Positions 1-64,000 of a stretch of 64,000 nucleotides of DNA are shown here, piece by piece (within the stretch, counting starts at the first letter, position 1; each line of letters opens with the position of its first letter). Source of the DNA: Takakia lepidozioides (lineage: Eukaryota > Plantae > Bryophyta); the NCBI GenBank assembly GCA_030704615.1, contig CM060734.1:17174001-17238000 (forward strand), written 5' to 3'. A program made the position numbers and the translations under genes. The notes beneath the pieces were generated by a model. It had not been told where the DNA came from. It searched no databases and worked only from the letters and a program-made list of their open reading frames with translations.

Positions 1-609
1 CATAACGGTCCCCCCCCTTGATCTCCCAAAGAACCCTCCAACGATTTAGAACCAGCGGAATTCCCTTTGGTAGTTGGCAGTCCGGAACAGCTCCCCACTC
101 TTTGGTCGCTTTCCGGCTCGCTCGCTTACTCACTAGTTTTTGGTCACCGACGGGCTTGCACCGTTCTCGGGGTTACTACTCCCTATATATACTTCTGTAG
201 CTGTCCGCGAGGGTTTCACAAACATCCATGCCATTTTATGGCGAACCACCACGAACACCCTCGACTCCCGGTGATGAGTCGCGGTGAGTCTTGGCCCACT
301 CACCACGGCCCCTATGGACCGTGATGAGTCCCAAGACTCCCCACGATTCCCACCACGAGGTCTCCGCCCCAGGGTGAGTCCTATGCCACCCCCACTAAGT
401 CCCGCTAAGCTACCACCACCCCTTGTGGAGCCACCCCCACCGCAACCCGGTGTGTGGGGCTCCACCTAGTGAGCACCTCCGCCTCCTTGAGTGCTTTGGG
501 CACTCAAGGGTGCTTCAGCCCCCCATACCTATCGCTGCCACTGCCCCCACCACAGGGGCAACCCCTCTTGTGTCCCAACCCCCTGCCCTCAAGGCAAAGG
601 GCCGCGACA
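1..609 (-). repeat. 3' LTR of chromovirus A1 (partial), preceded by a PPT-like tract
   Basis: Matches the LTRs at 8058-8629, 16484-17212, 23659-24377 and 26607-27313. On the minus strand it starts TGTCGCGG directly after GGTAGGGGTGTG. Confidence 0.9.
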
Positions 610-1509
610 CACACCCCTACCAACAGGGAGTCGATGTCCTCATCGGCTTGTACATTTTGTGGAAACAAACATCCAAGTTGTGGCGTCCCACATCAAGGAG
701 TTTGTTTCCGTACCATGGAGTCCCATGACAAAGAACCAAACCCCACACTTGACTCTACTCTCCACTAGCTAGTTCGGCCGACTTCCTCCAAGTCCCGGCC
801 AAGGGTGGAGCCTCTCAAGCTCCTCCCAGTGCACTCTTCTTGGCCTACTTCAAGGCCAAGGAACGATCCTCCCCGAGGATCGAATCGCCTTACTGCAACA
901 ACATTGCTTGCGACCGCTCATGATGCCGCTTTTGGCATCACATTGAGCAAGGGTTCACCTCGAACCCTCTTTGACTAGGAAGATAACCTTGAACCAACCG
1001 CGCGCCCCAATCACTACAATTGGGTCCGCCTTGGAATGCTGGCCTGAGGTACGGGAACACGCCAAAGCCGCCTTCGTCCCGAGGCTACACGATTATAGTA
1101 CGTGAACGGAAGCATGTAGCTTCCGCGTTAGCCCGCACTACAAAGCAACCCCCTCGGTAGCGCAGTTATAGTATGCGCACGCGCCAGGTGCGCACTAGCA
1201 CGTGAACTCCTAAAGAAGGCGCAAGTTTCCTTGCCCCTTTGGATGGAAGTCACCCAATTTTGGCATTGCGCAAACACACGATTAACCCAATTTACCTCTC
1301 CCACTTTTGTAAGCTAGCTTGCATTCTACACACTAGCCAACCACACCATGCAACACCATTCCAAACAAAATAAGACGCACAATATTTGGAACCCATTTCC
1401 TTTATAACAAATTTTTGTACAATACAAGTTTTTGCAATCGGATTCCTAAGCTAGCTAAGTCGGGCTAAGCATGCATTTCCTCCCCCACGCTCCAAGGTTG
1501 ATGTCCCCA

Positions 1510-2369
1510 TCAACGCTTCTTCCGTTTTTGAGGTCGCCCTTCGAAAACTGCAACCGCCTCGGATGCGTTTCCCATTTCTAAGGCACGCACCCAAGATGCC
1601 TCCACATGATGATAGCCCTTCCATTTGACGAGATACTCCGTTTCTCGGTTCTTGAACCTCCTCGACTTAAGTATTGCCTCCACCTCATACTGAGGTTCAT
1701 TTTCATGATCCAACAGCACAGGTGGCGGACGCAACACTTGATGCCGATTCGGACACGCTTCATCTTTGAAGTAAGGCTTCAAAAGGGAGACGTGGAATAC
1801 TGGATGCACCTTGTTGTTTGCCGGCAGCTCCAATTCATACACATCCTCATTCATAACCTTCCGGATGCGAAATGGTCCCGCATATGGAGGTATGAACTTT
1901 GGACTCACTTCCGGAGGTAGTCGGAAATTCTTGATGTTCAACCAGACCTCCGTGCCTGCCTCAAACTTCACTTCCCTCCGCTTCCGATTCGCCTGCCTTT
2001 CATACCGTTTCCTAGCTTTGGCAATGTTGTACTTTGCGAGCTTCAACAAACGCTCGCGTTCTTCCAGTACCGCCGCTACTGCCTGGGCGGCCCAACTTGT
2101 CGGCACCAGAGGTGCTTTTCCATAGACCAATACGAAAGGGGAAACTCCCGTTGCGGAGTGTTCTGTGTTATTATAACAGAACTCTGCCGCGTCTAAGTGT
2201 TCCACCCAATCTGTTTGGTCTGCCGACACGTAATTCCGCAAGATCTGCTTCACTACGGAATTCACTCTTTCCGTTTGGCCGTCGGTCGTAGGTAGGAAGG
2301 CGGTGCTCATCTTCAGCCTCGTCCCCATCTTCTTCCAAAGTGCCCTCCAAAATTTACTCGTAAACTTTG
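1510..2369 (-). pseudogene. Integrase C-terminal half plus chromodomain of chromovirus A1
   Basis: TDGQTERVN, GPF/VHPVFHVSLLKP (GPY/F region) and YEVEAILKSR...YLVKWKGY...SW (chromodomain with aromatic residues). Confidence 0.93.
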
Positions 2370-2526
2370 GGAGATCAAGGGGGGGACCGTTATGTCCCGG
2401 TGAGCACCCGAAGCTCCAAGTTGGCCCAGCGGCCAGGTTGGGAGTTAGGCGCGCGCATCAAGCGAGTAACTATGACTTGAGGGGGGAGCTTACCGAAGTG
2501 AGGTGCGTGACACTTGGTATCAGAGC
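2370..2526 (+). promoter_or_regulatory. LTR terminal fragment (ends ...GTGACA at 2512) followed by a primer-binding site for initiator Met tRNA (2515-2526)
   Basis: TGGTATCAGAGC starts 2 nt after the LTR end. 2370-2394 is the reverse complement of window positions ~1-26. Confidence 0.9.
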
Positions 2527-2567
2527 TTAGAGTTCAGTACGCGATCGTCCTTGGGATTGGCCTCATC

Positions 2568-5500
2568 ATGGGGTCGGGCAAGCCAAAGCGAAAGCAGAAC
2601 GGCCCAAAAGATGATGATCCTGATGAGCCCGATGGGGGCGACGTGTCACCGAGGCGGCCGTTTGAGGAAGCGATGCATGTTTCCGAAAACGAGGCCGCTT
2701 AAGAGCGGGAGGAATCTGAGGAGTCGGAGCATGAGGAATCCTTGAGAGCTCCGACCGACCAACAGATGCCTCCCATGCCGGCAGCCTTTTGGGAAGGGTT
2801 ATTGGCGCAATTTGGCGGGACGTTGAAAGACGTGTTGAAGGCAGCTAATACCACTTCCACTAAGGTAAAGTTTAAGGTGAAGCCAAAGGAACCCGGCACC
2901 TTCGAGGGTGTCCGAAATCGGAAGGCACTCAACACCTGGCTCTTGGAGCTGGAGCAGTACTTCCGGGCGGCCAAGTTGAGTGACGAGGATCGGGTGGAAG
3001 TGGCTCCCACCTATTTGAGGGGCTATGCTCAACAATGGTGGCAGAAACACCTTCACGACCGAGGTCCAAGCCCGGAAACCTTGAACTGGAGTGGGTTCAA
3101 GGAATTGATGAAGAGGCAGTTTGTGCCCCTCAACGCGTCCTGGCTCGCCCGGGACAAGATGAGGAATTTGAAGCAAACATATGACATTTGGGGATATGTC
3201 CAGGCTTTCAATGTGTTGTTGCTCGAAGTCGCGGACATGGCAGAACCAGAAATGGTCTTCAACTTTGTAGCGGGACTGGCCCCATGGGCCAAGCGGAAGT
3301 TGGAGGAGAAGCCACCTAAGACTTTGAACGAGGCAATTGAGAGGGCTGAATGTTTCTCGGACGTCCCTAAGGGTGAAAGACAAGGCCGTACGGAGCTGAA
3401 CCACAAGAAGACCCGGCGGGAAGGTGACTCCTTCCGACCGGAAAAGAAGTGGGATAGGCCACGCGGCGATAATGGCACGTGGAAATCGAAGGGAGGGCCT
3501 TCACAAGTCAAGGCGACACCCGGTGCTTCAAAAGAAAAAGCGGGTGGAGCGGCTTATGGCGGACAGAAGGCGACCTTTGATAGAGTGTGTTTCAATTGCG
3601 GGGAGCCCGGGCACATGGCCAAGAAGTGCACGAAGCCTCGGCAATTGAACATGACTCGGGCGACCACAGAGCTGTCGGAAGATACCATCAGTCGCTTGGT
3701 GGAAGCGGTGGTCGCCAGGACTTGCAAGGTAGGCAAATTTTCTTGTGAGTTGTATCAGGAAACTGGCGCCTTACGTAAAGGGAGTCAGTTATTGTTCGTG
3801 GATGGGATAATATCCGGAACTAACGTGTCGTTGTTGGTGGACACAGGAGCGTCGCACTCCTTCATGACACCGGCAACAACACAAAAGCTGGGACTCCCGA
3901 CAAGTGACGTGGGGGCCTCTATTGAGATGCGTTCTGCCAAAGGAGAACCGCAATTGGCGACAAGGTTGGCGTTTGATGTTCCTCTTCAACTGGGGAGTTG
4001 GGAAGGACGTGAGAACTTCACCATCTGCGAGATCGATGGAGTGGATCTCATTTTGGGGATGACCTTTTTGAGCAAATCCGGAGCGGTCATAGATGGCTGC
4101 AAGAGAGTAGTTACGCTGCCATGTGGGAATGGTGGCGAGGTCTTACGAGTGTCAGAAACGCCCAAACCCGTGGGAAGGCGAATAAACCTCATGTAAGCAA
4201 GGGAGTGGGCCGTGGAGGAGGCACACGAGCCCCAGTTTTTGCTCTATATTAGAGAAGTGAAGGGAGAAGGCGATGGGGAGCCGAGCCCAGATTGGATCAA
4301 GGGGATTTTGGAGAAATACCAGGATGTGATGCCGGAGGATTTACCAAGCGGCTTGCCACCGCGAAGAGGAGTTGACCACAAGATTGAGGTGATACCGGGA
4401 TCGGAACCGCCTGCCAAGGCGCCCTACCGGTTGAGCCACAGAGAGTTGGTCGAGCTGAAGACTCAGCTCAAAGATCTAATGTCAAAGGGGTACATCCGGC
4501 CGAGTAAGTCACCTTACGGAGCCCCGGTGCTATTCGCAGACAAGAAGGATGGGACGTTGCGGATGTGTGTCGATTACAGGGCTTTGAATAAGGTGACTAT
4601 AAAAAACCGGCATCCTTTGCCAAGGATCGACGACCTTTTCGATCGGTTGGCAGGAGCAAAGTATTTCAGCCGGATCGATCTATGCTCCGGCTATCATCAA
4701 ATTCGAGTGGCGGAAAGAGATGAGGAGAAGACCGCGTGCAGGACAAGGTATGGTTCATATGAGTTCTTGGTGATGCCTTTTGGACTCACCAATGCTCCCG
4801 CAACCTTTAGCACGCTGATGAACAGCCTTTTCCAGGAGTGGTTGGATGACTTTTTGATCGTGTACATCGACGACATCTTGGTGTATTCGAAAACAAAGGA
4901 GGAGCACCTGGAGCACCTCAAAAGGGTGTTCCAGAAATTGCGGGAAGGGAAGCTGTATGCCAAAGCTTCAAAGTGCGAATTCGGGGTCACAAAAGTGGAG
5001 TTCCTGGGGCATGTGATTACACAGGATGAGATCAGAATGGATGACAGGAAGGTGAGGGCAATCTTGGACTGGGAGCCTCCGACTTCGGTCCCGGGAGTGC
5101 GATCCTTCCTAGGACTCGCCTCCTACTACCGGAAGTATGTGAGAAATTTTGCCAAGATCGCGGGGCCGCTGTTAGACCTTCTGTGTAAATCCAAAGTCTG
5201 GGCATGGAACACCTTTTGTGGCCAAGCTTTTGCTGAATTGAAGCAGCGGATGGCGGAAGCTCCAGTCTTGAAAATCCCAGAGTTCGATCGTCCGTTCGAG
5301 ATTCATACAGATGCGTCGGACTTCGCGATTGGGGGTGTACTGATGCAAGATGGATGCCCAGTGGCTTACGAAAGTAAGAAACTGAATGAAGTGGAGCGAC
5401 GGTGGCCGAGGCACGAGAAAGAGATGAAGGCGGTGGTGCACTGTCTTGAGCTTTGGCGCCACTATGTTGGTTCCAACCCAGTGAAGGTGTTCACGGACAA

Positions 5501-6250
5501 TGTCACGGTGAAGTATTTTGCCACGCAGCCCAAGTTGTCTCCAAAACAACTTAGGTGGCAAGATACTTTGGCGGTGTTCGACGTGGATATCCAGTACAAA
5601 CCGGGACGGGACAACATGGTGGCCGATGCCTTAAGTAGAAAGCAACAACTTTTGTTGGTGTATAGGGGCGAGACGACGCTCCAAAGGAAGATCCGGAAGG
5701 CTTGCCGGAAGGATGAGCTGGCGAAGTCCGTGATGCAGGACTTGAGGATGGGGGTTAAATCGCAATTCCACTTGCAAAATGGACTGCTCCGGTATAAGCA
5801 AAAGCGTCTCTACGTGCCGAAGGGAGGGATCAGAGATAGCCTCTTGAGATAATGCCATGATAGCCCGCTTGCGGGCCACAGCGGAGCCAAGCGCACTGCG
5901 GCACTCTTGAAGAAAGAGTATTTCTGGCCCAAACTGAGGGAGGAGGCAGAGGAGTATGTCAAGACATGCACCACATGCCAACAAAACCGGAGCGAGTACA
6001 AAAAGCAAGCGGGGCTGTTGCAACCCTTGCCGATTCCAGAGGGGACTTGGGAAAGCGTCTCGATGGATTTCATGACTGCTATGCCGTTGTCAAAAGGATT
6101 CGATGCAATCATGGTGGTGGTGGATAGGTTCAGTAAAATGGGCCATTTCATCCCCACCAAGGAGACGGCAACGGCACAGGAAACAGGGCGACTTTACTTC
6201 GCCCACGTCTTAAAGCATCATGGAGTCCCGAAGGATATTGTCTCGGACCT
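2568..6250 (+). pseudogene. Single-frame gag-pol of chromovirus A1 (gag, CCHC knuckle, protease, RT, RNase H, integrase N-half); in-frame stops at ~2700, ~4194 and ~5850; truncated at ...VPKDIVSD
   Basis: The ORFs at 2514, 2742, 4212 and 5907 share one frame. Motifs: CFNCGEPGHMAKKC, LVDTGAS, YIDD, TDAS, H..GH..C..C, SMDF. Confidence 0.93.
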
Positions 6251-7620
6251 CAATGCAAGTGTCTTCTACATGCCCTCTTACACGTTTTTGAGAAGTATGA
6301 CATCAATCTAAAAGGGTGAACCAATCGTCCCCCTACCAAATGATTTTAAATTGATTTGAAACTTTGCAAGTGTCTTGTACATGCCCTCTTACAAGTCTTT
6401 CACAAGTTTCAAATCAATCTAAAATGGTTAAAAGGGTGAATCAATCATGAACATATCAAATGATTTTGGAGTGCTTTAAAGCTTTGCAAGTGTCTTTCAC
6501 ATACCATTTTAAAGGTACCGGACAAGTATGAGGTTAGTAAAATATGGTTGAAAGGGTGAACCAATTGTTCCCCTATCAAATGATTTTACATTGCTTTGAA
6601 GCTTTGCAAGTGTCAGCCACATGCTCTCCTACAAGTGTCGGACAAGTATGACGTGAATAAATGGTTGAAAGGGTGAACCAATCATTCCGCTATCAAATGA
6701 TTTTATATTGCTTTGGATGTCATCGCTTTGGTAATTCTAGCCCCCCAATGGCCCATTGTAACCCTTGAATTACAATTCAAAATGCAATTCAAGCCCTTAA
6801 AATTGGTACTGCCAGTCCCTTTTGGAGCAATAAAATATCATTTCATCGGGGAAGTTTCCGTTCACCCTTTCATCCAATTTTGAATTGAACTGCATTTTTA
6901 CTAAATAAAATGATTTAGAGGGCATAGGATTGTGGGGCGCAATGAGTGTGGGGCGCAATGATTTCGTTTTTGGCTTGATTTTGTTCTGTGAGTTGAACCC
7001 TCACACCACCACATCATTGCCAAAAAATGTACCAAAGAAAAATGTTTGGAAAAAAACGTTCATCCTTTGCTCTATGCTCACTATTGCAGAACTCTCTATG
7101 AATAGTGCATGAAGTTGAAGATAACTTCACCTTGGAGTGCAAATGAGGGAATAAAATGTGTTTTGGATGCAGACGATGTCTGTTCATGGTGATATTTTGC
7201 ATGCAACTCTTCATGTTGTTATCAAGCATATGGCTTCAGAATGGAATTAAAAACAATTCATGTGTAGGCGAAAGGTTGTTTCTCATTATGAATTTGAATA
7301 ACCAATTCAAACAACTTTGTTGAAGTTCAACTTTGGTCCATATGTGCTTAAGTACGTACAAATCACGTACACAAAGTTGCAAGCGAAGAAATAATCATTT
7401 GCCCCCCGAACGACTCGTTAAACCTTTCAACCAATTTTCAATCATGAATCATTTAATAGGGGAACTATTGGTTCACCCTTAGAACCATTTTAGATTGATC
7501 TCATACTTGTCCGATAACTTAAAGAGGGCATGTACAACACACTCCCAAAGTTTCAAATCAATCTAAAATCATTTGGCAGGTGAACGATTGGTTCACCCAT
7601 TGACCCGGTGTACACTGTCA
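6251..7620. repeat. Degenerate ~120-bp repeat array (AAAGGGTGAACCAAT...TCAAATGATTTT...TTTGCAAGTGT) with inverted copies at ~7440-7600; foreign insert in A1
   Basis: Direct copies near 6310, 6430, 6550 and 6668. Reverse-complement copies (ATTGGTTCACCC) near 7467 and 7588. Confidence 0.65.
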
Positions 7621-8057
7621 CTCTTCAAGATTCGTGGGTGTGGTGCTTGATTATCCCATATGATGGACCCAGGTGCCATGGCCAAGTAACAAACCATTAA
7701 AACATTATGGTACGAGACAAACACAATTGAAAACAACATTTATTCAAACATGATGTACAGTCAGAGGTCTACAAGTTTTCCATCCTCCAGCAATTTTTGG
7801 GCTCAGGCCAATTGAATAGCCCCGTCATGAAACGCTTCACAACATTTTTTAGTTTGTACCGCAACTCTACTGTGTCTACACACAAATTTTCCAGAGCGGA
7901 AGCAAAACAGGTTCCAGTAGACATATCGTTGAACAGACTTGCATCGAACGTGTTACCCCCATTTATTGCTTGGGCTATCTTTCCAATTGCAAAGGTCTCT
8001 GATGGCACGGTTAGAGGGGGCCTACGAGGTGTGCCATCTGACTGGTTGTTGGCACAC

Positions 8058-8629
8058 CCAACAATTTAGAACCAGCGGAATTCCCTTTGGTAGTTGGCAG
8101 TCCGGAACAGCTCCCCACTCTTTGGTCGCTTTTCCGGATCGCTCGCTTACTCACTAGCTTTTGGTCACCAACGGGCTTGCACCGTTCTCGGGGTTACTAT
8201 TCCCTATATATACTTCTGTAGCTGTCCGCGGGGGTTTCACAAACAACCATGCCATTTTATGGCGAACCACCACGAACACCCTCGACTCCCGGTGATGAGT
8301 CGCGGTGAGTCTTGGCCCACTCATCACGGCCCCTATGGACCGTGATGAGTCCCAAGACTCCCCACGACTCCCACCACGAGGTCTCCGCCCCAGGGTGAGT
8401 CATATGCTACCCCCACTAAGTCCCGCTAAGCTACCACCACCCCTTGTGGAGCCACCCCCACCGCAACCCGGTGTGCGGGGCTCCACCTAGTGAGCGCCTC
8501 CGCTCCTTGAGTGCTTTGGGCATTCAAGGGTGCTTCAGCCCCCCATACCTATCGCTGCCACTGCCCCCACAACAGGGGCAGCCCCTCTTGTGTCCCGACC
8601 CCCTGCCCTCAAGGCAAAGGGCCGCGACA
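8058..8629 (-). repeat. 5' LTR remainder of chromovirus A1
   Basis: Colinear with positions ~38-609 and ends GCCGCGACA at 8629. The flank switches abruptly to a different element. Confidence 0.9.
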
Positions 8630-10084
8630 TGTATGGTATGGCGGAGTTGCCTGCCATGGTTGCTCAGACTCCATTGTGGGGCACGAGCAAGGATTTGCAG
8701 CGGGTTGCTAATCGACGGGTACAACAGGCCTGGGTGGAGGCTTTTGTACCATCCGGAGAGGAGGAGAGTGCGGGGATTGTACCAGGACCACCTCAGTTGT
8801 CACCATTGGATACCACACCTTTTGTGTGGCAGTATCCGAATGAAGGCATTTGTCTTCTGGACTTGTTTGGCGGGATCAGCACCGGATTGGTTGTTGTGTT
8901 ACAGGCAGGTATACGAGTTCGGCGTTACCTGTATGTGGAGAGGGATGAGACTGCACGACGCGTTTCACTTCGCCATGTTGCTCAATTGGTGCAGCAGTAC
9001 CGTGAGTTGTTGCCGGTGTCTGCAGTTCGTGGATATCAGCAGGCCTTGCCATTAGACATTTTGTTGCTGGGGGCGCAGGACTTGGAGCGGGTTGGCTCCA
9101 TTGATCTGGTAGTGGCAAGTTGGCCCTGCCAAGGGCATTCATCAGCCAGGCATGACAATGGATTGCGAGACTCGAGGTCGGGTCTGTTTTGGGAGATGGT
9201 GCGGGTTTTGCGCCACTTGCAGCTTTATCAAGCTGTATCTCCAGCATACATCTTAGAGAATGTGCCACTGATGGGCGATTCTCAGGCCAGGGTGATGGCC
9301 AGTGTGCATCAAGTCCGGTCATGGCTTGGGGCTAGATGCAGCTACAGTGGAGTCACGGGCTCATCGTCCACGGCTATGGTGGACTAACTTGATGCCACCC
9401 GCACTGCTCAAGTGTGCATTTGATGGGGTGTAGCGGCCAGCACACCTCACAGTGGATAGCATTTTGGACACAAGGAGGCAGTCTCAGCGTGTGAGACACG
9501 ATGACCGTTTGCCTTTGGCAGTGGTCAACAAGGTGGGTCAACCACGAGCAACATTACCTACACTGCTCAGCTTCCCAGGATCGCATGCTTTCCGGGATAG
9601 TGGACCTGGCCTCCTGTGGGATGCTCAGTTGCAGCAGTTAGTGGAGCCTAATGCTGACGAGCGTGAGCGAGCAATGGGTTTTACCACTGGTACCACGGCG
9701 GTGCCCTCTCTTTCTGAGGCATCACGTCGTCAGGTGTTGGGGCAAGCAATGGATCTCAATTGCTTGACCTGGATTATCAGCTTGGCTATGGCTGAGCAAC
9801 GCAAAGTGCGGAGTACACTTCCCTCGATGGTTTCTCTGCCTACCGAGATGGTACAGGCAGTGAGTGAGGGCGAGCAAGAGAGGACCACGGGGTGCAGGCA
9901 TCCATGGCACACATGGGAGGTGCTTGAGGTTCAGAGGGAGTTGGAAGCCAGGGCGGCGGTGATGGATGAGGTTGGGGATTTTTCTCGGGTTGAGGAAGTC
10001 CTCGAGGATGAGATGATGGGGCAGGATGAGGCCTTGTCATTGACTGAGCAAGCAGGGAGTACTACTCAAGAGGTTGCAACATAG
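8630..10084 (+). pseudogene. C5 cytosine DNA methyltransferase domain within retrotransposon pol
   Basis: Motif I LLDLFGGI, motif II VERD, motif IV DLVVASWPCQG, RSGLFWEMVRVL, motif VI ILENV, motif VIII AHRPRLWWTN (after a frameshift near 9335), ERERAMGF, motif X RRQVLGQAM. Confidence 0.9.
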
Positions 10085-13000
10085 CAACCACTGGACGCGT
10101 CCTCTACCTCTAAGCCCACTGGACTTAAGGTTGCAGTTACGGAGGACAATTGGGAGCCTGACATTGGACCCATTGTCACCGGAGGATAGAGACGACGTAT
10201 ACAGCGGTTCCTGAGGGCTTACAGGAATTGCTTTACCTTCAGTTTGAAGGACTTGGGAGCACTGAAGGGTCAAGAGATTTGTATTGAGTTGGCCACTGAC
10301 ACGCTAATCTTTCGGAGACCCTATAGATACAGTGACATGAGAGGTCTTTGATTCAGATGAGGACTCAAGATCTCTGGGAGGCTGGTTTGGTGGAGCTCTC
10401 TGGTGGAGAGTATGCTTCAGCCACAGTGATGTCAGCCAAGAAGGATGTCTATGGCAATTGGATGGAGAGACGTATGTGCGGTGATTACCGGCCTGTAAAT
10501 CGTCAGACCAAGTCCAATAAGTATGCCATGCCAACACCAGAGGAGATCTTTGATGCCATCGGGCATGCTAAGGTCTTTAGCACTTTGGATTTACGATCCG
10601 GATATCACCAATTGTCGATCGAGGAGGCGGACAAGCAGAAGACGACATTCTGGGGGATCAATGAGCACGACAAGGATTGCCTATATCAGTGGCGGTTCTT
10701 ACCATTTGGGCTTAAGAATGCTCCTGCAGAGTTTCAGAGAGTCATGGATAGGATTCTAGCAGGGGTGGACTTTGCTCGGTGCTACATAGATGACATCATC
10801 ATCTTTAGTGCTACGGTGGAGAAGCATGAGAGACATCTTTAGGTGGTATTGGAGCGCTTGAGAGCGCACGGATTGAAGTTGCATCCGGGGAAGTGCAAGT
10901 TTTTCCACAACCAGATTGAGTATCTGGGTCACATGATATATCCTGGAGGATTGGGGGTACAGCAGACTAAGATAGAGGCCATTGCACAAATTCCACGCCC
11001 CACGGATGTGAGCCGAGTTCGAGCTTTCATGGGGTTGGCAAACTATTATAGACGGTTTGTCAAGGGATTTAGTGCCATTGCAAAGGCTCTAACCAAGCTG
11101 ACCAAGGTGGATCAGGAGTGGCAGTAGGAAGATGAGCAGGAACAAGCTTTTCAAGAGCTCAAGGCGAGGTTGACCTCGGCGCCTATCCTGAGACGACCTA
11201 TCAGGGGGCGTCCCTTTCAGCAGCATGCGGATTGGAGCATGTTGGGGCTTGGAGCGGTGTTCACACAGGTGGATGATGAGGGAAGAGAGTTCGTAGTGGC
11301 TTATGCTAGCCGCTCGAACAACGCTGCAGAGGCTAAGTACAACTCATATGAGGGAGAGTGCTTAGCTGCAGTGTGGGCCGTGACACACTTCAGGTGCTAT
11401 CTATACGACAATCTTTTCACCCTTGTCACGGATCACCAGCCACTCAAGTGGTTGATGGAGTCAGACAAGCTTACGGGGAAGCTTGCACGGTGGGCACTCA
11501 TACTCCAGGAGTATGACTTTCAGGTTGTGCATTGACCGGGTTTGGTCAATCGGGATGCGGATGGATTGAGTCGCAATCCATGCACGAGCCAGCAGGATGA
11601 CACTGGAGTTCGGTGGCATGGTGAGACGGACAAGGAGATGGTGCCGGGATGGCATGCATCTGTCTTTTTGTGTATCTTGGCATCGGGAGGTCAGGTTGGA
11701 CCTACAACAGGGATGACTGTAGACGGAGTGTCTGAGGACCCTGAGGCTAGTGATGAGTCAGGTGGTACTCGAGATATACATGAGGATTCGGCTGTGTTGG
11801 ACTACCTCCGTACTGGAGACACGGCAGCCACTGTGACTGCCAAGGAGAGGGATCGGATCCTGCAACGAGCCAAGAGGTTCAAGTGGGAGGGGATACACCT
11901 GCTCCGAGTATGGGAGGATGGTCAGGTGAGGATTGTGCCTCACCCCACACAGCGTGCACGGTTAGTGTGGCATGCCCATGAGGAGTTGGGGCATTTTGGA
12001 GTGCGACGCACTCATAGTTTACTACAGGGGCAATATTGGTGGCGTGGTATGCATACAGAGGTGCAACAGTTCGTGGCTAGGTGCATGGTGTGTGACAGTG
12101 TGCGTGCTTCATTCAACGCCCCTACACCATAGTTGCATCTTTTACCAATCATGGGATTGGGCTACAGGTGGAGTCTTGACTTCGCAGGACCGTTGCCACT
12201 GACTATGCGCCACCACAGATATGTGTTGGTGATGGTGGAGCACTTCTCCAAGTGGATTGAGTTGGTTCCATTGCCTGACAAGACTAGTAAGGGGGCTGCG
12301 TATGCATTCTTGGATCGTGTGCTTAGCTGATTTGGTGCTCCAGCTGAGGTACTCACGGACCAAGGAAGAGAGTTCTTGGGGGAGTTTCAGGCTTTGTGTG
12401 ATAAAGCCTTGATAGACCACCGCACCACTTCTTGGGATCATCCTGAGGCCGATGGCTTGGCAGAGAGAGTTGTTCAGACGGTGAAGAGGGGTTTGCGCAA
12501 GTATGGCTTGCAGAAGGGACACCTAGGAGATTGGGATCTTCAGGTGCATTGGTTAGCCATGGGCTACAGGTTCAGCAATCAAGCATCACTTGCCTCCTTC
12601 TCACCGTATTTCCTTCTCTTTAGCCGAGAGCCGGATTTGCTTGCAGCCATTCGTAGGGACACTGCTCAAGTCCTTAACCTTGACGATCCGGACGTGTGGG
12701 TACGTGCATGTGGTCAGCGTGCAGAGTTGTTCAAGAAAGTCATGCCCATGGCTTTTGAGAACCTTGCCATTGCACAACACTGTGATGAGGTATGCCACTA
12801 TACGTGGTGGAGGATATCGTCTTGGGGTTCGGAGGTTTAGCCCTAGTGACTATGTTTATTTGCAGCAGACTGCTCCTACGACCCTGGATGTCACTGCAGG
12901 GCGTGTTATTCTGAGGGTTCAAGAGGTGTTGCCCTCAGGAGTCCTGATCTTGGAGGGTCGGGATGGCATGACTTGGAAAGACCATGTGCGTAATTGTGCA

Positions 13001-13213
13001 TCATGTCACCTTCCCAATGTCGATGGCAGAGTTGACCCAAACTTGGCAGTGGTACCTGCAGGTTTGAGGTGCATGTTCTGTGGGTCTGCCAAAGGGGTAG
13101 CCACCATGCTGGTGTGTGATCGATGCTCAAGAGGTTGGCATATGGGATGCTTGACACCACCTCTTGAGAGGGTTCCTGATGGAGATTGGTTATGTCCACA
13201 TTGCTTGGGATAG
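10085..13213 (+). pseudogene. RT-RNase H-integrase-PHD finger of element B1, with several nonsense codons and frameshifts
   Basis: RMCGDYR, PFGLKNAP, YIDD, RNase H DWS/TDHQPL, integrase HEELGH..C..C, DFAG, TDQG, AERVVQ. C-terminal CMFC...CDRC....H..C...W.CPHC is a C4HC3 PHD finger. Confidence 0.92.
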
Positions 13214-13473
13214 TGGCAGTGGACATGACTGGAGGCAGCTAACAAGACATGGGAGGCCAAGCTCATAGGAGTCAATACACGAGATCCCAGGCTCAAGTTC
13301 ACAGGTTGCAAGATGGCGACTAACGATGGGGCAACTCTTGCACCCGGCCTCTTGATCTATCAAGTTTGAGTGTAGTAGGGACAGTGGTGGAGGACGTAGT
13401 GAGGCTATGGTCACTATCACATCTTGTGGCTACCTGGACTTAGAGGGACCTAAGCACCAGCTAGGGGGGCGAT

Positions 13474-14168
13474 TGTGTGGACTAGTGACTGCCATAGTGG
13501 GCAGCATAGTGGTAGCCTAGTGACTGACTAGTTGTAGCCTAGTGGTTGGACTAGTGGTGGACTAGTGGTATACTAGTGTGTGGCGTGCACATGTGTTGTG
13601 TGGTTTTAGACAACGATGTAGTTGTGTAGCGATATGTATGCGCACGACAGCTGTAAAGTTATTTTACCACTAGTGTGAAACTAGCTAGGAAATAGCTAGC
13701 TTTTACATATTGACATTTGGGATTGGCCCAAGTGTCAATCCAGGGATCAAGGCAGATTTAGGCCCTGGAGTGGTTATCTTCACGGCAAGCGCGGGAGGCT
13801 CATCTTTCTCGAGTTGAGCCTCACCGCGCCTAGCTATGGCGCCGTAGTGTGGATTCCCCATGGCGTGGGGTGCACTTGGCTTGACTTGTATTTGAGTGAT
13901 GAGTTTATATATGCATGAGTTTAAGCTTCAGCTTTGTGAGCTCGCATGAGCTTGTGCTTGTATTCTTCTTCTTTATCATTGTGTGGACTAGTGACTGCCA
14001 TAGTGGGCAGCATAGTGGCAGCCAAGTGACTGACTAGTTGTAGCCTAGTGGTTGGACTAGTGGCTGGACTAGTGGTGGACTAGTGGTATACTAGTGTGTG
14101 GCGTGCACATGTGTTGTGTGGTTTTGGACAGCGATGTAGTTGTGTAGCGATATGTATGCGCACGACAT
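13474..14168 (+). repeat. ~180-bp direct duplication (13474-13649 and ~13979-14168) of an ACTAGTG-rich LTR start, flanking a 327-bp filler
   Basis: Both copies run TGTGTGGACTAGTGACTGCC...CGCACGACA. Confidence 0.85.
13652..13978 (+). repeat. Fragment of repeat/LTR family C, near-identical to 56171-56497
   Basis: AAGTTATTTTACCACTAGTGTGAAAC...TTCTTCTTTATCA is present at both loci. Confidence 0.88.
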
Positions 14169-14269
14169 AGTTGGACGGATGGAGTCAAGGAGAGGATGAC
14201 GAGCTACTATAAAGCAGTCGGCGGAAGGACAAGCAGACAATCTAGTCTTCTTCTTTGCTCTCTCTTCCC

Positions 14270-14315
<46 letters not shown>

Positions 14316-16483
14316 CCCATTCTCCCTTTGCCAAAACTAGGTAGTTTAGTTGGAGATAGAACCAGATAGGAATTCTGGTTCCTAGTTGTGGTGCCTAGTG
14401 TTGATTTGAAAATAATATACCAGCCTGCAGTCCAGCGTTCAACGTTATTCAGGTCTCTGGTCGGTGAAGCTAAGTTGGTCGGAGTGTGTGCACTTGATCC
14501 ACCATTGTATTCCAGTTGAAGTATGCATCAGTCTTGTTGGTAATTAATCATATTTTCTTCCTTGTATCATAGTATTCGTTTACGGGATCGATATAGCGTC
14601 AACCAGATGGAATAAGCTCAGTTGGTTCTCAACGTTGTCAAATTTGTGAGTCTTCACGTTTGATTTCCACGAAATTCTAGTGACTCGGACTGGCGGAGTT
14701 GTTGAATTGGAGTGCTTCAGTGTCTAGATCTTCTTTGATTTATTCCTGCACACCATTTGTTTCCAATCGTATCTCTGTTCGGAAACTTATCAACTCAAAC
14801 ATCTTGTATAATAGGTTGGATCATATCAGTTTAGTACTTATTAGTTTCCAGAAAGAGAGTACTTAGCCTGCAATAAATAAATAAATTAATTAATTAATTA
14901 AAACACTACTATCAGTGACCGGTGGGTGAGTGAAACTGGAGATAAAACCTGCTGTTTGCGAACAAAAGACTGAGTAAGGGGTATGTGGCCCTTGAGAACT
15001 CAATAGTCACACCTTTTAGTAATTCAAGCGTCATTAGAAATAGGTGGTGACATCGATGAATGACAGGGGCAAGCCAGATGTTTGAAGCTTGGTCTCCCGC
15101 ACTGATCTCCGCCGCTCGTCTTAATGGAAGAAGGGGACGATTATGGGTGTGAAGTGGCAGTGTATGTCTTGAAGCTTCACTGGTTATGCATCACCACGCG
15201 TTTTGGTGGTGTCTATTCATGTTCAAGGAGATGAAGCGTTGCATAGTTGGAAGTTTTGAAACAACCGTTTAAGGTAGTTAATACACTATGGGATTTTCAA
15301 GAATGGTACTTGGGTTTAGTGGTTAAGGAAGTTATTTGTGCTGTAAGGTGGGGGGTTCAAATCCCCAATAGCCACATTGTTTCACTGTAGTTGGTTTTGA
15401 TTCTTTCCTTTTATTTTGGTTATATTAATATTGTTTGTTGGGCTGATCTTTTCCTTAGAATGATCTACTTGCTTATCTATTCTTGACTCACATAAATTAA
15501 TGGGGACTAGTAAAAACTAAATAAATCAATATCCCTATCTTTTAACGTAAATATATACATAAAATCCTTCAAAAAGAAAACAAATAATTAAGTTGGTTGG
15601 TTGAAATTAAATTTTGTTGTTTGCTTAATAACTAGTATTTACACTAGGCTATCTCTTTAATATATATATATATACATCTAAAAATCATAATTATTTATCC
15701 CGAAGTAATTATACATTCTCCTTATATATTTCTAGACCATTGTTTTCGTAAGTACGTCAATGAGTTAGCACTAACTGTTGATTACAAATTGCAAACGCAA
15801 ACACTTATAACATAGAAAATTTATAAATCCACACTAGCAGCACCCTTGGAGCTAGGCGGCGCCTTCGGGACCTAACCTGGCTCTGTCTAACATGAACCTT
15901 AAATTAAGTATGCAACTGTTAATGGGGTGCATTAATGGTTGACATATTTTTGGTGCATCTGCCGGGAGTTAGACTAGCTGCTTTTGAATTCTTTAAAATC
16001 TTGCTTGTTGTTTTGATGATAAACTGTTGTATGAAGTATTCTCAACGATTGAAAATGGTTGTGTTGAAATAACAATGGTAGCAACGATCAGATGTGTCAT
16101 TTGAGAGAACAGTACAAATGACATTACCACACCATCTCCTCGTGTCAATTAGGGGATGGGAGCCCTGATAGTGTAGGCGACGCTAACATGATAAACCAAC
16201 TAGCAAAGATGAATGTCGAATTCTGCTTCTAGCTCCCATCACAGTCCTAGTACAGATTCCGGAGAGACAGATCCTAGACTTAGACGTAGAATATTTCGTG
16301 TAGCAATTAGAGAAAGATTTTTTCAATTACCCAGAAGTACAATTCAAGTAACAACATCTGAAGAAGAAACGGAGGAGACTTTGGTTAATCAACCCATAGA
16401 TCACATGAATATAGATCTGAACGGACAAGACTCTAAAGGTTCTGAATCCTCGGTATCTTCTCCACCTTTAAGTCCAGCTAGAC
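14169..16483 (+). mobile_element. 5' end of another LTR retrotransposon (D): LTR ending ...TTGACA at 15944, PBS at 15951-15969, gag-like start at 16213 cut by chromovirus A2
   Basis: TATA-like CTATAAAG and a (CT)n tract near 14206-14311. PBS TGGTGCATCTGCCGGGAGT. A Ser/Pro-rich ORF stops at the A2 LTR. The left boundary is uncertain. Confidence 0.6.
14272..14311. repeat. (CT)n microsatellite
   Basis: Uninterrupted CT run. Confidence 0.95.
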
Positions 16484-17212
16484 TGTCGCGCACCTCACTT
16501 CGATAAGCTCCCCTTCAAGTCATAGTTACTCGCTTTGATGCGCGCGCCTGACTCCCAACCTGGCCGCCCGGGCCAACTTGGAGCTTCGGCTGCTCACCGG
16601 GACATAACGGTCCCCCTTCGCTTCCCACTAAACCCTCCACCTATTTGGGACTAGGAGAATTTCCTTTGGTAGATGGCAGTCCGGAACAGCTCCCCACTCT
16701 TTGGTCGCTTTCCGGTTCGCTCGTTTACTCACTAGTTTTTGGTCACCAACGGGCTTGCACCGTTCTCGGGGTCACTACTCCCCTTATATATACTTCTGTA
16801 GCTGTCCGCGGGGGTTTCACAACCAGCCATGCCATTTTATGGCGAACCACCAGGAAAACCCTCGACTCCCGGTGATGAGTCGCGGTGAGTCTTGGCCCAC
16901 TCACTACGGCCCCTATGGACCGTGATGAGTCCCAAGACTCCCCACGACTCCCACCACGAGGTCTCCGCCCCCATGGTGAGTCCTATGCCACCCCCACTAA
17001 GTCCCGCTAAGCTACCACCACCCCTTGTGGAGCCACCCCCACCGCCACCCGGTGTGCGGGGCTCCACCTAGTGAGCGCCTCCGCCTCCTTGGGTGCCTTG
17101 GGCACTCAAGGGTGCTTCAGCCCCCCATACCTATCGCTGCCGCTACCCCCACCACAGGGGCAACCTCTCATGTGTCCCGACCCCCTTGCCCTCAAGGCAA
17201 AGGGCCGCGACA
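16484..17212 (-). repeat. Complete 3' LTR (~729 bp) of A2
   Basis: 7-bp terminal inverted repeat TGTCGCG/CGCGACA, with homology to the other LTR copies. Confidence 0.92.
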
Positions 17213-18082
17213 CACACCCCTACCATTTTGTAGAAACGAACATCCAAGTTGTGGCGTCCCACATCAAGGAGTTTGTTTCCGTACCATGGTGTCCCATGGC
17301 AAAGAACCAAACCCCACACTTGACTCTACTCTCCACTAGCTAGTTTGGCCGACTTCCTCCAAGTCCCGGCCAAGGGTGGAGCCTCTCCAGCTCCTCCCAG
17401 TGCACTCTTCTTGGCCTACTTCAAGGCCAAGGAATGATCCTCCCCGAGGATCGAATCGCCTTACTGCAACAACATGCTTGCGATCGCTCATGATGCCGCT
17501 TTTGGCATCACCTTGAGCAAGGGTTCACCTGGAACCCTCTTTGACTAGGAAGATAACCTTGAACCAACCGTGCGCCCCAATCTCTACAATTGGGTCCGCC
17601 TTGGAATGCTGGCCTGAGGTACGGGAACACGCCGAAGCCGCACTACGACTTCGTCCCGAGGCTACACGATTATAGTACGTGAACGGAAGCACGTAGCTTC
17701 CGCGTTAGCCCGCACTACAAGGCAACCCCCTCGGTAGCGCAGTTATAGTACGCGCACGCGCCAGGTGCGCACTAGCACGTGAACTCCAAAGAAGGCGCAA
17801 GTTTCCTTGCCCCTTGGATGGGAGTCACCCGATTTCGGCACTGCGCAAACACACGATTAACCCAATTTACCTCTCCCGCTTTTGTAAGCTAGCATGCCTT
17901 CTACACACTAGCCAACCATACCATGCATCGCCATTCCAAACAAAAATAGGAAGCACAACATTTGAAACATTTCATTTAAAGCAAATTTTGTACAATACAA
18001 GTTTTTGCAATTGGATTCCTGAGCTAGCTAAGCCGGGGTAAGCATGCATTTCCTCCCCCACGCTCCAAGGTTGATGTCCCCA

Positions 18083-19451
18083 TCAACGCTTCTTCCGCTT
18101 TTGAGGTCGCCCTTCGAAAGCTGCAACCGCCTCGGATGCGTTTCCCATTTCTGAGGCACGCACCCAAGATGCCTCCACACGATGATAGCCCTTCCATTTG
18201 ACGAGATACTCCGTTTCTCGGTTCCTGAACCTCCTCGATTTAAGTATTGCCTCCACCTCGTACTGAGGTTCATTTTCATGATCCAACAGCATAGGTGGTG
18301 GACGCAACACTTGATGCCGATTCGGACGCACTTCATCTTTGAAGTAAGGCTTCAAAAGGGATACATGGAATACTGGGTGCACCTTACTGTTTGCCGGCAG
18401 CTCCAATTTATACACATCCTCATTCATAACCTTCCGAATGCGAAAGAGTCCCGCATACGGAGGTACGAACTTCGGACTCACTTCCGGAGGTAGTCGGAAA
18501 TTCTTGATGTTCAACCAGACCTCTGTGCCTGCCTCAAACTTCACTTCCCTCCGCTTCCAATTCGCCTGCCTTTCATACCGTTTCCTAGCTTTGGCAATAT
18601 TGTACTTGCGAGCTTCAACAAACGCTCGCGTTCTTCCAGTACCGCCGCTACTGCCGGTTCCTCAACGTCCTGGGCGGCCCAACTTGTCGGCACCAGAGGT
18701 GCTTTTCCATAGACCAATACGAAAGGGAAAACTCCCGTTGCGGAGTGTTCTGTGTTATTATAACAGAACTCTGCCGCGTCTAAGTGTTCCACCCAGTCTG
18801 TTTGGTTTGCCGACACGTAATTCCGCAAGATCTGCTTCACTACGGAATTCACCCTTTCTGTTTGGCAGTCGGTCGTAGGTCGGAAGGCGGTGCTCATCTT
18901 CAGCCTCGTCCCCATCTTCTTCCAAAGTGCCCTCCAAAATTTACTCGTAAACTTTGGATCGCGGTCCGAGACAATATCCTTCGGGACTCCATGATGTTTT
19001 AAGACGTGGGCGAAGTAAAGTCGCCCTGTCTCCTGCGCCGTTGCCGTCTCCTTGGTGGGGATGAAATGGCCCATTTTACTGAACCTATCCACCACCACCA
19101 TGATTGCATCGAATCCTTTTGACAGCGGCATAGCAGTCATGAAATCCATCGAGACGCTTTCCCAAGTCCCCTCTGGAATTGGCAAGGGTTGTAACAGCCC
19201 CACTTGCTTTTTGTACTCGCTCCGGTTTTGTTGGCATGTGGTGCATGTCTTGACATACTCCTCTGCCTCCTCCCTCAGTTTGGGCCAGAAATACTCTTTC
19301 TTCAAGAGTGACGCAGTGCGCTTGGCTCCGCCGTGGCCCGCAAGCGGGCTATCATGGCATTTTCTCAAGAGGCTATCTCTGATCCCTCCCTTCGGCATGT
19401 AGAGACGTTTTTGCTTATACCGGAGCAGTCCATTTTGCAAGTGGAACTGCG
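18083..19451 (-). pseudogene. Integrase plus chromodomain of A2 (one frameshift near 18600)
   Basis: HDSPLAGH..CTTC, SMDF, SDRDPKF, TERVN, and chromodomain YLVKWKGY. Confidence 0.92.
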
Positions 19452-20238
19452 CTATCAACCAGTTTGGGCAAGAGAGGTAAATTCATGCCCTGCAAACATT
19501 TGTATTTCATATTTTTGAAGAGGATGGTTTGCGATCCCAAACGTGACAACTTCATTCACCAGGCCACTATGAGTTTCAACGAGGTCGATACTCTATTGCA
19601 GCGGGATACAACACATGGGTAGCATCAACTATGCAATGTGGTATGTGGTTGACCATGATTTGAAATGTGTAATTCACATCAATTCGTCGGCGGTGCAATG
19701 ATATGGCCTCCAACTATACGGAGTGAGCTCTGAGTGACAACTTTTAAAAGCACATTTGTCATTGCACCATTCGAAGTCTACATGTCTTGCTGTCGTTATG
19801 CACTACAATCATCTTTTGAAGATGATCCTAACTCTCATTGTTATTTGAGGAGGGAGGAAGGTCTTCCCGTGGCAGCCTCTATGGCGCACACTTTGTGAGG
19901 ATATTTTCTCGTCCTCGTAATTGTAAAAGTGAAACAAGCATTTGTAATTGCACAATGTTGGATGTTACAATTGTAGGCCTCATGGTAGTCTTGATTCTAT
20001 TTAGGCAAGATTCCCTGCATTAATCCCACGGTCATAGGACCATCCTCGGTTATAGGCGGCGCATGTTAATGCTGACGTGGCATATGACGGACAGTGCCAC
20101 GTCATCATTTGCCGCCACATCAGCATGCTGACATGATGCTCACGCCACGTCAGCGTGGGTGCAGGCTCACGCCACGTCACTCCTGCGTGAGCGTACGCTC
20201 GTGCGCTCACGCGCAACGCTCACGCCATTGCGTCGTTG
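19452..20238 (+). mobile_element. Foreign insert in A2: SWIM-finger 3' fragment of the MULE family (~19460-19620), then GCCACGTCA-rich repeats (~20070-20200)
   Basis: PCKHLYFIF...CDPKRDNFIHQATMSFNEVDTLLQR aligns by eye with the ORFs at 38227 and 60987. Confidence 0.75.
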
Positions 20239-23200
20239 CCTCAATTTGGGCCAGAAATACTCTTTCTTCAAGAGTGCCACGGTGCGCTTGGCTCCGCCGT
20301 GGCCTGCAAGCGGACCATCATGGCATTATCTTAAGAGACTATCTCTGATCCCTCCCTTCGGCATGTAGAGACGCTTTTGCTTGTACCGGAGCAGTCCATT
20401 TTGCAAGTGAATCTGCGATTTAACCCCCATCCTCAAGTCCCGCATCACGGACTTCGCCATCTCATCCTTCCGGTAAGCCTTTCGGATCTTCCTTGCGTCG
20501 TCTCGCCCCTGTACACCATCATGAGCTGCTGCTTTCTACTTAAAGCATCGGCCACCACATTGTCCCATCCCGGTTTGTACTGGATATCCACGTCGAACAG
20601 TGCCAAAGTATTTTGCCACCTAATTTGTTTTGGGGACAACTTAGGCTGCGTGGCAAAATACTTCACCGTGACATTGTCCGTGAACACCTTCACCGGGTTG
20701 GAACCAATATAGTGGCGCCAAAGCTCAAGGCAATGCACCACCGCCTTCATTTCTTTCTCGTGCGTAGGCCACCGTCGCTCCACTTCATTTAGTTTCTTAC
20801 TTTCGTAAGCCACTGGACGTCCATCCTGCATGAGTACACCCCCAATTGCGAAGTCCGACGCATCTGTATGGATCTCAAATGGATGGTCGAACTCCGAAAT
20901 TTTGAGGACTGGAGCTTCCGCCATCCGCTGCTTCAACTCGGCAAAAGCTTGGCCACAAAAGGTGTTCCATACCCAGACTTTGGATTTACACAGGAGGTCT
21001 GACAGCGGCCCCACAATCTTGGCAAAATTTCTCACATACTTCCGGTAATAGGAGGCGAGTCCTAGGAAGGATCACACTCCCGGGACCGAAGTCGGAGGCT
21101 CCCAGTCCAAAATCGCCCTCACCTTTCTGTCATCCATTTTGATCCCATCCTGTGTAATCACATGCCCCATGAATTCCACTTTTGTGACCTCGAATTCGCA
21201 CTTTGAAGCTTTGGCATACAGATCCCCTTCCCGCAATTTCTGGAACACCCTTTTTAGGTGCTCTAGGTGCTCTTCCTTTGTTTTCGAGTACACCAAGATG
21301 TCGTCGATGTACACGATCACAAAGTCATCCAACCACTCCTGGAAAAGGCTGTTCATTAGCATGCTAAGGGTCGCGGGTGCGTTGGTGAGCCCAAAAGGCA
21401 TCACCAAGAACTCATATGAACCATACCTTGTCCTGCACGAGGTCTTCTCCTCGTCTCCTTCCGCCACTCGAATTTGATGGTAGCCGGAGCGCAAATCGAT
21501 CCGGCTGAAATACTTCACTCCTGTCAACCGATCAAAGAGGTCGTCGATCCTTGGCAAAGGGTACCGGTTTTTGATAGTCACCTTATTTAGAGCCCTGTAA
21601 TCGACACACCCGCAGCATCCCATCCTTCTTGTCTGCGAATAGCACCGGGGCTTCGTAAGGTGACTTACTCGGCCGGATGTACCCCTTTGACATTAGATCC
21701 TTGAGCTGAGTCTTCAGCTCGACCAACTCTCTGTGGCTCAACCGGTAGGGTGCCTTGGTAGGCGGCTCCGATCCCGGTATCACCTCAATCTTGTGGTCAA
21801 CTCCTCTTCGTGGTGGCAAGCCGCTTGGTAAATCCTCCGGCATCACATCTTGGTATTTCTCCAAAATTCCCTTGATCCAATCTGGGCTCGGTTCCCTATC
21901 GCCTTCTCCCTTCACTTGTCTCACGTAAAGCAAAAACTGGGGCTCGTGTAGCTCCTCCACGGCCCACTCATTTGCTGACAACAGGTTTATTCGCCATCCC
22001 ACTGGGTTGGGCGTTTCCGACACTCTTAAAACTTCGCCACCATTCCCACACGGTAGCGTGACTATTCTCTTGCGGCCATCTATGACCGCTCCGGATTTGC
22101 TCAAAAAGGTCATTCCCAAAATGAGATCCACTCCATTGATCTCGCAAATGGTGAAGTTCTCACGTCCCTCCCAACTACCGAGCTGAAGAGGAACATCGAA
22201 CGCCAACCTCGTCGCCAATTGTGGTTCTCCTTTGGCCGAACGCACCTCAATAGAGGCCCCCACATCACTTGTTGGGAGTCCCAACTTCTGTGCCGTTGCC
22301 GGTGTCATGAAGGAGTACGACGCTCCTGTGTCCACCAACAACGACACGTTAGTTCCGGAGATTATCCCACTCACAAACATTAACTGACTCCCTTTACGCA
22401 AGGCGTCAGTTTCCTGATACAACTCATAAGAGTAGTTGCCTACCTTGCAAGTCTTGGCGACCACCGCCTCCACCAAGCGGCTGATGGAAGCTTCAGACAA
22501 CTCCGTGGTTGCCCGAGTCATGTTCAATTGTCTGGGATTCGTACACTTTTTGGCCATGTGCCCGGGCTCCCCACAATTGAAGCACACTCCATCGAAGGTT
22601 GCCTTTTGTCCGCCATAAGACGTCGCACCTGATTTTCCTTTCGGAGCACCGGGTGTCGTCTTGGTGTGTGAAGGCCCTCCCTTCGATTTCCACGTGCCAT
22701 TGTCGCCGCGTGGCCTATCCCACTTCTTTTCCGGTCGAACGGAGTCACCCTCCCACCGGGTCTTCTTGTGGTTCAGCTCCGTACGGCCTTGTCTTTCGCC
22801 CCTAGGGACATCCGAGAAACATTCAGCCCTCTCAATTGCCTCGTTCAAAGTCTTAGGTGGCTTCTCCTCCAACTTCCGTCTGGCCCATGGGGCCAGTCCC
22901 GCCACAAAGTTGAAGACCATTTCTGGTTCTACCATGTCCGCGACTTCGAGCAATAGCACATTGAAAGCCTGAACATATCCCCGAATGTCATCCGTTTGCT
23001 TCAGATTCCTCATTTTGTCCTGGGCGAGCCAGGACGCGTTGAGGGGCACAAACTGTCTCTTCATCAGTTCCTTGAACCCACTCCAGTTCAAGGTTTCCGG
23101 GTTTGGACCTCGGTCATGAAGGCGTTTCTGCCACCATTGTTGAGCATAGCCCCTCAAATAAGTGGGAGCCACTTCCACCCGATCCTCGTCACTCAACTTG

Positions 23201-23603
23201 GCTGCCCGGAAGTACTGCTATAGCTCCAAGAGCCAGGTGTTGAGTGCCTTCCGATTTCAGACGCCCTCAAAGGTGTCGGGTTCCTTAGGCTTCACCTTAA
23301 ACTTTGTCTTAGTGGAAGTGGCATTAGCCACCTTCAACACGTCTTTCAACGTCCCGCCAAACTGCGCCAACAACCCTTCCCAAAAGGCTGCTGGCATGGG
23401 AGGCATTGTTGGTCTGTCGGAGCTCTCTGGAATTCCTCGGGCTCTGACTCCTCAGATTCCTCCAGTTCTTGAGCGGCCTTGTTTTCAAAAGCATGCATCG
23501 CTTCCTCAAACGGCCGCTTTGGTGACACGTCGCCCCCATCGGGCTTACCAGGATCATCATGTTTTGGGCCGTTCCGCTTTCGCTTTGGCTTGCCCGGCCC
23601 CAT
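20239..23603 (-). pseudogene. gag-PR-RT-RNase H of A2, frameshifted
   Basis: Highly similar to 2568-5940. Motifs CFNCGEPGH, LVDTGAS, YIDD, TDAS. Confidence 0.92.
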
Positions 23604-23644
23604 GATGAGGCCGATCCCAAGGACGATCGCATACTGAACTCTAA

Positions 23645-24377
23645 GCTCTGATACCAAGTGTCGCGCACCTCACTTCGGTAAGCTCCCCTTCAAGTCATAG
23701 TTACTCGCTTTGATGCGCGCGCCTAACTTCCAACCTGGCCGCCAGGCCAACTCGGAGCTTCGGCTGCTCACCGGGATATAACGGTCCCCCTTTCTTCCCC
23801 CAACAGACCCTCCACCAATTTGGGCCTAGTGGAAATTCCCTTTGGTAGATGGCAGTCCGGAATAGCTCCCCACTCCTTGGTCACTTTCCGGCTCGCTCGC
23901 TTACTCACTAGTTTTTGGACACCAACGGGCTTGCACCGTTCTCGGGGTTACTACTCCCTATATATACTTCTGTGACTGTCCGCAGAGGTTCCATAAACAA
24001 CACCATCCTTTTATGGCGAACCACCACGAAGACCCTCGAATCCCGGTGATGAGTCGCGGTGAGTCTTGGCCCACCCACCACGGCCCCATTGGACCGTGAT
24101 GAGTCCCAAGACTCCCCACGACTCCCACCACAAGGTCTCTGCCCCATGGTGAGTCCTATGCCACCCCCACTAAGTCCCGCTAAGCTACCACCACCCCTCG
24201 TGGAACCACCCCCACCGCAACCCGGTGTGCGGGGCTCCACCTATCCTCCGCCTCCTTGAGTGCTTTTGGCACTCAAGGGTGCTTCAGCCCCCGCATCTAT
24301 TGTTGCCACCGCCCCCACCACAAGGGCAGCCCCTCTCGTGTCCCGACCCCCTGCCCTCAAGACAAAGGGCCGCGACA
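23645..24377 (-). repeat. 5' LTR of A2 (23659-24377) and Met PBS (23645-23656)
   Basis: GCTCTGATACCA on + is TGGTATCAGAGC on -, adjacent to the LTR end. Confidence 0.92.
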
Positions 24378-25600
24378 CGGACACATAGGCCTAGGTTGTG
24401 GTGGACCAATCTTGCACCACCAGAGTTGCTCAAGAGAGCCTATGATTCCATTCAACGGCCATCCAACCTCACGGTTGAAGGCATTTTGGACCAAAGGAGG
24501 CAACCACAGAGGGTGCGACATGATGACCGTCCACCTTTGGCGGTGGTCAATCGAGTGGGGTAGCCATGTGCGGCCTTGCCTACACTCATGAGCTTTCCGT
24601 CTTCTCATGCTTTTTGAGACAATGGTCCAGGGTTGATTTGGAACAATGTGCTACAGCAGTTGGTGGAGCCCACTGCGGATGAGCGAGAGCGGACAATGGG
24701 GTTTGCCACGGGCATTACAGCTGTGCCAGCTCTGTCAGAGGCATTACGAAGACATGTATTGGGTCAAGCAATGGATCTAAATTGCTTGACATGGATCATT
24801 GGCTTATGCATGGCTGAGCAATGGAGATTGCAAGCAATGGTGGCTACTTCGATACTCCCATTGGATAGTGCATCCTCCCTGCCAACCGGGACGGTTGAGG
24901 CAGTGAGCAGGGGCGAGCATAGGATCATGGGATGCAAACACCCATGGCAATTGTGGGATGAGATGCGCAAAGAGAGAATCATTGGATCTCTCAAGCAACA
25001 ATATGAGGAGTGGGGAGAGCCATACACGGAGGATCAGTTGGAGGCCAAGGTGGTCAAGGTTCTTGAAGAGGTTGAGAATGTTTCTTGCTTTGAGGATGTT
25101 CTCAAGGTGGCTACGGCAAAGCAAGTAGAGGCTACGTCATAGTCAAGGTGGGCAAACAAGGCCCAAGAGGTTGATATCTAGCAATCAAATGATGCGTCTC
25201 CTACCTCCAAGCCTGGTGTACCCAAGGTTGCAGTCACTGAGGACAATTGGGAACCAGATGTTGGACCTACAGTCACCGGAGGAGAGAGATGGAGGATCCA
25301 GCAATTTCTAAGGGCTCATAGAAATTGCTTAATTGCCTTCGGTTTGAAGGATTTGGGGAGTTTGAAGGGCCGGGAGATTCGTATTGATTTGGCAAGTGAC
25401 ACGCCAATTTTTCGAAGGCCCTACAGGTATAGTAACATTGAGAGGTGATCCAGTCACGGACTATGAAGTTGTTCGAAGCTAGATTGGTGGAGTTGTTAGG
25501 CGGGGAGTATGCCTCGGCAACGGTGATGTCAGCTAAGAAGGATATCTAAGGCAATTGGACAAAAAGAATGATGTGTGGGGACTATTGTCCTGTGAACCAT
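24378..25600 (+). pseudogene. Second, diverged DNMT-retrotransposon copy B2 (DNMT motifs VIII-X, linker, RT N-terminus)
   Basis: HRPRLWWTNL, ERERTMGF, RRHVLGQAMDLNCLTWI, EDNWEPD, RRPYRYS, MCGDYCPVN; colinear with ~9360-10500. Confidence 0.88.
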
Positions 25601-25659
25601 ATGGAGGTAAGGTCGGCTGATACCTCATGGTCATGTGATCAATGGCATAACAAGAATAC

Positions 25660-27313
25660 AGTTTCCTTGCCCCTTAGATATGAGTCACCCGATTTCGGCA
25701 CTACACAAACACATGACTTGTCCAATTTACCTCTCCATACTTTTGTAAGCTAGCATGCATTCTACATACTGGCCAACCACACCATGCATCACCATTCCAA
25801 ACAAAATATATAACAACACATTTGGAAACGATGTCTTCATAAACAAGATTTGTACAGTACAAGTCTTTGCGATGGGATTTCCTGAGCTAGCTAAGCTGGA
25901 CTAAGCATGCATTTCCTCCCCCACGTTCCAAGGTTGGTGTCCCCATCAATGCTTCTTCCGCTTTTGAGGTCGCCCTTTGAAAGCTGCAACCTTCTTTGGG
26001 AGTTCTCGTGCTAGTGCGCACCTGGCGCGTGCGCGTACTATAACCGCGCTACCGAGGGGTTGCCTTGGAGTGCGGGCTAATGCGGAAGCTACGTGCTTCC
26101 GTTCACGTACTATAATCGTGTAACCTCGGGACGAAGTCTTAGTGCGGCTTTGGCGTGTTCCCATACCTCAGGCCAGCATCTCAAAACGGGCCCAATTGTA
26201 GTAATTGGGTCGCACGGTTGGTTCAAGGTTATCTTCCTAGTCAAAGGGGTTCCAGGCGAACCCTCGCTCAAGGTGATGCCAAAAAGTGACATCATGAGCG
26301 GTCACAAGCAATGTTGTTGCAGTAAGGCGATTCGATCCTCGGGGAGAATCGTACCTTGGCCATGGAGTGAGCCAAGAAGAGTGCACTGGGTGGAGCTTGG
26401 GAAGCTCTACCATTGGCCGTGACGTGGAGGAAGTCGGCCGAACTAGCTAGTGGGGAGTAAGAGTCAAGTGGGGGTTTGGTTCTTTGCCATGGGACACCAT
26501 CGCACGGAAACAAACCCATTGATGTGAGACGCCACAACTTGGATGTTAGTTTCCACAAACAGTGACAAGTCGATGAGAACATCGACTCCCTGTTGGTGGG
26601 GGTGTGTGTCGCGGCCCTTTGCCTTGAGGGCGGGGGGTCGGGACACAAGAGGGGCTGCTCCTGTGGTGGGGGCAGTGGCAACAGCAGAAAAGAAGGCTGA
26701 AGCACCCTTGAGTGCCAAAGGCACTCAAGGAGGCGGAGGCGCTCACTAGGTGAAGCCCCGCAAATCGGGTTGCGGTGGGGGCTCCACGTGGGGTGGTGGT
26801 AGCTTAAGGAGTCGTAGTGGGGGTGGCATAAGACTCACCATGAGGCTAAGGCCTTTGTGGTGGGAGTCGTGGGTAGTCTCGGGGCTCACCACGGTCCATT
26901 GGGGCCGTGGGGGTGGGCCAAGACTTACCGCGACTCATCACAGGGAGTCGAGGGCCGTGGTGGTGGTTCACATGAAAAAGACTTGGCTGTTTGTGAGATC
27001 CCCGCGGACACCTACATAAGTATATATAAGGGAGTAGTAACCCTGGGAACGGTGCAAGCCCGTTAGTGACCAAAAGCTAGAGGACAAGCGTGCGAGCCGG
27101 AAAGCGACCAAGGTGTGGGGAGCTATTCCGGACTACCAACAACCAAAGGGAATTTCCACTAGGCCCACTTTGTCGAGGGTCTCGTGGAGGAGCAAGGGAG
27201 ACCGAGCAGTTGAAGCTCCGAGTTGGCCAGCGGCCAGTTTGGGAGTTAGGTACGTGCATCAAAGCGAATAACTATGACTTAAGGGGGAAGTTACCAAAGT
27301 GAGGCGCGCGACA
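25660..27313 (+). mobile_element. Chromovirus A3 3' remnant: inverted chromodomain-end/UTR piece (25660-25991), 3' UTR, PPT and complete LTR (26607-27313)
   Basis: Reverse-complement homology to 610-1560 and to the other LTRs. It is more diverged than A1 and A2. Confidence 0.87.
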
Positions 27314-27509
27314 AATACAACCAGTATTGTACAAATCTTAGAACACACACGGATAACGCAATGCAGCCTGGGGACCGCACGACGTCTGCGCATTTGGTGA
27401 AAATGACGCGCGATGATGGAGTTACACGTGAGGTTTTGATGTCACCCAATCGTGTAACCCACGTTTGAATTGAAAATGTCTAACACCTCTTGGAGCCTGC
27501 CAAATTTTC

Positions 27510-28175
27510 CCACCACGGGTTACAGACTTGGGTTATACGACGCAGGGTTATATGCGTTGGGGATACATGATCTGGGATGACACGATATAGGGGTGACACG
27601 AAAGGGGGTTACACGTCGGGGGTTACAGAGGGTGACTCTACATATGGGGCGGGGCTACATGGCGAGGATTACATGATGTGGGGTTACATGGGGCGGGGTT
27701 ATACGTTGAGGGCTACATGGGGTGACGGTTACATAGGGCGGGGTTATACGGTGAGGGTTACATGAGGTGGAGTTATAGGGGCTGACCTGCGGCGGTTTAC
27801 ATGGGGTGTCACGAGATGGGGTTACAGGGAGCATGGTGGGCTGGCTGGCGGTTACACTGTGAGGGTTACATGGAGCGGGGTTACAAAGGGTGACTCTGCA
27901 CATGGGGCGAGGTTACACGGTGAGGGTTACATTATGTGGGGTTACATGGGGCGGGATTACACAGTGAGGGCTACATGAGGCGGAGTTACAGGGGCTGACC
28001 TGCATGGGGTTACAAGGGGTGTGGGTTACAAGGAACTGGAGTAGCACATTGAGGGTTACACGGTGAGGGTTACATGAGGCGGGGCTATAGGGTGAGGGTT
28101 ACATGGGGCGGGGTTAAGGGGATGACATGCATGGGGTTACATAGGGTGTGGGTTACAAGGAAGATGGGGTTACAG
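27510..28175 (+). repeat. Degenerate G-rich minisatellite built on GGGTTACA
   Basis: Many variants of (G/A)GGGTTACA(T/C)GG with irregular spacing. Confidence 0.85.
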
Positions 28176-28888
28176 GGAACTGGTGGGCTGATGGAACCGG
28201 TGGAATGGTGTTGCAGGATGACAAGGCGGGCGGCGACGCTGATGGGGGTGAGAGCGGGGTTGGGGAGGATTTGACCGAGCCCTGCCGGCTGGCAATCGAT
28301 GGCTGCCGGAGCCCTCAAACCAGTGGTACGGGGTGTCAGGCCGGAACGGGCCTGACGCGCTCGCAATTAGTTCTTACATTATTCCTATTATCTTCTTTAG
28401 GGGCAAGGCCGATAAATTTAAATAAATTTTAAACGTTATGTCAATCATTAGCAGGATCATATCATTAATAGTTTCCAGTCATCCATTGGTCGATTACTCA
28501 CACTGGTCCAAAAAAAACATTAATTCCGGGTACATGGCTCCATGCTCTCCATGCCATGCAACCGAAAGGCTTAACCGAGGGTGGTACACGTACACACGTA
28601 CACATACACGTGTATGTGAACTGGGAAGGCTGAGATACGTACATATGCGCTAATGTCAACCCCTAATACGTACGTACATACTGCACGTCACAGGCGGCCA
28701 GTTGGCCCGGTAGCTTGCGGATGAGAAAATGGACGAGTGATGGATGAGAAGAATGGTGAGGTGGAGGGCCAACGTTCTCGAGTAGAAAAAGAAAACAAGG
28801 GCAGGGCAGCTGTAGCTCTCGCAGTGCGTACTTTTTGAGGGAGGAGTGCGAGGATCAGAGGCGAGGCAGTGATTGCAAGCAGAAAGAG

Positions 28889-30780
28889 ATGGTGTGGAGG
28901 GAGAGGTATGTGAGTGATGAGGTGATGGGCACGTTTGCCCCTATTTTAGTGTATTGGATCTATGCCGGGCTGTACAATCTGTTGCCGCCTCTGGAGCGCT
29001 TCAGGATGCATTCTGTCAAGGAGGAGGAGCAGAAGAACTTGGTGACCAAGCCGCAGGTGGTAAGGGGCGTAGTTTTGCAGCAGGCGGTGCAAGCCGTTGT
29101 CGCTCTTGCCATGTTTGCGGTACTGGCCCTGTCTCCTATCTCGCTCCCTCCCTCCCTCGCTGTTGTGTTGTGCTCTGTCTACCAGAGATCAAAATAGGGG
29201 TTTGGCTGGGGGATGGTAATAAGCTTAGTCTGAGCAGAAGTGATGCGGGAGGCCAGTAAATTATCCTGCAATTGAGCTTGTGCTGGTATGAGACGCAAAA
29301 AGGGGCAGGGGGCGAAATCTATCTTTTTTTTGGCTTGAAAGGCTTGAAAGATCATACGGATATGTCAAGGATGATTAATTGTTCGGGTGACAGCAATTGG
29401 AGATTGATCAGCCACGGCTCTGTGATCAAAGTCGGAGGGTCCTGGGGTGGATCCTTTGTATGAGGAACAGGTTATTGCTGCTTTAGTAATTTGTAGCTTG
29501 TCCGCCTCTAGCAACGTGAAATTCAATCTCAGCCCCAAATAATGCCTTGAAATCCTTAGAATACGAAGCTATCCTGATGGATGCAAGGATTTAGAAACTT
29601 CGTCATTTACTGTCTTTCATGTATTGAAACGTTACATTGGATTTGAAGTATAATGAGCAATAGGAGATCTAAGATATGGCAATTTTCACACTTGGTTCAC
29701 CTTAGGAGCTAATCATGTATGCGCACCTTAGGCACTATTGATGCACGTTATAGGAGCACAAGCTTGTTGTTTAGAGAGATTATTCTTAGAAAGTGCTTTA
29801 TACTTTATGTGACATGGTACATCTATCTCTACACCAAAGGTCTATGATGAAGAGAATGAAAGATACCAACAAATCAGATCATTAGTGTGCATGAAATCCA
29901 TTTCCCTGCATTTGTAGGAGCATTCTAGGACTGTGACACCTGTACATTGTTGATTTGATTCTAGGTGACACTCAAATATTGCTAGACTTCCTGAGGTTAA
30001 AGAATATGGTTCAAGCTAATTCACTGCCTAGATTGGGTGAAGGTAGACGGATGTTCTACTTTTAGCTCTTCTCCCTTTTAAACTTATGGTCATGGTTCCT
30101 GTTTCTACTTTGGATGGAGCTAAAAGGCAGGTATAGGTGGGAAAGAGAGCACAAGAAGAGCGCAGAAGGGCCAGTAGGGTTAAGCAGAAGTACTGTGGAA
30201 GGAGTTGCTGATGTAAGCGTTTTTTTGGTTTGGGGGTGTCCAGATGACAGGACAAACAGAGAAGAGGAAGCAGCCATCAATGATGGTACAGACAGGACAG
30301 GTGATGGTAGCAATGCTGTTGATGGATACATGGCAGTACTTCATGCACCGGTTTATGCATACCAACAAGTTTCTGTACAAGCATGTGCACTCTCAGCACC
30401 ACCGCCTGGTGGTTCCCTATGCCTTTGGTGCTCTATACAATCATCCCTTGGAGGGGTTACTGCTGGATACTATAGGAGGTGCTGTCTCCTTCCTTCTCTC
30501 TGGAATGACACCTCGGACCTCTATCTTCTTTTTCTCGTTTGCGACAATCAAAACAGTGGATGATCATTGCGGGCTATGGCTGCCAGGCAATCCATTTCAC
30601 TTGTTGTTCCAGAACAACACTGCATATCATGACATTCACCATCAGCTGCATGGCACAAAATATAACTTCTCACAGCCCTTCTTCGTGATGTGGGATAAAC
30701 TCCTTGGCACCCACATGCCTTTTATTCTTGACAGGAGACCCGATGGTGGTTTGGAAGCCAGACCGGCAAAGGCTGATTAG
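28889..30780 (+). CDS. SBH: Sphingoid base (sphinganine) C4-hydroxylase, fatty acid hydroxylase superfamily; exons 28889-29119 and 30244-30780, ~255 aa
   Basis: Starts MVW...VSDEVMGTFAPILVYWIY. Phase-0 GT..AG intron at 29120-30243. His boxes HRFMH, HSQHH and HDIHH, plus DDHCGLWLPGN, NFSQPFF and GGLEARP at the end. Confidence 0.93.
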
Positions 30781-32054
30781 TATCTTTGTCTCTCTCTTCC
30801 CCCTTCTACAAAAGAGAATTGTGCTCTCTTGTATTTGTTCCCACTGGTATGAGATGTAGGTTAGTTAAACATTTTTACGATAGTGTAGACTGGGCAGCTT
30901 GGTGTATACTGGTTGGTGGAGGATAACAAGGATAGAGGGATAGTTAGACGCGTTTAAGCATCCGGCCACGTAAAGTTGTGGCCTTTGCCATTGTGAGTTG
31001 CATAGGAAAAGAGGCTTGCACCCTTTACTTGCAGTCTCCCTCTGAATTGAAGGAGGTCCGTTGTGAGGTAACTTAGTGCATTTAAGCATGAGCTTTGTAC
31101 AGATGGTGAATTAGCCCTCTTGGCTCAGGAAGGCTACTTGTGGGCTTCTGCTCCAATCACCCATATTGCTTGTGCCTTGTTGTGTTTGTGACTTCGGGTC
31201 TGTTTCTTTTTCAAGCATCAGTACTCTGATTCCTTTGATGTCAGTTCCTGTCTTCCACACATGCAATAAGCAGTGAGATAAATCTGGAATTTAGGGAGGC
31301 AATATTTTTTAGTCCAGATGTGATGCAACTTTCGATGTGAAACTACCCACAAACATCTGTAGTGATATTGTGGGTGCCTTGTGGCGGAAGAGACCAACAA
31401 AAATCTAACACAGAAAGTTGACTACTAGACACAAATCTGTTTTGGAGAAATGTTTTCCCATCTTTTGGAGACTCTGCAGTGCCTCTCTCACACAGCTTTT
31501 CCCTCTCTTCCATTGAGTGTGACTGCCATGTTCCAGGTTCCCTCTCTTGGATTTCTTCTTCTTTCCTCATATTGTTTGTTCATTGCATTCCAGATATTTT
31601 TGCCTTAGGACTGTACAAGCTGTCATACAGGTCATACACGTTGTCATATCAAGAACTTTTTGTAATGACTGGGGACAGCCTTGCTGGTAAATGATCAGTA
31701 ATGAGCTTTGAGCTCACTCGTATTGTCCACATGTGGTCAATACAGTCAGCTGAGTTGGACATTTTGGAACTGACACACCCAATATTTTGGATCTATAAAT
31801 AGCAAGACTACAAGTTTTAGACTTGAACATAGGTTTCAGTGTAATAGTAGTTCTTGATGCCTTACTGCCATTATCCCCAGATCACCAGATCCTTCAGATC
31901 AGAAAGTGTGCAGTCAAGTCCCTCCCTGAATTGAGTTTCCTGAGCATAAACTTTTACGTTGAGCAGGTGAATAGCTGTACCTTTCTATGATGACTGGCCA
32001 AGCCCCATTGGTTGTGTGGGGTCCCCTTGATTTGTTGCTCTTTCACGATGGAGT

Positions 32055-32325
32055 ATTCAGAATATGTCATTCATCATTGAAGGAGTCTTGTTTTTCTTAT
32101 ACAACAATCAGGACCAACACCACCTTTGGTACATACCAGATCAGCATAAACACTTGAGCCTTTAAGAATGAGTTGCAGGTGTTGCAATTCCAAGAGCCCA
32201 GCCTGATAATGTAGACCAGCCAGCATGCTATGTCTATGTTCCATGAATGCACAAAGGTCTGGATCTGGTTTTCCAATCATCTCTCCAAAACTCAATCAGA
32301 GTGGAGTGCTACAATGAGCATAATC
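32055..32325. repeat. ~270-bp segment duplicated almost exactly at ~34297-34568
   Basis: The two 73-aa ORF-track translations differ at a single residue. Confidence 0.9.
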
Positions 32326-33709
32326 CATACCGGATGAAAAATATGCTCCAGACCTTATAAGGCTATCCAATGATGCTTAAGATAGGCCTTCTTATGCTGA
32401 TTTAACACGGTAAGTACCAAGCGGTAGTTTTTGAACATTGAGGTCAGAGTTCTAAATTTAAAACAGCCCTGGTTACATTGTTTTAACTTAGAGATTACCA
32501 AGCAGCTGGCGTGATGGGCTTTTCAGATTACATAACACTTGTTTTAAGGTTGCCAAGCGATGCCATTGGAACCATCCTTTGAATTTGAAACATGTTCAGT
32601 TTTACTATGTTGACTTGGAAAGTACCAAGCAGTACTTGACTTGGAAGAATACCAAGCAGTGGTCTTGTTGGGGTTTTTCAAAAACACAGGGGCTGGTTTA
32701 ACTTATCAAACTAGCCTTTTGGAATACCCTTTGAGTTGGTGTTGTCTATAAAATAATTCAAAACATGTTCCATCAGGGATTAGAAAGAAGGTATTTCCAA
32801 ACCAGGTAGGCTTAGGAAAATTTTTGTTAATCCCAAACAGATAATTGGAGAGAGGGAGAGAGAGGGAGAGAGAGGGAGAGAGGGGACGCCCACCATCCAA
32901 CCCCTGGCATGGCAGTCCCTTATGGAGTGAGTGTGGTATGCACTCACCCCGTAAGGGAGTGCATACCAGACCCATTCTCATAAGGCTCTCCCTCTACAAT
33001 GTAGTTCTATCCTTGGACTTGAATACCAAAAAGATAAAAGGTCTACATTCTCTCTGCCCTTAGATCACGAGTGAACATTGGCATAGCATAAATCAAACTT
33101 GGCAAGAATATAGAGTCATGCGTTTTCCATGTTACCTCTTATCTTGTCAACGAGCTCTTGTAAAGAAGTAGAGACCAAGGAAGGATCTCCGTGCGATGTA
33201 GTTTTATCTTTGGTTAAAAAGCTACAGTCTCTGCTTCCCAAGTCAAGAGAAAATATGGACAAAACATTCATATAGCTGGGCACGCAAGAGTTCAGAAATT
33301 ACAGGTGTTCTTCAACCGATGGCAGTAAATTACTGCACATTTTTCCACCATATCAGCCAACTTTATGGTTAGAACCGTTTTTCCAAAGGTATGAAGAACT
33401 TGTGTTCTTCAGCCAGTGGCAGTAGTCTACTGCCAGTGATTCACAACATGAACATGTGAATAAGAACATTGGCAACAATCTGCTACCCATCTTTTCACCA
33501 TATCAGCCAGCTTTATAGTTTTAAAACCAGATTTCCTTAAGGTATGGAAAAAGGACATATCACGTTACACCTGGGCATTTTTTTAGTGGTGCCATAAAGA
33601 GCAAACCCACATCCAGGAGAAGTATTAAAGCCCACTAGTAGGGAAGGCTTTTCATCATAAGGGATCTGATGCTGACATAAGGCATCAACTACAGGTTACC
33701 AGTTAACAG

Positions 33710-34290
33710 GAGTAATGTGCATTGACCGGATCATGTAGAAGGTGTACACACATACTCTAACAGGCTGTTTTACCCGGGCCTAGCTTATAATATCAGTATG
33801 CAAGAAACCCTTAGATGTTCTTCAAGTAATATCAGCGATGCCTTTCTCTCGTTGTCCAATCCGCCAACAAATTTTTGTTGGAGAGGATCATCATACCTTA
33901 TGAGGTATTTGTTGCTCCACACTATTGTTATGGAGGTATAGGGGGCTGATACCCCATGGCTTTCCTAGACCCATGCAAAAGCCATTAAAGGTGTTAGTAC
34001 ATCATAGTAAGAAAACTGGAAAATGGCAGGTGAGAGAGAGACAGAGAGTGTGTACAGAAACCACTAAGTACACTGGTCAAGAATAGAGAGGGAAGATACT
34101 ATGTCTTGTCGGGACATGGACAAGATCAAACAAGGTCTTTGTCAAATTAACGACAAATCAGCCTCATAACAAGGCACTATCTGACTTCACCTTCCATAGG
34201 CAGTATCTTACCTGATAAAAACTCATGTCATCTTCCTGAAAACACGTGAAAAATTAGGGTGGGAGGGTGGGATTTCCAAGACAACCATCA
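33710..34290. repeat. Diverged dispersed repeat, homologous to ~55295-55900
   Basis: Shared colinear blocks CATTGACCGGATCA.GTAGAAGGTGTACACA, AAGTACACTGGTCAA and AGGGTGGGAGGGTGGG. Confidence 0.7.
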
Positions 34291-34296
34291 CCCTAG

Positions 34297-34632
34297 ATTC
34301 AGAATATGTCATTCATCATTGAAGGAGTCTTGTTTTTCTTATAAAACAATCGGGACCAACACCACCTTTGGTACATACCAGATCAGCATAAACACTTGAG
34401 CCTTTAAGAATGAGTTGCAGGTGTTGCAATTCCAAGAGCCCAGCCTGATAATGTAGACCAGCCAGCATGCTATGTCTATGTTCCATGAATGCACAAAGGT
34501 CTGGATCTGGTTTTCCAATCATCTCTCCAAAACTCAATCAGAGTGGAGTGCTACAATGAGCATAATCAGAATTTTATAGACAACACCAACTCAAAGGGTA
34601 TTCCAAAAGGCTAGTTTGATAAGTTAAACCAG
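34297..34632. repeat. Direct copy of 32055-32325 fused to an inverted copy of ~32693-32757
   Basis: TTTTATAGACAACACCAACTCAAAGGG...GTTAAACCAG is the reverse complement of ~32693-32753. Confidence 0.85.
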
Positions 34633-35089
34633 GTACAACGGCTGCAATCCTGTTTAACTGGAGGAGCCCAATGACTCATGAGCTAGTTTTCAGAGCTGTC
34701 GAAGTTCCGTTGACAACGTGACTTGTACTCAGAAGGCATAGGGCTATAGATTTGCTTACACCATCAGCACAATAGACGTGCTTGAAATGCAATTCATGTG
34801 GATCAATAAAAACCCCATTGTGCCACCTTTTTTGTTCGATTCTGCATCCATCGTTCTCACAATGCATCATTCGTCATATCGTTTCGGATTGGGAGTGGGG
34901 GTGGATTTTGGAAGTGGCTGGAAGGCTGTAATGGGCACCCATTGTACTGAGCAGTACCACCCTACCATTCGCACTTTCAATATGTAATTCTAAAAAACAT
35001 TGCTCAACCTCTTTCATCGGGAGGTCCTTGTCCCCCTATGACTGTGACACCCTAAACCCTATTCCTGTGGATAATCATTTCTGAAAAAA

Positions 35090-35176
35090 AATCTTGCTCA
35101 TGGTTTTTTCGACAGTTACGAGTCTGCTCATGGCTCATGCCGTTCATGGATCTTGGCTCATGAAATAGCAGCCCCC
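35090..35176 (-). repeat. TIR-like terminus of the MULE family (GCTCATGAAATAGCA.CCC)
   Basis: Same motif and GCTCATG subrepeats as 55138-55193 and, inverted, 60227-60302. Confidence 0.6.
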
Positions 35177-37019
35177 TTGACTTATAAAGATGGATTGGTC
35201 TTTCAAAAGAGATGGGATCTTGGCCTGAGATATCCCTAAATGTAGGAACAAACACATGGTGGATTGTGTGTGTGTGAAACACATGAGTCTTTTGTAGGGA
35301 ACTGTGGTGGGAATGTAGCAGCAGAGAAACAAATAGACTTTTGTTGGATGGGTTCAATATCATACATCAGTCGTCGTGGTTCCGCAAACACAACATCCTT
35401 GCAAAGGCCCGGAGGACGTGTGTGTTGTCGATGACAATGACCTTGCAGACAGCAACGAAGCCCTTTGATTTTCCCCCTGATGACAAGCGAAAGAGCACTG
35501 CCAGCTCCAATAATGGAGGAACTGGGTCCCACCTACCCACTTATCATCGTGTAACGTGTTCATCACGCCAGTGGCGGATGAACCGCTTACTCATTCTCAT
35601 CCATGGGGAACAGTTGGCCACCTGCCACCGAAGTCCATCCCCTCGGATGGAAATTCGACGCCGCATTTACATCGAAGGGGAGATGGATGAAGTCGTATCG
35701 AGGGGCTATAGGCCCACCTGGCACTAACGGCCCATAATTTGCATGGCACGGATGGAAACTAAAACGGCTATATTCATGGAGCAGCCAACCTTCATCTGTG
35801 CAAGTTCCTGTAAGGGGGAAATTTAAATGTGCCCTGGAGTGTAAGTGAGGAATTGCAGCATTTGCAAATAAATTGTCATCTCCTTGCACAACTTCCTGCC
35901 TCCGTGCTGGTGCCTCCTCCATCCAAAAGCTGCTGTCATTCAGCGTACTCCGCTACTCTTTTGCAAGGATGTCCTGCCGCCGCAATACTGCTGACTACCC
36001 TTATCATGGCCACGATTATGCGATGTTCAAACCCAAATCAGGAGACATCATTGTCTGGCTCTTTGTTTTCACTGACGCTTCTGGAGTCAAGCTGGAGTCA
36101 TTGCGCGCAATGGAGTATTTGGAGGACTATTACTGCTTTGAGTGAGGTGAGGGTGAGGGTCAATGCGGTCCGTGGGTGCTGCAAATTGTTGACCTCGATG
36201 TACCCTGTTGGAATGGGAAGCCGGACAGATCACGCACGGCCATGCTTTGGCGCTGGAACTGCTGCCAGTGGACCAGGAGGACTGCACCGGGGAAAACTAT
36301 ATTTGTGGAGTTCACTCCGCTTTTCCAGTGTATGGAGACATTCGGCTGAGTTGCGAAGACGAATCGCACTTGCACATGAAATGACCATGTCGATGTATGA
36401 TGGTGGTATCATTGATGGGCATGACATTGTCGTCAGCTCCACCAAGGGCACCAGAACAACCGCAATGCAGTTTACCTGGAGGTGCCGCGTCACTAATGAG
36501 CTTTTTTTAGGGCTATCGAAGTTCTGTCGACTTGGTGACGCCCATGTAGAAGGCGGAAGGGTTTAGATTTGTTTGGATTTGCTTAATGTGAGACACCGTG
36601 TTCGATCAATAAAACAACCCATCGTGCCCTCACTTCTGTGTACTGTGTTTCCTTGTATTCAATGAACTATTGTTATTGGCCCACTGTTCAGAATTTGTGG
36701 TCTCATTTGTACAATGTCTCTCTCCACATCAATTGCCAGAAGAGCGATATCAGAGTCATGAGGTCGAGGAAATGCATCTTTGAAGAAACGGAAACATGTA
36801 CATGCCCAAGTTCGGAAATGCGGCACCGCATTTCCTTTGTTCCCATGCATTGATGTCCGGCAGCTTCGAGCGCAGCTACGGCGTGAGCCTAGCCGCGTGA
36901 GCCCAGGGGTTTAGTGGAGGAAGAAGTAGGTCCCATACCCGAGTCCTCTGTTTAGAGAGGGTCCTATTGTCGTGGAAGCAGTTATAGCGCTTAAAAAAAG
37001 AGGTATAGAAAACATGGAA

Positions 37020-37960
37020 TGGTCATTGTGAAAGTTACTGAGGTTTTCTTATTGAAGAAGAGGTGAAATAAAAGGCTGGGTGAGTCATCATGAATCTTAC
37101 TTAGGGATTCTTGCATGAACAAGAGACAAGAAAAGTTTGGATGCTCATTGTCAAGCTATCTGACGTTTCCAATATTTCATCCATGGTGGATGAATGATGG
37201 ATGGATGAAATATTGAAGGAGAGGATTAAAATAATGAGGATGGGCAAGGCCCCAAAATATGACCACTCATTGTGAAACAGGCAATGGTTTTTATTAATGT
37301 AGATGAGGTGAAAATTTGACAGATGACCATCTTCAAGCTTATTTAGGCTTTGTTTGTGAAGAAGAGGTGAAATAAAAGTTGAGCTCTATCATTGTCAAAC
37401 TTCTTCAGGTTTCTGTTATAGAAGAAGAGGTGAAAAAAAACCCAGATGGTCATCATGAATGCTTATTTAGGGAATAAATTAGGGATTGTTTGTGAAGCAG
37501 AGGTGAAAAAAAAACAACCATTGTCAAACTTCTTAAGGTTTCTGTTATTGAAGAAGAGGTGAAAAAAATTGAGCTCTATCATTGTCAATCTTGTTCAGGT
37601 TTCTGTTGATGAAAAAGAGGTGAAAAAAATCAGATGGTCATCATGAATAAATTAGGGATTGTTTGTGAAGAAGAGGTGAAAAAAAAACTTGAGCTCTATC
37701 ATTGTCAAACTTCTTCAGGTTTCTGTAATTGAAGAAGAGGTGAAAAAAAAATCATATCGTCATCATGAATGCTTATTTAGGGTTTGTTTGTATAGAGGAC
37801 GTGGAAAACAAATGAGCTGTCATTGTGAAACTTGTTCAGGTGCCTGTTATTCCAGATGAAGTGGAAAGAAAAACAAATGGTCATCATGAAGCTCATTTAC
37901 GCAATGCTTCTGTAGAGGCCGTCAAAAAATAAAATGAGCTTTCATACTGACACTTGTCCA
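37020..37960. repeat. Degenerate ~60-bp tandem array (GAAGAAGAGGTGAAAAAA...CATTGTCAAACTT)
   Basis: More than ten recognisable units. Confidence 0.85.
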
Positions 37961-38226
37961 TGTTTGGCAGGCCCGCGAACAAAACAAAGTTTTTTTTTTT
38001 TTTTTTTTTGGTTTTGGTTTTTGCCCGGGGAAATATTGGGGGTGGGGGCAGAAGTGGTGTGCGTTGACGCACTCAATTTTAGAGGCTCGTTAACCAAACC
38101 CGATGAAAAAATAAACTACCTTTCAAAACGAGACATCGTCTGCTTGTCCAGTTTTAAGAGCTGTGTATACATGTTCTACCAACAAGGCCCTTTCCGACAT
38201 TGCGAAAAATCGCAACATATGCAACA

Positions 38227-38900
38227 CTACTCGATATTGCCAATGTCTCGCTGCAAAAGTGTCTGTACCTCACCAGGACCTAGTGTTGCCTGGTGAATGA
38301 GTTGGTCTCTTTTGGGATCACAATACATCCTGTGCAAAAAGATGTAGTAAAGATGCTTGCAGGGAACCCATTTCCCTCTCTTTCCTAGAGCTTCCTCACG
38401 CATGCACACGAAGTCAGGACATGTACACCTCGGAAAATTTCCCACCGTCACTTGATAGGCCCTGTCGTGCAAAACAGACCCAGATGTGACCAAAGTATAA
38501 ACCCGTCCATACCCAGGTGAAGGTACTTCCATAGTTCCTGTTACCCGACCCTAAAGTAGTCTGGCCGATTCCACCTTCGCATCGTGATCAGGCCCCGAAG
38601 CCACCCGATGCACTGTTTTGCCATTCCTTCTCGTATCGGAGGCACCATAGCAGCAAGGCCACCAAGAGTCGACGCCACAGATCGGTGCAGACGAAAGCCG
38701 GCGTCCTCCAACTTGCCAATCTCCAGTGCTGTTAGGGAGGTTCCCACCCGCACTGGCCAAATGGTTGGTGGGGGAGGCTTAGCAATGCAGGAGTCACGGA
38801 CGGTACCATTTACACAGCGAGCCATATCGTCCGGGCAGAACCAGAATTTGTGCATCTTCGACTCCTTTGACATATATGGCCGAATCAAACCTGTGAACGT
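38227..38900 (-). pseudogene. C-terminal part of a MULE-family transposase with SWIM zinc finger
   Basis: FWFCPDDMARCV, YQVTVGNFPRCTCPDF...PCKHLYYIF; homologous to 60987-61700. Confidence 0.85.
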
Positions 38901-39179
38901 CTATTTCAGAACCATGTCAATTTGAGTAAGTCTCGCCCCATGCGGCATGGACCAATACAAGTAACGTAAACCATGTCAATGAGAGTATCAACTTCTAGAA
39001 GGAGGGCTGAACTCCGTTAGCACAAGACGATGTCAGCCGATGTACTTATGATGAGAATATTTTGAGGAAAGTCATTTCCCAAAATCACGATATTTTGACA
39101 AGGTTGGAGGGACCATTTTCAAATCTGTATTCTTCCGTTGTTCCGAAGGTTGATGGAAGAAGTCCTTGAAATGATGTCT

Positions 39180-39510
39180 CGAATGCGGCAACGCATTTCC
39201 ATATCCGACATGGAAATAACGTATTGGACATAGGAATGCGGCACCGCATTTCCATTTAGCGCAATGGAATGCGGTGCCGCATTTCCGTGCAAGGGGCAAG
39301 AAATGGAAAACTTCCATGTCCAAAATTGAAATGCGGCACCGCATTTCCGTTCGGCCCTACGATTTCTGATGTCCAAAACAGGAAATTCACGTTACTGTTG
39401 GTGTCCCGGCTTATGGAAATGCGGTGCCGCATTTCCAAAATGATGTATTTACCGTTGCCACATTTCCGGTTTTCCGTTCCGACATGGAAATGCGGCACCG
39501 CATTTTCGGT
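39180..39510. repeat. Array of six palindromes G(A)AATGCGG(CA/TG)CCGCATTTCC; a seventh copy at ~36814-36835
   Basis: Copies start near 39181, 39233, 39266, 39328, 39415 and 39486. Confidence 0.9.
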
Positions 39511-39638
39511 TTTGAGAAGGACGTGGTTTCAGAGATAGTGTCCTTTAGAAGCACATGGGAGAGGGGACCTCAACTGCAAAGAAATACCTTTATATATTCA
39601 GGAAGAAAATTTAAATGTACAAAGAGTTATTTAAAATT

Positions 39639-40015
39639 CTACCCATCTTGGAAATCATCATCACTATCCTCATCCTGTCGTAGACTGTCCTCCTCCCCTT
39701 CCACCCCCTCATCTTCTTTCTCATGTCCAGCGGACTGGTCGTTGGCCAGGCTTTCGAAAATCCCATCTTCCCCTTGTGGAACTGACCATCTCACCTCCGT
39801 TGGGTCATCGTCCTCCTTGACTGCATCGATCTCTTCCGCGGAATCACATACATATTTCCGCACGCATCTACCTGTCTCAGCTGCAGCCAACTCTCTCCGC
39901 TTCCTTCTGTCCTCCCTAGCCCTCTCCAAAATCAGCTCTACTTTACTGGGATTCTTACATCGTCTAATGGCTGTATTTGCAAGCTTAGCTGCACAACTAG
40001 GAAGGGAGTAGTCCT
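39639..40015 (-). pseudogene. 3' end of an unknown TE-associated gene (DYSLP...VRWSVPQGEDGIFE, acidic tail)
   Basis: Protein-level homology to 54625-54985. Confidence 0.65.
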
Positions 40016-41923
40016 TTCGAAGCAACGTTTCCGGACATGATGAGTGATAATGTTGCAGCACGGCATTAGTTAATGGAGTTGCAGCCAACATTAGCACTAC
40101 ACACTAAGCAAAACATGCAAAGAGGGCTGGCACATATTCCTGACAATATTAGTCGGTTGTTCTATCTCATCAAAGTGCGATTGCATTAAGTTAGCATCTG
40201 AAGGATCATTCAAAGACCAAACATGTTGAAAATACGAGAAGTGAAGTTGTAGGCAAAGATATTGAGGTGCTCTATTAATTTGATACATAAGATATGGTTG
40301 TAGATATTCGACTAAGAGTCTATCAAAGCCTAAACAATGTTGACGATCAATTCACTTGGCGTTGCTTCTCCAAAGACATTCAAAAAATTAGCTCAATTAT
40401 TATCGAATTGCTAAGTAGGAGTGTTGGAAGAAATTAGTTATAATCAGTTAATGAATTAGATCGCTAGGGGGTGAATAGTCACCAATGGTTAGTCATTAAC
40501 GTAGGAAGAGGAACGTCTTGTCTTTAAGACTTTCACATGTTAAAGCTTGGGGTGAAGTCACTGGATCATCAACTATGACAGTGGGCTTCGAAGGACGGGT
40601 GGAGAGCTTGTAGTAGTATGTTTAATGTTTTTCTCAAGTCTAATAGGCTAAGTAAATTTACTAGTCATGATGAGCCACCATAGTGGGGCGCTTCAAGTGC
40701 CTTCATTTAAATTAGCCTCAAAGATTATATCCAGCTAAAAATATAGGTGGATGGCTTGGGTGTTGATGTGTTGTTGGACCCTCACCACCTCAAGTCACTA
40801 TTGGAACAATATGGTTTGTAACACTAGTGTAGGTAGCCAAGTGGTTGGAACTTTGTGCTCTGCATCACCTAGGTGGTCTAGGGCTCAAAGAGTCCTCAAA
40901 GTGTTTATCTTCCAACAGAAGGCACTGATCCCTAGTAGTAACTCGGGATGATGAGACGCCATAATTTATGCTTCCTTGGGGAGGCGTCATCCTTTTCTTT
41001 TCTATGTAGTATGTGCAAAGTATATATATTAAGCGTGATTGATTGATATGACAAGGATGCTATGGAGGTTGGGCACGCAGGCGATTAAGCTTGTGATTTT
41101 ATGTATTTGGACTCCTAATTAACTTATCATTGTTGGAAATGTATTGATTGAGTGTGAATTACACAATGACAAACCCACTGTGCTAGCAAGTAAGTTTCCT
41201 CCTTTCACTCTCCCATTCAATTTTCTTGAATGTACACAATGAGGCGCGCGTAGATGTATCACATCTGATACATCTGTCTTCTCTTCAGATAATTGGCATG
41301 ATCCCTGTGAATCAGATAAAATCCTCCACTTCACGAAATATTTTACACTGGCCAAATATTTGCCCACCCTTGAGAGTGGCAGTACAATCGTTGCTTGCCA
41401 GAGGAAGTGGCTCTTATATGTTATTTTGGCCGCAGTCTTCCTTATTACTTTCAACAACTGCACTGTAAAGGTAGACGTGGGACTATCTTAGAGTTGAACC
41501 CATGACCACCTGCTGTATAAAAACACCACCCAGCTACAATGTCAACAGAAGAGAAATTCTAGGAGACCATGAGAGAAGATTCAGTCACTGGTGCCAAACA
41601 TGACTTGCTCTCTCACAATATTTCACAGGTGTAGTTTGGAATATCTGGTATCTGCAGGAACTGATCATTCCTCATATGGAAGCCTTGGCTTCAAAGAGAG
41701 ATAATATGGATTCAAGTAAAATCCTTTCAAGACTATTGGGTCTCATTAACAGTATACATGTACGTGTGCGTTGAAGGTACTGTGATTGTGGCTTGAAGGA
41801 TTCAACGCTGCAAACTGTTTTTGTCTATACAAAACCAGAGCTTTAGTAACCCATCTGCACCTTTACTGGCTTTACTGGGTTCGCTAGAGGCAGTGAGTTC
41901 ACATCGTCATTCTGCGGAGAAGA

Positions 41924-44900
41924 TCAGTTCTGGTCGGAGGTGATTGTGGTGGTGGTGGTGGTGGTTTCTGTGCAGACACTACTGTCAACCACATCATCTC
42001 CCACTTTAGAGGAGGTCTCATGGACCTGAGTAACAATTTCCTTCACCCCATCTGCAATCGACTTGGAAGCCGTAGCAGCTGCGTCAACCACCCCTTGTTG
42101 GATATGGGTGGCAGCATTCTTGGTCGCTGCTTCGCCGTCACGAAGAGACTGGGATGCCTGTTGCATCAAGGAGCTCGCCTGTTGGGCAAGTCCCTCTACC
42201 TGCTGGAACGAAGAGGCCGCATCTTGGGCCATTGCAGACAGCTGCCCAGCAGGTGTTGCGAGTGTTTGGATAGCGGAATTCGTCACCCCTTGTTGGATGT
42301 GGATGCCCGAATCTCTTGCAGCTGCCTGCAAGTACCCGGTAGCGAGCGCTTGGGTGTCACTCAGGTTTGAGCCCCTTGTTGGGAAACCGAAGAGACGATT
42401 CCTGGCTGTTGCACACTGACAGAATTTGTACTCCCTTGTTGGAGTAGAGTATGCCTCATTAGCGAGGGTCGGTAAGTACATAGCTGCCGATGTTTGGCTT
42501 CTGTTGACAGAATCTAGTAACGCCTGCTGGAATTGGGAGGCTGCCATGCCCGCTGCTGATTGCGCCTGCGTATAAAACGGAGTACTTTGGGTAGCAGCAT
42601 CCGCCATCCCTTGTTGGATATGGTTGATCGCATCTCTTGCACCGGACAAGTATCTTGAGGCCATGGCTTGGCCTTCACCAACAGACTGAACCCCCTGCTG
42701 GTAGAGGGATGCTGCCTGTTGGGCAGCTGCGGATAGGGAAGGAGTTTGGGTAGCAACATTTGCTACTCCTTGTTGGAATAAAGCGATTGCATCCCTGGCG
42801 ACTGTTGGTAGGTAAGAAACGGCCGACGGTTGGCGCCTTAGCATCCATCACTGCCTGTTGGAATTGAGAAACCATCGCTTGGTTGATTGTAGGGCTTCTG
42901 TTGGCTTGAGGGATGTGTATAACTGCATCCCTAGCGTTTGCCCAGTGCCCCCTGGCGAATGCTTGGCCTCCCTGAGCCCCTTGGTTGAAGAGGGAGGTCG
43001 CCTCTTGGACAATTCCGGATAGTTGTCCTGGAGACAGTGAAGAGTTTTGGGAAGCCACATTTGAGAGACCCTGTTGGATCAGAGTGCTGGCGTCCCGGGT
43101 GATATCTGGTCAGTATGCTGCAAGCAGATGCTTGGCCTATGGAAACAGTATCCCTCGCTGTTTGATCTCGATGATTGCGTCCTTGGCGGTAGGCAAGTAA
43201 GCAGCAGCCGTCGCTTGGCCTGCACTCACAGCGGTAGCCCCCTCTTGGAGGAGAGAGGCAGCCTGTCAGGCAAGTTCTGGTAGGTTGCTTTGGGTGGCGA
43301 CATTGCTCACGGCTTGTTGTATCTGGGCAGAAGCATTTGTCACCCCCTGTTGAATTTCATTGACGGCGTTCGTCATACCCTTTTGGATTGAGGCCACCTC
43401 GTTGGAGATGCCCGACTCAGCAAGCGCATCCTTGGCATAGGAAGTGGCTGACTCATCGACTTTGTCAATCCCATCCTTCACCGCTTTCTCAACTTTTGTA
43501 TTAGATTTTAGATCCTGCACCCCGCGTTTGACTAGGGAGACTGCCTCCTTGGCAAGATTCTGCATACCACCAGGTCCCCCTTTGCCAGTAACCGCATCCT
43601 CAATTCCAGAAAACAGAGATAAGGCCTCCTGACCCAGAGAGGGTTGCTGTTTCGCACCTCCACCTGTACCTCCGTCCTGGCTAGGTGCCGTCACAGTTTC
43701 GGTTACCTTGACGGTGGAGTCAGTAGTCGTCGTCGTTTTGGTAGGCTTCAGGGGGGGCAGGGGGTGAGTAAGTCCGTTTCTTGCGCCTGGTGAGAATGCG
43801 CAAACAGAGGTGATCACAGACCCCACCAGCAATGGCAATGTCTTAACTATTGTTCCAGGCACATGTTTGTAAAAGCAGGTTGACACTGGGCTTGTCAGCA
43901 GCGTCAGAGTTGCAAACGCGGCTCCTGATAAAAAAGCATGAAGAGTACTTGGCGATTCCTTGGAAGCTCTCCACAGTGTCTTCAGAATTACTCGCGGTCG
44001 ATGCAACATATCAACGATCTCGAGGCTGGCTAAACGGACCCCTCCTCTGGTCACTAGTGTTGAACATCCATTTCAGTACTACTTGGTTTATGAACATTTG
44101 GGCCTCCAAAGACTGAAATTCTGCCCGGGCCACTTAGCAAAGGCTTCCAGTACACCAGTATAAGATCCGATTCACTCCAAACCCATCCGTTTAGAATCAA
44201 GCTCATCTTGTTCAACTTAGATTGCTTATGCAACTTGTGCTCCTGATGAAGAGGTTTTGAGTTGCAGTCATATGCCTACGGATCAAGTGCTCTGTCTTTT
44301 CTGTGGAATATAAAGGTCACCGGTTCTGCCTTCAAAAGAAAAAGAAAAAGAGGAGGTTCATGATCAATTTTTATTTAGCAGGATGTCAATGCAGCCATGA
44401 TCTAACAAATTAGTTTTCTCGAATCTCAGACTGATCCCAATGCGAACTATTAAAACAGCTCAGGAATGGAATTGAACCTGAACCCTGGGATTGTGACCAC
44501 GTAGCTACAGTACCGGCACCCGAGCATTCTGTGTGGCAACAGAGCGCGCGTATTAAGTCAGAGAATTCCTGCCTAAAGTTCCTAAAGGTGTCGCGCCAAC
44601 CTATGATCCTCGGGATGACTTCCAGACATGAAGACCAAATGCACAAATTTTTGCACTCCGGAATTTGGCCATAATCAGTAAGAACTAATATAGTACCTAG
44701 TACACGATAAATGGATTTATGGTTAATAGCGCGTCACTGTCAGATCAGCGCAATCTGTATGCTTACTAAATCTAGATTTTCGGTGATCAAAACATGAACT
44801 CACCAAATCTTCTATATTGCTGCATTGCAAGAGAAGATCATGCGGCTGAGATGAAAGTGGGTAGCTGCGCTGGATAAATGCAGGCACAGTTAATCTGATA

Positions 44901-45624
44901 GGGAAAATGCTATAATTATTGCCTTTAGTATGTGAAACAACTTTCACATACGTTGGATGAGCTGTTTCGTGGTTGGTCCCCCTGGGCATCCATTGCCCAA
45001 CTCTTAATATACAGTACTAATGCACCCGTAATTCAGTCATTTCGATATACTCTACTGACTCGTGCTCTACATGCTTGGTCCAGGAGAACAGTGCACTGGC
45101 GCAGCTCAGGGTGGTGTCCCTGTATGACTTGATCATACAGGGCACGATACCAATTCAACAGTCTTTAAAGCTTGTGTAATTATCAGAAGGAACAACGGAA
45201 TATGGTGATGCCATGTACGAGCCAGGAACTTCTATCGATCATGACGGAGGATATTGAAGTTCACGTGGAGATCTATATTCCAAATACACCATGTGATAAT
45301 TCTGTGATCAAACATGGGAGAGTAACTAGAGATAGAAACCTGGTAGGTATCGGTGAAGCAGACGACCACACATGTGGAAGCAAGAATGCACAGCATTACA
45401 GCGGTCACTGCCTTCTCAACAGTCCCGCACACACCGTCGTTTGTAGCCAATGGCGCCAGAGTCTGAAACATCAGAAATGTGTTGGCAGGTAGTAGCTTGG
45501 TGATGTTTCCCATCATATTTTGGTCTGATGGCTCGCCCTTGGGAGGGCGCATCTGCCTTTTGGCCTGGAAGTAGCTTTCCGTTGTGGTCGTGGTGGTAAT
45601 CGGGGGAGCCGGGGCGCTTGCCAT
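41924..45624 (-). pseudogene. DMP/DUF679 membrane protein gene with a long Gln/Ala-rich repeat C-terminal extension; disrupted
   Basis: Exon 45624-45340 reads NITKLLPANTFLMFQTLAPLATNDGVC...CFTDTYQ, then a GT donor. LHAFLS...TCFY...LPLLVG...PGARNG lies near 43940-43770. QQGV/QQAA repeats follow to 41924 with stops and frameshifts. I could not find the middle DUF679 segment. Confidence 0.78.
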
Positions 45625-46392
45625 GTGAGATGAGTGACTAGGCTGCCGAACAAGAAAGAGAAGTAAGCAGTCAAGCAAGAAAAGTAGTTCACAATAAAAA
45701 CCAGCAGACAGCACAAGGATGCAGCCGAATGTTCCACATAAGAGAATAAAGAGACGGAAAGTAGTACTAGATATAGGCCACAAAAGGAAGGAAGGAACCT
45801 GACAAGAGAGAAACTGGGAGTTAGAGCAAGTCTCACATGAGAGTCTGGGGACAGTTATGGCTGCAGGAGAGAGGGATCAAGAGACGGAGAGAGCTGGGAA
45901 AAACGGCTGCTCCACCGCGATAGAAACAGATTAGTGATACAAACAGAACCAATCGAGAGACTCTAAGAATGTGGATCGGTCTGATTTCGTGTACATAGAC
46001 TGATGAGACTCGTCCGGAGCCCAGAGAAAGGATTTTTAGGCGATGTAGATGACGAGGTGGGGCCATGACCCTCTACCCCACCACAAGAGGCACAATGAGG
46101 GGCGATGGAAGCATTCAAAGGAGGGCACTAGGCAGCAGGATGTAAGCCAATTCATTGATGCCATATGCAAGTCATAAAGCCTGAGATCTCTCTGTCCGCC
46201 TCAGACAACCAAACGCTCGGACAGCTCCGACGTGGTGGGGCTCACATGCATCATGGCTATTCCGTCAGCTCTTATAATGACCGCAGCGCTCCCAAACCCC
46301 CCCCAAAATTGACATTCCTCAAGAGTGTTTTGGGCACCTTGTTACTAAACATTGGAACCACGCAATGGCAGATTGCTTGCCAGTTCTTTTAG

Positions 46393-46621
46393 GCTATGGC
46401 TTTTCACTGATTATGCGCTTCCTTCAATCTTCCGTGGAGCCTCTTCTCTTCCCCCATCAACCGCTTTGGCACTAAAATCTACAACTTTCTCTATAACAGA
46501 CCACTCCAAAATGCTATGGCTTTTCACTGATTATGCGCTTCCTTCAATCTTCCGTGGAGCCTCTTCTCTTCCCCCATCAACCGCTTTGGCACTAAAATCT
46601 ACAACTTTCTCTATAACAGAC
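46393..46621. repeat. Tandem duplication, period 120 bp
   Basis: 46393-46501 is identical to 46513-46621. Confidence 0.93.
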
Positions 46622-47440
46622 GACCACATTTTGGAGTATATTCCAGCCTATCTTCAACAGGAAGCCCAACTGGATTTTGATCATGTGATTCTTGTGGGAT
46701 GAAGGTGCTATACGCTACTGGCCCACCATCTCAGCGCTACATGTATTATGGATGCATTAAGGGCTGCAAGCTGAATTCCAAAAGGAGGAGAGGTGGCTGG
46801 GTAGGATTTAGGCTGGGATGGTGAGAGAGATAGCGCTTTTGACATTGGAGCTTTTGGGAGCGTGAGGTCTCTTGGAGAGATGGATGCAACGTGATATGGA
46901 GCAAAGTGGAGTGGGCATTTGTGATCAGACTCAGTTGGTACTTGGAACTAGTGTGGAATGATGAGTGTGTTCAACCATAGAATAGAATCAAAATTTAACA
47001 ATGCATGAAAAATGGAACTCTTGCTTGTTTGATGGTTGGAATGATAGCATAGTGCAGAACCAGAGTTAGACATGACAATGACAACCAAGATCTTGAGAGC
47101 ACTTAGTCAGCCTGAAGGTTAGTCCAGGCAATATCCAAGTGCATAACAGAAAACTAGAGTAAGTCAGTTGAGCCATATAAATAGTGAGGGATCAGATTGT
47201 TATAGTGCCACTGTCCCTATAGGTGGATAGTAGTTCTTCCAAACTAAGCTATGTGGAATAGCACACAGAAAATAGGAGTGCTCGAGTAGAGATATCCCAA
47301 GGAGAATGATGTTGTCTTCTCTTCCGCTACGGCAACATTCTATCCAAGGGGTGTCAAAGGATAAGACAAGGTAGAGTGAACCTTTAGGTAGGCCCTTCTT
47401 TTGCCCCACAATTCACAAAGAGGAGCCATACAGCGACTAG

Positions 47441-48230
47441 CCGCTTGTTTTCATCTTTTTCTTTTCCGAGGAAAGCTTTGCTAATTTTGCTCTGGCAAGT
47501 AATTTAGATAAACCTGTTTTCCCCCTCTCCACAACCCCTAAACTAATGAGGAGAATTACCTAGCAGACTTAGCATCTTCCTGCCGATACCGGTTCTGTAT
47601 GGTTCCTCTCCGCTTGTTTTCATCTTTTTCTTTTCCGAGGAAAGCTTTGCTAATTTTGCTCTGGCAAGTAATTTAGATAAACCTGTTTTCCACCTCCCCA
47701 CAACCCCTAAACTACTGAGGAGAATTACCTGGCAGACTTAGCTTCTTCCTGCCGATACCAGTTCTGCATTCAGAACCGGCTATGGCCCGGAGGGATAGCA
47801 ACCTTGGAACTCTTGGGAATGTGAAACAACTCAGGAATCCTCAACCCTTAACATTGTGGATTCTGGACAGTCTGCGCCCATCTTTTCCAGGGTGAGCAAT
47901 ATTAACTTCGCCATTTGGGCTTGTCCAAAAACGCTCTACCATCACCTTTTACCCCACAAAAAGTCGGCCTCTTCTATAGTATGAACAATATCACCAAGAG
48001 AACTGGCCGAACAAACTAGAGGTACGCAAGCTTGGAACTCTTGGAAATGTGAAACAACTCGGGGAATCCTCAACCCATAACATCGTGGATTCCGGACCAT
48101 CTTTTCCGGGCTGGGCGATATTTGGGCTTGTCCAAAAAAGCTCTACCAACATCTTTTATCCCCCAAGAAGTCGGTCCGTTCTCTAGTACAGAGCATATCA
48201 CCAAGAGAACATGCCGAACAAACTGGAGGT
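47441..48230. repeat. Two adjacent tandem duplications (~47441-47597/47610-47766 and ~47804-48022/48031-48230)
   Basis: Repeated blocks CCGCTTGTTTTCATC...GCCGATACC and CTTGGAACTCTTGG...GCCGAACAAACT. Confidence 0.85.
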
Positions 48231-49100
48231 ACAGATTGTTGGATTGTTGCGTAAATGGCCAGTTGGGTGTATGAGTGCTGCCACTATCAATTGGGTTTCA
48301 ATCTTTACTACCCAGCTTCGGTCGCATTTTCTTCTGTTGTAGTGGAGGATTACCCCCGCAATTTAGGCAATTGTAGGGTGCCAAGAGCTTCTTCCTGCCG
48401 AACAGACCGGGCCCACCTGCAAGAGCTTTTCTGGCGAGAACGGCAGCAAGTACAATGAAATGACCAGCGCTTTGTTTTGCTTGTGGGGTCACAAGTGAAC
48501 TTTGCGTGAGTGCACTTTGCAGCATTTGCAATATATCACTTGCACGGACTGAGGGGCCATTTGTTTTGGTGAGTCGGCCATAACTCATACCTCACACCGA
48601 AGAGAGCATTGTAAGGTCATTTTTGGTAAGGGTGTATGGTTCAACCACCAGTGCACCCCCAAATGCCGCAATAATATACTTTTTTTTGTAATTGCTTGCA
48701 AATATTAGATGGGACTGGGTGGGAGGTTAAATGAAAGGTCCAAACAAACAATATGCATCCTTTTATATATATATAAATATATATAAGGGAAACACAGGCT
48801 GGGAGCGATAGCTCACAAATCAGGCCCCTTAATTATAGTGAGAGGAGAAAATAACCTCTTTCACAGTAACCTCGCTGTAAAGGCATTCCTATGGGACATC
48901 TCCCAACGGCAGTGGGAGAAGAACATACCATATTTTTGGAATTTATGACATAATCAGTTCAACAAGTCTGACCAAATTTTCACATGAAATCTGAAAATGA
49001 TCGCTTCCTATTGGTAGGTGTGTTCTTATGCACTACATACAGATTACATATTCTCATCAGTTGTTGTCATATTATGACTCAAATGCAAGTAAACACAACA

Positions 49101-49295
49101 GGGCTGTAGCCTAGTGGTAAGCCACTCCTGTATTTACCTGTACTAGGTCTGGGGTTCAACCCCTGTCATCTGTCTATCTGCCTTCGGGCTGGGGCTGCCG
49201 TTGTAATGCCTCCATGGCTCAAAAAGTGGGGTTATTCTCCCCTCAAGGCCTAGTTGCTGGGGCTGGTGTGTCCTTGGATAAAAACTAAAATAAAA
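49101..49295 (+). mobile_element. tRNA-derived SINE-like element
   Basis: A box TAGCCTAGTGG, B box GGTTCAACCCC, a non-tRNA body and an A-rich tail. No clear TSD. Confidence 0.55.
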
Positions 49296-51227
49296 GCTAG
49301 CAACTAGAGGGCTAAGTTTCAACTATGACAACTTTTATCCAAATCTTTGTTGTATTTTTAAAGTTAGAAGAAAGAGGCAAGCAAAATGGCCTGGCCTCCT
49401 CCTCCTGGTGAGGAGAGCCTATGGTACTGGCTTAAGGATATCACTAGTAAGCGCTCCCCTCTTTTTAGTTTACAGTCTACTAACAATGTGGGCCCAATGG
49501 TCAGCTGGTCTACTAAGTTTTAGGTGCTTGCGACACCAAGTTGTAGTCTAGTTGTAATAGGCACATACCATCTCGGAAGTGGTTGTGGGTCCAATCCACC
49601 TTCCTCCCATAAGGCAATAGTCCTTCGGGGTGAAGAGAAATTTACACTTCCTTTGGGAAGCATCATATGTTGTTATTATTATTAGAATTAAAGGGGACAG
49701 AGGCCCTGTTACTCAAATTAAAGAAGTATAGGAAAAAATAACCTCGCAAGATTATTAGTACATTATTACGTGCATGCTGGTTTTTGCACTCTCGATGCTC
49801 ATAAGGTCCTTCGGCTGACTCGCTCAACTTAGTGGACCCATTGTTGTTGCTGGCCCGTTTGGTCGGTTTTGGGTTGTATTCCTCATTTGCATGCCTTATG
49901 GCTGTGCAAGGTTATTGTTTTTCAATCAGATTGTCGCTGAAATGAAAAGAAAAAAGAAACATGTACATGCTGTATCTACCAGTGTTGGACCAATATATGT
50001 ATTTTAATTACCAGACTGGTCCTGGTATGAAGGACCCAACCCTTATGCATACCAGGCTGGTAAGGGTATGGTGCTACGTGCAATGTTGGATTGGTATACC
50101 TGGTTGAACCTAGGTGTGGAATACATGTATGAATATATATATTGAAGAACATACCAGCCGGGTATGAAAGAGCCAGTGAAGAAGAAGAAGAAGAAGACTC
50201 TGGCCTAAACCGGCATAACTAAGAGTCACTTCGCCTTGCGGCTACTGCCCCTTCTCAAGGGTGGGTCCTATAAAGAGCAGATGTCCATGGGACATCATAT
50301 GGCAGGTGATAATGGGGGAGGAAGGGAAAGAGGCACTCATGGCGCCGAGGGTACTGCGAAGTACCCGTGGGCCCCATGGGGTACCCCATGGACCCAGCGG
50401 CTGCCAGGAGGCCTAGGGAGCTGGGGGGAGACTTGATTCAATCTGTCGCTTGTTGGTGATGATGGCAGTGAGGGATCGGAGCGCAGTGAGGTGTATGGCT
50501 TTGAAGCACTTGTGGATTTCTGCCCATCTGGTCTGCCCTCTGTCTGCATTGTGTCCCCAACCGTTTGACCATTTGGTCCATCCCTGCACTGTCATGGTAA
50601 CATATGGAAGGTCCACTGGTTTGGTGCGCAAAAAATTCCGCCACACATTCCCATCTGGTCCTGTATCGATGGGTCCACCTGCAAACAACATCCAAGAGAC
50701 GCAACTCGGGAGCAAATCTGAATTTTATACAGCCAGCCATGCACATATGCTTCCGCCATTTTTGCAATGCCATTCTACACATGCTATATGGAGGACAAGC
50801 CTCGAATAAGACAGTGTGACAAAGGAAAGGCCGATTCACAATTGTTGTCCGCTAAAATGAGTCGTTCTTGTTAGCAAAGAGCTAAATACTTCCATTCAAG
50901 TCTGCACTATGAACTCAATGTAAACAAGGACGTCTTCCGCGCCCTCATACAGTCCCATGAATAGGCAAACAACAAAGCAAAAATAGTAGAAGCATATGAA
51001 CAAATGAGGCTGTGGCTTGAAACGATGGACTCCAACATTGCCATGGGAATCCACGGAGTCATGCTAAGGGATTCTTCACAACCGTGCGAGTCTGTTGGTT
51101 CTAAACAGTCAAACAACAAACAGCAGCAAACAACAACGAGAGACGATAGAGGGAAGACAATAGAGGAGGAAACAGAGAAAAGAGCAAAGGGGTCTCAGGA
51201 GATCTCGATCCCAACTTGTTCCTCCCC

Positions 51228-54000
51228 CTACTCCTTCTCGGATTTTTCCTCATCCTCCGAGGATGCCTCTTCCTCTGAGGATGCCTCTTCCTCTTTCGGC
51301 AGACGTTTAGCCGTTGCAAGTTCCGAGTTGTGGAGGGCAGTATCTGGCTCGAAGGCGAATACATGCCTGTTGGACAACGTCCCTGCCCACATTAAAGCAC
51401 CTGAGGAACAAAGCGGGCGGTTAATAGCTTGCGGCATGCAATTGCAATCGGGCCAGGGGACAAACTGAGCACGTGAAGGCTTACCCGTGCCGCATGTGAG
51501 GTCTAGAATCCGCCCTTGGACATCCAAGCACGTCTCCATGAGGGTTTGGATGAAAGCAGGGCTCCGAGTCCGGCTGTACCGCCACGGTTTGCCTGTCTTT
51601 GTGTCCTTCGGCATACTGGAGTGGGGCACATAGTTGTAGAGGACATCGTAGGTAACAGGGTCCACAGCGGCATCAACAAGACGACCGTCATTGCGGAATT
51701 TGAACGTAGACCCTCTCTTCACAAAGCAATATGCCTCAAACACCAATGTCTGCACATCCAACAAAAGAGGGATCAACTCCGGGATCTTGTTTAGATACAC
51801 CACAATATGAGGTGAATGCAATAGATTGATAACTTACACTTTGGCCCTCTGTTCGCAACCCTTGTGTATTGATGCAGAACCATTTTCTGAGGAGGACCGG
51901 GGTGACACTTTTCGGTGTCCACCTTGCCACCGCATTCTCTGTGGTCTTCCCTCTTGTGGCAAGGACAACCACACATCCACCGTCATCCAGAAGCATCCCC
52001 GCCAGCCCAAACCCGGCTTTCCAGTAGTCCTCAGTAAACCTGTTCTAGGTGGGCACACCATCCAAGCCCTCCAGCAGCTCCTCATCTAGAATGTCAAGGA
52101 GAATCATGTCGCAAGCTCTCTCCACCTCAAAACCCCCCCCCCCGAGTGCTCTTGCAATCCGTGCTCACAACCGTGAAGAATTCCATTCATGGCTTCAAAA
52201 CCAGGGGTGTCTTTAGGCTCTGTACGGCAGCCCTCTTCTTGGCTTTCCCCTTCTGCTCCGCCAGAGACTTGCTGTGTGCCACCTTCTTCGCCCTGGCAGC
52301 GAGAGCGTCAAGGAAGCTCATTGACGCATTGGATGATGGTTGGAGGTTCTAGCTTTGGCCTGTGCGTAAACGTCACCGCCGAATACCGCCGTGTAGGCTC
52401 GCCCTCAAATGCCAACTTCTTGGCAGAGCCAGTCCCACTCCGAACTGACTTGGAAACCCGGACGACCGGTGACTGGGTAGCAGCAACAGCAGTCGCAGGA
52501 CCTTGAACAAAGTCGTCGTCCGAGTCACTCTCTTGGGTCCCCTCCTGCGCCTCCTCCGATGCCCCGATGGTTTTCTGTTTTTGGGTGTTACTGCACTCAC
52601 CTGTTTCCTTGTCCTTTTCCTTTGGCCTTTACTCTTCTCATTCAATTTCTCCTGAATTTTTGCCTGAGCAAGCTCTGCCGCTTTCCTGGAGTTCGCAAGC
52701 GCTTTTGCCTCTTTTGCACCCAGCGGAGGCAGCGGAGCCCGGTTTCGTCGGGCCTCAGCATCCAGCTTCAATTGAAACTCGGATGGGTCGAGGTCCACAT
52801 ACCAAGGGCAATCACGCAAATGTTCCAGATGCCACTCCTTCACAATATCGTCAGTGTACATGGAGTCAACCCCAAGGTTCCTCCATGCCAGGAAGAATGG
52901 TGGCTCAAAAGATAGATGACCTTTCTCCAAAATGGAGAACTTGCAGTACCTGCATTCATGAAAAACACAATGAGGTCCCTGAACTGCAAATTCGGCACCA
53001 TTTTCCCAGGTTGGGGCGGATCTGAGTGGGCCTAGAAATGGAAAAATGGCGCCGAATTTTGGTTTTCGGTGACTGCCACCCTAGGGACTTAGCCATCTTG
53101 GGAGCCCTGAACTGGAAATTCAGCGCCATTTTCCAAGGTCCGGCCCGAAAATGGCTAAGTCCCACAAGGGCAATAGGGCCCAGAACTGGAAAAATGGCGC
53201 CGAATTTCCAGTTCAGGGCCAGCCACCCTAGGGACTTCGCCATTTTCGGAGCCCTGACTGGAAATTCGGCGCCATTTTCCCAGGTCCGGCCCGAAAATGG
53301 CTAAGTCCCAGAACAGCAATAGGGCCCAGAACTGGAAAAATGGCGCCGAATTTCCAGTTCAGGGCCAGCCACCCTAGGGACTTAGCCATTTTCGGAGCCC
53401 TGACTGGAAATTCGGCGCCATTTTCCCAGGTCCGGCCCGAAAATGGCTAAGTCCCATATGGCCTTGACCTGGAAAAATGGCGCCAAATTTCCAGTTCAGG
53501 GCCGGCCACCCTAGGGACTTAGCCATTTTCGGAGCCCTGATCTGGAAATTCGGCGAAAAATGCAAGGACTGAAAGGAAGGCATCGCGTATGTACCTGTAC
53601 AGAAGGCACATTGCTGCTTTGTCCGCGTTCAGCTGGTCGGTGAACTCGTGGCTCCGGCGGGCATGTGGTATCTCCCAAAAGAATAGGTCGGTTTTGTAGA
53701 GCATAAAGTACCTCGTCACATAGTCGCGTAGGCTCTCTGCTGCAGGAGAAATCTCCATCTTGAACTGATGTGCTTGTGTGTCTAGCTGCTCTTGCGCATT
53801 CGTCGTCACCTGTGGAGATTCTCCATCAGATCACATTGCTGAAAAAATACAATGAATCCACCCCCTACAAGAGTAGAAGCGCCAAACGAAGCGTGGGGAA
53901 GTACCTGAAACCACCATGTCATGCGGTTCATCCACATGTCGAATGTGGGCCTCTCGATGGGCTGTGTTGAGCAGTAGGCTCTGTAGATTCATCGGACATC
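51228..54000 (-). pseudogene. Multi-exon TE-associated gene ending in a beta-class N4C/N6A DNA-methyltransferase-like domain; 5'-truncated and decayed
   Basis: GT..AG introns at ~53811-53904, 52950-53594, 51750-51837 and 51401-51484 restore continuous reading. Spliced domain: CDMILLDILD...YWKAGFGLAGMLLDDGGCVVVL...FEAYCFVK...RSPAFIQTLMETCLDVQGRILDLTCGTGALMWAGTLSNRHVFAFEPD. Confidence 0.75.
52985..53560. repeat. Intronic array of alternating direct and inverted units (GAAATTCGGCGCCATTTT, GGGACTTAGCCA), ~130-bp higher-order period
   Basis: Repeated AAATGGCGCCGAATTT and its reverse complement; same motifs as 60470-60840. Confidence 0.9.
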
Positions 54001-54529
54001 AAAGAAAAGTTACCTTTATCATTATCAAAGAGGTTATTTTCTCCTCACTATAATGAAGGGCCTGATTTGGCCTCTCATTTTTTAATAATTGGGAGTTTAT
54101 GTCGCACGTGTGGGACAGGGTGCGCACGGACGCGGGGTCGCCTTCCCCCGCCCCCCTCCCCCGCCCACCCCCACCTGCCAGCCGCGGCCCAGCCCGCCTG
54201 CGGTCGCCGCTGGGTCCGCCCCGGCGGCAGGTCGGTCCAACTGACTCGCCTGGGGTGGTCTGCCTGCTGGTAGCGCATGTCGTCTTGCAGACCACCCCAG
54301 ACCGGCATAACAGACCCGTGCAGACGTGGCGGGGATCTGCCCATCCAAATCCGGTTTTATCCAGACCGTCCGGATGTAGGGCATGCCATGGCAGTCGAGT
54401 GAGTGGTCGCATTGTAAGTTGCCTCCAGATTTCATGAGGCACCTCCCTTCGCTCTCTTATTTTGTTGAAAACCCTTTCTGCTTCTGCTGGTATTGACATT
54501 CTTGAAATGGATTTGTTCTTACTATAGGA

Positions 54530-55193
54530 TGTCAAGTACGGCAGGAAGGACGTCTACACCGGAGTTCATGGGCAGGAGAACATGCCTTTTTTTGCCAGGG
54601 GGATTTCATGCCTAGTCCAGAAAGGGACTACATCCTTCCTACTTATGCTGCCCGGCTTGCTTCGGTGTCCATTAGGAGGTGTTCCGAACCTAGTCGTGTA
54701 CAGCAGATTTAAGACGAGGCAAGCCTCAAGAAAATGAAGATGAGGGAGGAGGCAGCAGCTATTAGAGCCCGTCGGGCTCGTAGATTTGTGGTGGATTCTG
54801 CTAAGGAAAGTGGGGGAGAAGAGGCAGAAGATTCCCAGGAGGTGAGGTGGACAGTCCCCCAAGGAGAGGACGGCATTTTTGAGAGGCATACTGCAACCGA
54901 TGCATCACAGAGCTCGGAGGATGGGGGGGATGAGGGGGATGAGGAAGAAGGAGGGCCAAATTCCTCGGAAGGTGTAGGAGAGTAGTTCCCATTCCTGCTA
55001 TGACAGTTAGGACACACTTGTATAGACGTGGCTTGCCACCAAATTTGCAATAAAATGTTGCATTTCATTGCTATGACGAGTCCACATGACCCTATTTCCG
55101 TGCCTCCTAACCCTATTTCCGTGGACACAATTCGGCCCGCTCATGCTTTTTTTTTTCCCGCTCATGCTCATGCCGCTCATGAAATAGCAACCC
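54530..55193 (+). mobile_element. Terminal fragment of a MULE-family element: 3' end of the unknown gene (54625-54985) followed by a TIR-like end
   Basis: RDYILP...VRWTVPQGEDGIFER. The terminus GCTCATGCCGCTCATGAAATAGCAACCC is an inverted match to 60227-60270. Confidence 0.7.
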
Positions 55194-56170
55194 CCCAAGG
55201 AGCGAGGCCACATTCAAGAGGAACATAAAAGCTTAAGAGCCGGAAGTTATCTAAGAGTGACATGAGGCATCGGCTACAAGAGACAAGCTAAACAGAGTAA
55301 TGTACATTGACCGGATCACGTAGAAGGTGTACACATATACTCGATTATGTTGTCTGACAAGGGCGTAGCTCACAATATCAGCTCTCAGGTCTACCTTAGA
55401 AACACACTGCTTATGATGCCTTTCTCACCAAGCTCAAATCACCAACAAATTCTTGCTGGACAGAATTATACCTTACTGGTATCCCATGGCTTTGAGCCCA
55501 TAACTCCAATCTGGAGTGCACTTGCTGGAACTCCCTTGGCTTTGAGTTCGTCACTCCAAATCGGAGTGTATTTGCTACCCTTCTGTCAAAGCCAAAGAAA
55601 TGTAAGTACATCAACATGAGAAAGACGGAACAAGAAAGGAGAGGGGTAAACACCACGTAAGTACACTGGTCAAAGGAAGAGAGGGAAGATATTAATGTCA
55701 TGTCAAGACACAAACAAGACCAGTAGGGTCATTGTTAATTAAAGACATCATCAGCCCTTTACAGGGCACAATCTATCACCTCCTTCCATGCACATCTCCT
55801 CAAATGATTGAACTGTAGATTTCAGAGTACATGAAATCTCAGGGTGGGAGGGTGGGGTTTATTTTTTTAAATGCCATTCATCATTCAAAGAGACCATCAC
55901 CCCCCTTGCTTTATACCATTTGTAGCAGCTCTGTTGGATCTGAGAGGGCTGCCTGAGAAAGTCTTCATTTCATAAGAAAACAGTCCTATGCCATGAGCAG
56001 TTATGAAATAGTTTCCAGCATTAGCTTACTTATATTGTAGGCATGACATAACCACTAGACATACACCTGTGTTAAGAGCTTGCAAACAAGGTAGGTGTCT
56101 AAGAAATCCGTCACCATAGATTCATGCCCTTGAGTCTCAAACAATTGAAGTAAGAATCTTTTCAATGCCT

Positions 56171-59100
56171 TGTCAAGTTATTTTACCACTAGTGTGAAAC
56201 TAGCTAGGAAATAGCTAGCTTTTACATATTGACATTTGGGATTGGCCCAAGTGTCAATCTAGGGGTCAAGGCAGATTTAGGCCCTGGAGTGGTTATCTTC
56301 ACGGCAAGCGCGGAAGGCTCATCTTTCTCGAGTTGAGCCTCACCGCGCCTAGCTATGGCGCCGTAGTGTGGATTCCCCATGGCGTGGGGTGCACTTGGCT
56401 TGACTTGTATTTGAGTGATGAGGTTATATATGCATGAGTTTATGCTTCAACTTTGTGAGCTCGCATGAGCTTGTGCTTGTATTCTTCTTCTTTATCACTC
56501 GAGAAAGATGAGCTCGAGTCTGTGAGTGCCAAGTTCGAGTTGCTTTGTAGCACTTGTGTTTTCATGAGAAGCGGTTCAGCCTAGAGTGTAGGGATCCGTG
56601 CATGAGCCTATCCAAAGTGGATAGAGTGCAAAGGCGAACAGGTTGCAGGTCTGCAATGGATAGAGAGGCGGGTAGCCTATGTTGAAGAGCGGCGTTGCAT
56701 AGCTCAATGCTATGGCAACCAAGTTTGGGCTCTAGTGTGAAGCGGGGGAGATGCTGGTCTCGAGTGGGTGAACTGGTGTCGTCTTCTTCAGCTGCAGGCC
56801 AAGTTAAGGAGCTGCAGCAATGTGGAGCTGCGAGGGTGTTAAATGTAAGTCACAGTTATCAGGAGCTCCAACTTCAAGCTCATAAGGAGGTATGAGTGAA
56901 AAGAGATGGCTGATTTCTCTTGTATGCAAGCCAATGCATTTGTGGCTATGTTGAGTTGGGGGTTTCAATCTGAAACTCCAGCGATATGAGGGCTCTTGCC
57001 ATGGCAAGAGCAGGGCTGGAACAGGAGCTAAGAGGTGCGGCAAGGCCATGGAATGTGCACCTAGGGTTTCAGAGCTTGGAAGAAAAGTTCTTGCACCACA
57101 AGAGGAGTGTCTTGTGGCTGGAAATATAAGCCTTACGGTTTCAGGAGCTTGGCAAGGGCTATGGAGTGCTTAGTCTTGTCTTAGAGAGCATCAAGGAGCC
57201 AAGGAGCCAAGATAGGGGGCTGATATCTCTTGTGTGAAGAGGTTGCATGTGTGGAGCATGTATTCAGCTCATTGAAGCTTCCATCTTCAAGCTTGGAGGG
57301 CAAGCAAGGAAGAGGGAAGGGCTGACTTCCCTTATGTGAGGGCAATGCATGTGTGGAGCATGCTATCAGCCTGGTGAAGGCTTGCACTTTCAGGTGTGGG
57401 AGTGCAAGAAAGGAAGGAAGGGGCTGGTTTCCCTGTAGGGCAGGTGGAGCATGCTTTCAGCCTGCTAAAGCTTGTATTTTCAGGTTTGTGGGTGCAAGAA
57501 ATGAAGCAAAGGAGCTGATTCTCTTATGGTGAGAGTGGGGCATGTGTGGAGCATGCCTTCAGCCCATTGAGGCTCTTGTTTTCAAGCTTTAGAGAGCTAG
57601 AATGGAAGGTCTAGGGCTGGTTTCCACTTGGAGTGAAAGAAAAGCACTTGTAGGGCCTATGTGAGTTGGGGTTTCAACTTCAAGCTTGAAGGGAGCGCAA
57701 CTCTTGAAGCAGCAGGTGTAGGGGGCTGGAATAGGCTCTAAGACATATGCTATGGCCAAGGAGAGTGCTTGAATGAGTGCTCACAAGAGCTGGGAACCAG
57801 CAGGGCTTGGTTGTTTGCCATTGAGTTTAGTGGCGTGTTTGGGGAGGCTAAGTGAGAAAGAAGGCTTGGTTTGTGGCAACCACCTCATGGCTCAGGGCTA
57901 CTATGGTGGTGTGTGGGAGCCGAAAGAGCAAGAATACCTTGCTGATTTCCTCACAGCCGCCATAGCTCGGTGGAAAGAAGCCTAGAGTCCAAGAGACACA
58001 AACCCTAGCTTGGCGTGGCTAAACCCCTTGGAGAAATGGCTAAACTGCCAGAGCGGCCATGGATGGGGCTGTGAGGGGCTGTGAGGGGCTGTGTCAGGCC
58101 GTGCCTGAGGCCTGTGGGGCTGTGAGGGCTGTGAGGGGCTGTGTCAGGCCGTGCCCGTGGCCTTTGGGGCTGTGATGGGCTGTGAGGGGCTGTGACAGGC
58201 TGTGCCCGTGGCCTGTGGGGCTGTGCGGGGCTGTGACAGGCTGTGCCCAGTGGCCTAAAGGGCTGTGACGGGCTGTGCGGGGCTGTGACAGGCTGTGCCC
58301 AGTGGCCTGTGGGGCTGTGATGGGCTGTGAGGGGCTGTGACAGGCCGTGCCTGAGGCCTTGGGGCTGTGACGGGCTGTGACGGGCTGTGATAGGCCGTGC
58401 CTGAGGCCTTTGGGGCTGTGACGGGCTGTGAGGGCTGTGCCGGGCTGCGCCGGTGGCCTTCGGGGCTGTGATGGGCTGTGAGGGCCTGGGCCGGTGGCCT
58501 TCGGGGTCGTGACGGGCTGTGAGGGCCTCTGACGGGCTACGCCGGTGGCCTTGGGGGCTATGATGGGCTGTGAGGGGCTGTGTCAGGCCGTGCCTGAGGC
58601 CTGTGGGCTGTGACGGGCTGTGATAGGCTGTGCCCATGGCCTTTGGGGCTGTGAGGGGCTGTGACAGGCTGTGCCCAGTGGCCTGTGGGGCTGTGACGGG
58701 CTGTGACGGGCTGTGCCCGTGGCCTTTGGGGCTGTGAGGGGTTGTGACAAGCCGTGCCTGAGGCCTTTGGGGCTGTGACGGGCTGTGAGGGGCTGTGTCA
58801 GGCCGTGCCTGAGGCCTTTGGGGCTGTGACGGCTGTGAGGGGCTGTGACAGGCTGTGCCCAGTGGCCTGTGGGGCTGTGACGGGCTGTGGCGAGCTGTGA
58901 TGGGCTATGAGGGGCTGTGACAGGCTGTGCCCAGTGGCCTGTGGGACTGTGACGGCTGTGACCAGTGAGCTGTGTGGGCCTGTGCTGGTCTGTGGTGGCC
59001 CGTGTTGACCTGTGGACGGCCTATGCTGACTCGTGGAGGCACTGGTGGACTGCCTAAGGACTGGCATGTGGTCTGGAAGGCCGAATTTTGAAGCTCGTGA

Positions 59101-60226
59101 AGGGCGGTTTGAGGAGTATCTTCATGATATTCCCATGGTCATGCAAGTGAGGGAAGAGAGGAGAGGAAGAGTGTTGGGATGAGGGCATGCTGGGGTTAGG
59201 CATTGCTTTAGCTTCTCTTCATCGTAGTTTCCACCCTCTCATTAGGCCAAGACCTTTCCGTAGGTGGAGGCAAGAGTCAGTCCGGGTTTGGGCTGGGGTG
59301 TCCTTGCAGGAGCAACACCGTGGAGTTGTTTTTGGTGTGGGGGAGTTGTCGTTCTGATTTCTTGTGTTTGGATCCCCTCCATATCTGCATGCTTGACTGT
59401 GCGCCATGCTAGTTTTGTGTGGGCGCTTGTTTTTATAGGTGATTGGTCCGGATTTGATCACCGGCCAGTCCTAGAGCATGCTGTCGATGGTGAGGCTGGG
59501 GTGATGACCAGCCAGACCATCATTGTTTCTCCTGTGGTGAGGTTGGAGGTGATGACCAGCCAACCATAGGAGTGCTTGCGGTGGATGCAGGTATAGGTGT
59601 AGGCTATGTTAGGAACTTAGTATTCCAAACCATAAGCCGCAACAGGTTCTCTACCCGGTTACCTTGTGGAGAGGGGGTTAGGGACATGTTCATGACCGGT
59701 TGAGTGTCAACACGGAGGTGCCACTAGTTGCTGGGGACAGTGCCGGTTCGAGCACTAGCGATACTAGTGGGTACACGAGACGAGGTGTGCGGTTTAGGCC
59801 ACCTTCACCTCCTGTGTCTTCCACGGAAGGTTCTGATTCGGATTGTGAATCATGAGGACTCCTACCGGCGGTGCAAGTTGTTTATTTGCCATTGTTGTGG
59901 GACACAATGGAGGAGATGTATGGAGCTACCAAGGGGCCACGAAGGTACTCTGGGGTGGTGGGCACCATCGAGTTGGATGATTTTATCCAAGAGTTTGATA
60001 GTTGGTGTGATTTGCAGCAAATGCGCAATCCACAACTATTTACGCCGTTCATGGCATGGAAAGGGCTGTTTCAGCACCTTGAGGGGCCGAGGCAGGCACA
60101 GGTGCTAGTGCTGGTGCGGTAGTGGCTTGGGTGGATGTCGTAGCTACTGTACCACCAGTCCCACCAGTCCCACTGCTACTTGCTGAAGCTGCCGGTGCAG
60201 CGGCAGGTGTAGCCACTGCCCTCGTG
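56171..60226 (+). mobile_element. 5' portion of LTR retrotransposon C: long LTR-like region with an internal tandem array, then a truncated gag
   Basis: Starts TGTCAAG, with its first 327 bp repeated at 13652. Possible LTR end ...GCAACA near 59644. Gag-like MEEMYGATKGPRRYSG...LDDFIQEFDSWCD at ~59908-60090. Confidence 0.6.
58065..58960 (+). repeat. G-rich tandem array: ~10-bp GGGCTGTGA(C/G) subunits in ~50-bp higher-order units
   Basis: Directly visible periodicity. Confidence 0.95.
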
Positions 60227-60469
60227 GAGGTTTGCTATTTCATGAGCATGAGCGGCATGAGCGGCATGAGCAGAGTAGTAACACAATCGGTTTTCATGAG
60301 CAGAAGTACAAATTTCGAAAATAAAAAACAATAAAAAACAATAATTTAATGCAATGTGTCAGAAAAAACAAATATATTATTCGGCCCCTTGAAGGGAAAA
60401 TTGCACTTTTGACAGTTGTGCTCATGATATTTCGTCTTCCGCTCATGCCAATTCCCAGCGACATGTGCA

Positions 60470-60840
60470 AATATGGCGCCGAATTTCGCGGTAATAGGGT
60501 CCGTAACCTGAAAAAACGGCGACGTATTTCGCGGCAATAGGTCTCTCTGGCGAAAAATGGTGCCGAATTCCGCGGCTATAGGTCCCCTCATGACAGGTAA
60601 TTCGGCGCCATTTTTCCAGTGCATGTTCGGACTTAGCCAGTTTTCGGCCCAAAAAAGAGAAATTCGGCGCCATTTTTCCAGACACGGTACCAGTGCATGT
60701 TGGGACTTAGCCAGTTTTCGGCCCCAAAAAGAGAAATTCGGCGCCATTTTCCCAAACACAGGTACCAGTGCATGTTGGGACTTAGCCAGTTTTCGGCCCC
60801 AAAAAGAGAAATTCGGCGCCATTTTTCCAGAAATGGCCCC
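60470..60840. repeat. Subterminal array, ~70-bp units with GGGACTTAGCCA and GAAATTCGGCGCCATTTT
   Basis: Three near-identical units at ~60600-60830 plus inverted copies at 60470-60575. Confidence 0.9.
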
Positions 60841-60986
60841 ACAACTGCTTCTGTTGGATCTCAGTTTGAATGGAATATTGCCTCATTCCAGGAGTTTTGG
60901 GGTGCATTTCATTACACTGCAAAAAAAAAGTCTGATACAGCAAAATGCATTTGAAAATATCCATATGGAGGATTCCGTTTGCCCCA

Positions 60987-63900
60987 TCAATGATTTCTGG
61001 AATCCCTAAGGAGGAGTTTGTGCAGCTCGTTCATGCTCAACGCCGGTGCATGAATAAAGTCATCAATAGTCACGTTCATCCTCAACCTCTTCAGGTAAAT
61101 GTAATACAGATGCTTGCACGGATAATACTTCGAACCCTTCTTTGCTTCCATCAACGAGAAGTCCGTACAGTTGCAAGTCGGCTCCACTCCAATCGTAATT
61201 GTGTATACATCGTCGCGTACAGCCGAGCCGGCCGTTGCCATCCGATACACACGCCCAAGGCCGGGTGGGGGTACGTCCACGGAGCTCTGAATAGTGCAAG
61301 CCATCCCAAGAGCATTGGCAATCCGAGTCTCATTCAACTTGTTGGGAGGGTGTCGTCTCTTCACTCTTCCGAATCGCATTGTGGGATGTGCAAATTGTCC
61401 AATCCGTCTCTACTGGACCGAGCAGTCTGCAATGGCTGGGTCTGAGGAACCGGAAATGCGTGGGCCGGGATGTCTGTGCGTTGCACCATTCGAAATCCTG
61501 CTGCAGATAGAGCATCCGCCTCATTCTGAGAGAGGCTGCAACCCGGTGCAACAGGCCAGACGCCCGGAGGCTCCGGCATTCCCTGAATCCCGTACTTGGG
61601 CTTGCCAAATACACAGGTCATTATGTCGTGCCTACAGAACCAAAATGTCTGCGTTGTGGCGTGAGCAAATGTGGGAGTCAAAAATCTGCCGCTGAAACAA
61701 GGTGCAGGTACAGCACCGTGTGGGTTCCTCCGAATCATCTCACCACAGCGTGCTCTCGTATCCACCCGGACGGCGCAACACTTCCCTCGAAATGCCGGCA
61801 ATGTCCTCGCAATTCTCCACTGTGACTCCGACACTCTTGTCTCCACAATGGGAATGTTGTATTGCTTTACTACAGATGGCTCGTTATGTTGCCGGGGCAC
61901 GCGCCCTGTGCTCAAAGGAGATGGCGATCTTGAACGTGCAGGACTTCCGGTGCTCGACGAGACCTCCTCGGACAACATCACCGGACCACGAGGGAGCGTG
62001 CGAATATTCTTGTCAGCTCGCCATGAATCCTCTTCTCCCCAGGTGCCTCGTCAAGTCTTCGTCTCACTGGACGGGTATGAACATCTCCTTCCAAATGTTG
62101 GCCTCTTCGCAGCAATGGCGTGTCCCGAAGGCCCTCCCGCAAGGCCGCCGCCCACTTCTGAGGATTCTTCGATCTGGAGGCAGTCCGCATCAGCATTTCC
62201 TGCCTGTCCGGCCCCAAGCCCCACTGTTTCCCTTTCAAGAACTCGTTGTACCTGCATTGCTGCATAATTGACCTCACAATGTCCTCCGTTGTGGCAGTGA
62301 GGATGTCCACCAGATGCGCCGCAGAGGAGGCACGCCAGGAAGAGTGCACTGATTCGGCCATGTTTGTCGTGGGCATGTCGGTGTCGGAGTCGAGACACAT
62401 TTCCTGCACAAGCACATGTTCAGGTTACAAGCAAGTTACAAATATGGCCAAGAATAATATCCAACGGGACGCGAATTCGTGCAACTCACCTCCCGCATAT
62501 AGTCGCCGAACTGGAGGAAACGATAATGCCACCATGCTAGCCAACTGACCATTGCTCCTTCGTCTGATTTCCTTACAGCACCTGACGATGTCCACCAAGC
62601 CCGTATGCATGCAAACTGTGTCTCTGCATCATCCAAGGTGGGAGCGCGCTTCCACGCAAGGCACATGGAACGGTGCTCCTCTCTGAAATCTGGCGCCACG
62701 AGCCTGGTTGTGTACTGCGAAAGGCTCTGCAGAAAATGGAACCCACAAGATCTCTCCTTGCCTTCCATGGGAACATTGGGGTCTTGCCCGTACACCCTTC
62801 GGATGGCAGCCCAATTTGCTTGTGCGTTGTCCGCCATGAAACCACGGAAATTGGGAGGGGGCAATCCCGCCTTGGCCATCTGTTCGTTTATTCCCTGCCA
62901 AAGAAGCATCTCCGATTGTGTGTCCTCTCCTTTCATCTCACAAATAGCAATTGTCATTAGCATCCTGCAGTGGGTGTCGTAGACATGTGCACCCATTGTC
63001 ACCCACTGGTGATTTGTAATTCGCTTGATATGGTCGAACATGACCCAACTGTTTGACAAGTTCCCACTCGTCATCCTGTCGACCAGTTCGACGCCACTGC
63101 CAGGTCCACACGTGGAATTTTGAATACGAAACAACGATCTGCCTCAGTCCCTTGTCCTGGAAACCTACTTCCATGAATGTAGTCATATCCACATCGTCGC
63201 TTCACCTCCAGAATGGAGTGCATATCCGAGCCACGCCCAATTTTCTGTTTGCATGAGACAATGTGGTTTCGGACATTCGGTGAACATACGTGGGACACCG
63301 ACTCCAGCAATGCCTCCATTTCCTTCTCGTCGAGAGGAACTCTATCGGAGCCGTCTTCCGACATAATTCTGGCCAATGCCATCTTATGGGCGGCTTGGAG
63401 CTGTATCTGTTTGGGTTTGGCACCCGGTCTCAACTTAACCTCCTCCTGAACGAGCTGCTCTGCTTCGTGGGCAGCCTCCCGCGAGTTCCCCCTCGCCAAT
63501 TTGTGACAATGGGAACCAACGTGTATGCAAGCTCGGGTGAGGTCGGGGAAACGGTGCAACACATAGAACTGCTTGGCATTACAAACAGACATGCAGTGTG
63601 GTGGTTCTTTGCAATGCGCACACTTAAATGTGGAGTTCGGAACCTTCTCCTGAGCTCGAAATGGTTGGTGAGCTGTGCCTGTCCAATCGGTCTCGTTCCT
63701 GTGACCTCTGGATTTAAAGTGGAAGCAAGTTGGGGAGAAACACCGCAACGCGCCCGCACAAACAACGTAGCGCACCCGCACACCATCAAGCATCTTCATG
63801 CTGGTGGTTTTGGTAACGCACCAAGGATGACCGTCATGTTTTCTATCCATATCTGTCAACAATCCGGACGCCCTCGAGTAGTCCGCCCGAGGAGGGAACT

Positions 63901-64000
63901 CAAAGAAGATATTACCGTCGACGTCGGCGGGAAGGCATGTAACCGATTTAATTGCGAACTTGCTGTAGTCCAGCCCGCCCAGCTCCGACCGGTGTCCCTC
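60987..64000 (-). pseudogene. GCM-like DNA-binding domain, MULE DDE transposase and SWIM zinc finger; intron at 62404-62489; frameshifted
   Basis: MDRKHDGHPW...CAGALRC....C...CAHC...C...IHVGSHCH (GCM-like); WVMFD, FMADNAQA, CGFH, TTNMAESVH (D, D, CxxH, E); CNCTDF...PCKH (SWIM). Confidence 0.85.

Follow-up and report, generated by a model that had tools for sequence, protein, structure and literature searches.

The DNA methyltransferase (DNMT) found in the region from position 8630 of the window, as we call the whole 64,000-nucleotide stretch of Takakia lepidozioides DNA analysed here, is carried by a dead, 5'-truncated member of a Ty3/gypsy family that is highly repeated (the summed contig depth does not equal a copy number). 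A stop codon conserved in this family places the DNMT at the end of the first ORF, on the side of Gag, and the reverse transcriptase (RT) behind it. Taken as a whole, we hold with moderate confidence that living members of the family would combine a leaky stop, a DNMT made in bulk, probable CG methylation of their cDNA and probable integration by cutting at a palindrome.

Anatomy of the copy and its relatives

What bounds the DNMT region at 8630 is the truncated LTR of a chromovirus from an unrelated family, located at 8058–8629 on the minus strand. It shares 97% and 93% identity with the LTR copies at 38–609 and 16637–17212 respectively, and its family combines a primer site of tRNA-Met type with a chromodomain. 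Gag and protease (PR) of the copy have been cut off by this LTR, and other copies of the DNMT family show a different sequence upstream of 8626, continuing past the cut point of the window. All further features lie on the plus strand. A remnant of the linker between PR and DNMT (8630–8844), recognised by alignment to the PR-DNMT linkers of Marchantia, Calypogeia and Sphagnum proteins, is followed by a DNMT3-like C5 cytosine methyltransferase with motifs I–X unpermuted (8845–9799; PF00145; relatives 66–76% identical) and by the C-terminal tail of ORF1, which encodes gag-PR-DNMT (9800–10081; the predicted proteins of relatives stop 78–100 residues past motif X). The next element is a conserved TAG with CAA CCA behind it (10082–10090), a CARYYA context and the predicted read-through site between ORF1 and ORF2. 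ORF2 starts at 10085 with the pre-RT region and RT (10085–10983; PF00078; YIDD at 10783) and goes on with RNase H (RH, 11131–11514; PF17917 and PF17919), an integrase (INT) with HHCC zinc finger and D-D(35)E core (11944–12892; PF17921 and PF00665; D 12178, D 12358 and E 12463) and, replacing a chromodomain at the integrase C-terminus, a PHD finger (13070–13204; PF00628), the nearest solved chains of which are those of CHD4, PHF12, KDM5A, KDM5B, ATXR5 and PHF21A. The order PR-RT-RH-INT with a D-D(35)E integrase is that of Ty3/gypsy.

Within the DNMT the reading frame shifts between motifs VI and VIII, at about 9330, and meets a stop at 9431; ahead of the RT core lie a stop (10187) and a frameshift (about 10338). 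The copy does not have the one continuous frame through DNMT and RT that was proposed in the preliminary description. Further stops at 10840, 11125, 11533, 12130 and 12328 and a frameshift near 12785 follow. In the contigs of run X1, the stops at 10187, 12130 and 12328 are replaced in 99.8, 98.8 and 99.2% of the depth respectively. A second, diverged fragment of the family (about 70%) at 24378–25596, comprising the C-terminal half of the DNMT, TAG CAA TCA at 25179 and the pre-RT region, is likewise cut by a chromovirus LTR.

Relatives in the liverworts Marchantia and Calypogeia and in the peat moss Sphagnum have the order gag-PR-DNMT. The order gag-PR-DNMT-RT-RH-INT-PHD that had been expected of intact copies was found complete in a distant relative (L082), although in two ORFs split by a stop instead of one: ORF1 is open and terminates at a stop matching 10082, a single TAG CAA TCA, after which ORF2 is open for 1047 aa. 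By Pfam, L082 also has the PHD finger in place of a chromodomain, and no tyrosine recombinase, as would belong to the DIRS order, was found in its ORFs or by Pfam. The circular assembly of L082 was dropped as a sign of a real circle, as any such repeat plan assembles circular.

A DNMT3-like enzyme under purifying selection and its possible target

The DNMT motifs follow each other in the order first reported, namely FGG (8866–8874), PCQ (9124–9132), ENV (9256–9264), HRPR (9362–9373), ERAMGF (9665–9682) and GQAMD (9740–9754), and the PF00145 profile gave a match at 8494–9384 (E 7.5e-11) that passes the curated cut-off. An intact relative (P0165) matches DNMT3A/B best, both in sequence and in fold (TM 0.83 to the target). 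PWWP and ADD domains or an intron-bearing host gene, as would mark a cellular DNMT3, were not found, ORF1 of L082 showing protease and PF00145 alone in Pfam. The suggested kinship to charophyte elements is supported by the DNMT3-like fold and by an A-coding-B-A-B repeat plan (see below) in common.

That the DNMT is integral to the element and not an adjacent insertion could be upheld, as it follows the protease in many relatives, is without termini of its own, is under purifying selection and has a tree resembling that of the RT; the single polyprotein with RT that had been claimed alongside could not, owing to the conserved stop between them. Compared with Sphagnum-type loci, dN of the DNMT was 0.17–0.25 at a dS of at least 1.6 (saturated), indicating purifying selection, and the DNMT is constrained like the RT (dN 0.14–0.18). 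DNMT and RT trees, calculated with a quick method and midpoint root from 83 of 130 DNMT rows and 74 of 151 RT rows after dereplication, with Closterium, Coleochaete and Scenedesmus as the only named taxa and no hit named as Klebsormidium nitens, are roughly congruent; they have no cellular DNMT as outgroup and show neither donor nor sequence of events. The RT tree contains a clade of 24 rows, most of them ORF2-only proteins, and the chromovirus of the window falls outside it. Two observations bear, to a limited degree, on whether RT copies lacking the DNMT occur. Contig depth is about even across DNMT and RT, and the one locus fetched by RT patterns does have the DNMT (1/1), the 80 metagenome loci having been fetched by PR/DNMT patterns, and a search of viral contigs led to one distant non-member (L001) and to no match for ORF2 or P0060.

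We slightly favour the view that the DNMT would methylate the element's own DNA at CG. At codon positions 3-1, CpG reaches 0.32 of the expected value in the family (0.22–0.43) and CHG 0.92, whereas the chromoviruses within the window show a CpG of 0.73 and 0.80, a contrast of one family against one. CpG in the host exon is as low (0.28), and other LTR pieces in Sphagnum-type loci have a lower raw CpG o/e. It is conceivable, if somewhat doubtful, that the enzyme is active but has its target elsewhere, in host chromatin near the insertion or in RNA, or that it serves as a binding module or decoy. The DNMT of Klebsormidium nitens is described as leaving yeast DNA unmethylated, a result graded inconclusive (PMC5890265), CpG depletion is small in L082 (0.65), and bulk production with Gag could equally bring the enzyme to host DNA. 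This reading is opposed by the catalytic C, E and R motifs, which are retained across the subfamilies, by the CpG-specific depletion in the family of the window, and by the related SymbioDIRS DNMT3 enzymes, for which de novo CG methylation is described (PMC5890265).

Split ends and the proposed replication

Two identical terminal LTRs are absent from the family, whose ends follow the plan A-coding-B-GC-A-B or A-coding-B. The elements nevertheless run from TG to CA, have a 4-bp target duplication and contain a polypurine tract as in Ty3/gypsy, the copy at 8630 being without its left end. Its polypurine-tract-like run (13463–13472), which matches the corresponding position of Sphagnum-type loci with 86% identity across 50 nt and has a counterpart before B in L082 too, abuts the first copy of repeat B (13473–13649), which ends in CA and is identical to the second B in 173 of 177 aligned bases. 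At the joint of B and A lies the near-palindrome GACA-GC-TGTA (13646–13655), a predicted internal integrase site; the joint is palindromic in three families, perfectly so in L032, L053 and L082 (GACAGCTGTC). The 3' copy of repeat A (13652–13978), with TG start and CA end, shares 320 of 327 bases with the A at 56171, and in full relatives A is also the 5' end. The second B (13979–14167) again ends in CA and forms the right end, after which relatives show the target duplication; of the 11 loci for which both ends could be mapped, 10 have it exactly and the eleventh in three of four bases.

The 5' end of a third copy is located at 56171–56513, with repeat A (TG start) and a predicted self-priming site, the 16 nt after A being complementary to 56317–56332 inside A. 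Its gag starts at 59907–60089, where 51 of 61 residues are shared with the N-terminus of P0172 from Marchantia, and is then truncated. This 5' end was considered as the one lost from the 8630 copy and dropped; since its left flank at 56171 differs from the right flank at 14168, it represents another insertion.

In three families the letters of the self-priming pair differ while its complementarity is full (11, 16 and 12 nt), and in two of them it lies about 30 nt past a TATA; in the repeat A of the window there is no clear TATA at the expected place. Such complementarity after the 5' repeat, which is found in Tcn1 and Tf1/sushi elements, has decayed to 0–10 nt in many dead copies. For the family we would expect with high confidence an RNA that starts inside A, Tf1-style self-priming and plus-strand synthesis from the tract, so that the replicated LTR would read B-GC-A. 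The cDNA ends (end of A and start of B) would then be joined, and the integrase would open the CA-GC-TG palindrome of the left LTR to give A-coding-B-GC-A-B, a step that we regard as fairly probable. The joint of A and B is precise in L031, L042, L046, L053, L059 and the window, but L011 has an insert of about 20 bases there, and L052 and L076 retain a primer-site remnant, traces that joined cDNA ends would leave. A foamy-virus integrase is described as able to cleave such a palindrome (PMC1180852). The form A-B-A-coding-B was found at none of 24 5' ends (19 distinct flanks); as a 2-LTR circle has two palindromes, the simple circle model does not hold without a preference for one of them. A single B is present at 10 of 19 3' ends. 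L014, a single-B copy, occupies the same insertion site as a B-A-B copy (L046). A single B can thus originate once the element is inserted, or during assembly, and the idea that such copies prove 1-LTR-circle integration was dropped. Several loci represent the same insertion, and the counts thus overstate independence.

We think it unlikely that the split repeats come instead from DIRS/PAT-style replication or from RT template jumps on linear DNA, with an integrase that processes ordinary ends and no circle. The A-coding-B-A-B plan common to SymbioDIRS and the missing A-B-A form speak for this, and A pairs and B pairs are about equally diverged, which fits any model resetting both. However, a tyrosine recombinase was not found in L082 and a 4-bp duplication is present; tract and primer site are placed as a B-GC-A LTR requires, the joint of A and B bears the inserts and remnants mentioned, and the palindrome at the joint of B and A is fixed. 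The PHD finger would, at about even odds in our estimate, steer integration toward nucleosomes without H3K4 methylation.

A conserved stop codon between DNMT and RT

The DNMT had been described as fused in frame ahead of RT in a Ty3/gypsy pol. Past the TAG at 10082 the same frame does enter EDNWEPD...RRPYRYS, but the conserved stop splits gag-PR-DNMT from RT-RH-INT-PHD. Judged by its conservation, this TAG differs in kind from the other breaks, being fixed in the family and not a product of decay. In none of four runs of this genome does the stop or the CAA have an alternative letter at a share of at least 4% (run X1: 1009 contigs with a summed depth of 7.2e5 at 10082–10087), whereas 58% and 78% of the depth differ from the window at the nearby positions 10079 and 10092 respectively. 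Among the Sphagnum-type loci covering the junction (80 loci fetched), 48 of 49 have the stop, which is TAA in 12, and 49 of 49 the CAA; here the junction is mostly CAA CCC, corresponding to five of six CARYYA positions, with an ATG at codon 3. UAG-CAR-YYA is exact in three of four diverged subfamilies, represented by 10082 and 25179 of the window and by L082, and the protein flanking the stop differs among the four, leaving CAA-YY as the common 3' feature. SIRE1 itself uses CARYYA. The stop being kept across copies and four subfamilies, the DNMT ends ORF1 and is part of a Gag-level protein, joined to RT only upon read-through, which is the likely source of RT-RH-INT-PHD. We would thus expect, with good confidence, that read-through of UAG-CAR-YYA yields a minority Gag-PR-DNMT-RT-RH-INT-PHD polyprotein that is split by the protease, and that the methyltransferase, being on the abundant Gag side, would be packed in bulk. 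CAR-YYA alone is sufficient for read-through in TMV, and TAA is reportedly much less leaky (PMC2194720, PMC4132726). An RNA structure 3' of the stop was rejected as a general feature (z of −0.9, −1.1, −2.7 and −3.7 against mononucleotide shuffles).

Routes to ORF2 that dispense with read-through appear improbable; these would be the splicing out of the stop (with TAG at or near the 3' splice site), transcription from an internal promoter, or re-initiation. A precedent exists in Candida Tca2, whose in-frame gag-pol stop showed no read-through in tests (PMC2194720, PMC4132726), Sphagnum-type copies have a T-rich run ahead of the TAG and the ATG soon after CAA, the ORF2 of a Coleochaete transcript has a Met of its own and is labelled 'complete', and GenBank gene models of Marchantia, which are models only, span the stop with predicted introns. 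In three of four subfamilies, however, the 30 nt before the TAG contain only 5–7 T and the first in-frame ATG follows 85–117 codons downstream within conserved RT sequence; the conservation is that of CAA-YY on the 3' side, and the 12 loci with TAA offer no AG for a splice site. A further model, with the DNMT as a passenger or an independent insertion and the TAG as simple decay within a pol of one ORF, is extremely improbable. Single-ORF PR-DNMT-RT does exist in several algal-type relatives (P0060, P0214) and is stated for K. nitens, but the stop is fixed among this genome's copies and throughout the four subfamilies with available DNA sequence, and the DNMT is under purifying selection.

Comparison with known elements

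Compared by published description, the family is a land-plant variant of KnitGypsy-Dnmt3 from Klebsormidium nitens (de Mendoza et al. 2018, PMC5890265), which is the 'Gypsy-DNMT3' of streptophytes (bioRxiv 10.64898/2026.05.21.726589). As far as that element is described, both share the Ty3/gypsy domains, an unpermuted DNMT3-like domain with catalytic residues, purifying selection and, according to a figure legend, DIRS-like A-coding-B-A-B repeats, for which the passages describing them offer no mechanism (PMC5890265). Unlike KnitGypsy-Dnmt3, whose DNMT is said to be in one ORF with RT, the DNMT of our family ends ORF1 at a conserved stop, and the family is highly repeated in a land plant. Our literature searches found no land-plant report, no read-through and no end mechanism for such elements.

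The A-coding-B-A-B repeats are also those described for SymbioDIRS-Dnmt3 and DIRS/PAT elements, and SymbioDIRS-Dnmt3 likewise carries a DNMT3 (PMC5890265); by the same description these use a tyrosine recombinase, whereas our family encodes a protease and an integrase of the D-D(35)E type and shows TG...CA ends with a 4-bp duplication. Predicted self-priming in place of a tRNA primer is shared with Tf1/sushi and the plant Tcn1 chromoviruses, which occur in mosses (Neumann et al. 2019, PMC6317226); features setting our family apart from these are the PHD finger instead of a chromodomain, the DNMT and the split ends. An in-frame stop is known from TMV, SIRE1, MuLV and Tca2, with the CARYYA context as in TMV (PMC2194720, PMC4132726), but here it divides gag-PR-DNMT from RT and leaves protease and DNMT on the abundant side. 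The proposed integration resembles the action of foamy-virus integrase on 2-LTR circle junctions in that a DDE integrase would act on a CA-nn-TG palindrome in closed DNA (Delelis et al. 2005, PMC1180852); in that system the palindrome marks the junction between two LTRs and normal LTRs are produced, whereas ours is internal to the LTR and integration leaves permuted ends. EpiLTRs and DAM-LTRs likewise combine a DNA methyltransferase with a chromatin reader in an LTR retrotransposon, but their DNMT is near DNMT4 and accompanied by DAM and a chromodomain, and their authors regard them as distinct from Gypsy-DNMT3 (bioRxiv 10.64898/2026.05.21.726589).

Implications

The family takes DNMT-carrying retrotransposons from an algal curiosity to land plants, including the model Marchantia polymorpha. 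The anatomy of its ends offers a concrete way to account for the DIRS-like repeats, so far unexplained; if true, this would mean that an LTR retrotransposon integrates from an internal site, a route normally regarded as a dead end. LTR finders that require two identical ends will miss or mis-cut such elements, and their DNMT ORFs, many of which are annotated as hypothetical host genes, inflate the counts of host methyltransferase genes. The fixed stop predicts DNMT at the level of the capsid protein, which alters the methylation capacity per particle. Tentatively, we picture an old green-plant Ty3/gypsy lineage, plentiful in mosses and liverworts, in which palindrome-cut integration of end-joined DNA in place of the processing of linear cDNA ends, a Gag-level DNMT obtained through a leaky stop and PHD-guided insertion of pre-methylated DNA may amount to a private de novo CG methylation system, and the question of the 2018 paper, what use the enzyme is to the element, becomes testable on native land-plant elements.

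Results and discussion

The copy at 8630-14167 (+) is dead and lacks its 5' half, the truncated LTR of an unrelated chromovirus stopping at 8629; it carries three frameshifts (at about 9330, at about 10338 and near 12785), together with stops at 9431, 10082 and 10187 and five further stops downstream. As the preliminary description had noted, the C5-methyltransferase motifs follow in unpermuted order (I, IV, VI, VIII, IX and X, 8866-9754), and the Pfam search it had proposed gave PF00145 ahead of RT, followed by RNase H, integrase and a PHD finger. Its claim of a DNMT fused in frame before RT holds in so far as the DNMT belongs to the element, but the frame is broken by frameshifts and stops, and the TAG at 10082 is a feature of the family. 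Two other family pieces lie at 24378-25596 and 56171-60089. The 5' leader of the latter (56498-59906) is about 3.4 kb long, compared with 1.1-1.2 kb in Sphagnum-type loci and in L082, an intact relative, and contains a GC-rich tandem array (58053-58972).

Chromovirus copies (2703-6258 (+), 16484-24378 (-) and 1-2370 (-)) show the order gag-PR-RT-RH-INT-chromodomain with a tRNA-Met-type primer site, and their LTRs truncate both DNMT-family fragments, at 8629 and 24378. Tandem repeats of about 120 bp with an inverted copy (6254-6775 and 7447-7617) truncate a chromovirus integrase at 6258. A host sphinganine C4-monooxygenase gene (PF04116 relatives) occupies 28760-30780 (+); in a 41-row tree of this one gene, from a paralogous family, its part at 30217-30780 clusters with Sphagnum and two further proteins (96/95), which makes a moss host likely. 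A DUF679 (DMP-like) gene at 41924-45876 (-) extends unusually in its 3' part into long Gln/Ala/Gly-rich repetitive frames, and broken frames at 60987-64000 (-), with a weak SWIM finger, transposase-like sequence and no further Pfam match, are possibly a MULE-like DNA transposon.

The DNMT is a component of the retroelement and not an adjacent insertion, as judged from the PR-DNMT order in 38 fetched proteins (DNMT-RT in others), grouping with bryophyte sequences in both trees and a dN close to that of RT. Its close relatives, at 66-76% identity in the N-terminal half, include annotated proteins of Marchantia polymorpha, Calypogeia fissa and Sphagnum. In the DNMT tree the window falls into an 11-row clade with bryophyte sequences (SH-aLRT 100), and in the RT tree its neighbours are Calypogeia and Marchantia, in a clade of 24 rows to which Coleochaete also belongs (support 99). 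The dN/dS comparison suggested earlier gave a DNMT dN of 0.17-0.25 to Sphagnum-type loci at saturated dS (1.6 or more), near the RT and integrase values. In run X1, which may be the window's own sample, 68,550 contigs matched a 5.8-kb stretch, the DNMT and RT parts of which had comparable summed depths. For the intact relative P0165, DNMT3A and 3B were the best sequence matches (E 6e-12; DRM-type chain 1e-8; bacterial enzymes 4e-4) and also the best matches to its predicted fold (pLDDT 93.9; TM 0.83 to DNMT3A). In a separate, sister group of proteins (P0016, P0044, P0052 and kin, Scenedesmus among them), the DNMT follows RNase H and precedes the integrase. Extra domains were seen in P0058 (Tudor-like) and P0088 (G-patch), and in P0023 and P0095 the DNMT is accompanied by a Dam domain. 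Two loci, L066 and L067, are without RT and RNase H and keep gag-PR-DNMT, part of the integrase, the PHD finger and both ends; they are possibly a non-autonomous derivative.

Stops 10187, 12130 and 12328 are replaced in other copies at about 99% of depth. At 10082-10090 an alternative letter never reaches 4% (four runs from four studies, under two organism labels), and 10079 and 10092 are variable. The junction was covered in 49 of 80 metagenome loci of the Sphagnum-type family, several of them the same insertion, with 36 TAG, 12 TAA and one sense codon, followed by CAA in all 49. TAG CAA TCA recurs in the second window copy and in L082 (RT identity 69%, DNMT identity 44-59%). As the stop and its CAA context are conserved, the signal resembles the CAR-YYA reported after UAG in tobacco mosaic virus (PMC2194720, PMC4132726), and the first ATG lies 85-117 codons past the stop in three of four subfamilies, read-through is the best and, from the sequences, a probable reading, by which protease and DNMT would sit with Gag. 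Against it stand the Sphagnum-type context CAA CCC ATG, TAA in a quarter of these loci, and Tca2, which shows (same sources) that a stop in frame is not necessarily read through. L082 itself is an intact eukaryote-type retroelement filed under a cyanobacterial genome assembly, and its ORF2 cluster has 226 members, most from metagenomes; we infer a plant or algal origin for this DNA.

Codon-boundary CpG is depleted in the main and second copies (0.32 and 0.25 of expected) compared with the neighbouring chromoviruses (0.73 and 0.80); CHG in the main copy is at 0.92. The depletion is compatible with recurrent methylation of CG sites over the family's past, but the host exon is equally low, L082 stands at 0.65, and targeting by the host could have had this effect too. 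The nearest solved relatives of the PHD finger are those of CHD4, PHF12, KDM5A/B, ATXR5 and PHF21A, most of which read unmethylated H3K4. PHD-guided targeting is a prediction.

Full-length loci follow the plan A-coding-B-A-B, beginning with TG at A and ending with CA at the last B, and B-GC-A-B is retained in the window at 13473-14167. Of the 11 loci for which both ends could be mapped, 10 have an exact 4-bp target duplication. The bases past the 5' A complement an internal segment of A, over 11 nt for the best Sphagnum-type copies, 16 nt for the window and 12 nt for L082; the letters of the pair differ per family, and it lies about 30 nt downstream of a TATA in two families. Tf1 self-priming likewise involves 11 nt. 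The arrangement seen here matches the predicted self-priming layout of Tcn1 and Tf1-type elements (PMC6317226) and, together with a polypurine run abutting the first B on its 5' side, indicates B-GC-A as the replicated LTR. All three families have a CA-GC-TG palindrome at their B|A joint. The A|B joint is mostly precise; L011 carries an insert there, and L052 and L076 each keep a primer-site remnant. These last two are rearranged, with a shortened RNase H and an inverted element piece, then part of A, the remnant and B, and could be an auto-integration product. We infer that the permuted ends arise by joining of the cDNA ends (A end, B start), after which integrase would cut the internal palindrome to give A-coding-B-GC-A-B, similar to the cleavage of palindromic circle joints reported for foamy-virus integrase (PMC1180852). 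The A-B-A-coding-B form predicted by a simple circle model was found at none of 24 5' ends, and therefore either one site is preferred or RT makes the joint on a linear molecule. A single B was seen at 10 of 19 3' ends; as L014 and L046 differ in the number of B although both occupy one insertion site, at least some single-B forms reflect collapse after insertion or in assembly.

In the consulted part of PMC5890265, KnitGypsy-Dnmt3 of Klebsormidium has its DNMT3 within the Pol ORF and DIRS-like repeats, and activity was not seen in yeast; here, in contrast, the DNMT precedes the conserved stop and would lie with Gag if read-through holds. A 2026 preprint mentions 'streptophytes (Gypsy-DNMT3)' in passing (bioRxiv 10.64898/2026.05.21.726589), and its supplements could include land plants. 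The consulted parts of PMC11244446, PMC6317226, 10.1101/363937, PMC10952607 and PMC11982613 contain no land-plant element with a DNMT, and searches of openly accessible literature returned no account of the land-plant family, its stop or an integration model. The preliminary description is partly confirmed in its observation and partly supported in its interpretation. The family represents DNMT3-carrying gypsy elements in a land-plant branch that has permuted ends and, likely, a leaky stop.
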